This document shows positions 1-64,000 of a stretch of DNA of 64,000 nt, in pieces. This DNA is from Clostridia bacterium. GTDB lineage: Bacteria > Bacillota > Clostridia > Oscillospirales > RGIG577. The DNA is taken from contig JAFWDJ010000024.1 of assembly GCA_017513095.1 (NCBI GenBank), positions 6,073 through 70,072 of the forward strand. The letters are read 5' to 3'. The notes below the pieces were generated by a model that was not told where the DNA came from, searched no databases, and was given only the letters and a program-made list of their open reading frames with translations. A program made the position numbers and the translations under genes. Positions within the stretch are counted from its first letter, which is position 1. Each line of letters opens with the position of its first letter.

Positions 1-258
1 TTTAAGCTTATCGATAAGCTTGAGGCCGAGGATTACGTATTCCTCGCTTCCGAGGATTTAAACACGGAGAACGCGGTGAAGTACGTATCCGTCTCCAAGG
101 CGGGCGACTTCGCGGTGCTCTACGCGTCTCAAAGGTACGAACAGATGAAGCTTGAAAAAACGGGCGTAAATCAGGTGACCGTAAGCGTTTACCCGTTCGC
201 GGGGCCGCGCGGCACAGTATGGGCGGGCGTTACGTTCGACCTGCCGTTTACGTATTAA
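1..258 (+). CDS. 3' end of a CDS that begins upstream of the window (hypothetical protein)
   Basis: Frame 1 is open from nt 1 to TAA at 256-258 (FKLIDKLEAEDYVFLASEDL...DLPFTY*). A strong hairpin follows. No family recognised. Confidence 0.45.
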   Translation, partial: FKLIDKLEAEDYVFLASEDLNTENAVKYVSVSKAGDFAVLYASQRYEQMKLEKTGVNQVTVSVYPFAGPRGTVWAGVTFDLPFTY

Positions 259-268
259 AAAAAGCATA

Positions 269-307
269 CCCCCTCCGTTCCCTTTTAAAAACGGAGGGGG
301 TCATTTT
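269..307. terminator. Bidirectional rho-independent terminator
   Basis: 11-bp perfect stem ccccctccgtt(269-279)/aacggaggggg(290-300), flanked by an A-run and a T-run. Sits between convergent genes. Confidence 0.65.
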
Positions 308-1562
308 ATTTTGCCTGGGGTCTTCGTTCCTTTACCATGCTCATTAAGACCGCAGATATCAAAACGAGCGCGAATACGCATGAGAGCGCGTTCTTATGCG
401 AGGACAGCGCGCCCGCAAGAAAGGCGTATATCATCGGGAACAGCGCGGCCGCAGCGCGTGAGAACGTGTTGAGTATGCCTATCGCGGTGCCGCTTCGCAC
501 GCCCGCGATCTGCGGGAGCTCCTGAAGCATCGTGCGCGGCCCCGTTACGGCCCAGCCGTCCATGAGCGCGCCGAAAAAGAGCGACGCGCCCGCCGCAGTC
601 AGGTTTCCGCTCTGAAGGGCGAGTATGCGAAGGACGACGCTTGCTATCATGGCCGGCCATACGAACGGCTTCTTCCTCCCCACCTTATCGGAAATCACGG
701 GCAGCACGGCGTAGCCTATCATGGAGCCCAGGCTTCCCATCGAGGCGATGAGCGCGGCAAGGCGCGGCGTCGAGCCCGCGACGTCGAGCATTACGGTGGG
801 CGCAAAGCCCATATACGTCTGTACGGCGCCGACAAGTATGAACTCGGCTATGAATATGAGCCATGCGTCGCGCGTGGAGAAAATGAGCTTTAAATTCTGA
901 CGTATCGACACCTTTTCGATGTCGGCGGAAAGCTCGCGGTTCAAAACGACCTCGTCGGCGCGCTTGTCGCGCGCGAGTATGAGCCACAATACCGCGATGA
1001 CGAGGATAAAGCCGCCCACAATGCGGTACATTATATGCCAGCCGCCGACCGCGTCGCATATGGGGAACGTGAGGTTATATCCTATGAGCATGCCCATATG
1101 ACCCGAGCTTAAAAGAAAGCCGTTGGCGCGGAAAAGCTCCTTCTTTTCAAACCACGTCGTTATGACCTTTATATTTCCCGGGAAAGATATTGCCTGTGAA
1201 AGTCCCGCAAGGAACATGAAAACGTAGAACGCCGTGAAATTGTCGGTAATACCGCGTCCGAATACGGCAACGGCTCCGACGAATACGGATATCGCCATAA
1301 GCACCTTCGTGCGGAAACGGTCAAGCAGCATTCCCGATATGAGCGTAAAGCACATGAGCCCGAGCGGTATCGCGCCCCATATGGCGGAGGTCTGATACTC
1401 GTTCCAGCCGAGGTCGGGCGCGATCGTCGTAAACAGCGTCGATATGGACGCGCCCGAGAAGCCGTAAACGGTGAAGTAGATAAGGCATATGAGCGCGAGC
1501 ATCACGTATTTAAAGCCGGGACGCACGTCTTTTTTTATCGTCTTTTTTTGAAGAGCGTCCAA
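306..1562 (-). CDS. MFS transporter
   Basis: 418 aa, hydrophobic throughout in a 12-TM-like pattern. MFS loop motif GMLLDRFRTK (G-x-L-x-D-R-x-G-R-K-like). Confidence 0.75.
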   Translation of the reverse strand: MDALQKKTIKKDVRPGFKYVMLALICLIYFTVYGFSGASISTLFTTIAPDLGWNEYQTSAIWGAIPLGLMCFTLISGMLLDRFRTKVLMAISVFVGAVAVFGRGITDNFTAFYVFMFLAGLSQAISFPGNIKVITTWFEKKELFRANGFLLSSGHMGMLIGYNLTFPICDAVGGWHIMYRIVGGFILVIAVLWLILARDKRADEVVLNRELSADIEKVSIRQNLKLIFSTRDAWLIFIAEFILVGAVQTYMGFAPTVMLDVAGSTPRLAALIASMGSLGSMIGYAVLPVISDKVGRKKPFVWPAMIASVVLRILALQSGNLTAAGASLFFGALMDGWAVTGPRTMLQELPQIAGVRSGTAIGILNTFSRAAAALFPMIYAFLAGALSSHKNALSCVFALVLISAVLMSMVKERRPQAK

Positions 1563-1589
1563 AAAGGGGTCACTTCCTTCGTCGGACAG

Positions 1590-1622
1590 TAAAAAACGGG
1601 AGCAGAATACTCCCGTCTTTTT
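1590..1622 (-). terminator. Rho-independent terminator downstream of asnS
   Basis: Stem acgggag(1596-1602)/ctcccgt(1610-1616), with a T-run on the minus strand (A-run 1591-1596 on plus). Confidence 0.6.
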
Positions 1623-1633
1623 GTTTTGCTTTA

Positions 1634-3028
1634 TTATCTGTCAAGAGTACCGACTGTTCTGGGGAACAACAGCACGTCGCGGATGTTCTGCATACCCGTC
1701 ATGTACATTATAAGGCGCTCAAAGCCGAGACCGAAGCCCGCATGCTTTACACCGCCGTATTTTCTTAAATCGAGGTACCATTCGTAATCGGCCTCGTTAA
1801 GTCCGCATTCCTTCATGCGCGCGCGAAGCACGTCCTCGCGCTCCTCTCTCTGGCTGCCTCCGACTATCTCGCCTATGCCGGGAACGAGGCAGTCCATAGC
1901 CGCAACGGTCTTGTTGTCGTCGTTTACGCGCATGTAAAACGATTTTATCTCCTTCGGGTAATCGGTCACGAATACGGGCTTTTTGTATACCTGCTCGGTT
2001 ATGAAGCGCTCGTGCTCCGTCTGAAGGTCGCTTCCCCACGTTACGGGATACTCGAACTTATCCTTGTGCTGTGCGAGTATGTCGATGGCCTGAGTATACG
2101 TTATGTGCTCGAAGTCGCTTGAAACTATGCCGCTTAAACGCTCGATGAGCTCCTTGTCCATGAATTTGTTGAAGAATTCCATCTCGCGGGGGCAGTGCTC
2201 GAGCACGTAGGATATAACGTACTTTATCATATCCTCGGCAAGCTTCATGTCGTCGTTTAAATCCGCGAAGGCGATCTCGGGCTCTATCATCCAGAATTCC
2301 GCCGCATGACGCGCGGTGTTGGAGTTTTCGGCGCGGAAGGTGGGGCCGAATGTATATACCTTCTTGAAGGCCATTGCCATTGCCTCGGCTTCGAGCTGAC
2401 CGCTTACGGTAAGCGACGAGGCCTTTCCGAAGAAGTCCTCCTTTTCGTTTACGGTGCCGTCCTCGTTTTTGGGAAGGTTATTTAAGTCGAGAGTGGTAAC
2501 TCTGAACATCTCGCCCGCTCCCTCGCAGTCGCTGCCCGTGATTATCGGGGTGTGAACGTAAACGAAGCCGCGCTTCTGGAAGAAGTCGTGTATTGCGTAC
2601 GCCGCAACGGAGCGCACACGGTAAACGGCAAGGAACGTGTTCGTTCTCGGACGAAGGTGCGATATGCCGCGCAGGAATTCCATGGAATGGCGCTTCTTCT
2701 GAAGCGGATAATCGGGCGTGGAGCGTCCCTCGATCGTCACCTTTTCGGCCTTTATCTCGAACGGCTGCTTTGCCTCGGGCGTTACGGCAACCGTGCCGTC
2801 AACCCAAATGGACGAGCCCACGTTGAGCTTCGATAATTCCTTAAAATTATCAACGACGCCGTCTTCAAAAACTATCTGTATGTTTGAAAACGACGTGCCG
2901 TCGTTTATTTCAATAAATCCGAAATTCTTCGACGCGCGCGTGGTGCGTACCCATCCGCAGACGGTCACCTTCTGCCCGTCGAGCTTTTCGTAAGAATCAA
3001 ACAGGTCCTTGATTTCTATCTGTGCCAA
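1634..3028 (-). CDS. asnS: Asparagine--tRNA ligase
   Basis: 464 aa. N-terminal OB anticodon-binding domain ([11 protein letters not shown]) and class IIb core motifs ([30 protein letters not shown]). Typical AsnRS length. Confidence 0.95.
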
Positions 3029-3105
3029 TTAAATCAATCCTTTCTTTGAGGTTTTCACTCATATCTTATTTATTATAATAACTTAAAATCGGAAATACAA
3101 GATAT

Positions 3106-3143
3106 AATAATAAAAAAGTGCGAAAGCCGCTTACTTTCGCACT
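3106..3143 (-). terminator. Rho-independent terminator downstream of the SGNH hydrolase gene
   Basis: 10-bp stem agtgcgaaag(3117-3126)/ctttcgcact(3134-3143), followed on the minus strand by a T-run. Confidence 0.6.
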
Positions 3144-3168
3144 TATGTACGTTGATTTCTGCCCGCGC

Positions 3169-3909
3169 TTACTCGGACAGTATTTCAGGAAGCCTTTCTT
3201 TGATAAAGGCGATCACTTCGCCTGCGATTTTTTTATGTCCCTCGGCGTTCGGATGTATGCCGTCGATGCAGATATAATCCCTGTAATGACGCTCCTTTAA
3301 AAACGACGTGCGGACGTCTATGACCTCGCAGCCGTGCCTGCGCGCGGTTTGCATAAGTATATTGTTGTAATGCTCGTGCGAGCGGTATATCTGATAAAGG
3401 TCGTATTCGAGCCATTTTAAAACGTTGTTTCGTCCCTCGTCCGAAAATTCGCGCGTGAACCAATTGAAATAACGCTCGGCGTCGATTATCGGAAGATTCA
3501 TAAATACGGCGGTCGAGCCCGCTTCCCTTATCATTTCAATCATTTCTGTAAGGTTGCGCGTGTAGTCCTCCACGGATACGTGGCTTACATGCTCCATATC
3601 GGGCACCTTCGCTATCTCCTCCCAGTAATGGTCGGTGTCGTTGCCGCCGAAGCAGATAAGATTAAGCGTGCGGGAAAGGTCGACGCCCGCCTTTTCGTCC
3701 AAAATGAGCCTGCGCCTTAAAAGGCGTCTGCCCTTTTCCGTAACGTATCCGAAATGCGCGAAGTTCTCCACGGGGAGATTAAGCTTTTCCGAAACGAGGC
3801 CGACGCAGCCGGCGGAGTCAAGTCTTATATAGCGCTTTGTATCCGCGTCGAGCGCAACGCCCTGAAGGAGCGAATCGCCCCAGACCATAATTCTGTCAAA
3901 TCTGCTCAT
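3169..3909 (-). CDS. SGNH/GDSL-family hydrolase
   Basis: 246 aa. Block I MVWGDSL (catalytic Ser), block III FGGNDTD, block V DGIHPNAEGH. Confidence 0.75.
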   Translation of the reverse strand: MSRFDRIMVWGDSLLQGVALDADTKRYIRLDSAGCVGLVSEKLNLPVENFAHFGYVTEKGRRLLRRRLILDEKAGVDLSRTLNLICFGGNDTDHYWEEIAKVPDMEHVSHVSVEDYTRNLTEMIEMIREAGSTAVFMNLPIIDAERYFNWFTREFSDEGRNNVLKWLEYDLYQIYRSHEHYNNILMQTARRHGCEVIDVRTSFLKERHYRDYICIDGIHPNAEGHKKIAGEVIAFIKERLPEILSE

Positions 3910-3996
3910 AAAGCAACCTCCGAAATTCTTTATATAATAAAACAGGAACAGGAACGGGCAAAAAAGCCCGTCCCTTTGATTTTTTTGTATCGGTGA

Positions 3997-4482
3997 TTAT
4001 GCGTTTTCGCCCTCGGCTGCGCCCTCTTCGGACTTTTCGGCTTCGTCCTTTGCCTCGGGTTCGATGTCCTCCGCCGCCTTTTTATCGGGAGCCGGATCGC
4101 CCGTTTCAAGCTTTACGCCCTGAACGTGGATGTTGATGCGCTCAACGGATATGCCGGTCATCGTCTCAACGTCGTCCTTTATCTTCGCCTGAAGCTTTTC
4201 GGAAACAACGGGGATAACGGCGCCGTACTGAACTATGATGTGCGCGTCGATAACGGCGGAGCCGTTGTTTATTTCGACCTTTATGCCTCTGGGCACGTTT
4301 CTTTTGCTCAGAAGCTCAGCAAGGCCGCCGGTGATGCTCTGTGCCACGCCTGCGATGCCGTCGGTTTCGGTAACGGCCACGGACGCGATGGCGGATATTA
4401 CGTCGGGCGATATTTTTACCGTGCCGATGTCTATTTCTTCTTCCGTGGGCTCATGGTTTAAGTTTATGTCCTTATCCTCCAT
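3997..4482 (-). CDS. Asp23/Gls24-family alkaline-shock-like protein
   Basis: 161 aa. Asp23-type core (ISPDVISAIASVAVTETDGIAG...INIHVQGV) with an acidic tail. Same position downstream of spoIIIA as B. subtilis yqhY. Confidence 0.8.
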   Translation of the reverse strand: MEDKDINLNHEPTEEEIDIGTVKISPDVISAIASVAVTETDGIAGVAQSITGGLAELLSKRNVPRGIKVEINNGSAVIDAHIIVQYGAVIPVVSEKLQAKIKDDVETMTGISVERINIHVQGVKLETGDPAPDKKAAEDIEPEAKDEAEKSEEGAAEGENA

Positions 4483-4567
4483 TATTTTGTACCTCCTGTT
4501 ATATTTACGGTGTTGTGTTTTTGTTTACGTATGTAATTCTATCATACAATAAATTTCGCTTGTATGT

Positions 4568-5122
4568 CTATTTTATTTCCAAAATCTTAATTTTATCCGC
4601 GGAAATGCCCGTTTGGGTTATAACGATATCCTTAAGCTGCGCGATCTGCGTCTTTTCAAGGCCGTCGGCCTTTACCGTAAGCGTTACGGAGCCGTCGGTA
4701 ATATACGCCGCGCAGTCCGCGAAGCCCTTTGCGCGGACGAGGTTTTCAACGGAGCTCTCCGCAAGTATCGCGTCGGCCATTGCATCCAGCTTTTCGGCGG
4801 CTTTGCTTTTGTCCTCTTCGGAAAGCGATTCGTTGTTTATTACTTCTTTTAAGAGAAAAGCGGCCTCGTCGCGGCTCTTCTGGCGCGTAAGCCGCGCCTG
4901 AGCTATCGCGGGATCTGTCTGCGCGCCCGCGCCTTCGGCGGAAAGGTTGGCGCCGGGCGCGGACACCTCTGCCGTCTCGCCCAGGTCGCTCGACGCGGGG
5001 CTTACGGTTTCGGTTATGTCAAACATGCCGTTTGAATCAGTATAAACGACATTTAGATAAACGGCAAGTGCGATAAGTCCCGCAAGTACAACTATAACAT
5101 ATTTTTTCTTTTTTAAATACAT
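4568..5122 (-). CDS. spoIIIAH: Stage III sporulation protein AH
   Basis: 184 aa with an N-terminal TM anchor. Last gene of an eight-gene spoIIIA-type operon; size and position match SpoIIIAH. Confidence 0.8.
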   Translation of the reverse strand: MYLKKKKYVIVVLAGLIALAVYLNVVYTDSNGMFDITETVSPASSDLGETAEVSAPGANLSAEGAGAQTDPAIAQARLTRQKSRDEAAFLLKEVINNESLSEEDKSKAAEKLDAMADAILAESSVENLVRAKGFADCAAYITDGSVTLTVKADGLEKTQIAQLKDIVITQTGISADKIKILEIK

Positions 5123-5143
5123 TTATTATTCCTCCTTTTGTTT

Positions 5144-5701
5144 TTATGATGAAAGCTTTATAACGCAGATGCTGCTTGAGGGTATTGAAAAAAGCGTTCT
5201 TACGGCTTCTGTTATTGTAAGTACGGTATTATTGTTGTCCGCGCCCTCGCACGCGATTACAACACCGCGCACACGGGGCTCGTTTTTTCTTACAACGATG
5301 GGCTCCTGATTTCCGCCGCTCGAAACGGTAAGAATGCTTTTCTGACTGTCGTACGCCGAGGATATGCGCTCTGAATCGGATGACTCTGTCTTGTTCTCGC
5401 GGCTTTCGACGGCATATACGCGTTCGGTGCCGTTTTCAAGCGTTATCATTACCTCGCATTCCCCCGCCCCGTCCAGCCTTTCAACTATCGCCTTCACCCG
5501 CTGCTCGAGCGTTTTGGCGTATTCTAAATTGTCGCCTTCGTTTGAAGCGCTAAAGTCGGTTTTGTCGCGCGTTTCGCCGACAAGGTCGGGCAGAAATATG
5601 ATAAAGAGGCCGATAATTATGAGTATGATAATAAATTTCGTGTTTTTGCCGCGGAAAACCTTTCTCAAGCTTTCGATATCCACCGATTCACCCGCTCTCA
5701 T
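5144..5701 (-). CDS. spoIIIAG: Stage III sporulation protein AG
   Basis: 185 aa with a single N-terminal TM. C-terminal block (RVRGVVIACEGADN) typical of SpoIIIAG. Operon position fits. Confidence 0.8.
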   Translation of the reverse strand: MRAGESVDIESLRKVFRGKNTKFIIILIIIGLFIIFLPDLVGETRDKTDFSASNEGDNLEYAKTLEQRVKAIVERLDGAGECEVMITLENGTERVYAVESRENKTESSDSERISSAYDSQKSILTVSSGGNQEPIVVRKNEPRVRGVVIACEGADNNNTVLTITEAVRTLFSIPSSSICVIKLSS

Positions 5702-6170
5702 TTGTTTTAATAATAAGCTCCTGTGCGCCGTATCGCACTTTAAGCGCCGCTTCGTCTATCGCGTTCCGGTCGTCCTCGCCGTAAAGTGTTATTTCAAGCG
5801 ACTTGACGCTTTGCTCGCCGTCAAGCCGCGCTTTTACGTTTCCCGGGCGCACGCCGTATTCTTCTAATAGATATGCTTTTACATCCTCGCATATTCCCTC
5901 TTCGGCAAATCTTATTACCTGCATTTTATACGTATCGTTAAAATCGCGGCCATCAGGACTTTCGGTAATAGTGCCGACGTCGGGCGTTATGTACCCCACC
6001 GCACCGTTTGCGAGGTCTTTAAGCGGAGATAAAAGCGCCGCAAGCGCGATAAGGCCGCAGATAAGCTTTAGCGGCGCGCCGAGCGCGCCTTTCGGAAAGA
6101 GAAATCTTATTATCCCCAAAAAAACGCTCAGCGCGATAAGCGTTACGATAAAGGATTTTATATAAGCCAT
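5688..6170 (-). CDS. spoIIIAF: Stage III sporulation protein AF
   Basis: 160 aa with two N-terminal TM helices. Operon position between AE and AG. Confidence 0.75.
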   Translation of the reverse strand: MAYIKSFIVTLIALSVFLGIIRFLFPKGALGAPLKLICGLIALAALLSPLKDLANGAVGYITPDVGTITESPDGRDFNDTYKMQVIRFAEEGICEDVKAYLLEEYGVRPGNVKARLDGEQSVKSLEITLYGEDDRNAIDEAALKVRYGAQELIIKTNESG

Positions 6171-7295
6171 TTATTTTGCCCCCACGGAGACCGTAAGACC
6201 GATCGAAATTACCATAAACACGCATACGCAGACGTTCAGTGAAAATATATACGAAATCGCCGCCGCAAATCCGTTTAAAAGCTTTGTAAGCCGTTCGTTT
6301 CCGAGCGTCTCCGAAAGCGCGGCGGTAATTTTGAAAACGACGAGCTGCGCACCTATCTTTATAAGCGGTATAAGGAAGATGAGCACGACGCCTATGATGC
6401 CGAATACCCCGAAGGCCGACTTTATGATGTGGGAATACGAAATTACAAGGTCGGCGGCGTCGGAGATTATTTTCCCCACGACGGGGACGGCATTCGATAC
6501 GGTGAACTTTACCGTTCTGCCGGCCGCCGCGTCTCCTATAGACGCGACGACTCTGTTTAACGTGATAAAGCCCGTAAAGACCGTGAGCATAAGCCCGAGC
6601 GAAAAGTTTAAAAAGCCGGATATAAGATTACAAAGTCCCGAAAGCTTTACCCCGTCGAATACGGCGTCGGCCGATGAGAGCGCAAGGCGGCAGCATATGA
6701 GCGGAATGAATACGTATTCGACGGCGTGCGACATGGCTTCGATGAGAAAGAAAAGCCAGAATTCAAGCGTGCCCGCGCTTGCGGCTTCGCCTCCCGTAAA
6801 AAGCAATATCACCATGGCGGGAGTGAGCGCCTTGACGAACGAAACGCCGCCCGAGACGGCCGACATTCCCGTCGCTATCACGTCCTTTAATACGGAGATC
6901 ATAACGAGCGAAGCGCTGAGGGCGCATACGGCGTCGGCCGTTTGCGACACCTCACCCGCCGCGAAGGAGCCGCCGAAAACGGTTATGACGGAGCAGAGTA
7001 TCATAACGCCGAGGATCAAAAGCGCGCCTTTTAATGCGCTTTTTAACTCCCCGAAAAATATGTCTGCAACTCTGTTCGGGATATTTCTTATCCCCTCTAA
7101 TCCGCTGCCGCCGACTATTGCGCCCGTGACGGCCTCGGCGCCGAATTCGGGGAAAAGCGCGGCTCTCACGCCGTAGAGCTCATTATCGGCGGCGCGTGCG
7201 TCTATGCCGAATCCGTCCAGGGCACCGATATCCGCAGCGCCGGCGGAAACGGCGGATAACGAAAGAAGGAGGATAAAGAATACAAGCTTTTTCAT
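6171..7295 (-). CDS. spoIIIAE: Stage III sporulation protein AE
   Basis: 374 aa with a signal peptide and a polytopic membrane profile. Size and order match SpoIIIAE. Confidence 0.85.
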   Translation of the reverse strand: MKKLVFFILLLSLSAVSAGAADIGALDGFGIDARAADNELYGVRAALFPEFGAEAVTGAIVGGSGLEGIRNIPNRVADIFFGELKSALKGALLILGVMILCSVITVFGGSFAAGEVSQTADAVCALSASLVMISVLKDVIATGMSAVSGGVSFVKALTPAMVILLFTGGEAASAGTLEFWLFFLIEAMSHAVEYVFIPLICCRLALSSADAVFDGVKLSGLCNLISGFLNFSLGLMLTVFTGFITLNRVVASIGDAAAGRTVKFTVSNAVPVVGKIISDAADLVISYSHIIKSAFGVFGIIGVVLIFLIPLIKIGAQLVVFKITAALSETLGNERLTKLLNGFAAAISYIFSLNVCVCVFMVISIGLTVSVGAK

Positions 7296-7299
7296 GGCT

Positions 7300-7686
7300 T
7301 TATCTCAATAGCGCCGTAAGCGCCGACAGGACCTCAAAAAACACGGGAAGAGAAAGCGCAAGCAGTATGAGCTTTCCGGCAAATTCAAGCTTGCTTCCGA
7401 TGGCGCTTTCGCCCGCGTCGCGGCAAAGATTTACGCCTATTTCGCACAGGCACGCGATGCCGACGGCTTTGAGCATAAGCGAAAAGAATCCGCCGTTTAT
7501 GCCGCCGAGCGCCGCTATGTCCGACAGCCCCGAGAAAATCTCTCCAATATAGCCGAGAGACAGAACGAACAGAAGTATCCCGCAGGCAAGCGAGATAAGT
7601 ACACGGTATTCGCTTTTGTACTGCTTTAAAACGACAGAGAGGACGACACCCGATAAGGCGATACCGATAAACTTTAATATCTCCAT
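7300..7686 (-). CDS. spoIIIAD: Stage III sporulation protein AD
   Basis: About 128 aa, four-TM protein. Start chosen at MEILKF (7686), after the G-rich RBS and the spoIIIAC stop. The ORF could extend to 7704. Confidence 0.75.
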   Translation of the reverse strand: MEILKFIGIALSGVVLSVVLKQYKSEYRVLISLACGILLFVLSLGYIGEIFSGLSDIAALGGINGGFFSLMLKAVGIACLCEIGVNLCRDAGESAIGSKLEFAGKLILLALSLPVFFEVLSALTALLR

Positions 7687-7705
7687 AAAGAATGCCCCCG
7701 TCACC

Positions 7706-7918
7706 CTAAAGCCCGAACACGCTTTTTATCGTGGAAAAAAGTGCACTTATCTCGCGTATCACCATAGTAAGCACTACGATAAGTCCGGCCAGCGTCGTAA
7801 GCATGGCCTGCTCCTCGCGCCCCGAACGTATCAGAAGCTGATTGAGCACCGCAACGAGTATCCCAATCGCCGCTATTTTGAATACAAGCTCAACGTCCAT
7901 CGTTTTTCCTCCCGTCAC
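7706..7918 (-). CDS. spoIIIAC: Stage III sporulation protein AC
   Basis: 70 aa, two-TM mini protein in the correct operon position. Confidence 0.75.
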   Translation of the reverse strand: MTGGKTMDVELVFKIAAIGILVAVLNQLLIRSGREEQAMLTTLAGLIVVLTMVIREISALFSTIKSVFGL

Positions 7919-8427
7919 AGTGCGGCTATCGCGATTATCGCCGCGGCGATTACCGAAAGCCCCATATACATGCGCGTTCTCTTTTTTTCCTCCTCGCGCG
8001 CCGAAATCATTATCTGCGAAAGCTCCTCTTTCGCATATGATATCGAGCGTATCTGAGCGACGGCGTCGCCCGCGCCGAGATCGCGCCCGAGTGAGAGCAT
8101 GGCATCATATTCGCGCGAAGCGAAAACAATAGGCGAAAAAAGCGCCTGAAGCGACGACTCCCATATCGTAAAGACGGGCGGCCTCGGTATGAGGATCATG
8201 CTTTCGCGGCATCGAAGATAAAACCGCCCCACGGGCCCGTCTATGCGCGACAGCTTATAAAACGCCTCCTCGAGCGGCGCGCGGGCGAACGTTATTTCGT
8301 TCTGAAGCGCCGTAAGACTCAATATAAGGTCGGCGATGATCTCCGTGCGCGCTTTAAGCTGGCGCTTTAAAAATACGCCTAAAGAAAGGCCGGAAAAAAG
8401 AATAAGCACACATCCTGCGATTTTCAT
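7915..8427 (-). CDS. spoIIIAB: Stage III sporulation protein AB
   Basis: 170 aa with N- and C-terminal TM helices. Overlaps the spoIIIAC start by 4 nt. Operon position fits. Confidence 0.75.
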   Translation of the reverse strand: MKIAGCVLILFSGLSLGVFLKRQLKARTEIIADLILSLTALQNEITFARAPLEEAFYKLSRIDGPVGRFYLRCRESMILIPRPPVFTIWESSLQALFSPIVFASREYDAMLSLGRDLGAGDAVAQIRSISYAKEELSQIMISAREEEKKRTRMYMGLSVIAAAIIAIAAL

Positions 8428-8444
8428 GACAAAGCTGCGCTCCT

Positions 8445-9386
8445 TTAAAGATAATGAACGCTCGGCGTTCCGAGCCTCGGCACGTTTGAAAGCGTGACGG
8501 CCAGCGAAAACACCTTCTCGTCAAAAAGCCGCGAAAAAGCGGGCTTTTTTCGTATCTCATCGACGCTTTCCCCGTGCGCGGAGGCAATTACGGCGACTCC
8601 CGTGTTGTGCGCCGTCATCACGGCGCGCGCGTCGGCTTCGTTTAAGAGCTCGTCTGTAATTATCACGTCGGGCGACATTGAGCGAAGCATAATGCTTACG
8701 CCTATGCTTTTGGGGCACATATCGAGCACGTCGGTGCGCACCCCTACATCGTTTTGCGGCTCGCCCTTATACATGGCGCAGATCTCGCTGCGCTCGTCGA
8801 TAACACCGACCTTTACACCCTTAAAGCCGAGCGTTTCGACGCCGTTTGAAAGCTGGCGCGCGATATCGCGAAGCAGCGTTGTCTTTCCGCACGACGGCGG
8901 TGAAATGACGATGACGCTTCTTACGCGGTTGTCCTTTATTATCTCGTCTATTACCGCGTCGGCGCAGCCTTTGATTTCGCGGGCTATCCTGAAATTGAGA
9001 GACGACACGTCGCGGATGCTTAAAACCCCGCCGCCGTCGGTTATCACCTTTCCGCAGACGCCGACGCGGTGACCGCCGCGAATCGTTATAAAGCCGCATC
9101 TTAGCTCCTCTAAAACGCTGTGCACGGAAGCGCCCGTTATAAATTCAAACGTCGCGGCCATGTCTTCCTTCGTGACCGTATACGGCGCGCTCGGCGGCAA
9201 ATACGCGCCGATCGGCATACAGCCCGAATCGAGCGAGATCATAACGGGCGCGCCCGTTTTAAGGCGTATTTCATACGCGCGCGCTTTTATATCGCCGGAA
9301 AGCCGCAAAAGCTGCGTTCGTATATTCGGTGCGGTGTAATCTGCCGCACGGTCGAATCTCTCGGCCTTTTCGTTTATCGCTTTCAT
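8445..9386 (-). CDS. spoIIIAA: Stage III sporulation protein AA (secretion-type ATPase)
   Basis: Walker A ISPPSCGKTTLLRDIA and Walker B-like VIITDEL. Start placed at MKAINEK (9386), preceded by AAAGGAG. The longer ORF (to 9425) would abut the ligA terminator. Confidence 0.85.
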   Translation of the reverse strand: MKAINEKAERFDRAADYTAPNIRTQLLRLSGDIKARAYEIRLKTGAPVMISLDSGCMPIGAYLPPSAPYTVTKEDMAATFEFITGASVHSVLEELRCGFITIRGGHRVGVCGKVITDGGGVLSIRDVSSLNFRIAREIKGCADAVIDEIIKDNRVRSVIVISPPSCGKTTLLRDIARQLSNGVETLGFKGVKVGVIDERSEICAMYKGEPQNDVGVRTDVLDMCPKSIGVSIMLRSMSPDVIITDELLNEADARAVMTAHNTGVAVIASAHGESVDEIRKKPAFSRLFDEKVFSLAVTLSNVPRLGTPSVHYL

Positions 9387-9440
9387 CGCCCGCTCCTTTG
9401 TTTTTTGTTTAAGTCTATGGGACAACTTGTAGGTTTAGAA

Positions 9441-9473
9441 CAAAAAAAGAAGGCAGGAATTAACCTGCCTTCC
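9441..9473 (-). terminator. Rho-independent terminator downstream of ligA
   Basis: Stem gaaggcagg(9449-9457)/cctgccttc(9465-9473), followed on the minus strand by TTTTTTT. Confidence 0.65.
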
Positions 9474-9495
9474 CGGTGACGGAAAGTTTTAAACA

Positions 9496-11544
<2,049 letters not shown>

Positions 11545-11679
11545 TTACCATACATTTGGAGATTTTACACTCAAAAAAGCGCCGCCAAACGCTTTTTTGG
11601 AAGAAAAAAATCGAAATTTTCTTGAAAAAAGGTATTGATTTTTGAAAAAGCCTGTGATATCATAATTAAGCTGTTGTTC

Positions 11680-11756
11680 GGGCCTTTAGCTCAGTTGGTT
11701 AGAGCAACCGGCTCATAACCGGTTGGTCCGGGGTTCGAGTCCCTGAAGGCCCACCA
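11680..11756 (+). tRNA. tRNA with CAU anticodon (Ile2-like lysidine type, or elongator Met)
   Basis: 77 nt: GGGCCTT acceptor pairs with AAGGCCC and is followed by ACCA. D-arm AGCTCAGTTGGTTAGAGC, anticodon loop CTCATAA, T-arm GGTTCGAGTCC. Body resembles Firmicute tRNA-Ile2(CAU); identity is not decidable by eye. Confidence 0.9.
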
Positions 11757-11760
11757 TAAA

Positions 11761-11787
11761 CCACGCGTCTGCGCGTGGTTTTTTTAT
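11761..11787 (+). terminator. Terminator after the tRNA
   Basis: Stem ccacgcg/cgcgtgg followed by TTTTTTT. Confidence 0.7.
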
Positions 11788-11789
11788 TG

Positions 11790-11817
11790 AAAAGCTCCGC
11801 CGAAAGGCGGAGCTTTT
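11790..11817. terminator. Bidirectional terminator
   Basis: Stem aaaagctccgcc/ggcggagctttt with GAAA loop. Serves the convergent minus-strand gene that ends at 11822. Confidence 0.7.
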
Positions 11818-11821
11818 CAAT

Positions 11822-12418
11822 TTATTGTTTCCGTGTGCCGTGAAACGGATTTGCGGCCGGTTTTCGTATCGGCAAAGAATAATCCCGCTCGAACAGCTCT
11901 TCGATCAGATCGGATTTGAGCTTCTCCACTTCGACGGACTCAAAAATGTATTTTTCGATGAAAGGCCTGCTTTTTGCGCGGTACTTATAAAGCCCGTTCT
12001 TCTCCTGTATGTGCGACAGCTCCCTCCGCCAGAGAAGCGAGAGCTGCCTTTTTAGCTTCGGCTTCCCCGACGGCTTGGGCGGACGCAGTTCATATAAGTC
12101 AATCCCGCCGCCCTCTTTGTTTACAACGATGATGCCCCAGTCTTCGGGAACGTGATCCGCCGCATGCGCCGCGTGAGATGAGCCGATAACGATAATGTTT
12201 CTGTCGAAGTATTTGTTGTAATCCTTGATTTGCCGCGGCAGACGGGCATATGAATCCGCGTCGCTCTTTATCTCGATCCCGCAAAGGTCGTTCTCTGTCA
12301 CCATCACAAGATCGGCGCGGGAGCGTCCCATCGAAAGCTCGTCAAAAAAGCGCACTTTTTCGTATTGCTTCTCAAGATAAAGGCACAGACCGTCTCTTAT
12401 ATCGGCGTCATACAGCAT
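11822..12418 (-). CDS. PD-(D/E)xK nuclease-like protein (resembles the 'sce7726' family)
   Basis: 198 aa. Candidate restriction-endonuclease-like core RADLVMV...GIEIKSDADS (D...E-x-K). N-terminus DIRDGLCLYL is reminiscent of sce7726-family proteins; this assignment is from memory only. Confidence 0.45.
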   Translation of the reverse strand: MLYDADIRDGLCLYLEKQYEKVRFFDELSMGRSRADLVMVTENDLCGIEIKSDADSYARLPRQIKDYNKYFDRNIIVIGSSHAAHAADHVPEDWGIIVVNKEGGGIDLYELRPPKPSGKPKLKRQLSLLWRRELSHIQEKNGLYKYRAKSRPFIEKYIFESVEVEKLKSDLIEELFERDYSLPIRKPAANPFHGTRKQ

Positions 12419-12770
12419 ATCCGCACTCCCGATACGTTTGTTTTTGCGTCATCGTCTCACGCTTCCTTTCCTTGGGCGCTTTTGCGCCTCGGTGTTCTTT
12501 TGAGGATATAATACACCGTCCGGCGGGGATTTTTTAACCCACCGGACGGGTGTGGGGATTAAATCGCGATATTATACGGCTTCTCCCTTGCTTTGTCCGT
12601 CGCATAAGTGTCTGGCTCGCATAATTTCAGTAGGTTTTTGCGCGTTCGTTCCGACTGCTTGGTTTATAAGTCCGAATCCACGCTAACTTCGGGCACTGCC
12701 GAATACCGTAGTATTTTGATTTAGAGAAGACGAAGGTGTTAGTCGTTTTTCTATTACTTTTGTATTGATA

Positions 12771-13580
12771 TCAGTAAAATCGGTGACCATAAACCCACAG
12801 TGCTTGATCAACCTTTCTGCCATCTTCGGGTTTCCTGAAGTTTATTTCCTCGTCATAGAAGTATTTTTCTAATAACCTGATATATTTAAGATATGCAGAG
12901 TCACCTTTAATGCTATCGGCTTTTTGCCGAGTAAGTAATTTTAAAAAAGCATTTTCGTTCTTATCTGGCAGAGACCTTAATGGAATGTTGCACCCTGGCA
13001 CGGCTCCTTCATCAAGCGCTTCGATAGCTTTCATTGCAAATTGGTCATAAATTGGGTAATAACCACCCGAAACAAAATATAGTATAGTTATCAAATACAC
13101 GGAGCCTACCCCAGTTATTGTTTGTTCCCCATTAACGTTCAAGACTTCTCTTAGGCGTGTGAGAAGATTCTCCGGGTTGTCATCATATGTTTCCTTATTA
13201 TCAGCATAGTCCTTTTTAAAACTATGAATATTCTGGACAAGGTATCCTATATCTATTTTCCCTTTTCTATTATTTGCCGCAAGACATTCCCCGTTCTGTC
13301 CATCATTCCAACCGTTACCTGTAAAAATATAATTGGGGTACTTGCTATCCTTATGATTTATGCGTCCCATTTTCCAGGCTAACATATGAACAATATCTGC
13401 GTCCGACCAGTCTGTTTTCGTCAATAAACAAGTGATGTCTTTCTCAATCCATTCGCAACTACGAGAAATCCTTTTTACAGTGTATTTATCTTTATCTAGA
13501 AAATAATCATTACTATATAAATCGATAAACTCTTTGCGCTCAATGGGCATGCTATTAACACTAAAAGATTGCAGTTTCAT
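12771..13580 (-). CDS. Hypothetical protein (low-GC orphan)
   Basis: 269-aa uninterrupted ORF. About 40% GC in a 60-nt spot count (13081-13140), against about 60% in neighbours. No family recognised. Confidence 0.6.
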   Translation of the reverse strand: MKLQSFSVNSMPIERKEFIDLYSNDYFLDKDKYTVKRISRSCEWIEKDITCLLTKTDWSDADIVHMLAWKMGRINHKDSKYPNYIFTGNGWNDGQNGECLAANNRKGKIDIGYLVQNIHSFKKDYADNKETYDDNPENLLTRLREVLNVNGEQTITGVGSVYLITILYFVSGGYYPIYDQFAMKAIEALDEGAVPGCNIPLRSLPDKNENAFLKLLTRQKADSIKGDSAYLKYIRLLEKYFYDEEINFRKPEDGRKVDQALWVYGHRFY

Positions 13581-13804
13581 TTTTTACTATCCTCCGTTCT
13601 ACTTTCTTAAATAGACTTTTAATGTTTTGTTCATTTATTACCTATCTTCTTTTCTCCCTTCTGTCTCCAAAATCGCGCAGCTTTTTCGCCGCCGCACATC
13701 GCTCCATACCCATATAATAACACAAAGCAACATCTTACGGCAAGCCTCACAAAGATTCACACATCCCATTCCCTGCCGGCGGACAGACGCGTTTCCGCCT
13801 CCGC

Positions 13805-14872
13805 TTACTTATACGCCCTCACCGCCGATTCAAGCGCCGCTTTCACTTCGTCCCTTAACTCCGCGGGCTCCAGCACGACGACGTCCGGCGCGTAGCTTAT
13901 CGCGAACTGCTTCATCGCAAGCCTGTTTACGCGCGCGGAGACGTCCGCGTGCGTTTCGGTCTCGTTAAAAAAGCGCACGTCCATGCCGAACATATCAATG
14001 ACGTCGCTTATCATCGCCTTTACGATGCGAAACGTTACACGCGCGTTATCGCTCGAATACATATAGACGTGCTCCGCCATGTACTTTGCGAGGTCGAAAC
14101 GCCTGCCTTGTGCGCCTTCGAGCGTGTCAAACGGCTTTACGGGCGACTCCTCGAGAATTTTTACGTCCGCTATGCGGTCAATGCGGTAATTCGATATGTC
14201 GTTATATTTGTCGTAGTTGCATATAAGGTAATACTTGCCCTCTTTGGCTGCCATCTGATAGGGGCTTACGATATACTCGCGCACGGAGCCGTCCTCTCTT
14301 ATGCGCTTGTGACGCTTTTTGTCAGCGCCGTATTCAAGATACGAAAAAGAGACCTTCCGCCCCTTCGATATTGCCTCGTCGAGCGTTTGTATCGTAAAAA
14401 ACAGCTCGGGATTCTGCGGCAGCGTATCGGGCATGGTGTAGATGTGCTTTACGTGAGCGTGAAAATACTCGCTCGAAAGCCCCTCGAGCTTTTCAACGAG
14501 CTCCCTGCACTGGTTGTATGGGATGTGCTTCGAAAAGAGAAGGCTGTCGATAAGGAGACGAAGCTCCCCTTCGGTAAAATCGCGCAGAAGATAAAAGTCG
14601 TAGAGGATATTGGCCTCCTCGGGCTCCCCGGTCCTGGGGTTCGGGATCATGCGCTTTGTTTCCTTGTATTCGATACTGTATCCGAAGTCGATAAGGTCGA
14701 GGATGTTGCGGCGAACGGCCTTGCGGTCGGCCTTCATGCCATACTCCCTTAAGAGTATGTCCTGAATCTGTTTTTGGCTGAGACAATGATTCTCGTCCGT
14801 GTATTTTTTAAAGATGTCCAGAATATTTAATATTAGGAGCTTCTTTGGCTTTTCCGTATACATTTTCGTCAC
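13805..14872 (-). CDS. WYL-domain transcriptional regulator
   Basis: 355 aa. N-terminal winged HTH (LSQKQIQDILLREYGMKADRKAVRRNI), a central WYL-type block (YYLICNYDKYNDISNYRIDRI) and a C-terminal WCX-like region. Confidence 0.8.
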   Translation of the reverse strand: MTKMYTEKPKKLLILNILDIFKKYTDENHCLSQKQIQDILLREYGMKADRKAVRRNILDLIDFGYSIEYKETKRMIPNPRTGEPEEANILYDFYLLRDFTEGELRLLIDSLLFSKHIPYNQCRELVEKLEGLSSEYFHAHVKHIYTMPDTLPQNPELFFTIQTLDEAISKGRKVSFSYLEYGADKKRHKRIREDGSVREYIVSPYQMAAKEGKYYLICNYDKYNDISNYRIDRIADVKILEESPVKPFDTLEGAQGRRFDLAKYMAEHVYMYSSDNARVTFRIVKAMISDVIDMFGMDVRFFNETETHADVSARVNRLAMKQFAISYAPDVVVLEPAELRDEVKAALESAVRAYK

Positions 14873-14955
14873 CTCTCGTTTATTTTATCATTTTCTTCAT
14901 AATAATACAACACCGGATGGGGCGAAAAAGCCCCATCCGATGACTCGCGGTTTTC

Positions 14956-16251
14956 TTATGCGACAGCGGTTTTGGAAACGGCGCAGCTTTCCCGGAGGCT
15001 TTTCATATCTTCGGAAACGAGGACGCCCTTCTTTGCGAGAGCGTGCGCCACGGCGTCCAAAAAGGCGCGGTTCTTTACGAGAAGCTCCTTGACCTTTTGA
15101 TAGTAACGCGCCATGTCCGCGGCCGCAACGGCCTCCTGCCTTGCCATAAGCTCGTTTGAGTCACGGTGAGTATCGCTGCGGTAGAGGTCAAAGCCGCTAA
15201 AGCAGAGATCGTTTTCCATGTAATCGATGAGTGAAAAAGCTTCATCAATATCCTGCGAGCTGCCCACGTCGAACGTGCCGAAGCGTATTTCCACTGCGGC
15301 GCGTCCCGCAAGAGATACGAGGATATTGTATTCCATGTCGGAAAGCCTGTGAATTGAGCCTTTGGCGCGCGACTGTGTAATGCCGGTCCCGTCGCCGTCC
15401 TCAAAATGTGCTATAACGAGCGAAACGCTGCCGGGAGAAAGGAGCTCGGACGCGGCTGCGTGTCCGCTCTCGTGGTATACGAGCAAGGAGTTGTTGCTTT
15501 CTGCGGAAAGATCGATGGGCACGTGTTCGCCGGGCGCAAGCTTGTATTCGATGAGAAGGCACGCCTGCGTGATATGCTCCATGGTGATGTGCTCCGCGCG
15601 GCTGTAGCCCGCCAGAAGGCCGGCCTCGTTTATCACCGTCTCCAAAACGGCACAGGAGCGGCCGCCGAGGATGCTCGCTACGGTTTTCGGGTCTATGTCT
15701 TCGCAGAGCTTCTTTTTGGAGAGGTAGTGGCTTATGATATCCTCCGCGTCTTTGCCGCGGGGAGCACGTACATTGATGCTTTGGTCGAAGCGCCCCGCGC
15801 GGGTCAGCGAACGGGGCAGCTTGCCTACGTCGTTGGCCGTTGCGAGAATGAATACGTCCTTTCCCTTCACCTCGTCGATGCAGGCCTGCACCGCTACGTA
15901 TTCCTCGGAGTCGCGGTGGCTCGAGTCGTCGTTTGCGAATTTGTCCATGTCGTCCATAAAGACTATCGACGGCGCGTTTTCGGCGGCCGCGTCGAACGTG
16001 TCCTTTATCGTCTTTACGAATTCGCCGTTCGGCTCCGTTTTGCGGCAGATAAAAGTCTTACGCCCCGAGGCTTCGATGAGACACTTCGCCATGAGCGACT
16101 TGCCTACGCCCGGTTCACCGTAAAGAAGCAGTCCGTTGGGAGCGTTCGCGCCGAGCGCGCGATAGACGTCCGTGTTCTTAAGCGTGTCCGCGATGCGGAT
16201 AAGATCGCGCTTTATCGATGCGTAGCCTATGACCTTGTCAAATGCGTTCAT
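14956..16251 (-). CDS. Soluble FtsH-like AAA+ ATPase / M41 metalloprotease paralog (no TM segment)
   Basis: 431 aa. Walker A GEPGVGKS, Walker B VFMDDMD, SRH with Arg finger (LTRAGRFDQ), HEXXH (YHESGHAAA), and a downstream GRAAVEIRFG...GSSQDIDEAF block as in FtsH. Lacks the N-terminal TM and periplasmic region of FtsH. Confidence 0.75.
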   Translation of the reverse strand: MNAFDKVIGYASIKRDLIRIADTLKNTDVYRALGANAPNGLLLYGEPGVGKSLMAKCLIEASGRKTFICRKTEPNGEFVKTIKDTFDAAAENAPSIVFMDDMDKFANDDSSHRDSEEYVAVQACIDEVKGKDVFILATANDVGKLPRSLTRAGRFDQSINVRAPRGKDAEDIISHYLSKKKLCEDIDPKTVASILGGRSCAVLETVINEAGLLAGYSRAEHITMEHITQACLLIEYKLAPGEHVPIDLSAESNNSLLVYHESGHAAASELLSPGSVSLVIAHFEDGDGTGITQSRAKGSIHRLSDMEYNILVSLAGRAAVEIRFGTFDVGSSQDIDEAFSLIDYMENDLCFSGFDLYRSDTHRDSNELMARQEAVAAADMARYYQKVKELLVKNRAFLDAVAHALAKKGVLVSEDMKSLRESCAVSKTAVA

Positions 16252-16394
16252 GATTTTGTCCTCCGTTTTTTTATTGCTTTTATTTTTCCTTACGACTGTA
16301 TTCTAAATAAAGCCATGGGGCTTTTTTGCCGCATCGCCAATGAAAAAACGGAGATTTTATAAAATAACGTGCGGCGGATTTTTCCCCGCGCGCG

Positions 16395-16425
16395 AAAAAG
16401 CTCCGCGTCAGCGGAGCTTTTTTGC
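16395..16425 (-). terminator. Terminator overlapping the glnB stop codon
   Basis: Stem aaaaagctccgc/gcggagcttttt. The TGA of the P-II gene (16408-16410) lies in the loop and stem. Confidence 0.55.
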
Positions 16426-16806
16426 TTTATCCCCTTTTTTGTCTTCCTCTTCGCTTTGCGACTGCAGCGCGTCGTATCCCCTTTCGCCCGTGCGTATCTT
16501 TATCGCGTCTTTAATCTCGTAGACGAATATCTTGCCGTCGCCGACCTCGCCCGTTTTCGCAACGCGCATTATCGCGTCGATCGTCTTGTCGCGCCAGTCC
16601 TCCGAAGATACGACTATCTCGAACTTAATCTTCGGATGCATCATGATATCGACGGCCTGGCCTCTTACGACCGTCTTGTAGCCGCGCTGTATGCCGAAGC
16701 CCATGACCTGCGAAACGGTCACGCCGTTTACATCGATGTTGCTTAACGCCTCTTTTATATCCTCAAGCTTTTCCTCACGCACTATCGCTTCGATTTTGTA
16801 CATCAT
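16408..16806 (-). CDS. glnB: P-II nitrogen regulatory protein with a roughly 20-aa charged C-terminal tail
   Basis: 132 aa. P-II fold motifs (T-loop GFGIQRGYKTVVRGQ; TGEVGDGKIFV; IRTGERG). Adjacent to amt. Confidence 0.9.
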   Translation of the reverse strand: MMYKIEAIVREEKLEDIKEALSNIDVNGVTVSQVMGFGIQRGYKTVVRGQAVDIMMHPKIKFEIVVSSEDWRDKTIDAIMRVAKTGEVGDGKIFVYEIKDAIKIRTGERGYDALQSQSEEEDKKGDKAKKLR

Positions 16807-16826
16807 AAAAAATCGTCCTCCTTTTA

Positions 16827-18068
<1,242 letters not shown>

Positions 18069-18093
18069 TAAGATTACCCCCCAAGCGAAATAG

Positions 18094-18134
18094 AATAAAA
18101 AAAGACGCTCAGGCAAAACTGCCTGAACGTCTTT
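18094..18134 (-). terminator. Terminator-like hairpin in the amt leader
   Basis: 14-bp stem (one mismatch) aaagacgctcaggc(18101-18114)/gcctgaacgtcttt(18121-18134), followed on the minus strand by TTTTT. Lies 26 nt upstream of the amt ATG. Confidence 0.5.
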
Positions 18135-18146
18135 GTTCACGCTGAT

Positions 18147-18175
18147 ATAATACCACGCGGCGCGCCGAAAATCAA
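18147..18175 (-). promoter_or_regulatory. Putative sigma-A promoter of amt-glnB
   Basis: Minus strand reads TTGATT(18175-18170)-17 nt-TATTAT(18152-18147). Confidence 0.4.
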
Positions 18176-18282
18176 TACCCGTTCCGATGTTTGGCAATAG
18201 CGCCGAAAAGAAGGCGCGATTTTATCGTCACATTTGACAAAAAGTACTATAAATCTGCGTCGGTATTTGATTTGGGGACGCT

Positions 18283-20610
18283 TTACTCTTCGATGAGCCA
18301 GTAATCGTTGTCGTCGCCTTCACTTAAAATGAGGGTGTCGAGCTTTTTATAATCTCCGCCGTAATTATACGAATATATGCGGCCGTTTACAACGTAGTAG
18401 ATAACGTCGCCGATGTAGCACAGGCGCTCCTGGCCGAGATATACGTATGAGCCGGAGTCGTCGATAAGCTGCGCCTCCTGCTTCAGCTTTTCGCCGTTTA
18501 TGTGGAATACGTAAGCGGCGTACGTATAGTCGTTTGCCGAATAATCCTCGGTCGAGAAGGCGAAGTTATTGCGGGCCTTGTCAACCATGAGCGCCTTGTG
18601 ATCGTAGGTCACTTCGGAGTATACGCTGCGCGAGGTGCCGACCTTTACGGTATCGAGCTCGACCGGCTGGCCGTTTACTATCTTAAAGAGCGAAAGCTTT
18701 AAGCCGTCGTCTATGGTGCCCACGTTCTCGCGCTGGCCCTTGTCGTTTATTATAAAGCTGTCCTTCGTGTCGCGGCCTATGCCCAAAAGAAGGTCGTCGC
18801 CCACCGGATGGAGATACGAGGAGTATCCGGGCACCTTTAATTGACCCGTTATTTTGGGATTTGCGGGGTCGGACGCGTCTATGACGAAGAGCGGGTCGAC
18901 CTGCTTGTACGTTACCATGTAGACCGTGCTGCCGTCAAATCTTGCGGAGTATACGCGCTCGTCCTTCGCAACGCCCGTAACAGAGCCCGCAACGCTCATA
19001 TCGGAGGGGTCTATGATAAAGAGGCTGCTTCCGTTCTTTCCGCTGTAATCGGTCGTTACGACTCTGAAATAGCCGTTGTACTCGTCCATCGCGAACTGGT
19101 TTATAACGGAGCCGGGAAGCTTTACGCTGCCCTGAGGAATAACGGATCTGCCCTCAAGGTCAAAGTATAATATGCACGTCTGCGTATCGTTATTATCCCA
19201 ATCGTATTCATACGAGGCGATGTATATCGAGTCGTTGTTCATATATACGTCGCCGCCGTTTCCGAATACGGATTCGATGTTTGCCGGGGAATCGTCGGTT
19301 ATGTCTATTACCGCGAAGTTTAGATAGCTCGTCTCGGTAATCTGAGGCATAATGGCAATCTTGTTTGCCTCAATCTCGGTCGCCTTGCCGCCGTTCGCCT
19401 TTGTGTCGCGGTATACGGGGATGAAGTCTTCGTCAAGGTCGTATACGTATTTTTCGGTGATGATGTATACGAGGTCGTCTATCTTTCTCGTGGATACGTT
19501 GTAGCCCTCAAGCTCGGAGGATTTAACGAGCTTCGGAGCGCTTTTGTCGGATATGTCGTATACGAACGCCGCCGTGAAGCTCTTGCCGTAAAAGCTTCCG
19601 AGCATAAGCTCGTCGCTGTTTTCGTTTTCGTACGTCTCGTAATAGTCGGTCGAGCCTACGAGCACGAGTCTGTCGCCGTCGACGTACATATCGCGGTAGT
19701 ATGCGTTGTCGGGAGCCGAAAGCTCGGACGCAAGCTCCATTTTGCCGTTGTCCTTCGCTTCAACGATGTAAACGCCGTCGTAGCTCATATAATATATGAA
19801 CTTTCCGTCGGTCTTTATTATGTCGGCCTCGTCCACGCCCTCGACCTGGGTGTTGGTCTCGGAGTAATCGGCGTCGTCGCCGCCTCCGCCCATGCCGCCC
19901 TCGGCCGTTTTTGTGGCGGAATTGGATGCGGAAACGCGCAATTCGTCGCTGTCCTCGGCCTCCTCGGCTATGGCGCCGTCAGCCGCGTAGAAGTAGTCGT
20001 AACTCGCGAACATATTCGAGTAATTCTTTTCGACTACCGATTTTATCTCGCTGTGCGAAGCGTAATATTTAAGGCTGCCGAGCGCATTCTCGGCCGCCGC
20101 GAGTGCGTTTTTCGCATCAGCCGCTTTGTCGTCGCCGTAAATGGTTATATAGCCGTCGGAGAAGTCGACGTTAAGTCCCAGCGCCGTCTCGCAGAGCGCG
20201 CGTATCGGCACCATGGAGCGGTCGTTCTTTATTATCGTTTTCGTATCGAGCGGGTAAGTCTGGCCGTCTACCGAAAACGACGACTCGTTTATCGGGAAGA
20301 TTATCGTTTTGCCCGATATTTTAATTACCGCCGCGTTGTTTTCAAACGATACGTCCGCGCCGAACGCCTCGGAAATCGATCTTAACGGTATGAGCGTGCG
20401 GTCCGAATTTACTATCGGGGTGACGCCGGAGTTGTCCGCGTCATGGTAGAAGACCGTACCGTCCTTTAAGTATCTCGGGTCATGGAGACGGAACACGACC
20501 ACGCTGTCGGATGAGCCGCTGCTTTCGGACTCGGCAAATCCGACGGACGAAACCGCTACTGCGCCGATGATAAGAAGCACGGCGAGAAGCATAGCTATAA
20601 GTCTTTTCAT
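18283..20610 (-). CDS. Secreted protein with a copper-amine-oxidase-like N-terminal domain and a C-terminal beta-propeller domain
   Basis: 775 aa with a signal peptide. 'Stalk' domain (DRTLIPLRSISEAFGADVSF...MVPIRALCETALGLNV) followed by a long beta-propeller-type region, as in the Firmicute 'beta-propeller domain' family. Confidence 0.7.
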   Translation of the reverse strand: MKRLIAMLLAVLLIIGAVAVSSVGFAESESSGSSDSVVVFRLHDPRYLKDGTVFYHDADNSGVTPIVNSDRTLIPLRSISEAFGADVSFENNAAVIKISGKTIIFPINESSFSVDGQTYPLDTKTIIKNDRSMVPIRALCETALGLNVDFSDGYITIYGDDKAADAKNALAAAENALGSLKYYASHSEIKSVVEKNYSNMFASYDYFYAADGAIAEEAEDSDELRVSASNSATKTAEGGMGGGGDDADYSETNTQVEGVDEADIIKTDGKFIYYMSYDGVYIVEAKDNGKMELASELSAPDNAYYRDMYVDGDRLVLVGSTDYYETYENENSDELMLGSFYGKSFTAAFVYDISDKSAPKLVKSSELEGYNVSTRKIDDLVYIITEKYVYDLDEDFIPVYRDTKANGGKATEIEANKIAIMPQITETSYLNFAVIDITDDSPANIESVFGNGGDVYMNNDSIYIASYEYDWDNNDTQTCILYFDLEGRSVIPQGSVKLPGSVINQFAMDEYNGYFRVVTTDYSGKNGSSLFIIDPSDMSVAGSVTGVAKDERVYSARFDGSTVYMVTYKQVDPLFVIDASDPANPKITGQLKVPGYSSYLHPVGDDLLLGIGRDTKDSFIINDKGQRENVGTIDDGLKLSLFKIVNGQPVELDTVKVGTSRSVYSEVTYDHKALMVDKARNNFAFSTEDYSANDYTYAAYVFHINGEKLKQEAQLIDDSGSYVYLGQERLCYIGDVIYYVVNGRIYSYNYGGDYKKLDTLILSEGDDNDYWLIEE

Positions 20611-20687
20611 AATTATCTCTCCTGTCCGTTTATTTGTTAAATAAGACGATAATAATTATAAAAAGTTTCAAAATAATTAAGAAAATT

Positions 20688-21410
20688 TTAATAAAACTGC
20701 TCGCGGAGCAGATTTATTATCTTTTTTTCAAGGCGCGACACCGACACCTGAGAAATTCCCAGAATCGCGGCCGTCTGAGTCTGCGTAAGGTCGTGGAAGA
20801 AGCGAAGATCAATGAGCCGCCTCTCCTTTTCGGGGAGGCGCAAAATAGCACTGCGAAGCGCCAGCCTGTTAAGAATCGCCTCCTCTGTATCGGAGCCTGA
20901 GAGCATGCTTTCAAGCGTCGCCCCATCGCCGTCCCAAAGCGGCGCGTCGAGACTCTGAGGCGGGGACACAGCTTCGATGGCCGATGCGATAAGCTCGCTT
21001 TCGACGCCGAGCCTTTCGGCTATTTCGCTTAGCTTCGGCTCCCTTCCGAAAGCGGCAGAAAGCTCCGCGGAGGCTCGCTGCGCCTTGTACATAAGCTCCT
21101 TTAGGCTGCGGGACGACTTTATCATCGACGAGTCGCGGAAATACCGCTTTATTTCGCCGATTATAAGCGGCACGGCGTAGGTAGAGAACTTTACATTGTA
21201 GGACGCGTCAAAGGCGCGGGCGGCGCGCATAAGGCCTATGGCGCCTATCTGAAACAGGTCCTCCGCGTCGGCGCCGCGCCCCGTAAAACGCGAGCACACG
21301 CCGCGCACGAGCTTCATGTTTTTAAGTATAAGCTCTTCCCTCGCGCCGTCGTCGCCGTCTTTGATCCTCTGTATGAGCCTGTCATTTTCCTCGGAATATG
21401 AAGTGTTCAT
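20688..21410 (-). CDS. sigF: RNA polymerase sporulation sigma factor F
   Basis: 240 aa. Sigma-70 regions 2-4 (DLFQIGAIGLMRAARAFD...; HTH QTQTAAILGISQVSVSRLEKK). Third gene after spoIIAA-spoIIAB. Confidence 0.9.
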   Translation of the reverse strand: MNTSYSEENDRLIQRIKDGDDGAREELILKNMKLVRGVCSRFTGRGADAEDLFQIGAIGLMRAARAFDASYNVKFSTYAVPLIIGEIKRYFRDSSMIKSSRSLKELMYKAQRASAELSAAFGREPKLSEIAERLGVESELIASAIEAVSPPQSLDAPLWDGDGATLESMLSGSDTEEAILNRLALRSAILRLPEKERRLIDLRFFHDLTQTQTAAILGISQVSVSRLEKKIINLLREQFY

Positions 21411-21841
21411 CGCCTTGTGATTATGCGCTTGCGCATTACGACCTTCGTGCCGCGCCCCACCCTTGAGCTTACGCGCACGCTGTCCATAAAGCTCTCCATG
21501 ATCGTAAAGCCCATGCCGCTCCTCTCGCCCGTTTCGCAGGTCGTAAAAAGCGGCGTTCGCGCCCGCTCGATGTCCTCGATGCCGCTTCCCCTGTCGGATA
21601 TGCCGACCTCGAGCGTATCCGAATTGATTATTCGGGCGCGAATGGAAATCTCGCCCATCGCGTCCCTGTATGCGTGTACAATGCAGTTCGTCACCGCCTC
21701 GGATACGGCCGTTTTTATCTCGGTTATATCCGAAAGCGTGGGATCGAGCTGCGACGCGAACGCTGCGACCGCGGCGCGCGCAAAGCCTTCGTTTACGGAG
21801 CGCGCCGGTATTGTAAGCTTTAAATAATTGTTTACCGTCAT
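21407..21841 (-). CDS. spoIIAB: Anti-sigma F factor (Ser kinase)
   Basis: 144 aa. HATPase N-box AVSEAVTNCIVHAY, G-boxes DRGSGI and GERSGMGF. Overlaps the sigF start by 4 nt. Confidence 0.9.
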   Translation of the reverse strand: MTVNNYLKLTIPARSVNEGFARAAVAAFASQLDPTLSDITEIKTAVSEAVTNCIVHAYRDAMGEISIRARIINSDTLEVGISDRGSGIEDIERARTPLFTTCETGERSGMGFTIMESFMDSVRVSSRVGRGTKVVMRKRIITRR

Positions 21842-21856
21842 TTTATGTACCCCCTT

Positions 21857-22162
21857 TTATCTTATCCGTATGAGACGGTTTACGCCCGACATCTCGAATA
21901 TGCGCCTTATCTGAGCATTTTTCACGCGAAGCTCAAGAGTAGCGCCGAGCTCGCACAAAAGCTTGTAGCGTCCCAGCACAAGCCCTATGCCGGAGCTGTC
22001 CATAAAGACGACGCCGCTCATATCAATGGTAAGCTTCTTTACGTCCTTCATAGAGATTATGTCGTCTATGGCGTCTCGCGTCTTTTTTGCCGTGTGATGA
22101 TCGAGCTCGCCGCTTAAATATACGGTAAGCCCGCCGCCATTGTATTCGTACGTTATCTGCAT
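21857..22162 (-). CDS. spoIIAA: Anti-sigma F factor antagonist (STAS)
   Basis: STAS domain with the phosphorylatable Ser motif FMDSSGIGLVLG. Start at MQITYE (22162), after GGAGG. Confidence 0.85.
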   Translation of the reverse strand: MQITYEYNGGGLTVYLSGELDHHTAKKTRDAIDDIISMKDVKKLTIDMSGVVFMDSSGIGLVLGRYKLLCELGATLELRVKNAQIRRIFEMSGVNRLIRIR

Positions 22163-22240
22163 GGTATGACCTCCGAAAAAAGCATTTAACGAAAGCATTA
22201 TAAGCCCCGGGACTCAAAAATACCCGAAAAGATTGTCGCA

Positions 22241-22272
22241 AAAAAAATAAGGGCCGCCAAAATGGCGGCCCT
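22241..22272 (-). terminator. Terminator downstream of the S4-domain gene
   Basis: 9-bp stem agggccgcc(22250-22258)/ggcggccct(22264-22272), followed on the minus strand by a T-run. Confidence 0.7.
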
Positions 22273-22283
22273 GCGGCAAGATT

Positions 22284-22526
22284 TTACGTTATAACTTCGT
22301 ACATTGTCTGCGCGTCGTCTTTTCTCACCGTTTCCTTAACGTCCGTTACCCTGACCTTTATATTCTTCTGTCCGAAGGCAATTTCTATTGTGTCGCCCGC
22401 TTTTATCTCGTAAGAAGCCTTGGCCGGTCTGCCGTTTACGATGACGCGCCCCGCGTCGCACGCTTCGTTTGCGACCGTTCTGCGCTTTATTAGACGCGAT
22501 ACCTTTAAATACTTGTCAAGTCTCAT
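22284..22526 (-). CDS. S4-domain RNA-binding protein (YabO/Hsp15-like)
   Basis: 80 aa from MRLDKYLKVSRLIKRRT (S4 motif). The upstream part of the 150-aa ORF overlaps hup and is Arg/Leu-rich junk. Confidence 0.8.
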   Translation of the reverse strand: MRLDKYLKVSRLIKRRTVANEACDAGRVIVNGRPAKASYEIKAGDTIEIAFGQKNIKVRVTDVKETVRKDDAQTMYEVIT

Positions 22527-22611
22527 GGCTTTCCTCTCACTTAAAAACACGATATAGAAAATATAGCTTCTGTTTTGCGAAACAGAAGCTATAATCTGCA
22601 AAATCAAATAA

Positions 22612-22884
22612 TTATGCGATGGTATCCTTAAGAGCCTTGCCTGCCTTGAAAACGGGAGCCTTAGAAGCGGGGATGTCGATAGTCTTGCCGGTCTGCGGGT
22701 TCTTGCCCTTGCGAGCGGGACGATCCTTAACCTCAAAAGTACCGAAACCGATTATCTGTACCTTGTCGCCGGCCTTGAGCGCCTCGGTAACAACGTCGAG
22801 TACTGCGTTTACGGCAATGTCTGCGTCCTTCTTGGATAAACCTGATTTCTGTGCAACGGTAGCAATTAACGTGCTTTTGTTCAT
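22612..22884 (-). CDS. hup: DNA-binding protein HU
   Basis: 90 aa: MNKSTLIATVA...GFGTFEVKDRPARKGKNPQTGKTIDIPASKAPVFKAGKALKD. GGAGG RBS before the ATG at 22884. Confidence 0.95.
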   Translation of the reverse strand: MNKSTLIATVAQKSGLSKKDADIAVNAVLDVVTEALKAGDKVQIIGFGTFEVKDRPARKGKNPQTGKTIDIPASKAPVFKAGKALKDTIA

Positions 22885-22938
22885 GATAACCTCCAAATGT
22901 TTTATTTTTTCTCTCTTAACAATGCTTAAGACTAAAAG

Positions 22939-23733
22939 TTAAACCAAATTTTTATATTCGTTCCAAAGCTTGTCCATTTCAACAAGGCTTAACTTGTCAA
23001 TGGGTACATTATACCTTAATTCCGCCTGCTTTTCAATATATAAATAACGACTTATGAATTTTTTATTTGAAGCCATCAAAGAAAGCTCCGGGTCTATCTT
23101 CAGCCGTCTCAATATATTCACGCAGGCGAACATAACGTCGCCTCCCTCTTCGGAGATCTTTTCGCAATCGCCCGATTTTAAGGCCTCGGAAAGCTCGTCC
23201 ACCTCTTCGCGAAGCTTTGAGAGGGCGTCATCGTCGGATTCAAAGTCAAATCCGACCTTGGCGGCCTCCTTTTGTATTTTGTACGCATACATCGGCGAGG
23301 GCAGACTCTTTGCGATGCCGCTCATAACGTCGGACGCGTCCTTCTGCGCCTTTTCCTGCTTCTTTATCTTCGCCCAGTTGTCAAGCACCTCGTCGGCGTT
23401 GTCGGCCTTAACGTCGGAAAAGATGTGAGGATGACGCCGTATCAGCTTTTCGCAGATGCCGGTCGTCACGTCGTTGATATTGAAGCGGCCTGATTCTCTG
23501 GCCATTTCCGTATGGAATACGACCTGGAGCAGAACGTCGCCGAGCTCTTCCTTTAAATGCTCGTCGTTTCGTTCCTCTATCGCGTCAACTACCTCGTAAG
23601 TCTCCTCGATAAAGTTGCTCTTTATTGAATCGTGCGTCTGTTCGCGGTCCCACGGGCACTCTTTGCGCAGGATCTCCATTATCTTTAGCAAGTCAGAAAA
23701 AGTATATGCGCTTTTTTGTTCAAAGTCAACCAT
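22939..23733 (-). CDS. mazG: MazG-family nucleoside triphosphate pyrophosphohydrolase
   Basis: 264 aa with tandem MazG domains (EETYEVVDAIE...EELGDVLLQVV; second EE..E..GD block). Synteny yabM-yabN(mazG)-yabO-hup as in Bacilli. Confidence 0.85.
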   Translation of the reverse strand: MVDFEQKSAYTFSDLLKIMEILRKECPWDREQTHDSIKSNFIEETYEVVDAIEERNDEHLKEELGDVLLQVVFHTEMARESGRFNINDVTTGICEKLIRRHPHIFSDVKADNADEVLDNWAKIKKQEKAQKDASDVMSGIAKSLPSPMYAYKIQKEAAKVGFDFESDDDALSKLREEVDELSEALKSGDCEKISEEGGDVMFACVNILRRLKIDPELSLMASNKKFISRYLYIEKQAELRYNVPIDKLSLVEMDKLWNEYKNLV

Positions 23734-25386
23734 TTATTTTGATATCCTTTCTTTTTTTATCCACCCGAAGCGCTCCATTATCGAAACGAGCTTTTTGCCC
23801 TTGGGCATAAGCAAGAGGTCCTCGCGTATAAATCCGCGCAGCGCCACGAGCATGAAGAAGTATATGAGAAGCGCGGCAACAAGCGCAGCAAGTGTGGCTA
23901 TATGAGGATTTATTACCCTTGCGAGCGCATTGTAGCATACGTACGAGCCTACGCCCATCGCCGCCGCGCTTACAAGCGGCTTTATGAGCATATTTAAGAA
24001 ATTCAGGCGGATATGCGTGACCTTTATAAGCATTATAAAGTTGAGTATCGTTATCGTGGCATAACAAAGCGTTGTGCCTATGGGCGCGCCGCCTATGTTT
24101 ATCGACGGAGTGCCGACTAAAAAGTAATTCGTAACAAGCTTTACAACGCCGCCGCAGAGCATTGTATATACCGGTATATTGGGACGGCTTATCGCCTGGA
24201 GCATGGAGTTCGTTATCGACACCATGCAGACGAAAAGCACGCCCGCTCCGAGCGAAGTAAGCAGCGGAGCCGCGATCTCGACCTCGCTTAAGCGCTTAAA
24301 GAAGATAAGGCTCAAAATGGGCTTGCTCAACACGGCAAGGCCTATGGCGCAGGGCATTGCTATAAGCATACCTATGCGGAGTCCCGAGCCTATAGTCGCG
24401 TGAAGCTTTACCTTGTCCTTTACCGCGAACGCGGCCGAGATTATCGGGATTATGCTAATGCTTAAGCTTACGACTATCGAGGGCGGCAGATTGAAAAGCG
24501 TTACGGCCATCGACGTATACGTGCCGTAGAGCGAATTGGCCTGCGCCTGCGTAAAGCCCGCGTCACCGAGACGGTTCATAACGAGCAGAAGGTCGATAAG
24601 GTTGGTTATGCTTATGACCGACGCGCCTATCGTTACCGGTACGGCTATCTTTAAAAGCTGGCGGAATATTTCCTTTCCGGGCCGCGCCTCTTGCCCCTTG
24701 GCAAGGCTTTTTATCTCGCGCACGCGCTTTGAGCGCTGGTAATAGACCCACATGAGAATCGCGCCCAGAATGCTTCCGACGGTTATACCCGTAACTGCTC
24801 CGGAAGCCGCAAGCTCGATGGACTGACCGGCCTTTATTATCATATAAGCCGCAAGAAAGCCTATTACAAGCTTTGCGGCGGCCTCCACCACCTGAGACAT
24901 CGCCGTGGGTACCATGTTCGAGAGCCCCTGAAAGAAGCCGCGGAACGTGGACATTATCGCAACAAAGAATATCGCGGGAGCGATCACGAGCACGCTCGTC
25001 ATGGCCTTATCGTTGTTCGCGGCCTTTGAGAAGGCGTCGGCTCCGAAGAACATTATAAGCGAAGCCGCAAGTCCCACGACCATGAAAACCACGAGGGACA
25101 CGTTGAATATGCGTTTAACGTCAGCCCATCTTCCGAGCGCCGCGTTTTCGGATACCATTTTCGATATGGCAACCGGAAGTCCGGCGGTGGAAAGCACGAA
25201 CAGCAGCTGATATATGCTGTACGCGGTCTGAAAGTATCCCATACCCTCGCTGCCTATTAAGTTTGTAAGCGGCACCTTGAAGAGCGCGCCGATAATTTTT
25301 ACAATGACGTTTGCGGCAATGAGGATCATCGCGCCGTGCATAAACGAACTCTGCGTGTTCGTAAGACTTGATCGCCTTTCGTTCAA
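23734..25386 (-). CDS. MOP-superfamily flippase (SpoVB/YabM-like polysaccharide or lipid II flippase)
   Basis: 550 aa with a 14-TM-like profile. Sits immediately upstream of mazG, as yabM does in B. subtilis. Confidence 0.75.
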   Translation of the reverse strand: MNERRSSLTNTQSSFMHGAMILIAANVIVKIIGALFKVPLTNLIGSEGMGYFQTAYSIYQLLFVLSTAGLPVAISKMVSENAALGRWADVKRIFNVSLVVFMVVGLAASLIMFFGADAFSKAANNDKAMTSVLVIAPAIFFVAIMSTFRGFFQGLSNMVPTAMSQVVEAAAKLVIGFLAAYMIIKAGQSIELAASGAVTGITVGSILGAILMWVYYQRSKRVREIKSLAKGQEARPGKEIFRQLLKIAVPVTIGASVISITNLIDLLLVMNRLGDAGFTQAQANSLYGTYTSMAVTLFNLPPSIVVSLSISIIPIISAAFAVKDKVKLHATIGSGLRIGMLIAMPCAIGLAVLSKPILSLIFFKRLSEVEIAAPLLTSLGAGVLFVCMVSITNSMLQAISRPNIPVYTMLCGGVVKLVTNYFLVGTPSINIGGAPIGTTLCYATITILNFIMLIKVTHIRLNFLNMLIKPLVSAAAMGVGSYVCYNALARVINPHIATLAALVAALLIYFFMLVALRGFIREDLLLMPKGKKLVSIMERFGWIKKERISK

Positions 25387-25453
25387 AGAATAAGCCTCCC
25401 GAAGTTTTTAATAAATAATATGGAGCGCCGTGCGTTTTTATGCGGTGCGCCGC

Positions 25454-27574
25454 TTATACGTTGAATAAAAGCTCCGCGTAGGTGGGTATGGGCCAAAGCT
25501 CCTCGTCCACGATACGTTCAAGCGAATCGCAGTATCTTCTTATCTCGTCCATATCGCGGCAGATAACGTCGCGGTAGTAGCAGGCATTGTCGAAGGTAAA
25601 TTCGCGTCCGAGTATCTTCTTTAAATCCTGCCTTAACGTATATACGGCCTCATTTAAAGCGTTTATGCGCGTTGAAACGACCTTGAACTGTATCGACAGA
25701 TTCTCCGCAGCAGCGCTGTCTATCGCCTTTACGGCCGCGAGCGTCTCGGATATTTCCTTTAAGTACTTCTGCGACGCCGGAACTATCTGACGGCGCACGA
25801 GGTCTATGAGCGTACGCGCCTCGATTATCTTTTCCTTGGAGTATTTTTCGAGCATTATATCGAATCTTGCGGCAAGCTCGGACATCTGGTAGATGTTGTA
25901 GCGCTTGAAGATGGCAATAGTCTTTCTTTCAACAACGACCTTGGACGCGTCGACCATATTCGTTATCTCGGGAAGGCCTCTTCTTCTCGCTTCCTCGACC
26001 CACTCCTGCGAATAGCCGTTGCCGTTGAATAAAACGCGGCTGTGATTTTTGTAGATGTCCTTAATGATATCGCGTATTCCCGCGTTTATATCGTCGTATC
26101 CCCTGAGGCGTTCGGTTATTATCTCAAACGATTCCGCCGCTATCGTGTTTATTATCGTCGTTGCGAACGATACGGGCGCGGACGAGCCGAGCATGCGGAA
26201 CTCGAACTTGTTTCCCGTGAACGCGAACGGCGACGTGCGGTTTCTGTCGGAGTCGTCCGCCGATACGCTGGGGATGGCGCCCACGCCTACCGTGAGCGTG
26301 CTCTGCTTGTGAGCGGGCTGCTTCGGCGCCTCGCCCGCGATGTTAAGGAGCTTATTCGTTATATCCTCGCCCAAAAACATCGAAACTATGGCCGGCGGAG
26401 CCTCAAATCCGCCGAGTCGCTGGTCGTTGCCGGTGTTGGCAGCGGAAAGCCTGAGGAGTCCCGCATATTCGTCGACCGCGCGCACCATTGCGGAGATGAA
26501 GAGAAGGAATTCGAGATTGTCGCGTTCGCCGCCCTTCTTGGGAGGAGCGAGAAGATTTTTGCCCGTGTCCGTGGAGATGGACCAGTTGTTGTGCTTGCCG
26601 GAGCCGTTTATGTAGGAGAAGGGCTTTTCGTGGAGCAGGCATGCAAGACCGTGACGGTATGCCACGCGCTGCATCGTCTCCATTATGAGCTGGTTCTGGT
26701 CGGAGGCTATGTTTGCGGTGGTGTAAACGGGCGCAAGCTCGTGCTGCGCGGGAGCCACCTCGTTATGCTTCGTTTTCGCGAGTATGCCCATCTTCCAAAG
26801 CTCTATATCGAGCTCCTTCATGTACGAGGATATGCGCTCGGAAAGCGCGCCGTAGTAGTGATCCTCGAGCTCCTGACCCTTGGGAGGGCGCGAGCCGATA
26901 AGCGTGCGTCCCGCGAAAACGAGGTCCTTGCGCTGAAGGAACTTCTTGTAATCTATGAGGAAGTATTCCTGCTCAACGCCGATGCTGGGCGTTACCTTTT
27001 TTACGTCGTCGTGGCCGAGCACACGCAAAAGCTCGACGGCCTTGTCGTTTAAAGCCTGCATGGAGCGAAGAAGCGGGGTCTTTTCGTCCAGCGTTTCGCC
27101 CGTGTACGACAAAAACGTAGTGGGTATGCAGAGCGTAACGCCCGACAGGTCCTCCTTTAAGAAGGTGGGCGACGTGGGATCCCACGCGGTATATCCGCGC
27201 GCCTCGAACGTAGCCCGAAGGCCGCCCGACGGAAAGCTCGACGCGTCCGATTCACCCTTAATCAAGACCTTGCCGTTGAATTCGAGTATTGCGTGTCCGC
27301 CGTGCTCCGCCGAAAGAAAAGCCTCATGCTTTTCGGCGGTAGAGCCGTTTAAAGGCTGGAACCAGTGCGTATAATGCGTGGCTCCCCTTTCAAGCGCCCA
27401 CTCTTTCATAACGAGAGCGACCTCGTCGGCCACCTCGCGTGAAAGCTGATATCCTCCGTCTATGGCTTTTCTGAATTCCTGATAAGCCTGCGCGCTTAAA
27501 CGCTCCTTGATTATGCTTTCGTGAAAAACGTTGCACGCGAAGTCTCGCTCCATTACAAAATTATTATTATCCAT
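25454..27574 (-). CDS. glnN: Type III glutamine synthetase
   Basis: About 706 aa. GSIII-type length and motifs (NGSGKHNNWS, EVAPAQHELAP). The start is uncertain (27574 or 27586). Confidence 0.9.
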   Translation of the reverse strand: MDNNNFVMERDFACNVFHESIIKERLSAQAYQEFRKAIDGGYQLSREVADEVALVMKEWALERGATHYTHWFQPLNGSTAEKHEAFLSAEHGGHAILEFNGKVLIKGESDASSFPSGGLRATFEARGYTAWDPTSPTFLKEDLSGVTLCIPTTFLSYTGETLDEKTPLLRSMQALNDKAVELLRVLGHDDVKKVTPSIGVEQEYFLIDYKKFLQRKDLVFAGRTLIGSRPPKGQELEDHYYGALSERISSYMKELDIELWKMGILAKTKHNEVAPAQHELAPVYTTANIASDQNQLIMETMQRVAYRHGLACLLHEKPFSYINGSGKHNNWSISTDTGKNLLAPPKKGGERDNLEFLLFISAMVRAVDEYAGLLRLSAANTGNDQRLGGFEAPPAIVSMFLGEDITNKLLNIAGEAPKQPAHKQSTLTVGVGAIPSVSADDSDRNRTSPFAFTGNKFEFRMLGSSAPVSFATTIINTIAAESFEIITERLRGYDDINAGIRDIIKDIYKNHSRVLFNGNGYSQEWVEEARRRGLPEITNMVDASKVVVERKTIAIFKRYNIYQMSELAARFDIMLEKYSKEKIIEARTLIDLVRRQIVPASQKYLKEISETLAAVKAIDSAAAENLSIQFKVVSTRINALNEAVYTLRQDLKKILGREFTFDNACYYRDVICRDMDEIRRYCDSLERIVDEELWPIPTYAELLFNV

Positions 27575-27695
27575 ACCTGCACACATAATCCATTTAAGCT
27601 ATTTAGACCTTATGGACATTTCCTTTCTCCCAAAAACATGGGTTTATTTGAGTTAAAAAACCGCCGTAAAGCTTTTATTAAATTTATATAATAAG

Positions 27696-28895
27696 TCAGT
27701 TGAACTTATCAAACGCAAATTCTGTCCCCTCGGCTTTCGGAACGCCGTAATAGTCCCACTGGTGATCCGTGTCGCGCATAAATTCGTCCGTTACGTTGAA
27801 ATATTTATGCGCGGCGTAAGACGTAAATCTGTCGCCGTGTATATTGTCCTCGGTTATGCCGAAATCTATTGGGTCGTCCCACGTTGCGTCCACGCAGTAC
27901 CACTCGCCGCCTAAGTTTACCATATTCCACGCGTGCTCCTCTGCGGAATACGCGTGCGCGCCGGAGATTATCATGTTTTCTATGCCCAGCATATCCATAA
28001 AAAGTGAGAACGTCGAGGCATAGCCCATGCACGAGGCGCTGTGCTCTATAAGGAAACCGTAAGGATTTTCACAGTCCCCGCCGCCTTCGCCGACTATTGC
28101 GCTTTTGTCGTAATCGGCGTGGGTTATCATATAATCGTGTACGGCGTGCTCCTTTTCGTATTCGGTCATGTCGCAGGTTATGACGCGGGACAATACGTCA
28201 GCCGCGGCGCGCAGCACGGCCGCGTCCTTTTCGGAAAGCCCCGAGGCGTCGCCGGTGCGGTATGCCGCAAGCACGGCGGTGGAGTCGTATACGGCCATTT
28301 CGTTTAAGCCCGACGAGTCGAACACGACGTAACCGTTTTCATCGAGGGATACGGCATATTCAGACGCGTCGTACAGATCCGCCGAAGCGGCGCCGTCATC
28401 GCCCGCAGATTCAAAGCAGCCGCGAAAGGCCGCCTTCGCCGCGGGGGTATCCGTGCATATCAAAAGCGCGGCAAAGCCTTGCCGGGACACGACCTCGGCG
28501 GACTTTACGATATCCGCCTCCCTCGGCGCGTATCCCGAGAAATCCGAGTATCGGTTTTTTATGTATTCGTAAAGCGCGTCGGCCGCTTCGTCCCCGCAGT
28601 CCTCTTCGGAAAGCCGAAAAACGGCGATCTCCTGCGGATTTAAGCCCTCGGCGCAGATTACGGCAGCGTCTTTTAAAAGCCCGCCGTCAATGCCGTAAAA
28701 ATCTTTTGCGTATTTGAATGCTTCGCTTTTTTCGGCAAGCGTTTCTTTATAGACCGAAGAGTCGGGCTGGCTTTTTAGTACGATTTCGGCAATTTCAAGC
28801 GCCGATTTTTCGGGCGCCGACCGGCCTTGACACGCCGAAAGCGCAAAAACTGCCGCCAAACATAAAAGCAAAAGGAAAAGTCGTTTCATTTTCAC
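27696..28895 (-). CDS. Lipoprotein with a C-terminal transglutaminase-like cysteine protease core
   Basis: Lipobox LSAC. C-terminal Cys-His-Asp core pattern (SASCMGYASTF...HAWNMV...VDATWD). Confidence 0.65.
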   Translation of the reverse strand: MKMKRLFLLLLCLAAVFALSACQGRSAPEKSALEIAEIVLKSQPDSSVYKETLAEKSEAFKYAKDFYGIDGGLLKDAAVICAEGLNPQEIAVFRLSEEDCGDEAADALYEYIKNRYSDFSGYAPREADIVKSAEVVSRQGFAALLICTDTPAAKAAFRGCFESAGDDGAASADLYDASEYAVSLDENGYVVFDSSGLNEMAVYDSTAVLAAYRTGDASGLSEKDAAVLRAAADVLSRVITCDMTEYEKEHAVHDYMITHADYDKSAIVGEGGGDCENPYGFLIEHSASCMGYASTFSLFMDMLGIENMIISGAHAYSAEEHAWNMVNLGGEWYCVDATWDDPIDFGITEDNIHGDRFTSYAAHKYFNVTDEFMRDTDHQWDYYGVPKAEGTEFAFDKFN

Positions 28896-29035
28896 CTCGG
28901 AAAGTACCGAAATATAAAAACACGCTGCTTTTATAATATCACAATTCGGCCCGTTTGTCGAATAAAACTTTGCAAATAATAAAAAACGGTAAGCCTGCCG
29001 AAAAAAACGGAAGGCTTACCACGTTTATTCGTCGT

Positions 29036-29422
29036 TTATTGCAGTTTTGCGCCGCAGCTTGAGCAGAACTGACTGCCGGGCGCGTTTCCTGCGCCGCATT
29101 CGCCGCACATCACGCTGTCCTTAACGCCCGCAAGCTTTATCTTTAAGAGTTCTATATCCTTAAGCTTTTCGGAAATGACCGCGCATTTTTCGTTTATGGT
29201 CTCCGAAGGCTCACCGTTCTCCGAGAAAGCTTTATATACGAGCCTGCCTATTTCGGTGTAGAGAGAATCCACTTCGTTTTCAACGTCGGCTATCGCGACC
29301 TTCAGCTTGGTCGCTTCAACGATCTCGCCCGTTTTTTTTGTTACGGTCGTCGTCGTCGAACGCGCCGCCTTGACAAATTGGTTGAATAAACCGCTCGTTA
29401 TGTTGTCTGCCATCATAGTCAC
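29036..29422 (-). CDS. Zinc-ribbon domain protein
   Basis: 128 aa. Coiled-coil-like N-terminal part and a C-terminal CGECG...CSSCG ribbon. Confidence 0.6.
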   Translation of the reverse strand: MTMMADNITSGLFNQFVKAARSTTTTVTKKTGEIVEATKLKVAIADVENEVDSLYTEIGRLVYKAFSENGEPSETINEKCAVISEKLKDIELLKIKLAGVKDSVMCGECGAGNAPGSQFCSSCGAKLQ

Positions 29423-29505
29423 CTTTCTTTATGTTACTTAAAATAAATGCATCTGTAATATATTTATTATATCGGGAAACTCCCGAAATGTCTACATGGT
29501 TTCGG

Positions 29506-30978
29506 CTATTTTTTATTTAAGAAAGCCTCAAGCTTTTCGTGATTGCGCTTAACTTTTGAAAAATCATCGATATACTCATACGGATATTTGTAGTTGAAAA
29601 CGCGCTCTATCCTGCCGCCGCCGCAGAGAAGCTTGCTTACAGCTCCCGCTCCCGCGCCGAGCACGGGCATTACCTCCTCCATCATATATACGTTGTAGAG
29701 GCTTTCAAAGCCGGGCTTTGAATAGCCCGTGTTTTCAAGATTGCCGAGCGTAGATTTCTGGCGGTAGAGATAATACGGAAGATATCCGTTTTCCGAAAGT
29801 CGCTCGGACGCGTACGAAAGCATGCCGTTTACCCGCTCGAACTCGCGCGTCATGTCGACGCGGTCGTAGTTCAAATTCGAGCCGCGCTTTACGCTCAGCG
29901 TGTGAACCGTCACGTTCTCGGGCTCAAGCGTCAGAATATCGTCCACGGTACGCATAAAGCTCTCCTGCGATTCGCCCGGGAGCCCTGCTATGACGTCCGT
30001 ATTTATGCATTTGAAGCCCGCCTCGCGCGCGAGATAAAACGCGCCGAAGAAATCTTCTCTCGTATGTCTGCGGCCGAGCTTTTTCAGTATCTCGTCGTTC
30101 GTCGTCTGAGGATTTACGCTCACGCGCGTCACGCCGAGCGCTTTTGCGTCCGAAAGCTTCTTTTTCGTTATCGTGTCTGCCCTGCCCGCCTCGAGCGTAT
30201 ATTCGGACAGTTTCGAGACGTCGAAGCTGTCGTATACGCAGGAAAGCAGCCTCAAAAGCTCGTTTTCGTCAAGCGATGTGGGCGTGCCGCCGCCTATGTA
30301 TATCGAGCGTAAATTAAGGGAAAGCGAGGAAATGAGGCTCGAAAGCTCCAAAAGCTCGCGTATGAGCAGTGAAACGTAGGGATGAACGAGATTTCCGGCT
30401 TTTTCTATGGAGTGCGACACGAAGCTGCAGTAGCTGCATCGGCTCACGCAGAACGGGATTGATATGTAAAGCGAAATATCTTTACACCCTACGCCGTCAA
30501 TTATGGCGCTCTGCACGTCGGACACCTTCAATATGAGCTCGCTTTTTTCGCGCGAAACGTAATAGTCGTCCATGAGCGTTTTAAGAGCGCCGTCGTAATC
30601 GTTTGATTTTCTTAAGTCCCTCGCAAGCTTCGCGGGGCGGATACCCGTAAGTATCCCCCACTTGAGATCGGCGCCTGCGGCCGACTTTGAGGCCTCGTAC
30701 GCCGATTTTTTCACGAGGTCCTTAAACGCCCGCTTATATGAAAGCGTGTCCGCAGGCATATCGTCCTCGCGTCGTTCGGAGGATGCCCGGTAAGTACTGC
30801 CTTTATATGAAATCTCGGTGTCGATGTATAATATGCCGTTTTCCTGCCGTTTTGTGCTGACACACTCGTCGGGATCGCCGCACGCCGGCTTTTCGGAGAC
30901 GGTCTCGAACCAGAAAAAGCTCTTTAAAACGGTATATACGCTGTATGACTCGTCGTGTCCCGCGGTCTTAATTTGCAT
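29506..30978 (-). CDS. hemZ: HemZ-type oxygen-independent coproporphyrinogen-III-oxidase-like radical SAM protein
   Basis: 490 aa. CVSRCSYC (CxxxCxxC) cluster motif and HemN-like body. The long N-terminal extension is typical of HemZ. Confidence 0.75.
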   Translation of the reverse strand: MQIKTAGHDESYSVYTVLKSFFWFETVSEKPACGDPDECVSTKRQENGILYIDTEISYKGSTYRASSERREDDMPADTLSYKRAFKDLVKKSAYEASKSAAGADLKWGILTGIRPAKLARDLRKSNDYDGALKTLMDDYYVSREKSELILKVSDVQSAIIDGVGCKDISLYISIPFCVSRCSYCSFVSHSIEKAGNLVHPYVSLLIRELLELSSLISSLSLNLRSIYIGGGTPTSLDENELLRLLSCVYDSFDVSKLSEYTLEAGRADTITKKKLSDAKALGVTRVSVNPQTTNDEILKKLGRRHTREDFFGAFYLAREAGFKCINTDVIAGLPGESQESFMRTVDDILTLEPENVTVHTLSVKRGSNLNYDRVDMTREFERVNGMLSYASERLSENGYLPYYLYRQKSTLGNLENTGYSKPGFESLYNVYMMEEVMPVLGAGAGAVSKLLCGGGRIERVFNYKYPYEYIDDFSKVKRNHEKLEAFLNKK

Positions 30979-31561
30979 AGCGGCTTTCTCTCATGTAGGG
31001 GTTGTTCATTCGCTCGTAATTAAGCGTCGTCTTGGGACCGTGACCGGGGAAAACGGCGCAGTTGCCGGAGATGAGGCTGAGCCTCTTGAGCGAACGAAGC
31101 ATCTCCCTGTAATCGCCGCCGGGCAGGTCGCATCTGCCGCAGTTCTCACGAAACAGCGTATCGCCGCTGAATATGGTGGCTTCCACCTTTACGCAGAGAG
31201 AGCCCTTTGAATGGCCGGGGGTTATTAAAAATTCATAAGTAAGGCCGCCTATTTCAAGGGTGTCGCCGTCCTCAACGTAACGCACGTCCTTCCAGTCCTT
31301 TTTTATGTTCGTCTCCTCTTTGCAGACGTAAATCGGGATATTGAGCGCTTCCTGAATCTTTTTTACGGCGCCGATATGGTCGAAATGCGTGTGCGTAAGA
31401 ATTATTGCCTCGGCGTCTATCTTTATCGTGCGAAGCACGTCGAGAATCGTAAGCGCCTCGTCGCCGGGATCGATTATAACGCCCGTGGCCGCGTTTTCGT
31501 CGAATACTATATAACAGTTCGTTTCGAGCGCGCCTACGGTTATGTTCATGCCCTTCAACAT
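30968..31561 (-). CDS. MBL-fold metallo-hydrolase
   Basis: HxHxDH motif (LTHTHFDHIG) and downstream PGHSKGS. Start at MLKGMNI (31561), after AAGGCGGA. Confidence 0.8.
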   Translation of the reverse strand: MLKGMNITVGALETNCYIVFDENAATGVIIDPGDEALTILDVLRTIKIDAEAIILTHTHFDHIGAVKKIQEALNIPIYVCKEETNIKKDWKDVRYVEDGDTLEIGGLTYEFLITPGHSKGSLCVKVEATIFSGDTLFRENCGRCDLPGGDYREMLRSLKRLSLISGNCAVFPGHGPKTTLNYERMNNPYMRESRYAN

Positions 31562-31589
31562 AAATGATCCGCCTTTCTTTCTATGAAAA

Positions 31590-32039
31590 CTATTTGTTTT
31601 TTGAGTCAAGTAATATGGTCACGGGGCCGTCGTTTAATATTTCCACCTGCATATCAGCGCCGAACCGGCCGTGCGCCACCTTCGAAATGCCGCTTTTTTT
31701 CATCCTTTCGATGAATTCAAGGTACATATTCTCGGCAAATTCGGGCTGCGCCGCGTTAATGTAGCTCGGGCGGTTGCCCTTTTTCGTGTCGGCGCAGAGG
31801 GTGAACTGCGATATGATAAGCGCCTCGCCGCCGATATCCAAAACGGAAAGATTCATCTTGCCGTTTTCATCGGAGAAAATTCTCAGCGCCGGTATTTTTT
31901 TTAAAAGATACTCCATATCCTCCTTCGTGTCTTCCGAAAAAACGCCGAGCAGGATATTGAGCCCCTGCGATATCTCGCCTATCACTTCGCCTCCGACCGA
32001 GACACGGGACGAACGCACTCTCTGAATAAGCGCCCTCAT
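31590..32039 (-). CDS. dtd: D-aminoacyl-tRNA deacylase
   Basis: 149 aa: MRALIQRV...ISQFTLCADTKKGNRPS...NDGPVT, typical of Dtd. Confidence 0.92.
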   Translation of the reverse strand: MRALIQRVRSSRVSVGGEVIGEISQGLNILLGVFSEDTKEDMEYLLKKIPALRIFSDENGKMNLSVLDIGGEALIISQFTLCADTKKGNRPSYINAAQPEFAENMYLEFIERMKKSGISKVAHGRFGADMQVEILNDGPVTILLDSKNK

Positions 32040-32060
32040 AACGCACCGCCTTTAAAATAA

Positions 32061-34238
32061 TTACTGCATGCCTCTTACAACGTCTATAACGCCCTGAATG
32101 CGCGACAGCTTGTTCATGACGAACTCAAGCTGCGCAAGCGACTTTATCTCAATGGATACGTTGATAAGCGTAAAGCCGTCCTTCGTTTCGCGCGCGTTTA
32201 TGCTGCTCGTCTTTATCTTCATCGTCGAGAAAAGATTTATAACGTCGGCCACGATGTTGAGCCTGTCGCGCGAAACTATCTGAAGCGTCGATGTAAACAG
32301 CGATTCGCTCGTCTGCGTCCAGCTTACCTTGACCCAGCGCTGATTTGAGTCGCGCTCCGTGTTGTTTACGACGTTTACGCAATTCTTCTTATGCACCGAT
32401 ACGCCGAAGCCGCGCGTGATAAAGCCTACGACCTCGTCGCCCGGAAGCGGATTGCAGCAGCGGGCAAGCTTTATAAGGCAGTTGTCCATGCCCTCGACAA
32501 GGATGCCTCTGTAATTCTTCGTCTGCGGCTTTTCGGGCTGCTCAGGTGCGGCAAGCTCGGGCGCGGGCTCTGGCTCCTGCTGCTTTTTCTGCTTGTCACA
32601 TTCGCTTAAAACCTTTAATATGACCTTGTTGAGCGAAAATCCGCCGTAGCCTATGCCCGCGTAGAGGTCGTCCATGGATTTTGCGGAAAACCTGTTTAAA
32701 AGCGGGACGCGAATTTCGTCCTTTAAAACGTCGTTCATCGACAGGCCGTTTCGCTTTATCTCTTTTTCAAATTCGTTCTTGCCGCGCGTTATGTTTTCGT
32801 CGCGCTTCTCCTTTTTGAACCACTGGCGTATCTTGTTGCGTGCGCCGCTCGTTTTGCACATTTTAAGCCAGTCGAGCGAGGGGCCGTGCGACGAGGACGA
32901 ACGGATTATCTCGACTATGTCGCCGTTGTGAAGCACGTAATCTATGGGAACGATGCGGCCGTTTACCTTGCCGCCGTTCATGTTGTTGCCGACGCCCGAA
33001 TGTATGGCGTACGCGAAGTCTATTATCGTCGAGCCCTGCGGCAGATTGAGCACGTCGCCCGCCGGAGTGAATACGAATACCTCGTCCGCGAACATGTCTA
33101 TCTTGAGCGCGCGCATAAGGTCGTCGGGGTCCTCAGACTCCTTTTGTATCTCGAGAAGCTGCCTTACCCAAATGAGGTTCTCTCCGGCACGCTTGTCCGT
33201 TATGTTCTGCTTATACTTCCAGTGCGCCGCGATACCCATCTCGGCGACCTCGTCCATTTCCTTCGTGCGTATCTGCACCTCAAATGCGACGCCCGCCTTG
33301 CCTATTACTGTAGTGTGAAGCGACTGATACATATTCGGCTTCGGCGTGGAGATATAGTCCTTGAAGCGTCTCGGTATGGGCTTGTACATGTCGTGCATTA
33401 TGCCTAAGACGTTATAGCAGTCTACCGTTTCGTCGACTATTATGCGTATGGCAAAAAGGTCGTATATCTCATCGAAACTGCGGTTCTGCGTATACATTTT
33501 GCGGTATATGCTGTATATGTGCTTCGCACGGCTCGATATGGTATGCTTTAAGCCTGCTTCGTCAAGACGCTTTTTAACGCTCTCCTCTATGCTTGAAAGA
33601 AAGGCCTCGTTCTGCACCATTTTCTTTGCGATGTTTTCCTCTATTTCGCGGCAGGCAATCGGATCGAGTATCTTTATCGAGATGTCCTCAAGCTCCGTTT
33701 TTATCTTCTGAATACCGAGCCGGTGCGCGAGCGGCGAATAGACCTCTATCGTTTCAAGCGCCTTCTGACGCTGCTTCTCCTCGGGCATCGACGAGATCGT
33801 GCGCATATTGTGAAGCCTGTCGGCAAGCTTTATAAGCAGCACGCGGATGTCCTTCGCCATGGCGAGGAACATTTTCCGAAGATTCTCGATCTGCTGCTCC
33901 TCCTTCGAGGAATACGGTATGCGGCCGAGCTTTGTAACGCCGTCGACGAGGTCGGCGATCTCTTTGCCGAACTGCGACTTTATATCGTCGAGCGTGACGT
34001 CCGTATCCTCCACCGTATCGTGAAGGAGCGCCGCCGTTATGGAGTCGGAGTCGAGCGACATGTCGGCCAGAATATTCGCCACCTCGAGCGGATGGATGAT
34101 AAACGGGCCGCCGGCCACGCGCGTCTGCGATTTGTGTGCCTCGCGCGCAAGCTCGTACGCTCGCGTTATCTTATCGAAATCGGCGTTCTTATTGTATTTT
34201 TTAATTTTCGCGATAAGCTGATCGAATATTTCCTGCAT
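32061..34238 (-). CDS. relA: Bifunctional (p)ppGpp synthetase/hydrolase
   Basis: 725 aa. HD hydrolase domain (HPLEVA...HDTVEDT), synthetase motif RAKHIYSIYRKM, plus TGS and ACT domains. Confidence 0.95.
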   Translation of the reverse strand: MQEIFDQLIAKIKKYNKNADFDKITRAYELAREAHKSQTRVAGGPFIIHPLEVANILADMSLDSDSITAALLHDTVEDTDVTLDDIKSQFGKEIADLVDGVTKLGRIPYSSKEEQQIENLRKMFLAMAKDIRVLLIKLADRLHNMRTISSMPEEKQRQKALETIEVYSPLAHRLGIQKIKTELEDISIKILDPIACREIEENIAKKMVQNEAFLSSIEESVKKRLDEAGLKHTISSRAKHIYSIYRKMYTQNRSFDEIYDLFAIRIIVDETVDCYNVLGIMHDMYKPIPRRFKDYISTPKPNMYQSLHTTVIGKAGVAFEVQIRTKEMDEVAEMGIAAHWKYKQNITDKRAGENLIWVRQLLEIQKESEDPDDLMRALKIDMFADEVFVFTPAGDVLNLPQGSTIIDFAYAIHSGVGNNMNGGKVNGRIVPIDYVLHNGDIVEIIRSSSSHGPSLDWLKMCKTSGARNKIRQWFKKEKRDENITRGKNEFEKEIKRNGLSMNDVLKDEIRVPLLNRFSAKSMDDLYAGIGYGGFSLNKVILKVLSECDKQKKQQEPEPAPELAAPEQPEKPQTKNYRGILVEGMDNCLIKLARCCNPLPGDEVVGFITRGFGVSVHKKNCVNVVNNTERDSNQRWVKVSWTQTSESLFTSTLQIVSRDRLNIVADVINLFSTMKIKTSSINARETKDGFTLINVSIEIKSLAQLEFVMNKLSRIQGVIDVVRGMQ

Positions 34239-34254
34239 GTCGTTCCCCTGTGTT

Positions 34255-36342
34255 TTATGCGTTTGCGTAGTCCTCTTTGAGCTTGGTAAGTATCTTGGAA
34301 TCGTTTAAGTCGATTTTCGGCGCGCCCTTGTTTATATAAACCTTTATCGTTTTATCAACGTACTGAAAGCTTATAAGCGAATTTTCGGCCATTACCTCTA
34401 AGCAGACCATCATTTTTGCATGGTTTACGTCGCGCTTTGAATGCCACGACACCTCGCGCGCGAGCGTTAAAACAGAAAACTCGCATATGCCGCGCTGCGC
34501 CTTGGAGCAAAGATATCTGTAAGTCGCCACGAAATCGTCTCTTACGGGTATTATCGTTTCGAGCTCATCTTTTTTAAGGCTCAGACAGTCCCTGTGCTTT
34601 AAGTATATCTCATGGCAGGTATGCATATTTGTGCCGTACTGCCTTGAAAGCTCCATGTCTTTAATAATGAACTGCACCGAATCCCTGCCGCGGTACGTGT
34701 GGATGCCTGCCGTAAACACTATGTCAACGCGGTCTCCGGAGATAACGCCGAGCTCCTCCTCCGTTTTATTGAAATAGAAGGCCGAAACGAACTTGTCGCG
34801 GTCGAGCTGGATGTTGAATCTCAGATGCTTGTTTCCCGAAATGGGCACGGTATCCCAGATGAGCACGTTCTTCATGATGAAAACGGGCGTGGGATTTGCC
34901 GTACCGTAAGGCTCCAGCACGGAAAGCTCGTTTATCGTGTCTATCGTCGCCTCGCCCGGGTATAATTCGCAGTCCGCCATGAGAGCCGGAAGCTCTATGG
35001 ACATAAGCTCCTCACGGCTTTGGCGGTTTATCTCCTCCCTGAAGGCAGGGATGTTTTCTTTCTTTATGCTCAGTCCCGCCGCAAGCTCGTGACCGCCGAA
35101 TTTTTCGAGATAAGAGCTCGTTTTTTCAAGTGCGCGGAAAAGGCTGAAATTGCCCACGCTGCGGCCGCTGCCCTTTCCGGGCTCCTCCTGAGTCGATATG
35201 AGTATCGTGGGACAGGAGTAACGCTCGCATATTTTCGACGCTACTACGCCTATGACGCCCTGATGCCATTCTTCGTTCTCCAATACTATTATCGAGGGCT
35301 CGTTTTTCTTTATGCCGCGGATTTCAAGTGCCTCCGTGACCTGGCGCAGTATCTGGGCCTCGGTCTCCTGGCGAAGGCGGTTCTTTTTTATAAGCTCGTC
35401 GGCTATCTCGTCGGCCGTATTCTTATCCTTCGTCACAAAGAGCTCTACCGCGAGATTAGCGTTTCCAACGCGTCCCGCCGCGTTTATGCGCGGAGCGAGC
35501 ACGAAGCTTACGGAAACGGCGTTTATCGGCTTATCCTCAAGGCCCGATTTGTTTATAAGCGCCCTAAGTCCTAAATTCTCGGTGCTCTGAAGGTGCTTTA
35601 AGCCCTCCTTTGCGATAAGCCTGTTCTCGCCCGAAAGCGGCATAACGTCGGCAATCGTGCCTATCGCCACAAGCTCGCAGTAGCGGCAGAAGAGATCCTT
35701 CATTTTTGCCTTGCCCGCGATAGCGCAGATGAGCTTGAATACGACGCCCACGCCCGCCAAATTCTTAAAGGGGTACGGGCAGTCGGGACGCTTCGGGTTT
35801 ATAACGGCGAAGGCATCGGGTATTTCTGACGAGCATTCGTGATGGTCGGTTATTATTATGTCGAGACCTATGGAGTTTGCGTATTTTACCTCTTCAAACC
35901 CCGTTATGCCCGAATCGACCGTGATAAGCAGTGTCGCGCCCGCGTCGTAAAGCGCCTTTATGGCGCAGGAATTAAGACCGTATCCCTCGTCGCATCTCTG
36001 CGGTATGTAGTACGCGGTCTCAAGGCCCAAAGACGAAAGATAATTTATAAGCACCGCGGTAGCGGTAACGCCGTCGACGTCGTAGTCGCCGTAAACGGCG
36101 ATTTTTTCGCGGTTCTTAACAGCGCGCGCAAGCCTTTCACAGGCCTTATCCATATCCTTCATGAGGAACGGATCGTTCCAAAGCTCCACGCCTGCTTCTA
36201 TAAATGAATTTGCCTCATCGGCGTTATTTATTCCCCTGTTTATAAGCAATATTTTGACAAGCTCGCTCTGAGCAAGCGAAGAAAGCGCGTCCGTGTTCTG
36301 CGTTCTTCTGTCAAACATACATTGCCATGAGCTGTTTTTCAT
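34255..36342 (-). CDS. recJ: Single-stranded-DNA-specific exonuclease RecJ
   Basis: 695 aa. DHH motifs (VYGDYDVDG, ITVDSG, IITDHH) and DHHA1 (GGHELAAG). Confidence 0.92.
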   Translation of the reverse strand: MKNSSWQCMFDRRTQNTDALSSLAQSELVKILLINRGINNADEANSFIEAGVELWNDPFLMKDMDKACERLARAVKNREKIAVYGDYDVDGVTATAVLINYLSSLGLETAYYIPQRCDEGYGLNSCAIKALYDAGATLLITVDSGITGFEEVKYANSIGLDIIITDHHECSSEIPDAFAVINPKRPDCPYPFKNLAGVGVVFKLICAIAGKAKMKDLFCRYCELVAIGTIADVMPLSGENRLIAKEGLKHLQSTENLGLRALINKSGLEDKPINAVSVSFVLAPRINAAGRVGNANLAVELFVTKDKNTADEIADELIKKNRLRQETEAQILRQVTEALEIRGIKKNEPSIIVLENEEWHQGVIGVVASKICERYSCPTILISTQEEPGKGSGRSVGNFSLFRALEKTSSYLEKFGGHELAAGLSIKKENIPAFREEINRQSREELMSIELPALMADCELYPGEATIDTINELSVLEPYGTANPTPVFIMKNVLIWDTVPISGNKHLRFNIQLDRDKFVSAFYFNKTEEELGVISGDRVDIVFTAGIHTYRGRDSVQFIIKDMELSRQYGTNMHTCHEIYLKHRDCLSLKKDELETIIPVRDDFVATYRYLCSKAQRGICEFSVLTLAREVSWHSKRDVNHAKMMVCLEVMAENSLISFQYVDKTIKVYINKGAPKIDLNDSKILTKLKEDYANA

Positions 36343-36394
36343 ATCCTCACCAACATAATTTTTATATACATCATATTATAAGCAATAATAATTT

Positions 36395-36423
36395 ATTATA
36401 CCAGATGTAGTGACCTCTGACAA
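36395..36423 (-). promoter_or_regulatory. Putative sigma-A promoter of the recJ-relA-dtd block
   Basis: Minus strand reads TTGTCA(36423-36418)-17 nt-TATAAT(36400-36395) with a TG extension. Confidence 0.5.
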
Positions 36424-36464
36424 CAAAAATAATTAAAAATCTTTAATTTTTATATTATCAAAAG

Positions 36465-36500
36465 CCAAAAAGACAGCAAAAACTTTAGCTTAGCTGTCTT
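36465..36500 (-). terminator. Terminator downstream of the small radical SAM gene
   Basis: Stem aagacagc(36470-36477)/gctgtctt(36493-36500), followed on the minus strand by TTTTGG. Confidence 0.55.
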
Positions 36501-36529
36501 TGAAGGGTTTAAAAATAGGCTTTTGCCGT

Positions 36530-37141
36530 TTATTTTACCATCTCGCGTATACGAAGTGGAATACCGAGCTTTTGACAGAGCTCCTTAGAGCGTTCGATCT
36601 GCTCCTTCGGGATTATGTCTACTACGGTAAACATCGTATCTATCCCCGCTGCCCTGCAGCGCTTTGCAAAGGCGCACATCGCGTCGAACGCCTTTTCGCC
36701 GTATACGGGGCGCGTGACCTTTGTATAGCCGGCGGCGTCGGGCGCGTTTAAGCTTATCGAAACTATGTCGATAAGTCCCTTTATTTCGGGCACGATGTCG
36801 CGGCTGTTTATAAGGTCGGAAAGGCCGTTCGTGTTCAGGCGTATCGGCGTCTTTGTGCGCGATTTTATAAGCCTTGCCGTCTCGCACATCGCATCTGCGC
36901 GCTCAGTGGGTTCTCCGTATCCGCAAAAGACGATCTGCGCGTATTTGTCGAGCTTTCGCTCATCGAGCGCGGCGGTTATCTCCGCAAGCGACGGCTCGTG
37001 ATCGAGCCATAACGGGTCGGAGCCGTAGGCGCCGTCACCGTTGTTTCGTATGCAGAAAACGCAGTCGCACGGACAGGCGTTCGTTATATTCAAATAGAGA
37101 TTGTCCTCCACCTCGTACGTTATAGTCATAAATTTTTTCAT
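36530..37141 (-). CDS. Small radical SAM protein (TatD-associated type)
   Basis: 203 aa. N-terminal CPCDCVFC cluster motif. Confidence 0.7.
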   Translation of the reverse strand: MKKFMTITYEVEDNLYLNITNACPCDCVFCIRNNGDGAYGSDPLWLDHEPSLAEITAALDERKLDKYAQIVFCGYGEPTERADAMCETARLIKSRTKTPIRLNTNGLSDLINSRDIVPEIKGLIDIVSISLNAPDAAGYTKVTRPVYGEKAFDAMCAFAKRCRAAGIDTMFTVVDIIPKEQIERSKELCQKLGIPLRIREMVK

Positions 37142-37287
37142 GGTGTTTTCCCGTTCTGTTTTAAAAATCTAAGCCGAAGCAAGTCGATTATACTACATAT
37201 ATGTTCTTTATGTCAACCGCGAAGAACATGTGCCCTATGTGCATTTTTGTAAAAAACACCTTTAAAAAACGTTCAATTTTTGAAAAC

Positions 37288-37316
37288 TTGACAACTTAAA
37301 AATTTTATGGTATACT
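37288..37316 (+). promoter_or_regulatory. Putative sigma-A promoter
   Basis: TTGACA(37288-37293)-17 nt-TATACT(37311-37316) with a TG extension. Lies 50 nt upstream of the NlpC/P60 gene. Confidence 0.55.
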
Positions 37317-37368
37317 CCTCGTATAACTTTTACTGGCTTGGGAAAATTTTTGAGGAAAGAAGGTGTCC

Positions 37369-38175
37369 ATGCAAGGGCTAAGAAAGAAAAGTATTAAATC
37401 AAAAATATTGGAGTACATCGTTATTTCAGCAATCATTGTAATTTCCCTCGGCGCAACAGCGGCATTTGCTGGCGATTGGGGTCAGGGCGTGGTAATCGCC
37501 TCCAAGGGCCTCAATGTAAGAGCATCCGCTTCTTTGGATGGTGAAAAAATATCAGTTATACCGGACGCAACTGTTGTAAGCGTTAATGCAATGACTCCCG
37601 ACGGACGTTGGTATGATGTTACATTCAAAGGCGTGTCCGGATACGTTTCCAGCGACTATCTTTCGCTGCGGACATACGATATAGAAAACTACGGTAAATA
37701 TTTCGACGACGCAAGCGGAACATACGTCGAACCCGAGCTTTTTACCGACAAGGAAGTAACCGCCACGTTCTCCGTTAACAGAGATGGGAACACACCCGAG
37801 GGACAGGTAGTCTGCGAGTTCGCAGCGAACTTCTTAGGTGTGCCTTATGTATCAGGGGGCACATCTCCGAAGGGATTTGACTGTTCGGGATTCGTTCAGT
37901 ACGTCTTCTCGGAGTGCGGTTACCAATTACCCCGCACTGCGACCGAACAGTGCGAGTCATTATCTATCACGGTAGATAAATCCGACTTGCTCCCCGGCGA
38001 CCTTGTTTTCTTCAAGCAGCCGGGTAACTCAAAGCCGATTGGTCATGTAGGCATATATGTCGGAGACGGCCTCTTCATACATGCAACCTACACCGGCGAC
38101 GTAATAAGATACGGTGACCTTAATACAAAATATTATATAGAAAATTATGTCACGTCAAAAAGGCTTTTATCTTAA
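37369..38175 (+). CDS. SH3b + NlpC/P60 cell-wall peptidase
   Basis: N-terminal TM/signal, SH3b-like domain (LNVRASASLDGEKISVIPD...GYVSSDYL), NlpC/P60 catalytic Cys (GFDCSGFVQYVF) and His (GHVGIYVG). ATG at 37369, after GAGGAAAGAAGG. Confidence 0.85.
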   Translation: MQGLRKKSIKSKILEYIVISAIIVISLGATAAFAGDWGQGVVIASKGLNVRASASLDGEKISVIPDATVVSVNAMTPDGRWYDVTFKGVSGYVSSDYLSLRTYDIENYGKYFDDASGTYVEPELFTDKEVTATFSVNRDGNTPEGQVVCEFAANFLGVPYVSGGTSPKGFDCSGFVQYVFSECGYQLPRTATEQCESLSITVDKSDLLPGDLVFFKQPGNSKPIGHVGIYVGDGLFIHATYTGDVIRYGDLNTKYYIENYVTSKRLLS

Positions 38176-38253
38176 AGCTACACCCAAGCAAAGTAAAAAA
38201 GCCTATAGTCGTGCAGTATCGTTCTATGTAGTATCTAAGTAGTATCAAATATG

Positions 38254-38290
38254 AATTGGACAGGTTTTTGCAGTACCTGTCCAATTTTCT
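38254..38290 (+). terminator. Rho-independent terminator
   Basis: 11-bp stem aattggacagg(38254-38264)/cctgtccaatt(38276-38286) followed by TTT. Confidence 0.65.
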
Positions 38291-38328
38291 TATAAGGATT
38301 TTCGTCACGCTGCGGAAAGGAAACGGCT

Positions 38329-39021
38329 ATGAACGAAGCATTGAAAAAAGAATTAGCGGCGCTTTCAAGCGAAAAGCATGCCGAATTTTCGAAAAAGCTT
38401 ATCCCCACCTCCGCGCTTATCATGGGCGTTAAAACGCCGGAGCTTAAGCGCCTTGCAAAAAAGATAAGCCGCGGCGATTATAAGGCGTTTCTAAGCGCCC
38501 CCTGCTATAATACGTATGAGGAAACGGCGCTTCGCGCGCTTGTGATTAGTTTCGCGAAGCTTGATTTAAGCGAGCGCTTGGCGCTGATTGAGGACTTCGT
38601 ACCGCACATCGACAACTGGGCCGTATGCGACCTTTTCTGCAGCGCGCTCCGCCCCGTAATAAAGAAGAACCGAGGCGAATTTTTTGCGCTTATCCAAAAG
38701 TATCTCTATTCGGATAAGGAGTTTTACATCCGCTTCGGTCTCGTTGTTATTCTTGTCGGCTTCGTTTGCGAGGAGTACGCACCGCTCGCCTTTGAAATTT
38801 TCGACACGGTCGATAAAAGCGCCTTCTACGCCATGATGGGAGCCGCCTGGACTCTTGCCGAGTTCTATATAAAGCTTCCCGAGCTTACGCTTCCCTATCT
38901 TTTAAATAACCGCCTCGACGACAGAACGTATAACAAGGCGATATCAAAAATGCTCGAGTCGTACCGTGTAAGCGACGAGGACAAAAAAATGCTTCGCCGC
39001 ATGAAGAGAAAATCGTCTTAA
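38329..39021 (+). CDS. DNA alkylation repair protein (AlkD-like HEAT-repeat family)
   Basis: 230 aa. Family-typical helical repeats and the DNWAVCD motif. Confidence 0.7.
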
Positions 39022-39851
39022 CCATTATATAATCCGCGAAGAAGCTCTATCTCTTTTTTATATCCGTCGAGATCGCACGGCGTTTCAAGGCAGAACGGCA
39101 GGCCCGAAAGCTTTTCGTGATTTATTATGCGCCCTATCGCCTCGAGGCCGAGATGCCCTTCGCCTATTTTGGCGTGTCTGTCCTTGTGCGCGCCCAAAGG
39201 GTTCATACTGTCGTTAAGATGTACGGCCTTAAGGCGGTCAAGCCCTATAATATCGTCAAACTCCGCGAGCACCCCGTCGGGATCGCCCGCGATATCGTAT
39301 CCCGCGTCCCATACGTGGCAGGTGTCAAGGCATACGCCGAGCTTGCCTTGAAGCTTTACTCTGTCTATTATTTCCCTTATCTCCCCGAAATTCGAGCCGA
39401 CCTCGCTGCCCTTTCCCGACATCGTTTCAAGCAACACGACGGTCGACTGCCCGGGGGTAAGCACCTCGTTTAAAAGGGCCGCTATGTATTCTATGCCCTT
39501 CTCTATGCCCTGTCCCACGTGGCTGCCCGGGTGGAAGTTGTAGTAGTTTCCGGGCGTATATTCAAGGCGCAAAAGGTCGTCGCGAAACGTATCGAGCGCG
39601 AACGTGCGCTTGTGCTCGTCCGCGGCGCACGGATTTAAGGTATACGGCGAATGGGCAATGACGGGGCCTATGTCCGCCGCCTTTGCCGCCTCAAGGTAGA
39701 GCGCCGCATCCTCGGGGTCGATATCCTTTGCCGCGCCGCCGCGCGGATTTCTGGTAAAGAACTGAAACGTCGTCCCGTTTACGTAAACGGCGTCCTTATA
39801 CATATTATAGTACCCTTTCGACGATGAAAGATGGCATCCAATTCTGAACAT
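39018..39851 (-). CDS. nfo: Deoxyribonuclease IV (endonuclease IV)
   Basis: 277 aa. AP endonuclease family 2 motifs ([29 protein letters not shown]...HAKIGEG). Confidence 0.9.
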
Positions 39852-39867
39852 AATATCCTCCGAAGGC

Positions 39868-40998
39868 TTATGAGAGCCTCATTTTAAAATCCTCGTATCC
39901 GAAGCTTTTTACAAGCTCGGTCTTTCCGCTTTTGTGAAGTATCGCGATAGACGGAAGGCACATGCCGTTGAACGTGTTGTTTTTCACCATGGAATATATG
40001 GCCATATCCCCGAAAACAAGCCTGTCGCCCACGCTCAAGGGCCTGTCGAAAGAATAATCGCCTATTATATCACCCGCAAGACAGGTGGCGCCCGCCAGAC
40101 GGTATGTATGCGCCTTCTCGCCCGCCTCGCCGCTGTCAAAAAGCGGCGGCCGGTACGGCATTTCGATTACGTCGGGCATATGGCACGCGGCGGAGGCGTC
40201 AAGAAGCGCGATGTAGATGCCGTTTCTTACGATGTCCAGGACCGCGGCAATAAGATAGCCCGCGTTGAGCGCGACGGCCTCGCCCGGTTCGAGATATACC
40301 TCCACGCCGTATTTTTGCCGGAAGCGGCGCACGGCCGAAATCAGCGCGTCCCTGTTGTAGTCCGCGCGCGTTATGTGATGGCCGCCGCCGAAATTTATCC
40401 ATTTCATAAGGGGGATGAACTCGCCGAACTTTTCTTCAACCGCTGAAATAGTCTCAATGAGAGCGTCGCTGTTCTGTTCGCAGAGCGTGTGAAAATGAAG
40501 CCCGTCTATGCCGGATAAAAGCTCGGGACGAAAGGCCGCGCGCGTCACTCCGAGCCTTGAGCCGGGCGCGCACGGGTCGTATATCGCGTGATCCTGCGTG
40601 GAATGCTCGGGATTTATGCGTATGCCGAAGCTTTTACGGCTCTTTTGGGCCGCATCTTTGTATTTTTCCCACTGTGAGAAAGAGTTGAACACGATATGGT
40701 CGCCATATTTTAATATTTCAGAAAACTCGCGCGGATCGTAAGCCGCCGAAAATACGTGCGTCTCCTTTCCCATTTCTTCGTGCCCGAGGCGCGCCTCGAA
40801 AAGACCGCTTGCCGTCGTGCCGTCAAGATATTCTCCGATGAGCGGGTACACACAAAACATGGAAAATGCTTTTTGAGCAAGCAGGATTTTGCATCCTGCC
40901 TGCTCTTTTACGTCTTTAAGTATTTTTAAATTCTCTATAAGCTTCCCCTCGTCAAGAACGTAGCACGGCGTGGGAAGCGACGAAAGCCCGGCCTTCAT
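39868..40998 (-). CDS. nspC: Carboxynorspermidine/carboxyspermidine decarboxylase
   Basis: 376 aa. Alanine-racemase-fold PLP decarboxylase with the typical CANSDC N-terminus ([13 protein letters not shown]). Follows a CANSDH gene. Confidence 0.85.
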
Positions 40999-42200
40999 CA
41001 GTCCACCAATACAGGGTTAAAGTCTTCTTCCCACGGAAGGCCCCATTTATTGAGCGCGTCCATAAACGGATCGGGGTCGAACTGCTCTATGTTCCATACG
41101 CCGGGGCGATTCCATTTGCCCGTCATCACGAGCATTGCGCCTATCATCGCGGGAACGCCCGTCGTATACGAAATGGCCTGGCTTCCCACTTCCTTATAGC
41201 ATTCCTGATGGTCGCAGATGTTGTAAAGATAGTAGGTCTTATCTTTGCCGTCCTTCTTTCCGCGGAATATGCAGCCGATATTCGTCTTTCCCACGGTGCG
41301 CGGACCGAGCGTTGCGGGATCGGGCAGCACGGCCTTTAAGAACTGAAGCGGCACTATCATTTTGCCCTCGTATTCTATCGGCTCGATAGACGTCATGCCG
41401 ACGTTCTCAAGGCACTTTAAATGAGTAAGATAGCTTTGGCCGAACGTCATGAAGAAGCGTATGCGCTTTATGCCCTTTATGTTGAGCGCAAGGCTTTCAA
41501 GCTCCTCGTGGTGAAGAAGATACATATCCTTTTTGCCCACGCCCTTAAAGTCGTATTCGCGCTTTATCTCCATGGGCGCAGTCTCCACCCATTTGCCGTC
41601 CTCCCAGTAGCTGCCGTTCGCGGAGACCTCGCGTATGTTTATCTCGGGATTGAAATTCGTCGCGAACGGATATCCGTGGTCGCCGCCGTTGCAGTCGAGT
41701 ATGTCGATATAATTTATCTCGTCGAACTGGTGCTTCATCGCGTACGCGGAGAATACGCCCGTAACTCCGGGGTCGAAGCCGCTGCCCAAAAGCGCGCAGA
41801 TGCCCGCCTCTTTGAACTTTTCCATGTACGCCCACTGCCACTTGTATTCAAACTTTGCAGTATCGAGCGGCTCATAATTGGCGGTATCGATATAATGCGT
41901 TTTCGTTTTAAGGCAGGCGTCCATTATCGTAAGATCCTGATAAGGGAGCGCAAGATTTAAAACGACGTCGGGCCCAAACTCGTTTATCAGCGCGACGAGC
42001 TCGTCTACGTTGTCCGCGTCCACCTTTGCGGTGTGTATCTTCGTTTTCGTAGTGCCCGAAAGCTTCTCCTTGAGCGCATCGCACTTTGACTTCGTGCGGC
42101 TGGCTATCATTATCTCCTCGAAGACCTCGCTGTTCTGGCAGCACTTATGAATTGCCACGCTTGCCACGCCTCCGCAGCCGATTATCATACATTTTCCCAT
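40998..42200 (-). CDS. Carboxynorspermidine/carboxyspermidine synthase (saccharopine-dehydrogenase family)
   Basis: 400 aa. N-terminal Rossmann motif IIGCGGVASV. Length and neighbourhood match CANSDH/CASDH. Confidence 0.8.
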   Translation of the reverse strand: MGKCMIIGCGGVASVAIHKCCQNSEVFEEIMIASRTKSKCDALKEKLSGTTKTKIHTAKVDADNVDELVALINEFGPDVVLNLALPYQDLTIMDACLKTKTHYIDTANYEPLDTAKFEYKWQWAYMEKFKEAGICALLGSGFDPGVTGVFSAYAMKHQFDEINYIDILDCNGGDHGYPFATNFNPEINIREVSANGSYWEDGKWVETAPMEIKREYDFKGVGKKDMYLLHHEELESLALNIKGIKRIRFFMTFGQSYLTHLKCLENVGMTSIEPIEYEGKMIVPLQFLKAVLPDPATLGPRTVGKTNIGCIFRGKKDGKDKTYYLYNICDHQECYKEVGSQAISYTTGVPAMIGAMLVMTGKWNRPGVWNIEQFDPDPFMDALNKWGLPWEEDFNPVLVD

Positions 42201-42228
42201 TATTCGTACCTCCTTTAAGAATATAAAA

Positions 42229-43074
42229 TCAAAGTATCTGAAGTATTATTTCCCTCGTTATCTTGCAGGCCGCCGCGGTCGATATGCCGCTTTGGTCGTA
42301 ATGCGGCGAAAGCTCGTTTATGTCGCACGCGACGATATTGAGACGGTTGAGCATGAGTATCGCCCCCATTAGCTCCTTAAAGCTTACGCCGCCTGCCTCG
42401 GGCGTTCCCGTGCCGGGGAATGCCGACGGATCGAGAACGTCCAAATCGAGCGAAAAGTACACGGGCTTTCCCCTAAGCTCCTCGACGGCACCGGAAAAGC
42501 CGTCGAGGTCGAATTTGTGAAGCTTCGTATGCTCTTTTGCGAACTCGAATTCGTATTTTTCGCCGCTTCGTATGCCGAACTGATGTATGCGCCCGTCTCC
42601 CGTGAGCTTCCATACCTGCTTCATGACAGTCGAGTGGGAAAGCTCTTCGCCTATATATTCGTCCCTTAAATCCGTGTGCGCGTCGAAATGTATGACGTGA
42701 AGGTCGGGATAAGCCCGGACGGCCGCGCGCATAGCGCCAAGCGTTACGAGATGCTCCCCTCCGAGCATGATAAAACGCTTTTTGTCGGCTATGAGCCCTG
42801 CGGCGTAATCCTCTATCATTTTAAGCACGCGCTCGGTATTTCCGAACGGCAGATCGAGGTCGCCGCCGTCGAAGACCTTTACGTCCGTAAGGTCACGGTC
42901 ACAGTAGGGCGAGTATGTTTCGATGCCGAACGACTCTCCGCGTATCGCGGCGGGGCCGAAGCGCGTTCCCGGGCGGAATGAAGTCGTACCGTCGAACGGC
43001 GCGCCGAAAACAACGGCGTCGGCTTCGTCGTAGTCAGCGTCGCAGCCGATAAAAGTATGCACGTTCTTATTCAT
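42229..43074 (-). CDS. speB: Agmatinase (ureohydrolase family)
   Basis: 281 aa. Arginase-family Mn motifs (GGEHLVT, HFDAHTDL, SLDLDVLDP). Confidence 0.88.
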   Translation of the reverse strand: MNKNVHTFIGCDADYDEADAVVFGAPFDGTTSFRPGTRFGPAAIRGESFGIETYSPYCDRDLTDVKVFDGGDLDLPFGNTERVLKMIEDYAAGLIADKKRFIMLGGEHLVTLGAMRAAVRAYPDLHVIHFDAHTDLRDEYIGEELSHSTVMKQVWKLTGDGRIHQFGIRSGEKYEFEFAKEHTKLHKFDLDGFSGAVEELRGKPVYFSLDLDVLDPSAFPGTGTPEAGGVSFKELMGAILMLNRLNIVACDINELSPHYDQSGISTAAACKITREIILQIL

Positions 43075-43915
43075 TCAAAAGCTCCTTTACATACGTCGGC
43101 AGCGCAAATGCCCCGAAATGCAGGTCGGTGTTGTAGTACTTCGTTTTGATGCCGAGCTCGTTCCATTCCGAGGCGAACATATCAAGCACGGGATCGAACT
43201 TCTTTGACGCGAATCCGAACAGCCAGTGACCCGACGGATACGTCGGGATGTGCGCCTGATATACGAAGCTCATGTCGAATATGCTCTTGATTCTCCTGTG
43301 CGCCGACTGCATGTTTACCGCGTCGTTGGGATAGAACGGGCTTTCGTGCTGATTTATGAGTATGCCCGTGTCGTTTAGGGCGCGGTAGCAGTTGCCGTAG
43401 AACTCCTTCGTAAAGAGCACCTCTCCGGGGCCGAACGGGTCGGTCGAGTCGACAATTATAAGGTCGTAGGTGTTCTGCGTTCGGCGCACGAATTTAAGGC
43501 CGTCCTGATATATGAGATTTACGCGCGGGTCTTCAAAGCCCACGGCCGTTTTCGGAAGGTATTCCTTGCAGATTTCAACTACGCGCTCGTCTATTTCAAC
43601 TACGTCTATATTTTCTATCGTCTTGTATTTTACAAGCTCCCTCATGGCTCCCCCGTCGCCCGCGCCGATTATCAGCACGTTTTTGATACCGGGGTTTACC
43701 ACCATGGCGGGATGAGTTATCATCTCGTGATATATGAATTCGTCGCGCTCCGTAAGCATCATTATGCCGTCGAGCGTAAGGAAGCGGCCGAATTCCTTCG
43801 AGTCGAATACGGATATCCACTGATAATCGCTCTTCTCCTGATAAATCTGGCGCGTTACCTTGATGGAAAAGCGCACGTTATCGGTATGATATTCGCTGAA
43901 CCATAAGTCGTCCAT
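43067..43915 (-). CDS. speE: Spermidine synthase / aminopropyltransferase
   Basis: 282 aa. Motifs IIGAGDGGAMRE and DLIIVDSTDPFGPG. Confidence 0.9.
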   Translation of the reverse strand: MDDLWFSEYHTDNVRFSIKVTRQIYQEKSDYQWISVFDSKEFGRFLTLDGIMMLTERDEFIYHEMITHPAMVVNPGIKNVLIIGAGDGGAMRELVKYKTIENIDVVEIDERVVEICKEYLPKTAVGFEDPRVNLIYQDGLKFVRRTQNTYDLIIVDSTDPFGPGEVLFTKEFYGNCYRALNDTGILINQHESPFYPNDAVNMQSAHRRIKSIFDMSFVYQAHIPTYPSGHWLFGFASKKFDPVLDMFASEWNELGIKTKYYNTDLHFGAFALPTYVKELLNE

Positions 43916-43916
43916 T

Positions 43917-45362
43917 TTACGCTCCTTTCACTACGTTGAGAAAGCTTACGTCCATGCTCTCGGGGCCGGTTATCATGCAGCCCTTGTCCTTGGCGTATTT
44001 TATGTATTCTATGATATTCGGCGTTACGGCCTCGCCGGGCGCGAGTATCGGTATTCCGGGAGGATAGCACATTACGAACTCGGCGCATACCCTGCCGCTG
44101 CATTCTAAGAGAGGCAGGCTCTCCTTTTCGGCGTAGAACGCCTCCTGCGGAGAGGCAAGCACGACGGGACTTATATACTCGGAGTCGAGCATATCCTTAT
44201 TGCTGCGCTTGTAAAGACGCTGAATCTCGCCGAGCGAGCCGATAAGCCGCTCTATGCTCTTGTTCTTGTCGCCCACCGAGATATACGCAAGGATGTTGCT
44301 TAAATCGCCGAACTCTATCTGTATGCCGTATTCGTCACGCAATAGGTCGTATACCTCTATGCCCGCAAGCCCGAGCCCCAGCGTATTTACGGACAGCTTC
44401 GTCGTGTCGAAGTCGAAGATGCTGTCGCCGTTTATAAGCTCCTTTGAATATGCGTAATAGTCGCCGATTTGGTTTATCTCCTCGCGCGCGTAATTCGCGT
44501 AGCGCTTGACCTTTTCAAATATCTGAACGCCGTTTAAGGCAAGGTTGCGCCTTGAAATATCGAGGCTTGAAAGAAGAAGATAAGAGCCCGACGTCGTCTG
44601 CGTCAGGTTTATTATCTTTCTTACATAGTCGGCGTTCACGGCGGCGGAGCAAAGAAGGAGCGAGCTTTGCGTAAGCGAGCCGCCAGATTTGTGCATGCTT
44701 ACGGCGGCCATGTCGGCTCCCGCGGCCATGGCGGAAATCGGCATATCCGTTCCGAAGTAAAAGTGAGTGCCGTGCGCCTCGTCGACGAGCACGCGCATAC
44801 CGCGCGCGTGCGCAAGCGTCACTATGCTTTTAAGGTCGGAGCATATGCCGTAATACGTCGGATTGTTCACGAGTATCGCCTTCGCGGTCGGATGCTCGTC
44901 TATCGCGCGCGCGACGTCGGAAACCGACATGCCGAGCGCGATGCCAAGATCCCTGTTCGTCTGCGGATTTATATATATCGGCACGGCGCCGCACAGCACG
45001 AGCGCGTTTATAACGCTCTGATGCACGTTTCGCGGAAGTATTATCTTATCGCCCGCCTTTACGTTTGAAAGAATCATCGACTGCACGGACGACGTTGTGC
45101 CGCCGACCATGAAAAAGGCGTTTGCGGCCGAAAAAGCCTCGGCGGCAAGCTGCTCGGCTTCTTTTATCACGCTTACGGGATGGCAGAGGTTGTCGAGCGG
45201 CTTCATCGAGTTTACGTCCACAGAAAGGCACTTTTCGCCCAAAAACTCGGTAAGCTCTGGATTTCCCTTGCCGTGCTTATGACCCGGCACGTCGAACGGA
45301 ACGAGCCTGTCGTGGCGCATATGCTCAAGAGCCGCAAGAAGCGGCGCTCTGGACTGATCCAT
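43917..45362 (-). CDS. speA: Orn/Lys/Arg decarboxylase family protein (probable arginine decarboxylase)
   Basis: 481 aa. Fold-type I PLP decarboxylase with the PLP-Lys motif SMHKSGG. Context with speB/speE. Confidence 0.8.
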   Translation of the reverse strand: MDQSRAPLLAALEHMRHDRLVPFDVPGHKHGKGNPELTEFLGEKCLSVDVNSMKPLDNLCHPVSVIKEAEQLAAEAFSAANAFFMVGGTTSSVQSMILSNVKAGDKIILPRNVHQSVINALVLCGAVPIYINPQTNRDLGIALGMSVSDVARAIDEHPTAKAILVNNPTYYGICSDLKSIVTLAHARGMRVLVDEAHGTHFYFGTDMPISAMAAGADMAAVSMHKSGGSLTQSSLLLCSAAVNADYVRKIINLTQTTSGSYLLLSSLDISRRNLALNGVQIFEKVKRYANYAREEINQIGDYYAYSKELINGDSIFDFDTTKLSVNTLGLGLAGIEVYDLLRDEYGIQIEFGDLSNILAYISVGDKNKSIERLIGSLGEIQRLYKRSNKDMLDSEYISPVVLASPQEAFYAEKESLPLLECSGRVCAEFVMCYPPGIPILAPGEAVTPNIIEYIKYAKDKGCMITGPESMDVSFLNVVKGA

Positions 45363-45366
45363 TCGC

Positions 45367-46137
45367 CTACACCTCCTGATATACGTTCGTGCCGCTGAAT
45401 ATTTCTATCATTTCGCGCCTGAGCGAATTTGTTATATCAAGCCTTATCTTCGGCGGTATCTCATATACGTCCGAGTTGAAGAGATAATTCTGAAGCACGA
45501 TATCCTTTATGAGCATCTTCGTATGAAATATGTTCGACTGATAGACGTTTACGTCAACGGCGTCGTATTTCTGGAGTATGCCGTCGTTTATATAGTCCTG
45601 TATCGAGGTTATGTTGTGGTCGATAAAGAGCTTTTTGCCCTCCATGTTCCGTGTAAAGCCCCTTACGCGGTAGTCCATCGTGATTATATCGGAATCGAAG
45701 CTTCCGATGAGGAAATCGAGCGTTGAAAGCGGCGTTATCTCACCGCAGGTCGCGACGTCTATATCAACGCGGAACGTGGCTATCGACGTTTCGGGATGAT
45801 ACTCGGGATATGTGTGCACGGTGACGTGGCTTTTGTCGAGGTGGGAGACGACCGTCTCTCCGCTCATTACCTTTACCATGCTTTCCTCTGCGATGAGGAA
45901 CGTCACGCTTGCCCCCTGCGGCTCGTAATCCTGCTTTGAGATGTTTAAAACGGTCGCGCCTATCATCTCGGTAAGCCGCGTGAGTATCGCCGTGAGACGC
46001 TCCGAATTGTACTGCTCATTTATGTATTTTATATAGTCCTGCTGCTCGCGCGCCGTTTTTGCATAGCATATATCGTAAATATTGAAGCTCAGCGCCTTGG
46101 TGAGATTGTTGAAGCCGTAAAGTTTCATTTTATCCAT
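45367..46137 (-). CDS. speD: S-adenosylmethionine decarboxylase proenzyme (E. coli SpeD type)
   Basis: Near-colinear with E. coli SpeD ([24 protein letters not shown]..., [33 protein letters not shown]). Start at MDKMKL (46137), after GGAGG. Confidence 0.9.
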
Positions 46138-46515
46138 GCCAGCACCTCCGAAATAAGAAAAGATGTACCCTGCATACCCGGGTACATCTTGTAAAATCGG
46201 TTTTATTCCCGCCGTAAAAGCCCTTTTTTCGTCTTTTTCGGGCTTCGGCTCTCTCAAAAATCCCTTCAGAGTCTATATAGTAAGAACTACTTTTACTACT
46301 CTTATTGACCGTTTCACAAGCGTGCACCAAAGTACACTTGGTTATGAAGTAACCAACTGGCAATTGAGTTGCCAACTTATAAAAGTTGCGCTCTTAACGC
46401 AATCAATAAGGCAAAGTTGCTGCTTTGCCGTCGGCAGTTTGACCCGGCTGTCCGTATGGCCTTAAGCTTCCCGAAGGGAAACTGGTCAAAAGTTGTTCTC
46501 GCTATATGCTTGAAA
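46138..46515 (-). promoter_or_regulatory. Long structured 5' leader of the polyamine operon (unclassified cis-regulatory RNA candidate)
   Basis: About 375 nt between a TTGACA / T-A-rich -10 region (about 46520-46552) and the speD ATG. Contains at least 8 local hairpins (e.g. ggcaaag/ctttgcc, ttggtta/taaccaa) and a terminal terminator. Confidence 0.5.
46152..46190 (-). terminator. Intrinsic terminator inside the speD leader
   Basis: 11-bp stem aagatgtaccc(46160-46170)/gggtacatctt(46180-46190), followed on the minus strand by TTTCTTATTT. Ends about 15 nt before the speD RBS. Confidence 0.6.
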
Positions 46516-46671
46516 CCAATATTATAATAAGTTATTTTCGATACCTTTGTCAAGCTTTTAGGGAAAAAAGGCGCATGAGTGCGAAATAATGCGCGCTCCC
46601 TTGCCGAAAATCAGGGTTTTTAAGCGATTTTTGACGCGCGCGGCACTTGACGCCCGAAAAACGGCGGCTAT

Positions 46672-47244
46672 TCAGCCGTAGCAGAAATACGTGTTGCCGT
46701 CGCGCTCGTATACGCCGCGCCCCTGCCGGAACTGCGCCTGAAATATCACGTCGGGCGGGCAGTCCACCTCGCCGTAGGCGGCCGCGCGCGCATTGTCGTA
46801 GCAGCGCGCGGGGATATTGCTTTCGGACACGCTGTAAAGCCTTCCTGCGCAGGCGTACTGCCCCTTACGGTATATGTTGGCCTCTATGGTGTCCGGAAAA
46901 CGCGAGTCGGCGCAGCGATTTAAGAGCACGCACGCGACGAGCTGCTGGTGGCGATCGGAAATCCAGCTTGAGCCGGCCTCGAAATAGACGACACGTGCGA
47001 GCATGTCGAGTTCATCGTTTATTTCGTCCTGCGCCTGCTGCCAGAGAGTCTTGGCTGCGAGTATCACGCCGTCGCTTTCTGACGCGCCGAGCGTTCTTGC
47101 GTTTTCGGCCGCAGTGTGCGCCTCGGCTTTGATTGCTTCCTTCGCGTCGAAATATCCCGCCTGCGCTCCGCCGCACGCTAACGCGGCCGTAATAATCATA
47201 AGCGCAATCAGCGCCTTATGTCGCAGCTTAAATAATCCGTTCAT
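46672..47244 (-). CDS. SleB-like cell wall hydrolase (spore cortex-lytic family)
   Basis: 190 aa with a signal peptide. Hydrolase_2 block (VVYFEAGSSWISDRHQQLVACVLLNRCADSRFPDTI). Confidence 0.8.
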   Translation of the reverse strand: MNGLFKLRHKALIALMIITAALACGGAQAGYFDAKEAIKAEAHTAAENARTLGASESDGVILAAKTLWQQAQDEINDELDMLARVVYFEAGSSWISDRHQQLVACVLLNRCADSRFPDTIEANIYRKGQYACAGRLYSVSESNIPARCYDNARAAAYGEVDCPPDVIFQAQFRQGRGVYERDGNTYFCYG

Positions 47245-47451
47245 TTTGTTTTCCTCCGTTTTTGTTTGATAAGCCCAAGGCTTTCTTTGTTAATTCTGTC
47301 CAAAAATTACCGGATTTATAACCGTATCGGGAAAATATTTATTTCGTAGGGATTTTCAAACGCGGACGGTGCATAAAGTATTGAAAGCCTACCAAATCAA
47401 TGTTATTATTATGATATAAGCGAGCTTATCTTTTGAAACGTGGTGAGATCA

Positions 47452-47889
47452 GTGAAAATATCAACAAAGGGACGGTACGCGCTTCGCGTGATGCTCGATC
47501 TGGCGCAGCGCCGTGACGAGGGCTTTATTTCGCTTAAGGACATATCGAAGCGCCAGGACATCTCTAAAAAATACTTAGAGCAGATAGTCCCCGCTTTAAG
47601 CAAGGCGGGAATGCTTGTCGCGAACAGGGGCTTTCTTGGCGGATACAGGCTTGCGGACACCCCCGACAAATATACCGTGGGAGAAATACTAAGGCTTACC
47701 GAGGGCAGCCTCGCCCCCATCGCCTGCCTTGAGCGCGAGCCGAATGACTGTCCGCATTGCGGCGAGTGTATCACGCTTTCCATGTGGCAGGGTCTTTACG
47801 GCGTGATTACGGAGTATCTAAACGGCATAACTCTTCAGGACATGCTTGACAAGTACAAGGAAAGCGGCAATTTTGACTATGTTATCTGA
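47452..47889 (+). CDS. Rrf2-family transcriptional regulator
   Basis: wHTH (KISTKGRYALRVMLDLA) and a three-Cys cluster (CLEREPNDCPHCGEC). GTG at 47452 gives the canonical Rrf2 N-terminus. The ORF opens at 47440. Confidence 0.85.
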   Translation: MKISTKGRYALRVMLDLAQRRDEGFISLKDISKRQDISKKYLEQIVPALSKAGMLVANRGFLGGYRLADTPDKYTVGEILRLTEGSLAPIACLEREPNDCPHCGECITLSMWQGLYGVITEYLNGITLQDMLDKYKESGNFDYVI

Positions 47890-47903
47890 GGGCGGGTGCG
47901 GCA

Positions 47904-49103
47904 ATGACGAAAAGGTACGAGAAGATAGACAAATCGTTTTTTGATGAGGTGCACGACAGAACGGGCACCGGCGCGATAAAATACGACGTGACTCCCGGGG
48001 GCGTGTCATATCCCGATATGCTGCCGCTGTGGGTGGCCGATATGGACTTTAAGGCGCCGCCCGCCGTGACGGACGCGCTTGTTTCGTGCGCGCGCCACGG
48101 CATATTCGGCTACACCGATCTCGGCGAAGAATACGGCCGCGCCGTCACGGACTGGTTTTACCGCCGCATGGGACTTCGGGCCGATCCGTCGTGGATAGTA
48201 AAGGCGCCGGGCGTCGTTTTTTCCATGTGCATGGCGATACGCGCGCTTTGTGCCCCCGGCGACGCGGTGCTTATCTGCCAGCCGGTATATCACCCGTTCG
48301 CAAAGATAATACCCGCAAACGGCAGACGGCTCGCGGTAACGGAGCTTGTTATGAAGAACGGCCGTTATGAAATTGATTTCGGCGATTTTGAGGATAAGAT
48401 AAAGCGTAATAATGTAAAGCTGTTTCTTTTATGCTCGCCGCACAATCCCGTATCGCGCGTATGGACGCGCGCGGAGCTTGAGAAGATGGCGGAGATTTGC
48501 CGTCGGCACGGCGTTTTGGTCGTATCCGACGAGATCCACTCGGATTTTGTGTACGAGGGACATACGCATATCCCCTTCGCCTCGCTTTCAAGTGAAGTTT
48601 CCGACATGACCGTGACCTGCACGGCGCCGTCAAAGACGTTCAATCTTGCGGGGCTTCAGGCCGCGAATATGCTTATCGAGAATAAGACGTTAAGGGAGCG
48701 CGTAAGGCGCGAATGCCTTTCTGCGGGCTACGGCGGGCACAACGTCGCGGCGGCGTGCGCTTCGCTTGCCGCGTATAAGCACGGCGAACAGTGGCTTGAG
48801 GTACTGCTTTCGTATCTTTCGGACAACGTGGGGCTCCTTTCGGAAGCGCTTGACGCGACGAACGGAAAAGTAACGTTAATCAGACCCGAGGGGACTTATC
48901 TTATGTGGCTTGACTGCCGCGCGCTTTCGATGACCGACGAGGAGCTCGACGCGTTTTTCCTGAAGTCGGCGGGGCTTTACTTAAATTCGGGCTATATTTT
49001 CGGGCGCGGCGGAAGCGGCTTTATGCGCATGAACATCGCCTGCCCGAAGGAGACGCTTGACGCGGCGCTCGGTCGGCTCTCTCGCGCCGTTTCAAAGCTA
49101 TAA
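47904..49103 (+). CDS. patB: MalY/PatB-type cystathionine beta-lyase (class I/II aminotransferase fold)
   Basis: 399 aa. PLP-Lys motif APSKTFNLAGL. Family-typical N-terminus (DRTGTGAIKYD). Confidence 0.85.
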   Translation: MTKRYEKIDKSFFDEVHDRTGTGAIKYDVTPGGVSYPDMLPLWVADMDFKAPPAVTDALVSCARHGIFGYTDLGEEYGRAVTDWFYRRMGLRADPSWIVKAPGVVFSMCMAIRALCAPGDAVLICQPVYHPFAKIIPANGRRLAVTELVMKNGRYEIDFGDFEDKIKRNNVKLFLLCSPHNPVSRVWTRAELEKMAEICRRHGVLVVSDEIHSDFVYEGHTHIPFASLSSEVSDMTVTCTAPSKTFNLAGLQAANMLIENKTLRERVRRECLSAGYGGHNVAAACASLAAYKHGEQWLEVLLSYLSDNVGLLSEALDATNGKVTLIRPEGTYLMWLDCRALSMTDEELDAFFLKSAGLYLNSGYIFGRGGSGFMRMNIACPKETLDAALGRLSRAVSKL

Positions 49104-49123
49104 ATGAAAAAGGAGCATGAAAA

Positions 49124-50428
49124 ATGCATGATATAGTATCCAGGATAATTTTATATAAAAGCCTGCCGGAGTTCTCGATATTAACGGGACTTTCCGGGGT
49201 GTCGTCCGCGGCGCTTTCGGGATGCGGAAATAAGGACGCTTTGAGAATAAGATTCTACGATGAGGTAAGACGCATTCTTGAGCTTGCGTCGAAATACGGC
49301 TTTGACAAAAATCTGTGGCACGATTTTCTTTCGTATCTTCTCATAATGGACGAAAATCCGCTGAGCCTTTCGTGCGAGAAGAACTCCGCGTCGCTCGGCA
49401 GCATGGCGCGCTTTGCCGAAAACGACCATCTCGCCTTCTGGCAGCTTTTCAATTACGATTTCGCGTTGCTCGAAGGTGCGCTCGGCGCCGACGTATTCTC
49501 TGTGCTGCAAAATTACGTTTCGCCCTCCGCCGGTGACTTTATGTACGACCGCGCGATAAGCGAAAAGGTCCGCCTTCTGTCGGACGCGCTTTCCGAAGCC
49601 GCGGACGCGCAGAGCTTTTCAGAGCGCATCGTAGCGTTCTACCGTCGTTACGGCGTGGGCTCGTTCGGCATGAACAAGGCCTTTCGGTTCGATACGGATT
49701 TAAACGGGAATATCGCATTCAAGCCGATAAGCAATATGGTGAAGGTCTCTTTTTCGGATATCATCGGCTATGAGATACAGAAAGAGAAGCTTATAGAGAA
49801 TACGCGCGCCTTCGTTTCGGGCAAGCGCGCGAACAACGTGCTTTTGTACGGTGACAGCGGCACGGGCAAATCGACAAGCATAAAGGCCGTCGTAAACGAA
49901 TACTACGCCGACGGACTGAGGATGATCGAGATATACAAGCACCAGTTTCGGGATTTGTCGGCGCTCATATCGCGTATAAAGCCGCGCAATTATAAGTTCA
50001 TAATCTATATGGACGACCTTTCGTTTGAGGATAACGAGACGGAATATAAATTCTTAAAGGCGGTCATCGAGGGCGGCATGGAGACCGTGCCCGATAATAT
50101 TCTCATATACGCCACCTCCAACCGACGCCATCTGATACGCGAGATATGGCGCGACCGCAACGACGTCGAGGTCACCGAGGCCGAGGTCCATCATTCCGAT
50201 ACGCTTGAGGAGAAGCTGTCGCTCGCCCACCGCTTCGGCGTGACGATAAACTTTTCAAAGCCCACGCGGGCGCAGTATATGGATATCGTATCGAAGCTTG
50301 CCGAGAAGAACGGCCTGAAAATCGACGGCGCGGAGCTTAAAAAGGAAGCCGACAGGTGGGAAATGGCCCACGGCGGCTTATCCGGACGCACGGCTCAGCA
50401 GTTTATCAATCATTTATTGGGGAAATGA
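49124..50428 (+). CDS. DUF815-type ATP-binding protein (AAA-like)
   Basis: 434 aa. Walker A GDSGTGKST and Walker B IIYMDDLSF. Resembles the DUF815 family. Confidence 0.7.
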   Translation: MHDIVSRIILYKSLPEFSILTGLSGVSSAALSGCGNKDALRIRFYDEVRRILELASKYGFDKNLWHDFLSYLLIMDENPLSLSCEKNSASLGSMARFAENDHLAFWQLFNYDFALLEGALGADVFSVLQNYVSPSAGDFMYDRAISEKVRLLSDALSEAADAQSFSERIVAFYRRYGVGSFGMNKAFRFDTDLNGNIAFKPISNMVKVSFSDIIGYEIQKEKLIENTRAFVSGKRANNVLLYGDSGTGKSTSIKAVVNEYYADGLRMIEIYKHQFRDLSALISRIKPRNYKFIIYMDDLSFEDNETEYKFLKAVIEGGMETVPDNILIYATSNRRHLIREIWRDRNDVEVTEAEVHHSDTLEEKLSLAHRFGVTINFSKPTRAQYMDIVSKLAEKNGLKIDGAELKKEADRWEMAHGGLSGRTAQQFINHLLGK

Positions 50429-50433
50429 GAAAC

Positions 50434-50471
50434 GGGGCTTATATGACAAAACTCAAAGTCATATAAGCCCC
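50434..50471. terminator. Bidirectional terminator bounding the low-GC cluster
   Basis: 14-bp perfect stem ggggcttatatgac(50434-50447)/gtcatataagcccc(50458-50471). Confidence 0.7.
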
Positions 50472-50557
50472 TTAATTATATTTACATATATGTCCTCCAA
50501 GCAAATAATCGTAAGCAACGATATAAATCATCTCTTGATATAAGTTTGAATTTTACG

Positions 50558-51328
50558 TTAGCGGCCGCCGTATTCGCTGCCATAATAGAGAACTTTTCTG
50601 TTCTCGATCTTACGATGATTAACGTCAATAATATATTCGTTTGAATATTGAGCCATCCAATATTCGCCAGACAACTTGCGATTAAGCAGTTTGTCCATCT
50701 CTTCTGATAGATATTCATAATTTGAGTTCCAAACACAAAGTTCTTCGCCGCTCAGTTCAGAATCGTTATCGTTGGCAGGCAGCACGGGATCGGATTTTAC
50801 GTATTCAATCAAGGCATGCAGCTTGTGTGATTCCCTACCTTCGCCCTGCTGTTTATAAAACTCTTCAAAAGAACTCAACAAATCATCGCATTCGATCCAC
50901 ATTGCAGAGTCGCCTGAACCGTACTTGGAATTCCGGATTACGATAGTTTCCAGATTATTCGCCGATATCCCTTGCTTTTTACAGTAATTGAGAAAACGGT
51001 TTATCTCTTTAGGAACCGCGTCTTGTAGCGGTATTTTTGGATATTCTCCATCTTCATCACATAATCCTTCAATGATTGCGGCGCTGAACAGCAGCTCGCA
51101 TAATTCTTCAAGGCTTTTTGCTGTGGATAATGATTTGCCGCCAAAACAGATCTCGCCGTTTTTAACTTCAGGAATAAGGTAAATGCTCTCCGCCGCTTCA
51201 TCTCCCCCATCTTCAGGGCTGACAGCATGCCAAAAATCCGCCATTTTCTTATTCTCGTCAATCAGATATATCTCCAGAATATAGCTTGCACTGCTCGAAT
51301 TGGTCACAAAATCCGTGCGTATTTTCAC
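50558..51328 (-). CDS. FVTNSSS-motif protein, paralog 3 (unknown function)
   Basis: 256 aa. GTG start after GAGGA. N-terminus MKIRTDFVTNSSSASYILEI is shared with the ORFs at 51988-52815 and 55027-55698. Confidence 0.75.
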   Translation of the reverse strand: MKIRTDFVTNSSSASYILEIYLIDENKKMADFWHAVSPEDGGDEAAESIYLIPEVKNGEICFGGKSLSTAKSLEELCELLFSAAIIEGLCDEDGEYPKIPLQDAVPKEINRFLNYCKKQGISANNLETIVIRNSKYGSGDSAMWIECDDLLSSFEEFYKQQGEGRESHKLHALIEYVKSDPVLPANDNDSELSGEELCVWNSNYEYLSEEMDKLLNRKLSGEYWMAQYSNEYIIDVNHRKIENRKVLYYGSEYGGR

Positions 51329-51465
51329 TTTAGGTCCTCATTTCTTTATTGAAATATTGATAAAACCAAGCACGGGGCAACGGCTGGTCCTTGAATATTA
51401 TTATATGCTGCCGCCCTTAAGACAGGCAAATCCTTTGCCAAAAACGCGCTCTCTCTCGCGGCGTA

Positions 51466-51618
51466 TCACCGTTTGTCTGCGGCGATATAAATATCGGGAG
51501 CTTTCGTATAATTTTTACGTGAGAGGTTTTGCAAAGCGCACCTTATGCAGTTCACCGGGAAACCGCAGCTCGGGCACACGCCGTCCTCCATAGGCGTACC
51601 GCAGCGCGGACAATCCAT
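51466..51618 (-). CDS. Mini zinc-ribbon protein, copy 1 (50 aa, absent from the ORF track)
   Basis: MDCPRCGTPMEDGVCPSCGFPVNCIRCALQNLSRKNYTKAPDIYIAADKR. GGAGGAG RBS 5 nt upstream. The first 24 codons are duplicated at 55749-55853, with mostly synonymous differences. Confidence 0.65.
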   Translation of the reverse strand: MDCPRCGTPMEDGVCPSCGFPVNCIRCALQNLSRKNYTKAPDIYIAADKR

Positions 51619-51635
51619 ATTTACTCCTCCTTTTC
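51547..51635 (-). repeat. About 89-nt repeat (RBS + zinc-ribbon coding start), copy 1
   Basis: About 90% identical (7 mismatches in the 72 coding nt by manual alignment) to 55782-55870. Confidence 0.8.
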
Positions 51636-51987
51636 TTAAAAATAATGCTGTTGTCGGTATATTCGTGTGAGCTTTGAATTATTATAATCAAGTGTTTTTA
51701 CACTGATTTTGCTGATATTCAACTTTGTATCCTGATATCCGCCTCTTATTCTTTTTAGGCTGCTGTATTTAGTAAACCTTATGCAGTAAAGAGACGATCG
51801 TTATTATATAATTGCTGCTTTTCTGTTCTCTCTATACCTTTGAGCACTTCTTTTCTTAACAGTCCGATCCACCGGAGCAGTTTTTTTGAAAAATCGTAAG
51901 CATAATTGCCGCGTTAAACAAATCATGGGTCTTCCGGTTGCGGCAGTTTCGGCCGCTTATTTAAGAAATTCTTCGATGGGGCGCAAT

Positions 51988-52815
51988 TCACACCCCCGCG
52001 AGCCAATCGAAAATCATCTCGAAATCATTTTCCGAAATTATAGGGATGTTAAGCTCCAAGGCTTCTTTTATTTCCGCAGTAGTAGATTTCGGATCGTTGG
52101 TTATTAAATAGTCAACATTTCTCGAAATCGTACTAACGACAGTACCGCCGAACGCATCGATAAAATCTTCTGCATCTTCTCTATAAACGCAATTTTCAGC
52201 AATAAAAAATCTTTTGCCTTTAAATGCATGTATATCTAAGCCGCTTGTCTCACTGAAAACGCTTCCGCTGCGCATATGCAAACAAATGCTTTCCCATTCT
52301 TCTTCCGCACTTCCATCGAATTTTTCATATACGTGCGGTTTGACTTCTTTGGTCAAGAGTTTTACCGTGCCGCCATAACGCACGAATTCTCCCCATGCTT
52401 TGTGTGTTTGGGTAATGGTAATGAACGAAATGTCTGATGTGTTGAAAAAAGAAGATCTTAAGGCGCTTTCAAAATCATCAAGGTCTTTAGTCATTTTTTT
52501 CAAAAAATCATCATCATATTTTTGGCTTAGTTTTTTTAAGCTTTCATTAGGACATTCTTCGTCGCTTTCCGGGTCAGTGTAATCTAAAAGCGTAACAGAA
52601 TCAGTCAGTGCTTTTGCCAAATCGGAAACAGAATCGATGCCGGTCAAAGCTTTCAGATTTGCCACATTAAAGCTTGCTTCACCGCCGCCATATGTATAGG
52701 TATCTGTAGGATCGATCTCGACCCACACTTTTTTATCATTTGGACCCATAACTTCGATTACGACGGAAAAACTGCTGCTTGAGCTGTTTGTCACAAAATC
52801 AGTTCTGAATTTCAT
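51988..52815 (-). CDS. FVTNSSS-motif protein, paralog 2, fused to a C-terminal BRCT domain
   Basis: 275 aa. N-terminus MKFRTDFVTNSSSSSFSVVIEV. C-terminus FKGKRFFIAE...GGTVVSTISRNVDYLITND...NIPIISENDF aligns with the LigA BRCT in this window. Confidence 0.8.
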   Translation of the reverse strand: MKFRTDFVTNSSSSSFSVVIEVMGPNDKKVWVEIDPTDTYTYGGGEASFNVANLKALTGIDSVSDLAKALTDSVTLLDYTDPESDEECPNESLKKLSQKYDDDFLKKMTKDLDDFESALRSSFFNTSDISFITITQTHKAWGEFVRYGGTVKLLTKEVKPHVYEKFDGSAEEEWESICLHMRSGSVFSETSGLDIHAFKGKRFFIAENCVYREDAEDFIDAFGGTVVSTISRNVDYLITNDPKSTTAEIKEALELNIPIISENDFEMIFDWLAGV

Positions 52816-52838
52816 GTTGAATCTTCCTTTCCGTTAAA

Positions 52839-53915
52839 TTATTTTGTTCTTTCTTCGCTGCCGCAGAAGACGATTTGTGGCATAAGCGGGCATCCGCCCA
52901 TGCATAAGGCTTTTTTTTCGCAGCCGGGGCAGGCCGCGCGCATTTTATCGCGGAAACGCTCGAAGGGCTCGCTGTTCCACGCGTCTTCGATTGAAACTTC
53001 TTCGCCAAGCCGTACCTCATAGCGTTTATTCTGGTCGAAGGAGCACGGCACCATGACCATATCCGCGCCGATGTAGCAGCTGAAGCGCCCGCCCTCGCAC
53101 GTATCGAGAGACTCGGGCATGATGCGTTTGCAGAAGTTCAGCGCGCCGGGCACGTTGCAGGAGTCCATGCCCACCTTGAATGAATGGTGCTTGTCTACCT
53201 GAGAAAAGAACTTGGCCACGCGGGGATCGTTAACGTCCAGCACGTTTGACTGTGACCCCTGTCCCGCCGGCTTGTGCAGAAGAAAGATCACCGCGTTGAT
53301 TCCCTGAGGAAAGTCGTCTCGCTCGAGCCTGTCGATGGCCTCGTCGATGCTGTTCCGGCCGAGTACGTAGTGGATATTTGTCTTCACGCCCGCACAAAGC
53401 AGCATCCGAACGGCGTTTAGTGTATACTCGCTTCGATACCAGCTTACAGCGACTGCGCCGCAATACTTTTTGCAGAGAGCGGCAATTTCCGGCGTCATGC
53501 CGTAGCCTGAGGTCGTGAAGTTTGGTACAAGGCAGTTTTCCCGGCTGATGCGCAGCAGGTCTTCAAAATGTTCGTGCTGATCGGGGTCGCCCCTGCCGCC
53601 CAGCGCAAGCTGGTTGCAGCGGCCGCGGCACTGCTTTGCAATCAGACGGAAGTTTTCAACCGTCATATTGGGCTGCTCCACCAAAAGACCGCTCTGATAG
53701 CACCCGATGCCGGCCTTTGCGCAGAGACCCGTTCTGCCGTGGATGCAGTGCCCCATAACACCGACGTCGATAAGATGCGGAAACGACGCCATAAACGGAT
53801 CGACTCCGGTGTCGCGCCCGTTTTCGTCAAGCACGCCCGTGCGTATATATGCGCCCGTGTCGGTGTCAAAGGCGGATTTAAAATGATATTTCTTGTCGTC
53901 GATTATGTATTTCAT
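52839..53915 (-). CDS. Radical SAM/SPASM-domain enzyme with non-canonical N-terminal Cys spacing
   Basis: 358 aa. CIHGRTGLCAKAGIGC (Cx7Cx6C) where CxxxCxxC is expected. GGE-like ALGGRGDP and TNG-like NFTTSGYG. SPASM Cys pattern CEGGRFSCYIGADMVMVPC...CPGCEKKALCMGGCP. Confidence 0.75.
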   Translation of the reverse strand: MKYIIDDKKYHFKSAFDTDTGAYIRTGVLDENGRDTGVDPFMASFPHLIDVGVMGHCIHGRTGLCAKAGIGCYQSGLLVEQPNMTVENFRLIAKQCRGRCNQLALGGRGDPDQHEHFEDLLRISRENCLVPNFTTSGYGMTPEIAALCKKYCGAVAVSWYRSEYTLNAVRMLLCAGVKTNIHYVLGRNSIDEAIDRLERDDFPQGINAVIFLLHKPAGQGSQSNVLDVNDPRVAKFFSQVDKHHSFKVGMDSCNVPGALNFCKRIMPESLDTCEGGRFSCYIGADMVMVPCSFDQNKRYEVRLGEEVSIEDAWNSEPFERFRDKMRAACPGCEKKALCMGGCPLMPQIVFCGSEERTK

Positions 53916-53971
53916 TTATTCAAATCTCCCTCGTTTTCTTTCCGATATATTCTCTGCCGCCCTTTTTTGTT

Positions 53972-55012
53972 TCATTCCTGAGTCGAATCAGACGGCGTCA
54001 GATACTGCGCGATAAACTCCTGCTCGCTGATAATAGGAATGCCGTCTGATTGTGCTTTACGTATCTTTGTTGTGCCTGAGTCCGGAAAATTGGTGATAAG
54101 AGCAGTCGTTTTGGAGGATACGCTTCCGCTCAGCTTTCCGCCGTTATGGAGAATTATCTCTTTTAACGCATCCCTGCTTGAAAAATTGAACAGATCGCCT
54201 GTGACGACAAAGGTCTTTCCCGAAAGTTTTTCAAATTCTCCTAAGAGCGCTGCATTAAGCCCTTGAAAGGAAAAAGATATCTTTCCCGAAAGCTTTTCAG
54301 ATTCTCCGGATGAAATGTTTACGGCCTTCTGTTTTTTCGGTTTTTCCGGCGGAACATAAAATACTTCGTTTTCGGGATAATGAATTTCGATAGTTTTGTA
54401 AGGAGCGGTCAGCCGTTTCTTCGGGTAAGGTTTGGAAGGCACGATTTCATCTGAGCACATTTGTTTTTTTCCGTCAAAAAGCACGTAGTCCTGCCTCTCC
54501 CACATGGGCTTTTCTTTAAACTCGTAAAGCTTCCCTTTGATTCTGAAGCTGTCCTCAGTCGGATCGTGAATAATACTCCATCTGTCACGAGCATAAAAAT
54601 CACACGTGTCAATGTAACGCATAACGGTAACAGAAGGATATCCGCTCTCAGAGTACGCAAGGTAGACAGTTCTGTTTTTCCAGTCTTCCGCGAAAAATAC
54701 CGCCTTCATATATGGATAATTTTCCAGCACATAAGGCACATGTGCGCTTTCGCATTCAAATTGAGCAATTCCATCGCATAACGTGTCTATTATCTTCCCG
54801 GGATTATCGTTATCGGGCCAGATTGTCCTGACCGCATCCAGTACGTCGAATTCCAATCCTCTGAAAACAGCCCCTGAGAAATAAGCAGTTTTCTCATATT
54901 GCTCTTTTGCGGCGGCGTCGGTAGAACCTGCTGTAAACGGGCACATCCTGCCTTCCGAAGTAAGCCTTTCAATAAATGCGTCTTTCTTTTCTTTTGCAGT
55001 ACTGTAATTCAT
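53972..55012 (-). CDS. Unknown N-terminal domain + C-terminal BRCT domain protein
   Basis: 346 aa. C-terminus LSGKTFVVTGDL...GGKLSGSVSSKTTALITN...GIPIISEQEF closely parallels the LigA BRCT (FTVVVTGTL...[18 protein letters not shown]...[10 protein letters not shown]). Confidence 0.8.
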   Translation of the reverse strand: MNYSTAKEKKDAFIERLTSEGRMCPFTAGSTDAAAKEQYEKTAYFSGAVFRGLEFDVLDAVRTIWPDNDNPGKIIDTLCDGIAQFECESAHVPYVLENYPYMKAVFFAEDWKNRTVYLAYSESGYPSVTVMRYIDTCDFYARDRWSIIHDPTEDSFRIKGKLYEFKEKPMWERQDYVLFDGKKQMCSDEIVPSKPYPKKRLTAPYKTIEIHYPENEVFYVPPEKPKKQKAVNISSGESEKLSGKISFSFQGLNAALLGEFEKLSGKTFVVTGDLFNFSSRDALKEIILHNGGKLSGSVSSKTTALITNFPDSGTTKIRKAQSDGIPIISEQEFIAQYLTPSDSTQE

Positions 55013-55026
55013 TATAATCCCCCCTG

Positions 55027-55698
55027 TTAAACCAAATCAAAATCTGATGTATCAAAGTATTCGCCGGTTCTCAGGTTCAGTCGTTTTATCTCTACGCCGC
55101 TTACGCGTCCCGGACCATATGAGCTGCACAGACGTTTTGCGAGCGTTTCCAAAGACCGACCGCCCCAATTATAACGACATACAGCCGCATTTCCGAATGA
55201 TTCTCCAATTGCGTCCGAAACTGTATTGATGTATGTTACCATTTCTGCTTCGGCACGCATTTTTTCTATTCCGGTCTGGGCTTTAAGATACTTTTGGGCC
55301 AGTTCAATGAGTATTATGTCGTTGTCTGCAATAATATCCGCCATCTCTCCCCATGCGTCGTAGCGTCGCTTCACCGTTATTTCGACAATATCCCGAACGC
55401 TGTTGAACTTAGTGCATGCTTCTCTTATAAATCTTTCCTTTTTACGGCGCAGCGGGTATGAGTCCGTGCTTTCCCAGTAATCATGAATTGAGCCTGCAAG
55501 CCATGTCGCCAGCTCGTTCACGGAAGAAAGGTGAGAATTGATGTTTTTCAAATCTCCGTTAAAAACCATTGTGGAGCCTCCGTCTGAGGTCTGCCTGTTC
55601 TCCGAAATGCTGACATATCGATTTGGCGAGCTGATCATAACCTCCACTGTAAAATTGCTTGAACTGGAATTTGTCACAAAGTCTGTGCGTATTTTCAT
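55027..55698 (-). CDS. FVTNSSS-motif protein, paralog 1 (unknown function)
   Basis: 223 aa. ATG after GGAGG. N-terminus MKIRTDFVTNSSSSNFTVEVMI. Shares an I-x-I-x(n)-WGE block with paralog 2. Confidence 0.75.
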   Translation of the reverse strand: MKIRTDFVTNSSSSNFTVEVMISSPNRYVSISENRQTSDGGSTMVFNGDLKNINSHLSSVNELATWLAGSIHDYWESTDSYPLRRKKERFIREACTKFNSVRDIVEITVKRRYDAWGEMADIIADNDIILIELAQKYLKAQTGIEKMRAEAEMVTYINTVSDAIGESFGNAAVCRYNWGGRSLETLAKRLCSSYGPGRVSGVEIKRLNLRTGEYFDTSDFDLV

Positions 55699-55748
55699 TA
55701 TACCTGCCTCCTTGCCTTTCTAAATATGCTGTAAAACCGTGTTTTCTC

Positions 55749-55853
55749 TTACGCTTTGTCCTGAACTTTTAATTCTGCGTGACAATTCACCGGGAAACCG
55801 CAGTTAGGGCAAACGCCGTTCTCCATAGGCGTACCGCAGCGCGGGCAATCCAT
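55749..55853 (-). CDS. Mini zinc-ribbon protein, copy 2 (34 aa, absent from the ORF track)
   Basis: MDCPRCGTPMENGVCPNCGFPVNCHAELKVQDKA. GGAGGA RBS. Lies 50 nt upstream of paralog 1. Confidence 0.65.
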   Translation of the reverse strand: MDCPRCGTPMENGVCPNCGFPVNCHAELKVQDKA

Positions 55854-55870
55854 AAGTATTCCTCCTTTTT
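55782..55870 (-). repeat. About 89-nt repeat, copy 2
   Basis: See 51547-51635. Confidence 0.8.
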
Positions 55871-55953
55871 GGTTAAAAATGCGGCAATTTAGCCTTAGTA
55901 TTTATTTTGTATCATCGTCCGTGAGCGCATCTTCTTCATAGAGGCCAAGGGAT

Positions 55954-57285
55954 TCAAAGCTTTTTCAGCATTTCTAACGCATTACGGTCGCCGCCCTCAG
56001 CGCCTCTCTTGATCCACGCCTTTGCAATAGTTTCATCTCTCTTAACACCGTCTCCGCGACCATACATAAGTCCCAGGTTTGTCTGGGCCTGCGGAAATCC
56101 CAGTTCTGCTCCCCGCCGGTACCACTGAACCGCCGCCGCTTTGTTGACTGCAACGCCGCGTCCTTTCTCATAGCACAAGCCTAGCATCCACATTGCTTTC
56201 GCACTGCCTCCTTCTGCAGCTTTTTTTGCCCATCGGATGCCGTCCTGATAGTCTATCGCGCTGTCTCCGTCGCTGATGCAAATGCCAAGAGATATATACG
56301 ATTCCGCAATATCCGTCTGCGCGTTTATATCCCCGCTCTCTGCAACGGTTTTCCGTTCGAGGATCGATCGGATTATTTCTGTTAAATTCAGCGCATCATT
56401 ATCTCCGGCTTCAGCCGCCCGGGATATATACTCTTCGGCTTTTGCCAGATTTCGCGGGACGCCGAGTCCCCTTTCGTACATCAGCCCTATGTTGAAAATG
56501 GCGTCTCTGTCATTACGTTCTGCTAGACGATCAAACCAGAGCTTTGCTTTCCTGTAGTCCTGTTTCAAACCATTTATCCTCTTGAAATAAGAGATCGCAA
56601 GATTTGTCATAGCATAGATGTTTCCATACGGAGCAAGGCGCATGGATTCTTCCAGCGTTGTCGGTCGATATTCCTCATTTTCCCGACCGTCAGTGCTTTC
56701 CGCAATTGTATTTGATAGTTCAATCGCAATATTCACCAATCCCTTTTCGATCAGATTGACGCCGAGTGCGGAGTAATACGCTTCGGAAATCGCATCTGAA
56801 TAAATAATCAGATGGTTATCCGAAGCAGGAAGCGCAGACAACGCTTTGATCGCCGCAGGCAGAAAATCCAGTTCCCGTTTCTTTCCCAGCTTCAAGGAGA
56901 GATCGCCCTCCCATGCGGGAGCCTGTCCTTTGGCACGGACAGTATGCAAGCTGCATCCATGTTCCGTAATCGCAAGAGCATAGAAGATACAAGCCAGCGT
57001 TTTTGAGATCTCCTCCTTCGATGGCATTGTTTCCCGCACATAGGCGCTCAAAGCAATAGGGATGCGATCGAGGGTATTGTAATCTAAAGCAAAGCATTGA
57101 TCCTGCCCAAGCGCCTGAATTTCCGATTGCAGAAAGAGGGACAGGTACCGTCCCATGATCGCCTCTCCCTGTACGGCAACAGGCTGTTTCGGTAGCTGCA
57201 ACCAATGCTCTTTGTGTAATTCGTATTGATTTAGTATTTTCTCTATCGCTTCGTTTGGGGTCAGAAGGGACATCCATTCTCTCAT
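55954..57285 (-). CDS. Sel1-repeat (SLR/TPR-like) protein
   Basis: 443 aa. The C-terminal half holds several Sel1 repeats (AIFNIGLMYERGLGVPRNLAKAEEYISRAAEAG; AMWMLGLCYEKGRGVAVNKAAAVQWYRRGAELG; AQTNLGLMYGRGDGVKRD...). Confidence 0.8.
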   Translation of the reverse strand: MREWMSLLTPNEAIEKILNQYELHKEHWLQLPKQPVAVQGEAIMGRYLSLFLQSEIQALGQDQCFALDYNTLDRIPIALSAYVRETMPSKEEISKTLACIFYALAITEHGCSLHTVRAKGQAPAWEGDLSLKLGKKRELDFLPAAIKALSALPASDNHLIIYSDAISEAYYSALGVNLIEKGLVNIAIELSNTIAESTDGRENEEYRPTTLEESMRLAPYGNIYAMTNLAISYFKRINGLKQDYRKAKLWFDRLAERNDRDAIFNIGLMYERGLGVPRNLAKAEEYISRAAEAGDNDALNLTEIIRSILERKTVAESGDINAQTDIAESYISLGICISDGDSAIDYQDGIRWAKKAAEGGSAKAMWMLGLCYEKGRGVAVNKAAAVQWYRRGAELGFPQAQTNLGLMYGRGDGVKRDETIAKAWIKRGAEGGDRNALEMLKKL

Positions 57286-57376
57286 AATCTTACACCTCGT
57301 TTTAAGTAATTAAGCGCGATTCTCATCTGCATTAAAATCCGTCTTTTAGGTATTTCTGCTTAACCGGATAATATAT

Positions 57377-58231
57377 CTACTCTGAAACCAGAGTATCAAA
57401 ATATTCATCCTCGAATTCTTCTCTGCTCTTTATCCCCAGTTCTTTTATACGCTCCACCGCATTTTTAAACGATTCTTCATCTATTTTTACCGGGAATATC
57501 TCGGTAAACTCACTTAAACTGAGCTCAAACAATTTTCTCTCTCCAAACAATTCTTCAATAGAATCGTAGTAATAATTTTCATAATCATCACTATCGAATT
57601 CAAATAGTTTTTTGAACTTTTCATAAGAAAGTATGTCTGCAACATAATCGAAATAGGCAGAATCGAAATAGTCACTATCGGGGTCTGCCCATATCGTTAC
57701 CACTAACGGAATCATCGGCAGTGGGCCCGAATATTTGGTGTATGAGGAGAATGATTTGGTTTTTGGATCGTAAAACCTTCCCCAAATCCCTTCACTATCA
57801 TCATCTTCTTCATTCTCTTGGAGGTCCTCTCCAAATGGCTTGTAGTCGAAGCTTAAGAATAACCGTCCGTCCTTAAGCTCCGCATCTAAAGATTGTTTTG
57901 AACCGGGATCAAATCCTGAAATTGATCCTCTAAAATAACAGGTGGGCGCTGTGTCAGCAATTCTTTGGAAAAGGTCACAATCATCCTCGAGAAGACCGTA
58001 CCAGACTCCATACGGACCGCTGAGACCTAAAGACATTTCTCCCGATTTCCAGCATGTGTCTACTTCCTTTTCAGGATCGCCTATCGTTACATCCAAATAC
58101 CAGCAGTCGTGTTTTTCTCTGTATTGCTTTTTCCGATCATTTGCGTAATGCCTAAGCACCTTCATAACCTCCAGACACTCTTCTTTTGTTCCCTTAACGG
58201 TAATCACCGTTGTAAAATCAGCTGCTCCCAT
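57377..58231 (-). CDS. Acidic hypothetical protein (first gene of the low-GC cluster)
   Basis: 284 aa. GGAGG RBS. Asp/Glu/Tyr/Phe-rich C-terminal half. About 40% GC in a spot count. No family recognised. Confidence 0.65.
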   Translation of the reverse strand: MGAADFTTVITVKGTKEECLEVMKVLRHYANDRKKQYREKHDCWYLDVTIGDPEKEVDTCWKSGEMSLGLSGPYGVWYGLLEDDCDLFQRIADTAPTCYFRGSISGFDPGSKQSLDAELKDGRLFLSFDYKPFGEDLQENEEDDDSEGIWGRFYDPKTKSFSSYTKYSGPLPMIPLVVTIWADPDSDYFDSAYFDYVADILSYEKFKKLFEFDSDDYENYYYDSIEELFGERKLFELSLSEFTEIFPVKIDEESFKNAVERIKELGIKSREEFEDEYFDTLVSE

Positions 58232-58496
58232 GTTAATACCTCCATCAGTTTATTCTGATTGATTTTTATCGCACCATTATTATACAAAATCGAGTTAGAC
58301 AGAACCTGTCCATGTGATATACATTTTCAAAAAATTTTAGCAATTATAAATATTTTTTCATGATTCCAATTAGCTGTATGCTCGTTTACGGCGGCTCTTA
58401 ATTCTGATGAGATAAATTGACGTGTTAAACCGTCGTTACAAATATCCGACTATAATTATACTCCAAATTCCGAAAAAACCAGATTTTTGACTTAAT

Positions 58497-58536
58497 ACAA
58501 AAAAGAAGTGCGGCCGATTGGCCGCACCCTTTTTGA
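58497..58536. terminator. Bidirectional terminator between the PolC-like gene and the low-GC cluster
   Basis: Stem gtgcggcc(58508-58515)/ggccgcac(58520-58527), with an A-run upstream and a T-run downstream. Confidence 0.6.
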
Positions 58537-58578
58537 GCGCATATTAACCTTAAAATAATTTGGTTTCGCCGCGGTTTC

Positions 58579-61151
58579 CTATCGATCCAAGCGTTTCGCC
58601 CTATACGGCACGCGGATGCTGCCGTTTTCGGGGACGAAACGCTCCGCGTGGGACGCGTTTTTGTCGGCAGGAAGGAATGAAATGCCAGAGTCGTAGCATT
58701 CCAGGGCAAGCTTCAGGATTTTTATACGTTCCGACTCAATACATCTTTCGCCCTGCTTTCCCACAATTCGATTATACTCCTCATAGGCGCGCGCGCGGCC
58801 TTCGGCGAGGACGCCGTAGAGGACGCCGTAATCGAATTTTGGCTCATCAAACTCATCAATGCACGAAAGAACGGCGGCAAAGAACGCGGCGGGGCGGTTT
58901 ATTCTGTACCATACCTTCCTGAGATCGTTTATCACGGATCCGATCGCGTGCGCCTTTGGAAAAAGATAATATATCTCCCTCATCGATGCGATTAACCGTT
59001 CGGGGACGCCGTGTTGCTTCATTATTTCAAGCTGACTTTCATCAAAGCCGTGACGCGCCCTGCCCATTCTCACGTATTGTGCTATGGAATACGCGTCTTT
59101 TCGTCCTACTCCGTATCTCATCAGAGAAAGCATGACGTCCTCGCGAAACGCGATAGGCCCGCCGCAGTCGGCGCACGCCCCGATAAGCTCTCCGGGATCG
59201 TCGGAGCGGTCGAAGACGCCGTGATCAAAGCCAAAGATATTTACAAGGTCGGAGAATTTTGTCGGCTTTACGGCGGAGATAAATCTTTTAAAACTCTCCG
59301 AGCCGAAAGAAATGCCCTCAAGACTTGCGGCGCCGAAATACGAGGCGAAATCTATATCGCCAATATCAATGCTTTCTGCCGGCACGCCCGAATACTCTTC
59401 CATAAGCTTAAGCTCCGAAAAAAGCGTAAAGTCGTACATACATATTCTTTCAAGTGGGAGATAACGACAATCAATAAGCGTTATAGGCTTGACTTTGCCG
59501 CAAGAGCGTGACAGATACGTGTACCGTGTCGGTGAAAAGTCGGATATATCATATCCCCGGGGAACGATGAGAAAGGCTCCGGGGTGTCGGCCGCCCGCTA
59601 CATGCACCGACGCCATTTTTTTGACAATGCGTTCTCTTTGTCCGAGGCCTATGGACGTATTCGTTTCTTCGCAGTATTTATCTACCAGATCCGAAATACA
59701 CCGCTCGCCCATCCGTCCGTAAATCGTAGACTCCGAACCGGCGAGAACCGTGTTGTTCCTGCCGAACACCTCTTCAAGGCAATCAAGAATTTCCGTTCGG
59801 ATATCTTCGGCAAAGTTAAAATAAAACTCAGGTGATATGTCCCCTTCGTACCCGGTGAAGAATTCGCACGGGAGATTATGCCCGTCGCCCGTGTAAGGTG
59901 TGCCGCAGTCGGGACAAAGGCGCCTTTCGACGCCGAAGGTGACAAGATCGTATCCCGAGGCGCACTCCGTCTCATCGACGAATTCTACCCTTTTGCAATT
60001 CGGGCAGAAATAATGCGGCGGCAGAGGATTTGTCTCCGTTATGCCCAAAAGATACGAAACGAACGAACTTCCGACGCATCCGCTAAGCTTGTGAATATAG
60101 CCTTTACCGCGGCTTTTGTCGGACATTTTCGCCGCAAGCAGATAGTGTGACCAGCCGTCCGAACTGTCAATCTTTTCGAACTCGTCCGCTATGCGCAGGC
60201 GTATGATATCCGGCGCCGCTTCGCCGTATTTTTCGGCGGAGGCACTCAGAGCGCGCGATATGACCTTGCTTCGCGCGTAAGGAAGACAGAGCGTCGGCTT
60301 TTCAAACGGGAGCGGGTCGAAGCTTTCGACCGCTTCCGCGATGAGGTTCGTGTTTTCTATGACCGCCGTTTCCGTCATATCCCCAAGGAACGCAAAATCG
60401 CGAAGCATCTCCTCGGTCGACTTCATAAAGGCGATATTTTCATCCTGCCCGTCCTTCTGATGGAGGATCTTAAAGCAGAGCTCGTCTTCCTTTGTTATGC
60501 AGTTCGCGCGGCTTACCGCGGCGGGATGTTTTCCGATGCTCTGAAGGACGCGGACTGCCGCGAGTGCCGCCTCTTTGAGCGCGGCCCCGTCCGCTTCCTC
60601 TGACGAAACCGCCGAAAGCGCGCTTTTTGGGGGCAAGGTGATCTCTGCGTAATCGACGCCGTCAAATAGGACGAAAGCTCGCGCCGGACGTCAGCTTCGC
60701 TTTTATTTACGAAGCTTTGTATATGATCCCACGTGCATTCCCTGCCGATGAGAACGTCCTCTTTGTATTTGAGCACCAAATCCCAATCGATGTACGGCCG
60801 TTGATCGTTTTTAAGGTCCGTCGCCGCTTTTCGGTAACCGGCCGAAATGATAAGGTACACGTTTCTTAATCCGTGCCTCGTTTTGGCAAGCAGTGTTATA
60901 AAGAATTCGCCGCCGTTTTTGTCATGGCATAAAAGCCGCACGCCGAAAATGGCCTTGATTCCCGCATTCGCGCTTTTAACGGCTTCTGAAAGCTTTAAAA
61001 CGGAATGCACGGAGTCGAAATCTGTTATCGCCACGGCGTTTGAGCCGTTTTTTACTGCGAAATCCACGACGTCATCGGGCGTTATCACCGTTTCCCGGTA
61101 TCCGAAGCAGGAGCTTACGCCAAGCTCGATATGTCTTTTTTCGTTTGCCAT
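58579..61151 (-). pseudogene. Truncated, frameshifted PolC-like (PHP + Pol III alpha) paralog
   Basis: Two overlapping ORFs (60513-61151 and 58579-60636). PolC-type zinc module PPHYFCPNCKRVEF...CPDCGTPYTGDGHNLPCEFF. Colinear with PolC to the C-terminus (YLFPKAHAIGSV...ISFLPAD). No exonuclease, OB or N-terminal domains. The reading frame changes near 60671-60690. Confidence 0.7.
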
Positions 61152-61169
61152 TTAGTATTCCTCCGTTCT

Positions 61170-62318
61170 TTATTCCGTCTTCCTCTTTCTTCTGCCGGCG
61201 TTCTCGCTTGCCTTGAAGTTGTAGATGGGCTTAATTATCTTCTCTATAACTACCGTGTCCCCAATATTTTTGATTATCTCTTCCATGGGCTTATATACCA
61301 TCGGGCATTCGTCTATCGTATCCCGTGTGACGGATGTCGTAAAAATGCCCTCCATAGATTCCTTATATGCTGTAAGCGTAAAAGAATCAAGGGCGTCCTT
61401 TCTGCTCATAAGCCTGCCCGCGCCGTGAGGCGCGCTGAAATTCCACTCCTCGTTTCCGAGACCCGTGCAGATAAGGCTGCCGTCGCGCATATTCATCGGA
61501 ATGAGAAGTCGCTCGCCCTTTTTGGCTGATACGGCTCCCTTTCGCAGAATCATTGCGCCGACGTCGACGTAGTTGTGGACCGTCGAAAAGCTTTTCTCCT
61601 CGGTAAGCTTCATACCGTCGAGGATGACTTCCTTTATGACCGTGCGGTTGAGATGCGCGAACGCCTGCATGAACTCCATATCGTGAAGGTAATCCCGCAT
61701 ATCGTCTCCGCTGAGGTATGAAAGCTCATACGGTATCTCATCCTGTCCGCGCCCGCCGCAGGCGCCGTACGCCTTTTTCTGATAATGCTCCGCCACGCGA
61801 AGACCGAGATTGCGGCTTCCCGTATGTATCACGAGATAAAGGTTATCCTCGTCGTCGCGGTCTATCTCGATAAAGTGATTGCCGCCGCCGAGCGTTCCAA
61901 TGCTCTCCTTTGCCCTGCGGATATCGATCTTTTTTACGCAACGAAGATCATAGATATCAAGACGGCCGTGGCTTCGGTGGCTCCTTTCGCGCACCTCGAA
62001 GCCGCAGGGGATATTTTGGCGTATAAAGCTGTCGAGCTTCGGCAGGTCGATGCGTTTTTCGGAAAGCTTCACCGTGAGCATACCGCAGCCTATATCCACG
62101 CCCACGACGTTGGGAACGATTTTATCATGTATCGTCATCGTTGTGCCTATGGTAGAGCCCTTGCCGGCGTGCACGTCGGGCATAATGCGTATCCTTGCGC
62201 CCTCTGACGCCGGCTGGTCGCAGAACGCCTTTATCATGCTCTCCGCAGAGGGCTCAAGGGTGTCCGTAAACACATTTGCCTCTGCGTATCTGCCTTTTAT
62301 CTCAATCATTCGTTTCAC
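61170..62318 (-). CDS. rtcB: RtcB-family RNA 3'-phosphate ligase
   Basis: 382 aa. Motifs MPDVHAGKGSTIGTT, GGGNHFIE and SAPHGAGR. Confidence 0.9.
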   Translation of the reverse strand: MKRMIEIKGRYAEANVFTDTLEPSAESMIKAFCDQPASEGARIRIMPDVHAGKGSTIGTTMTIHDKIVPNVVGVDIGCGMLTVKLSEKRIDLPKLDSFIRQNIPCGFEVRERSHRSHGRLDIYDLRCVKKIDIRRAKESIGTLGGGNHFIEIDRDDEDNLYLVIHTGSRNLGLRVAEHYQKKAYGACGGRGQDEIPYELSYLSGDDMRDYLHDMEFMQAFAHLNRTVIKEVILDGMKLTEEKSFSTVHNYVDVGAMILRKGAVSAKKGERLLIPMNMRDGSLICTGLGNEEWNFSAPHGAGRLMSRKDALDSFTLTAYKESMEGIFTTSVTRDTIDECPMVYKPMEEIIKNIGDTVVIEKIIKPIYNFKASENAGRRKRKTE

Positions 62319-62470
62319 CGCCTTTTTTGATTATTCATAAATACGCTCGTTTGCCTTATTTCGCTAAAATGAAGTATAGCGAACGGCATGTTCCAAAAAC
62401 GGGACATCGACGCATGGGAGTATTAAAAAGAATAAGCCCGCAGGGAATGACCTTAAACGTGCGCAGGAGA

Positions 62471-62512
62471 TAAAAAAGAGACCCGCGATCGTTAGACGAC
62501 GGCGGGTCTCTT
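62471..62512 (-). terminator. Terminator downstream of lysS
   Basis: 11-bp stem aagagacccgc(62476-62486)/gcgggtctctt(62502-62512), followed on the minus strand by a T-run. Confidence 0.7.
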
Positions 62513-62535
62513 TGGGGTAATTGCGGAAAGATAAA

Positions 62536-64000
<1,465 letters not shown>

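What the first reader, a model, noticed from the sequence alone, without database searches (positions are those of the whole stretch)
52839..53915. Radical SAM/SPASM enzyme whose SAM-cluster cysteines are spaced Cx7Cx6C instead of CxxxCxxC
The protein has rSAM-fold landmarks (GGE-like ALGGRGDP, TNG-like NFTTSGYG). It also has a textbook SPASM Cys pattern (CEGGRFSCYIGADMVMVPC ... CPGCEKKALCMGGCP). The only N-terminal Cys triad is GHCIHGRTGLCAKAGIGCYQ, and no CxxxCxxC is present anywhere in the sequence. SPASM enzymes normally modify peptides or proteins, as in sactipeptides, ranthipeptides and anSME. No canonical precursor is obvious here. The candidates are the Cys-rich mini ribbons or the Ser-run proteins. 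The GC content of this gene looks closer to the host than its neighbours do.
Basis: partly seen in the sequence, partly recalled or inferred. Interest (0 to 1): 0.65.

Follow-up and report, generated by a model that had tools for sequence, protein, structure and literature searches.

The report
Odd-spaced radical SAM protein maturase
This gene encodes an iron-sulfur "radical SAM" enzyme whose signature three-cysteine motif is stretched in an unrecorded way, and it is almost always encoded beside highly variable proteins that share an identical 13-16-residue N-terminal tag, an undescribed two-part system common in gut bacteria and their phages.

Summary
ORF 52839-53915 (-) encodes a 358-aa radical SAM/SPASM-fold protein. 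Its only N-terminal Cys triad is C57-x7-C65-x6-C72, and it has no CxxxCxxC.

This is not an artefact. The same spacing is present in all 212 close bacterial and phage homologues. The triad aligns column for column with a canonical CxxxCxxC in distant family members, and intermediate forms such as Cx5Cx2C and Cx5Cx3C also exist. Eleven Cys are essentially invariant (3 + 8), which is the number needed for three [4Fe-4S] clusters.

The main new result is the partner. In 77 of 79 informative genome loci, and in nearly all phage loci, the enzyme gene sits next to 1-8 genes whose products begin MK[IF]RxDFVTNSS(S). These proteins are otherwise hypervariable, with BRCT, LRR, TIR, HIRAN or no known domain. 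The window has three of them. No other gene recurs, and the Cys-rich mini-ribbon is not conserved.

My best explanation is an active rSAM-SPASM protein maturase that modifies the flexible N-terminal tag of co-encoded polymorphic phage/defence-island proteins. The chemistry is unknown. No curated family or paper describes the enzyme clade, the tag or the pairing. I rate it a new variant of a known kind, interest about 0.7.

The parts
52839..53915 (-). Gene for the 358-aa radical SAM/SPASM-fold enzyme.
   Evidence: ORF. Pfam SPASM match. AF2 model with pLDDT 94.5. Foldseek top matches SuiB, anSME, CteB, SkfB and PqqE. An identical protein is annotated 'SPASM domain-containing protein [Clostridia bacterium]'.
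53700..53747 (-). Non-canonical radical-SAM cluster loop C57-x7-C65-x6-C72 (CIHGRTGLCAKAGIGC).
   Evidence: Coordinates and translation. Aligns with CxxxCxxC of distant family members and of SuiB/SkfB through the family profile. The three Cys are present in 212/212 sequences. Loop residues are conserved.
53583..53606 (-). GGE-like SAM-binding motif ALGGRGDP.
   Evidence: Aligns to GGEP of SuiB, SkfB and PqqE. Seven of the eight positions are 97-100% conserved in the clade; P111 is 67%. This is also the site where inteins are inserted in three relatives.
52863..53159 (-). SPASM region with eight invariant Cys (C253, C273, C291, C329, C332, C338, C342, C351), including the CX2CX5CX3C block.
55027..55698 (-). 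Tagged partner protein 3 (223 aa). Starts MKIRTDFVTNSSSSNF (tag codons 55651-55698). No known domain.
   Evidence: In the AF2 model, pLDDT is 93 overall but 53 for residues 1-10, and residues 1-12 have no secondary structure. No PDB or BFVD fold match. It has 83 homologues, all unnamed.
51988..52815 (-). Tagged partner protein 2 (275 aa). Starts MKFRTDFVTNSSSSSF (tag codons 52768-52815). C-terminal BRCT domain. The gene starts 23 bp after the enzyme's stop codon.
50558..51328 (-). Tagged partner protein 1 (256 aa, GTG start). Starts (M)KIRTDFVTNSSSASY (tag codons 51281-51328).
53972..55012 (-). Untagged 346-aa protein with a C-terminal BRCT domain, lying between tagged gene 3 and the enzyme gene in the same tight gene run. 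Whether it belongs to the system is uncertain.
   Evidence: Only its BRCT domain recurs in related loci.
50429..58578 (.). Low-GC island (about 41-45% GC apart from the enzyme gene) holding the system, between a DUF815 ATPase gene and a DnaE-like gene. A strong hairpin terminator at 58506-58529 marks the upstream edge.

Best explanation
The gene encodes a functional radical SAM/SPASM enzyme with three [4Fe-4S] clusters. The loop that holds the SAM-cleaving cluster has been lengthened during evolution from CxxxCxxC to Cx7Cx6C. The enzyme works as a dedicated protein maturase. Its substrates are the co-encoded proteins that begin MK[IF]RxDFVTNSS(S). Their short, flexible N-terminal tail enters the active site, and a residue in the invariant T-N-S-S stretch is modified by radical chemistry. 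The modification is most likely a two-electron oxidation, either an anSME-like Ser/Thr oxidation or an intramolecular cross-link, with the two fully ligated auxiliary clusters carrying the electrons. The variable rest of each substrate (BRCT, LRR, TIR, HIRAN, small acidic phage proteins) carries out diverse roles in phage-host conflict that depend on this shared modification. The fold, the homology of the loop, the conservation and the gene pairing are shown here. That the tag is the substrate, the type of chemistry and the biological role are inferred.
For: 1. Fold and homology. The AF2 model has pLDDT 94.5 and pTM 0.92. Its best structural matches are SuiB, anSMEcpe, CteB, TigE, SkfB and PqqE. 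The family profile hits SuiB at 2.5e-15, SkfB, PqqE and anSME, with the cluster loop and the GG motif aligned to theirs.

2. Cluster ligands. C57/C65/C72 plus eight SPASM Cys are invariant or nearly so (at least 210/212) in 212 sequences down to 53% identity. That is exactly 3 + 4 + 4 ligands.

3. The loop is derived from the canonical one. In a 37-sequence alignment the triad occupies the same columns as CxxxCxxC of distant members. Cx4Cx2C, Cx5Cx2C, Cx5Cx3C and Cx7Cx3C intermediates exist.

4. Partnership. Of 79 informative species genomes, 77 have 1-4 tagged genes, usually starting 30-50 bp after the enzyme's stop codon. Phage loci carry arrays of up to 8 tagged genes. In the reverse test, an exact MKIRTDFVTNSS DNA pattern found 42 viral stretches, and 30 of them contain the enzyme gene in the same stretch. 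The tagged family is the only recurrent neighbour.

5. The same tag accompanies canonical (L002, L013, L014), Cx5Cx3C (L221) and Cx7Cx6C enzymes. The stretched-loop enzymes therefore keep the tag under the same constraint as the canonical ones.

6. The tag is predicted to be an unstructured tail (pLDDT 53 for residues 1-10, against 93 overall).

7. Inteins sit exactly at the GG(E) motif in three relatives. Inteins typically sit in functionally critical sites (established knowledge).

8. There is a precedent: variable precursors with a conserved terminal FxSxx peptide plus an rSAM-SPASM enzyme in conflict systems (PMC7159879).
Against: No biochemical data exist. PF04055 does not recognise the query. 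The aromatic residue that normally precedes the third Cys is replaced by Gly, and the second spacer (x6) has no precedent among the CXnCX2C variants listed by RadicalSAM.org (PMC9477430), so SAM binding geometry could be altered or lost. A related subclade has lost the Cys triad and the GG motif altogether, which shows that the scaffold can persist without radical chemistry. I could not obtain model coordinates, so I could not check that the three Cys converge. Nothing shows directly that the tag is modified rather than merely bound. Two genome loci (L058, L076) have the enzyme without a tagged gene within 6 kb.
Confidence: 0.6

Rival explanations
1. The tag is a docking peptide, not a substrate. 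The conserved enzyme is a catalytic core, and the variable tagged proteins are interchangeable targeting subunits (LRR, BRCT, HIRAN and others). They attach through their N-terminal strand and bring the enzyme to different targets such as phage proteins, DNA ends or small molecules, which are what gets modified.
For: One highly conserved enzyme is paired with many hypervariable partners per locus. The partner domains are typical binding or sensor modules. The enzyme has a small N-terminal three-stranded sheet (strands 2-7, 12-17, 23-25) that could accept an added strand. The tag's position is fixed at the extreme N-terminus (F at residue 7 in nearly all sequences).
Against: The invariant residues are small and polar (T9, N10, S11, S12) rather than the hydrophobic pattern expected of a docking strand. 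Many phage partners are 90-130-aa acidic proteins with no recognisable binding domain. Most characterised SPASM enzymes act on the peptide or protein they bind (established knowledge; PMC7159879).
Confidence: 0.17
2. The enzyme is a pseudo-radical-SAM protein. The stretched loop no longer supports SAM cleavage. The protein uses only its SPASM clusters, or none, as a redox partner, chaperone or binding protein for the tagged proteins.
For: PF04055 is not matched. The second spacer is unprecedented. The aromatic residue before the last Cys is lost. Relatives exist that lack the triad and the GG motif but keep the SPASM Cys (P0153, P0158, P0162).
Against: C57, C65 and C72 are 212/212 conserved across 53-100% identity, together with loop glycines and the ALGGRGDP motif. 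The Cys-less forms are a separate clade. The one locus with flanking genes held, P0162's (L096/L097), has lost the tagged partner. Inteins target the GG motif. The tag is equally conserved next to canonical and stretched enzymes.
Confidence: 0.08
3. The enzyme is a classical RiPP maturase acting on a small Cys-rich peptide, such as the 50-aa zinc-ribbon ORF at 51466-51618, to make a sactipeptide or ranthipeptide.
For: SPASM enzymes often make thioether peptides. A small CxxC...CxxC ORF lies in the island.
Against: The zinc-ribbon ORF has no homologue in any of 163 related loci. No protease or exporter recurs near the enzyme. All eight SPASM Cys are present, so no open coordination site on the first auxiliary cluster is indicated (inference).
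Confidence: 0.02
4. The finding is an artefact. A frameshift, a sequencing error or a wrong start codon hides a canonical CxxxCxxC.
For: None found.
Against: An identical protein is found on independent contigs. The same spacing occurs in hundreds of independent assemblies. The ORF is intact with a ribosome-binding site.
Confidence: 0.01

Closest known systems
Anaerobic sulfatase-maturating enzyme (anSME/AtsB; PDB 4K36-4K39)
   Same: It has an rSAM core plus a SPASM domain with two fully Cys-ligated auxiliary clusters. It acts on a short motif of a whole co-encoded protein, including Ser residues. It is among the best structural matches and is hit by the family profile at 2.8e-10.
   Different: anSME has a canonical CX3CX2C. 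Its substrate motif is (C/S)xPxR inside sulfatases, not an N-terminal FVTNSS tag. The query scores 13 bits against a 349-bit cut-off for TIGR03942.
FxSxx-COOH system (FxsA precursors with the rSAM-SPASM enzyme FxsB), described by Haft & Basu 2011 and placed in conflict systems by Kaur et al. 2020 (PMC7159879)
   Same: A highly variable precursor protein carries a short conserved terminal motif rich in F/S. It is paired with an rSAM-SPASM enzyme and is found in biological-conflict gene neighbourhoods.
   Different: In FxSxx-COOH the motif is C-terminal and is released by a peptidase within larger multi-gene systems. Here the motif is N-terminal, the system has two components, and no FxsB model appears among the NCBIfam matches.
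SuiB/StrB (streptide Lys-Trp cyclase; PDB 5V1Q)
   Same: It is the best match both by structure (E 4.7e-10) and by profile (2.5e-15). It has the same rSAM-bridge-SPASM layout.
   Different: SuiB has an N-terminal RRE domain, a short leader-core peptide substrate and a canonical cluster motif. Identity is 13-15%.
Radical SAM enzymes with variant cluster motifs: QueE CX14CX2C, HmdB CX5CX2C, ThiC CX2CX4C, and the RadicalSAM.org megaclusters CX4-11CX2C
   Same: The SAM cluster is bound by three Cys with non-standard spacing, and such variation hides these enzymes from motif-based or Pfam-based detection (PMC4389238; PMC9477430).
   Different: All the CXnCX2C variants listed keep the CX2C half. ThiC changes it, but in a different architecture. 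Here both spacers are lengthened (x7 and x6) within an ordinary rSAM-SPASM core, and canonical, intermediate and stretched forms coexist in one family.
Capsid-targeting sequence of phage T4 internal proteins (recalled from memory; analogy only)
   Same: A short conserved N-terminal tag sits on otherwise hypervariable small phage proteins that are encoded in arrays.
   Different: The T4 tag is read by the prohead scaffold and protease, not by a radical SAM enzyme. The present system also occurs in bacterial chromosomal islands. No test was made here.

Membership tests
Radical SAM superfamily (PF04055) | Partial (beta/alpha)6 TIM-barrel core. | tested here: met
   AF2 model with pLDDT 94.5 and alternating strand/helix elements 48-250. 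Foldseek probability 1.00 to many rSAM structures.
Radical SAM superfamily (PF04055) | CX3CX2C motif after strand 1. | tested here: not met
   No CxxxCxxC in the sequence. The homologous position holds Cx7Cx6C.
Radical SAM superfamily (PF04055) | Pfam model PF04055 above its gathering score. | tested here: not met
   Only PF13186 is reported for the query. PF04055 is on record for canonical relatives such as P0154, P0163 and P0225 and for 2 of the 120 closest homologues.
Radical SAM superfamily (PF04055) | GGE-type SAM-binding motif. | tested here: met
   ALGGRGDP aligns to GGEP of SuiB, SkfB and PqqE. It is a variant form with an inserted Arg and Asp in place of Glu. Conservation is 97-100% at seven of its eight positions; P111 is 67%.
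Radical SAM superfamily (PF04055) | Reductive cleavage of SAM by a [4Fe-4S] cluster. | not testable with these tools
   This needs anaerobic reconstitution, EPR and a 5'-deoxyadenosine assay.
SPASM domain (PF13186 / TIGR04085) | Model score above the curated cut-off. | tested here: met
   PF13186 scores 30.2 bits against 21.5. TIGR04085 scores 27.0 against 27, which is borderline.
SPASM domain (PF13186 / TIGR04085) | Seven-Cys pattern including CX2CX5CX3C, giving two auxiliary clusters. | tested here: met
   C273, C291, C329-x2-C332-x5-C338-x3-C342 and C351, plus upstream C253. All are at least 210/212 conserved.
Anaerobic sulfatase maturase (TIGR03942) | Equivalog score, and a sulfatase partner with a (C/S)xPxR motif. 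| tested here: not met
   The score is 13.2 bits against a 349.45 cut-off. The only recurrent neighbours are the tagged proteins, not sulfatases.
Tungsten cofactor oxidoreductase rSAM maturase (TIGR04317) | Equivalog score. | tested here: not met
   This is the best NCBIfam hit, but it scores only 31.4 bits against a 380 cut-off and covers only residues 64-159.
RiPP maturase (sactipeptide, ranthipeptide or streptide type) | A short precursor peptide with leader and core, usually with a protease and/or exporter in the cluster. | tested here: not met
   The partners are 80-1070-aa proteins. No protease or transporter recurs. The small zinc-ribbon ORF is not conserved.
FxSxx-COOH system (FxsB) | A C-terminal FxSxx motif on the precursor, and an FxsB-type enzyme. 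| tested here: not met
   The conserved motif is at the N-terminus. No FxsB model is among the NCBIfam matches at E <= 0.1.
Known anti-phage defence systems (PADLOC-DB 2.0) | A match of the enzyme or its partners to a defence-system model. | tested here: not met
   There is no hit for the enzyme. The only hit is BRCT-domain similarity to PDC-S48 for two neighbours.

The most novel reading that the evidence does not exclude
This is a previously unrecognised, very widespread two-component system of anaerobes' phages and defence islands. A single radical SAM enzyme installs a radical-derived modification on a universal N-terminal 'FVTNSS' tag. The modification might be a reactive aldehyde or a cross-link. 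It licenses a whole repertoire of polymorphic conflict proteins: LRR, TIR, BRCT and HIRAN proteins in bacteria, and arrays of small acidic proteins in phages. The enzyme would also be the first rSAM-core enzyme shown to bind its SAM cluster with both Cys spacers expanded, which would relax the assumption that the CX2C half of the motif is needed.
Probability: 0.3. Interest if true: 0.85.

Novelty: new variant of a known kind. Interest (0 to 1): 0.72.

Why it matters
There are three reasons.

1. **Hidden enzymes.** Radical SAM enzymes are usually found through CX3CX2C and PF04055. This clade escapes both. The superfamily census therefore misses it. It also provides a natural series (x3/x2, x5/x2, x5/x3, x7/x6, and complete loss) for asking what the cluster loop really has to do.

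2. **A ready-made substrate.** The enzyme comes with an obvious substrate candidate, an invariant N-terminal tag. The chemistry can therefore be tested directly by co-expression and mass spectrometry.

3. **A possible shared layer in phage-host conflict.** The tagged proteins are polymorphic, cluster in defence islands and in phage accessory arrays, and carry LRR, TIR, BRCT or HIRAN modules. A shared, oxygen-sensitive activation step for such proteins would be a new regulatory layer in phage-host conflict in the gut.

Tried and rejected
- **PDB sequence search with the single protein** gave only a spurious adiponectin hit. The profile search was needed.
- **The search for related loci with the 37-sequence alignment** failed because no block was conserved enough. 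An 11-sequence alignment worked.
- **Literature searches** found nothing on this system. I searched for the tag (FVTNSSS), SPASM + BRCT, SPASM + anti-phage, and radical SAM + conflict systems + BRCT/HIRAN. The only SPASM/anti-phage hit concerned grasp-with-SPASM peptides.
- **Family libraries.** PADLOC, PHROGs, Pfam and NCBIfam gave no named family for the enzyme clade or for the tag. phrog_7293 and phrog_7397 are 'unknown function'.
- **The zinc-ribbon ORF as substrate** is rejected.
- **A third conserved component** (protease, transporter or reductase) was sought and not found.
- **T4-like phage homologues** (RB16, RB43, KP15) are only 27% identical, have Cx7Cx2C and lack tagged neighbours, so they are a different subfamily.
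- **The promoter/terminator scan** gave counts no higher than shuffled sequence. Only the hairpin at 58506-58529 is notable.
- **Model coordinates** are not exposed by the tools, so Cys-Cys distances could not be measured.
Full report
**1. The observation**

The ORF at 52839-53915 on the minus strand is intact, 358 aa long, starts with ATG and has a GAGGGAGA ribosome-binding site. A regular-expression check finds no CxxxCxxC. The only N-terminal Cys triad is C57-IHGRTGL-C65-AKAGIG-C72, encoded at window 53700-53747. Pfam recognises only the SPASM domain (PF13186, 30.2 bits against a 21.5 cut-off) and not PF04055. NCBIfam gives only far sub-threshold hits to other rSAM-SPASM maturases.

**2. 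It is a genuine radical SAM/SPASM-fold protein**

- An AlphaFold2 model built on 37 diverse homologues is confident (pLDDT 94.5, pTM 0.92).
- Its best PDB matches are SuiB, anSMEcpe, CteB, TigE, SkfB and PqqE.
- A profile of the family hits SuiB (2.5e-15), SkfB, PqqE, BtrN and anSME by sequence. In these alignments the family's cluster loop lies on their CX3CX2C and its ALGG-G[DE]P lies on their GGEP.
- In 212 sequences that share the stretched loop (132 bacterial or metagenomic and 80 phage, down to 53% identity), the invariant or nearly invariant (at least 210/212) cysteines are C57, C65 and C72 plus C253, C273, C291, C329, C332, C338, C342 and C351. That is 3 + 8, the number needed for one SAM cluster and two fully ligated auxiliary clusters.
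- C152 and C148 are also nearly invariant in these 212 sequences, and I have no explanation for that.

**3. The odd spacing is real, conserved and derived from the canonical motif**

- The family is large: 4396 clusters at 90% identity with E <= 1e-3, and 1391 representatives at 50% identity.
- Among 270 retrieved sequences, 149 have Cx7Cx6C. Others have Cx3Cx2C, Cx4Cx2C, Cx5Cx2C, Cx5Cx3C, Cx7Cx3C or Cx5Cx6C.
- In the multiple alignment these motifs all occupy the same columns and end in C-Y-Q.
- A rough neighbour-joining tree places the canonical forms in the diverse part of the family and the Cx5Cx3C forms as intermediates. Most Cx7Cx6C forms, including the query and the phage sequences, fall in one clade.
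- Within that clade the loop residues are themselves fixed: GHC-IHG[KR]TGL-C-[VA]KAGIG-CYQSG.
- The RadicalSAM.org survey lists only variants of the type CXnCX2C with n = 4-11 (PMC9477430). QueE and HmdB also keep CX2C (PMC4389238).
- Lengthening the second spacer inside an ordinary rSAM core, together with loss of the aromatic residue before the third Cys, therefore has no described precedent that I could find.

**4. The partner: an invariant N-terminal tag**

Three ORFs in the island begin MK[IF]RTDFVTNSSS (55027-55698, 51988-52815 and 50558-51328) and are otherwise only 21-28% alike. This is not a local curiosity.

- Every related locus first examined had such a gene. These included a Bacteroidota locus and phage-like loci whose enzymes carry the canonical motif.
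- A scan of a one-genome-per-species collection reached its 500-stretch limit, and 488 of those stretches encoded relatives. The best 80 are 72-87% identical. Their record titles name Oscillospiraceae, Lachnospiraceae, Acutalibacteraceae, Bacteroidales, Muribaculaceae, Coriobacteriia, Erysipelotrichaceae and Bacilli.
- Of 79 informative loci, 77 carry 1-4 tagged genes. The gene usually starts 30-50 bp after the enzyme's stop codon, and Phe is at residue 7. This count includes three loci with an FVTNSSD variant and two with frameshifted copies.
- 427 IMG/VR viral contigs encode relatives. The best 80 all have Cx7Cx6C and are followed by arrays of up to eight small tagged proteins.
- In the reverse test, the exact MKIRTDFVTNSS coding pattern occurs in 42 viral stretches, and 30 of them contain the enzyme gene.
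- Clustering of all ORFs within 4 kb of the enzyme finds the tagged family in 68 loci, by BLAST links between its members. The next genuine gene cluster is in only 8; a 12-locus cluster looks like an antisense ORF overlapping the enzyme gene.
- The system therefore has two components, with no protease or exporter.

**5. What the tagged proteins are**

- They range from 80 to 1070 aa.
- Among 67 of them, Pfam finds LRR_5/LRR_8 in 11, BRCT in 7, DUF285 in 2, and HIRAN, TIR_2 and a beta-propeller once each. Most have nothing.
- The phage copies are small, often acidic and unannotated.
- For the window's 223-aa member, AlphaFold2 gives a confident fold (pLDDT 93) that matches nothing in PDB or BFVD. 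Residues 1-10 are low-confidence (pLDDT 53) and residues 1-12 have no secondary structure. The tag is thus predicted to be a free tail in front of the folded body.
- Related bacterial loci lie among DISARM-like, NERD, Vsr/methylase, Mrr and WYL genes. This suggests defence-island contexts.

**6. Mechanism**

The best-supported reading is a dedicated protein maturase whose substrate is the tag.

Points in favour:
- The pairing is strict in both directions.
- The tag is equally invariant next to canonical, intermediate and stretched-loop enzymes. This argues that the stretched enzymes retain the ancestral activity.
- The invariant core is small and polar (T9-N10-S11-S12).
- The tag is predicted to be flexible.
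- There are precedents: anSME acts on whole proteins, and the FxSxx-COOH systems pair variable precursors carrying a conserved terminal peptide with an rSAM-SPASM enzyme in conflict systems (PMC7159879).

Because all eight SPASM Cys are present, I infer that both auxiliary clusters are fully ligated and serve electron transfer. That would fit a net oxidation, either Ser/Thr oxidation or an intramolecular cross-link. This step is inference only.

Rival readings:
- The tag is a docking strand that recruits interchangeable targeting subunits.
- The protein is a pseudoenzyme.
- The protein is a RiPP maturase for the small zinc-ribbon ORF. This is rejected because the ORF has no homologue in 163 related loci.
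- The finding is an artefact. This is refuted by the homologue census.

**7. Points that temper the claim**

- A separate subclade (P0134, P0140, P0153, P0158, P0162) has lost some or all of the triad and the GG motif while keeping the SPASM Cys. The one such locus with context has no tagged gene.
- The scaffold can therefore outlive radical chemistry, although apparently in a different functional setting.
- There are no experimental data.

**8. GC content**

- The enzyme gene is 55.8% GC (GC3 69%), like the host genes. The tagged genes are 40-45% GC.
- Across 79 loci the enzyme's GC tracks the flanks (r = 0.91) and exceeds them in 71.
- This fits a long-resident, strongly constrained enzyme gene beside rapidly exchanged partner cassettes.

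**9. Novelty and verdict**

- No curated model (Pfam, NCBIfam, PADLOC, PHROGs) and no paper in the searchable library describes the stretched-loop clade, the FVTNSS tag or their pairing.
- Source annotations say only 'radical SAM protein', 'SPASM domain-containing protein' or 'hypothetical protein'.
- The kind of system, an rSAM-SPASM maturase with a cognate protein substrate, is known. The cluster motif, the substrate family, and the distribution in phages and defence islands are new.
- I rate it a new variant of a known kind, with interest about 0.7.

Noticed in passing
Proteins P0132, P0144 and P0189 (relatives of the ORF at window 52839-53915); the insertion site corresponds to window ~53604-53609: Three family members, with canonical or Cx5Cx3C motifs where the N-terminal part is present, carry a ~400-450-aa intein with a LAGLIDADG-like homing endonuclease. 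It is inserted at the same spot, immediately before ALGG of the GGE-like motif (...VFQ|C...SHN|CALGG...).
   Followed up: partly
Proteins P0134, P0140, P0153, P0158, P0162; loci L096:6218-7306 and L097:1148-2236: A subclade has lost part or all of the radical-SAM Cys triad and the GG motif but keeps the SPASM cysteines. The P0162 locus has no tagged gene. It sits between a flavodoxin-like gene and an overlapping Thg1-like gene in an element with SSB and topoisomerase genes.
   Followed up: partly
L178 (Escherichia phage RB16, HM134276.1 90403-91557). Also RB43, KP15, Miller and CfP1: 167 cultured phage records, mostly T4-like phages of enterobacteria, encode a 27%-identical homologue. RB16's copy has a Cx7Cx2C loop (CNGPAGKLCGFC) and no FVTNSS-tagged neighbours. 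In GenBank the homologues are annotated only as 'putative radical SAM protein' or 'hypothetical protein'.
   Followed up: partly
window 50429-58578: An island of about 8 kb with low GC (about 40-45%, against 51.6% for the rest of the window) lies between a DUF815 ATPase gene and a DnaE-like gene. It also holds a Sel1-repeat protein (55954-57285) and a 284-aa protein of unknown function (57377-58231). Each of these recurs in only 2 related loci.
   Followed up: partly
window 58579-61151 (-): The DNA polymerase III alpha-like gene is read as two overlapping ORFs: a PHP domain (60513-61151, 212 aa) and a DNA_pol3_alpha part (58579-60636). The same split is called in the source contig (L001). It could be a frameshift, a pseudogene or a genuinely split gene.
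   Followed up: no
window 53472-53474 and 53460-53462 (codons of C148 and C152): An additional CxxxC pair, C148-KKY-C152 in LCKKYCGAVAVS, is 206/212 and 210/212 conserved in the stretched-loop clade. C152 is nearly invariant in the smaller 11-sequence family alignment. Its role is unexplained.
   Followed up: no
L116:9868-10419, L100:10245-10820, L221 ~8650 and other phage loci: One recurrent subfamily of phage tagged proteins continues straight from the tag into CxxC motifs (…SSSSS[FY]VC[DE]ICG…), so it looks like a zinc ribbon fused to the tag. Another subfamily of 165-171 aa matches phrog_7397 (unknown function), and the two copies read (L116, L169) end in …SHH / …SRH.
   Followed up: no
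L044:5735-5848, L063:7088-7222, L015:1904-2047, L062:7068-7109: Short, truncated ORFs keep the tag but stop after 14-48 codons. This suggests frameshifted or decaying tagged genes, and so turnover of the partner cassettes, or else assembly errors.
   Followed up: no
window 53972-55012 (-): An untagged 346-aa protein with a C-terminal BRCT domain lies inside the tight gene run between a tagged gene and the enzyme gene. Its N-terminal 250 aa have no family match.
   Followed up: partly
L015-L094: Enzyme proteins that are 72-87% identical are found in genomes assigned to different phyla (Bacillota, Bacteroidota, Actinomycetota). This points to horizontal spread, probably by phages. Some assignments of short MAG contigs may simply be binning errors.
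   Followed up: no

Follow-up and report, generated by a model that had tools for sequence, protein, structure and literature searches.

A frame-broken mini-PolC gene lacking its catalytic aspartates, a probable relic of an integrative element in a Clostridia genome

The locus and its broken reading frame

In the window, which is the whole 64,000-nucleotide stretch of Clostridia DNA that was analysed, lysS is followed directly by rtcB and by a short gene related to polC, here called a mini-PolC gene. The rtcB gene (61170..62318, minus strand) is intact and lies upstream of the mini-PolC gene, which is listed as two open reading frames (ORFs) on the same strand: an upstream ORF of 212 aa (60513..61151, minus strand) and a downstream ORF of 685 aa (58579..60636, minus strand; listed start TTG 60636). 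The two frames are one base apart and overlap by about 180 nt, and the merged product of about 857 aa is colinear with the core of PolC, as an earlier note on this DNA had described. Apart from the frame break, the 2.57 kb gene contains no stop codons and no further insertions or deletions. The region from 50 to 60 kb has a GC content of 44-48%, which is below that of the remainder of the window; the remainder is ordinary chromosome (ligA, relA, recJ, glnA), and no other polC was found within the 64 kb.

A Shine-Dalgarno sequence, GGAGG (61160..61164, minus strand), lies 8 nt before the ATG at 61151 and only 5 nt past the rtcB stop codon (61172-61170), and a terminator-like hairpin of 10 pairs, 7 of them GC, with a T run (58506..58529, minus strand) lies 50 nt past the mini-PolC stop codon. 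The arrangement is therefore operon-like, and by its sequence the rtcB and mini-PolC genes look like one co-transcribed operon. An anti-phage defence system was considered and rejected, because PADLOC-DB gave no match for the 685-aa ORF, RtcB or a neighbouring 284-aa protein.

Homology divides the gene differently from the listed ORFs. The upstream reading frame proper (60673..61151, minus strand) encodes the N-terminal half of a degenerate PHP domain, and homologs are colinear with it up to ..RRELS; beyond that point the upstream ORF runs on to 60513 as an out-of-frame extension. The downstream reading frame (58579..60672, minus strand) encodes the remainder of PHP, followed by a core of PolC type with palm, thumb and fingers, and stops short of the HhH/clamp tail. 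The earliest start codon in the downstream frame is the TTG at 60636, followed by an ATG at codon 71, and no strong Shine-Dalgarno sequence was seen upstream of either when the sequence was read by eye.

The earlier note had placed a 1-nt frame change at about 60671-60690; the frame change itself was confirmed, and its position can now be narrowed to 60669..60675 (minus strand), in the middle of the PHP barrel. In tblastn searches with the proteins of two related loci (L005 and L003), the matching segments stop at 60672, and the match is taken up again from 60669, now in the -1 frame. The junction, ..EADVRRELS / LFDGVDYAEI, aligned with ..AVDLEKEISFVFDGVDYVEV of the relative P0002, fits one missing base, and a 1-nt deletion is the best explanation. 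The break site, GCTTTCGTCC, contains no homopolymer. No slippery heptamer of the form X_XXY_YYZ occurs in the overlap zone; the only two are at 61053 and 60999, and at both the -1 frame is closed.

The same split is found in an ENA MEGAHIT contig, in a Logan contig and in an NCBI metagenome-assembled genome (MAG) named 'Clostridia bacterium', the products of three pipelines, although these assemblies may derive from one sample or read set and do not thereby prove a fixed mutation. The 685-aa ORF is MBR2743360.1 of the NCBI MAG, and the 212-aa fragment occurs on four contigs (115,268, 115,413, 115,704 and 20,982 nt), two of which were compared with the window and are 100% identical to it. Because the break is present in every assembly found and has neither a homopolymer nor a slippery site, it is probably real, and the artefact of sequencing or assembly that the earlier note had entertained is unlikely. 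A search for an intact ortholog of the window copy found none among 5.8 billion clusters and 1.84 billion representatives, and related short forms were examined together with their neighbourhoods. The window copy's own cluster at 50% identity has a broken 615-aa product as its representative, and the next relative beyond that cluster is 48% identical. Within the family, only the window copy is split here.

A PolC core without its catalytic aspartates and most of its PHP metal ligands

Profile searches identify both pieces as PolC-like. Pfam detects PHP in the 212-aa ORF (7.7e-16) and DNA_pol3_alpha in the 685-aa ORF (7.4e-15), and the top NCBIfam model for both is PolC PRK00448 (1.1e-109 for the 685-aa ORF). 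The PolC equivalog thresholds are missed: with PRK00448, whose cutoff is 873 bits, the two ORFs score 368 and 50 bits, and TIGR01405, with a cutoff of 1043, gives 356 bits. In a sequence comparison with the PDB, the merged protein matches PolC (9qpc/3f2b) with an E value of about 1e-81 and about 28% identity.

The alignment consists of two blocks, residues 6-73 matching PolC 361-426 and residues 79-851 matching PolC 636-1412. In agreement with the earlier note, the N-terminal, OB and exonuclease (Exo) domains are absent: PolC 1-360 (NTD, OB) has no counterpart in the window protein, which begins at PHP, and PolC 427-635 (Exo) is unmatched, as is PF00929. The protein ends with ..IRVPYRAKRLDR, at a position corresponding to residue 1412 of the 1474 in PolC, so that 62 PolC residues are unmatched. 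The final 60 or so residues of PolC comprise the terminal HhH and the clamp-binding motif. Loss of this tail had not been remarked on in the earlier note. PF14579 is likewise unmatched in the window protein, yet it is matched in relatives of 900-1200 aa.

AF2 modelling of the frame-corrected sequence (857 aa) gave a confident structure (pLDDT 87.4, pTM 0.86). Foldseek comparisons of this model gave PolC 3f2b/9qrl as the best matches (TMq 0.80-0.85; E 3.5e-56 for 3f2b), with lower values against DnaE structures (TMq 0.62-0.67). The window protein is thus predicted to have the PHP-palm-thumb-fingers core fold of C-family polymerases, with the same domain order as PolC, the replicative DNA polymerase III alpha of Gram-positive bacteria (G. 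kaustophilus 3F2B; 9QPC/9QRL). The landmarks by which the earlier note recognized PolC are all present, as are SGCVGSSF and the HPG of HPGG: YLFPKAHA and FLPAD are kept, and the PolC-type zinc module, located between thumb and palm (59869..60021, minus strand; PPHYFCPNCKRVEF ... CPDCGTPYTGDGHNLP), reads PPHYFCPNCK...CPDCG...GDGHNLP. The zinc module, YLFPKAHA and FLPAD are common to PolC and the window protein, and the cysteines and histidine of the zinc module are invariant in 44 of 44 aligned sequences, dead members of the family included.

The catalytic aspartates of the polymerase active site are all replaced. The palm motif SPEFYFNF (59812..59835, minus strand) replaces PDIDLNF / PDFDFNF, and alignment of GDKVPDIDLNF of PolC with GDISPEFYFNF of the window protein confirms that the first two catalytic aspartates have become Glu and Tyr, as had been proposed from the letters alone. 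A point beyond the earlier note is that the third aspartate is also lost. In the family alignment, LPLERICMYDF of the window copy is opposite LPLEKIDILGH, and the motif LERICMYDF (59428..59454, minus strand) replaces the family's LEKIDILGH, with Cys for the third Asp; the pairwise alignment to 9qpc is shifted by two residues and has Glu at the third position, and the aspartate is lost in both alignments. The catalytic triad of the window protein accordingly reads E, Y, C.

The PHP domain is similarly degenerate. Its H-x-H motif reads G-V-S (61110-61124, minus strand), a replacement already recognized in the earlier note, and TDH reads TDF (61011-61028, minus strand). An active PHP exonuclease carries the nine-ligand motif HHDHEH[C/H]DH, according to a survey of bacterial polymerases (PMC12926913). 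Only two of the nine metal ligands are kept in the window copy, the Asp of TDF and the Cys of GREC, and about three of nine are kept in the mini-PolC family as a whole, so the loss of PHP ligands is largely a family trait and not peculiar to the window copy. In sum, the window copy differs from PolC in lacking the NTD, OB, Exo insertion and C-terminal HhH/clamp tail, in the replacement of all three catalytic aspartates and seven of nine PHP ligands, and in its broken frame.

Absence of the exonuclease is not by itself unusual for PolC in Clostridia, which qualifies the weight given to it in the earlier note: Timinskas et al. 2013 (PMC3919608) reported that Exo-less forms account for 6% of PolC and occur only in Clostridia and Negativicutes. 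These proteins (P0049, P0050 and P0075, and loci L016-L048 of Acidaminococcus/Phascolarctobacterium) share with the window protein the lack of a DnaQ-type exonuclease insertion and the same bacterial classes. However, they are 1140-1250 aa long with N-terminal regions, keep H-x-H, TDH, PDIDLNF and KLDILGH, and share only 28-30% identity with the window protein. They look like housekeeping PolC.

The mini-PolC family

The window protein is closer to a distinct set of proteins, with its nearest relatives 35-48% identical as against 28% for PolC. This mini-PolC family was defined by an alignment (A2) together with a profile-score threshold of about 727 bits, which P0001 exceeds with 807 bits. The hallmarks are a start at PHP, N-x-H in place of H-x-H, TD[LF] in place of TDH, and the zinc module. 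The family comprises about 14 clusters at 50% identity above the PolC background (among 1.84 billion representatives), and in a neighbor-joining (NJ) tree, built on corrected identities, it is monophyletic and separate from PolC. By score, identity and tree, the window protein belongs to it. Among GTDB representative genomes there are only two family-level loci (39-40%), one in a Lachnospiraceae MAG and one in a Clostridia MAG. IMG/VR contains no close relative, only partial matches of 21-34%, and for that reason an origin from a phage was rejected.

The longest family members, of about 1200 aa and among the least degraded, consist of the PolC core, the HhH region and a DnaB-type helicase ATPase. 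P0002, P0009 and P0014 are such PolC::DnaB fusions; their helicase parts match phrog_19 with E values of 1e-48 to 1e-58, and the Walker A motif GRPGMGKT is kept. The fusions are encoded in a recurrent module of metallophosphatases, a cREC_REC protein, two small genes, the PolC::DnaB gene, an S24 LexA/CI-like repressor and a serine/tyrosine recombinase, and PemK, Xis, an integrase/recombinase, an FtsH-like gene and NinI-like phosphatases are found nearby. From this domain content and gene position, we infer that the loci are phage-like integrative elements in which the fusion would act as replicase.

The fusions (P0002, P0009, P0013-15 and P0019) are the nearest relatives of the window protein, with 40-48% identity and a sister position in the NJ tree, in which the window copy is sister to P0002/P0003. 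They share with it the truncated N-terminus, the degenerate PHP (N-x-H and TDL in the fusions) and the zinc module, and the P0002 fusion also has rtcB as a neighbor. The window RtcB is 85% identical in protein sequence to the RtcB encoded upstream of the PolC::DnaB gene in L003/L004, and the rtcB genes are 73% identical in nucleotides; no nucleotide similarity was detectable between the window mini-PolC and the P0002/P0003-type polymerase genes. The fusions differ from the window copy in having the C-terminal HhH and the DnaB-type ATPase with Walker A, both lacking in the window, in keeping the Asp triad, and in being flanked by a conserved 135-aa gene upstream and by the S24 repressor and recombinase downstream, none of which is present in the window.

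Loss of the catalytic triad is frequent in the family, having occurred at least 12 separate times in the NJ tree rooted with true PolC. An example is the pair of P0002, with an intact triad, and P0003, in which the three aspartates and HPGG are changed: the two are 86% identical, and P0003 still keeps the helicase Walker A. Pairwise Nei-Gojobori estimates of dN/dS, which cover relatives of the window copy, are 0.28 (dS 0.21) for L111 vs L115, 0.27 (dS 0.26) for L010 vs L115 and 0.17 (dS 1.6) for L005 vs L111, all within a dead clade, and 0.27 (dS 0.27) for intact P0002 vs dead P0003. The active-looking P0009 and P0016 give 0.24 (dS 0.24), and L118 vs L119, of a clade with the motif PEFQM, gives 0.53 (dS 0.08). 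Judged by these ratios, the dead relatives are clearly under purifying selection (dN/dS 0.17-0.28), to a degree matching the active-looking ones. Polymerase chemistry therefore seems dispensable for whatever maintains the mini-PolC ORFs.

Other members have decayed outright and give precedents in the family for decay of the window copy. L116 carries a nonsense codon and a deletion, L168/L171 have internal palm deletions, P0036 is frameshifted, and L176-L178 are fragments with the zinc module only.

In one dead clade, a gene for a 291-aa IMS_C-only protein adjoins the mini-PolC gene. Nothing comparable is found in the window, and a mutasome-like reading, in which a dead C-family polymerase works with an IMS_C protein, is confined to that other clade. 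PDB sequence searches with this IMS_C protein and with the BRCT protein gave nothing useful. The 284-aa protein encoded downstream in the window was considered as a partner shared with a dead clade and rejected, since it is unrelated to the tandem paralogs of about 280 aa that lie 3' of the dead mini-PolCs in L005/L010/L111 (no hits by hmmsearch with filters off or by BLAST).

Dead polymerases with retained folds have precedents. ImuB, the dead Y-family subunit of the ImuA-ImuB-DnaE2 mutasome, and PolX proteins with a dead polymerase site (PMC12926913) both keep a polymerase fold under selection although their catalytic carboxylates are gone. By analogy, these proteins may indicate how dead mini-PolCs work, although they belong to other polymerase families and no partner polymerase or RecA-like subunit was identified here. 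The mini-PolC family and its DnaB fusions were not described in any paper found by full-text literature searches, the coverage of which is incomplete, so that this is absence of evidence only. No description of mini-PolC proteins was found in the bacterial polymerase surveys PMC3919608 and PMC12926913; the latter, from 2026, makes no mention of DnaB fusions, and no C-family homolog with a dead polymerase site came up in term searches of it. The mini-PolCs thus form a small and apparently undescribed family, carried by integrative elements in Clostridia of the gut.

Origin and present state of the window copy

The window copy ranks among the most degenerate family members. It violates 14 of 122 family-conserved positions (11.5%), against a median near 3%, and unique substitutions in its lineage outnumber those of P0002 by a factor of 1.1-1.7 (about 1.5-fold; significant with 5 of 6 outgroups). 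When the window was searched by tblastn with element proteins, no helicase domain, no 135-aa partner gene and neither repressor nor recombinase turned up, and the sole other match was an FtsH-like gene 45 kb away. Against an element origin, no integrase or other element genes were found near the locus, nor were flanking direct repeats (att) around 46-64 kb; a nearby tRNA gene was likewise absent. In L003, the integrase is followed immediately by a 169-aa ORF, which can be aligned over its whole length (70%) with the C-terminal linker and tRNA-binding part of the window LysRS. This LysRS-like ORF next to an integrase suggests that elements of this type attach at the 3' end of lysS and that a stripped remnant of one has stayed behind in the window.

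The order of events can be reconstructed from the kinds of damage. By a rough estimate, neutral drift that replaced most of the approximately 12 critical ligands should also have produced tens of stop codons. Because there are no stops and only a slight acceleration, catalytic death appears to have preceded the frameshift and to have occurred under selection for the ORF; the catalytic loss would be old, and the frameshift late and recent. The two descriptions offered in the earlier note, a decaying pseudogene and a repurposed dead scaffold, would then each be partly right, for successive times.

The locus is best explained as what is left of a phage-like integrative element's replication module, situated directly after the chromosomal lysS. 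The ancestor would have been a compact PolC core (PHP without Exo, palm, thumb, fingers and zinc module) fused to a DnaB-type ATPase, a form that persists in related elements beside the LexA/CI-like S24 repressor and the recombinase. The window lineage would have shed the helicase domain as well as the small partner gene upstream, and all three catalytic aspartates and seven of nine PHP metal ligands were replaced; the protein would then have been kept for a long time as an intact, foldable, non-catalytic ORF, until a single-base deletion at about 60670 split the PHP barrel. On balance, the gene is probably now a young pseudogene of a long-dead mini-PolC, an integrative-element relic still transcribed with rtcB. 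Both its mobile-element origin and its present lack of function are conclusions drawn from these comparisons, and the mobile-element connection, like the family itself, goes beyond the earlier note. The Shine-Dalgarno sequence, the terminator and the two long intact ORFs argue against a pseudogene, being as expected of a live gene.

The same features are the starting point for the strongest competing explanation, in which the gene still encodes a functional pseudo-polymerase without catalysis and the missing base reflects an error in sequencing or assembly, or else a minority variant, so that one PolC-shaped protein of 857 aa is made. This protein would serve as a scaffold or DNA/replisome-binding factor, as is presumed for the dead relatives. 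This explanation would account for the lack of any further lesion in 2.57 kb with a strong Shine-Dalgarno sequence and terminator, for the confident merged model, for the conserved zinc module and YLFPKAHA fingers motif, and for the low dN/dS of dead relatives over dS values up to 1.6. However, the gap is identical in four of four contigs from three pipelines, its site (GCTTTCGTCC) is not an error-prone homopolymer, and the copy is among the most degenerate of the family in violated conserved positions; we regard this explanation as unlikely. A broader version, that the mini-PolCs are a pseudo-polymerase family and that the window copy functions jointly with rtcB and with the BRCT/Sel1/SPASM island next to it, the frameshift being an artefact or tolerated, is likewise unlikely. 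If it were true, the PolC core and zinc module would be used non-catalytically in integrative elements, for example to recruit or block the host replisome or to partner a helicase, and dispensable chemistry would explain at least 12 triad losses with dN/dS near 0.25.

Considerably less probable is that the split is tolerated or used, with two separate parts or a ribosomal -1 frameshift giving a two-piece or low-abundance full-length protein. The two frames are both open across their overlap, and the upstream ORF has a good Shine-Dalgarno sequence. However, homology pins the switch within about 6 nt of non-slippery sequence, the PHP barrel is cut in mid-domain, and the downstream starts (TTG 60636 and the codon-71 ATG) have no strong Shine-Dalgarno sequence that could be seen. 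Programmed -1 frameshifting in particular was rejected, because the overlap has no X_XXY_YYZ heptamer and no family member is split there. The idea that the gene makes a functional DNA polymerase, perhaps even the PolC of the cell, which acts through alternative carboxylates, is already close to refuted: an acidic Glu stands at the first catalytic position and HPG is kept, but the second and third aspartates are Tyr and Cys, the OB, Exo and clamp-binding tail are missing, the frame is broken, the NCBIfam PolC score is far below its cutoff, and the gene, situated in a low-GC island, is one of a family linked to mobile elements.

Taken by itself, the locus changes little: it does not encode the cell's replicase, and a fitting annotation would be a disrupted PolC-like gene, instead of a hypothetical protein and a PHP protein. 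Counting against the pseudogene reading, the purifying selection on dead relatives implies a non-catalytic role in the family, and this role could persist in the window copy. The locus itself is of modest interest, and the pattern in the family is the more interesting one. The usual view of C-family polymerases is that they are either essential replicases or polymerases of the SOS response. The mini-PolCs present a contrast, a compact PolC derivative joined to a DnaB-type helicase in mobile elements, and the repeated loss of the triad under purifying selection suggests that the PolC scaffold is used for something other than catalysis, possibly by way of the zinc module.

Changes at the active site and a second PolC-like gene

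Among the compact PolC-type proteins of the mini-PolC family, the PolC::DnaB fusion P0002 (locus L003) and its relative P0003 (L189) share 86% protein identity. Relative to P0002, P0003 is altered at all three catalytic Asp residues and at the HPGG motif, and its helicase Walker A is retained. The differences between the two proteins cluster at the active site far above what would be expected from their 14% overall divergence. On the metagenome contig L118, two PolC-like genes are arranged head to head (3615-5975, minus strand; 6651-9242, plus strand); the pair comprises an 863-aa family member with a PEFQM motif and a 786-aa protein, and their mutual identity is only 27-30%.

Neighbourhood of the long-lived dead clade

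The long-lived clade of dead mini-PolC proteins (P0005, P0006, P0007 and P0011) has a gene neighbourhood of its own kind. On the upstream side are a 170-aa gene and a divergent 291-aa protein whose sole domain is the Y-family little finger (IMS_C); examples of this neighbourhood are L010 684-1559 and L111 8172-9172 (both minus strand) with the genes that come after them. Downstream, one to three tandem paralogs of about 280 aa, which are without a Pfam match, are followed by an alpha/beta hydrolase and then by an AddB/AddA-like pair. By analogy, a dead C-family polymerase beside a truncated Y-family-like protein recalls the mutasome cassettes.

Matches to element genes, and repeats, in the window

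Directly after the tyrosine integrase of the L003 element is a 169-aa ORF (18730-19239), which aligns end to end, at 70%, with the LysRS C-terminal linker and tRNA_bind domain at window 62539-63060. Judging from this alignment, the 3' end of lysS may be the attachment site for the L003-type element family. The elements at L003, L006 and L171 also carry an FtsH-like gene (AAA plus Peptidase_M41), and a 431-aa FtsH-like AAA+ protein with 45% identity to it is found at window 14956-16251 (minus strand). Its neighbour (13805-14872, minus strand) has a 32% match to L171 1937-2977, and this gene pair is 45 kb from the mini-PolC locus.

The low-GC island adjoining that locus contains an 87-nt direct repeat (51548-51634 and 55783-55869; copies 90% identical), with one copy immediately 5' of each of two minus-strand genes (50558-51328, 256 aa; 55027-55698, 223 aa). 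The 5' ends of these genes have in common a 39-nt repeat (85% identity), and the intergenic regions holding the 87-nt repeats also contain called ORFs of 34 and 50 aa. Two BRCT proteins, one SPASM protein and one Sel1 protein are encoded in the same island.

Other cargo of the elements

Mini-PolC-bearing elements and islands additionally encode ADP-ribosylglycohydrolase, PAD_porph, NADAR, GmrSD_N, WYL and DUF2779 (L191 1060-1861 and 4421-5215; L193 3246-6858). This cargo has the flavour of conflict systems, which may bear on the role of the mini-PolC elements.
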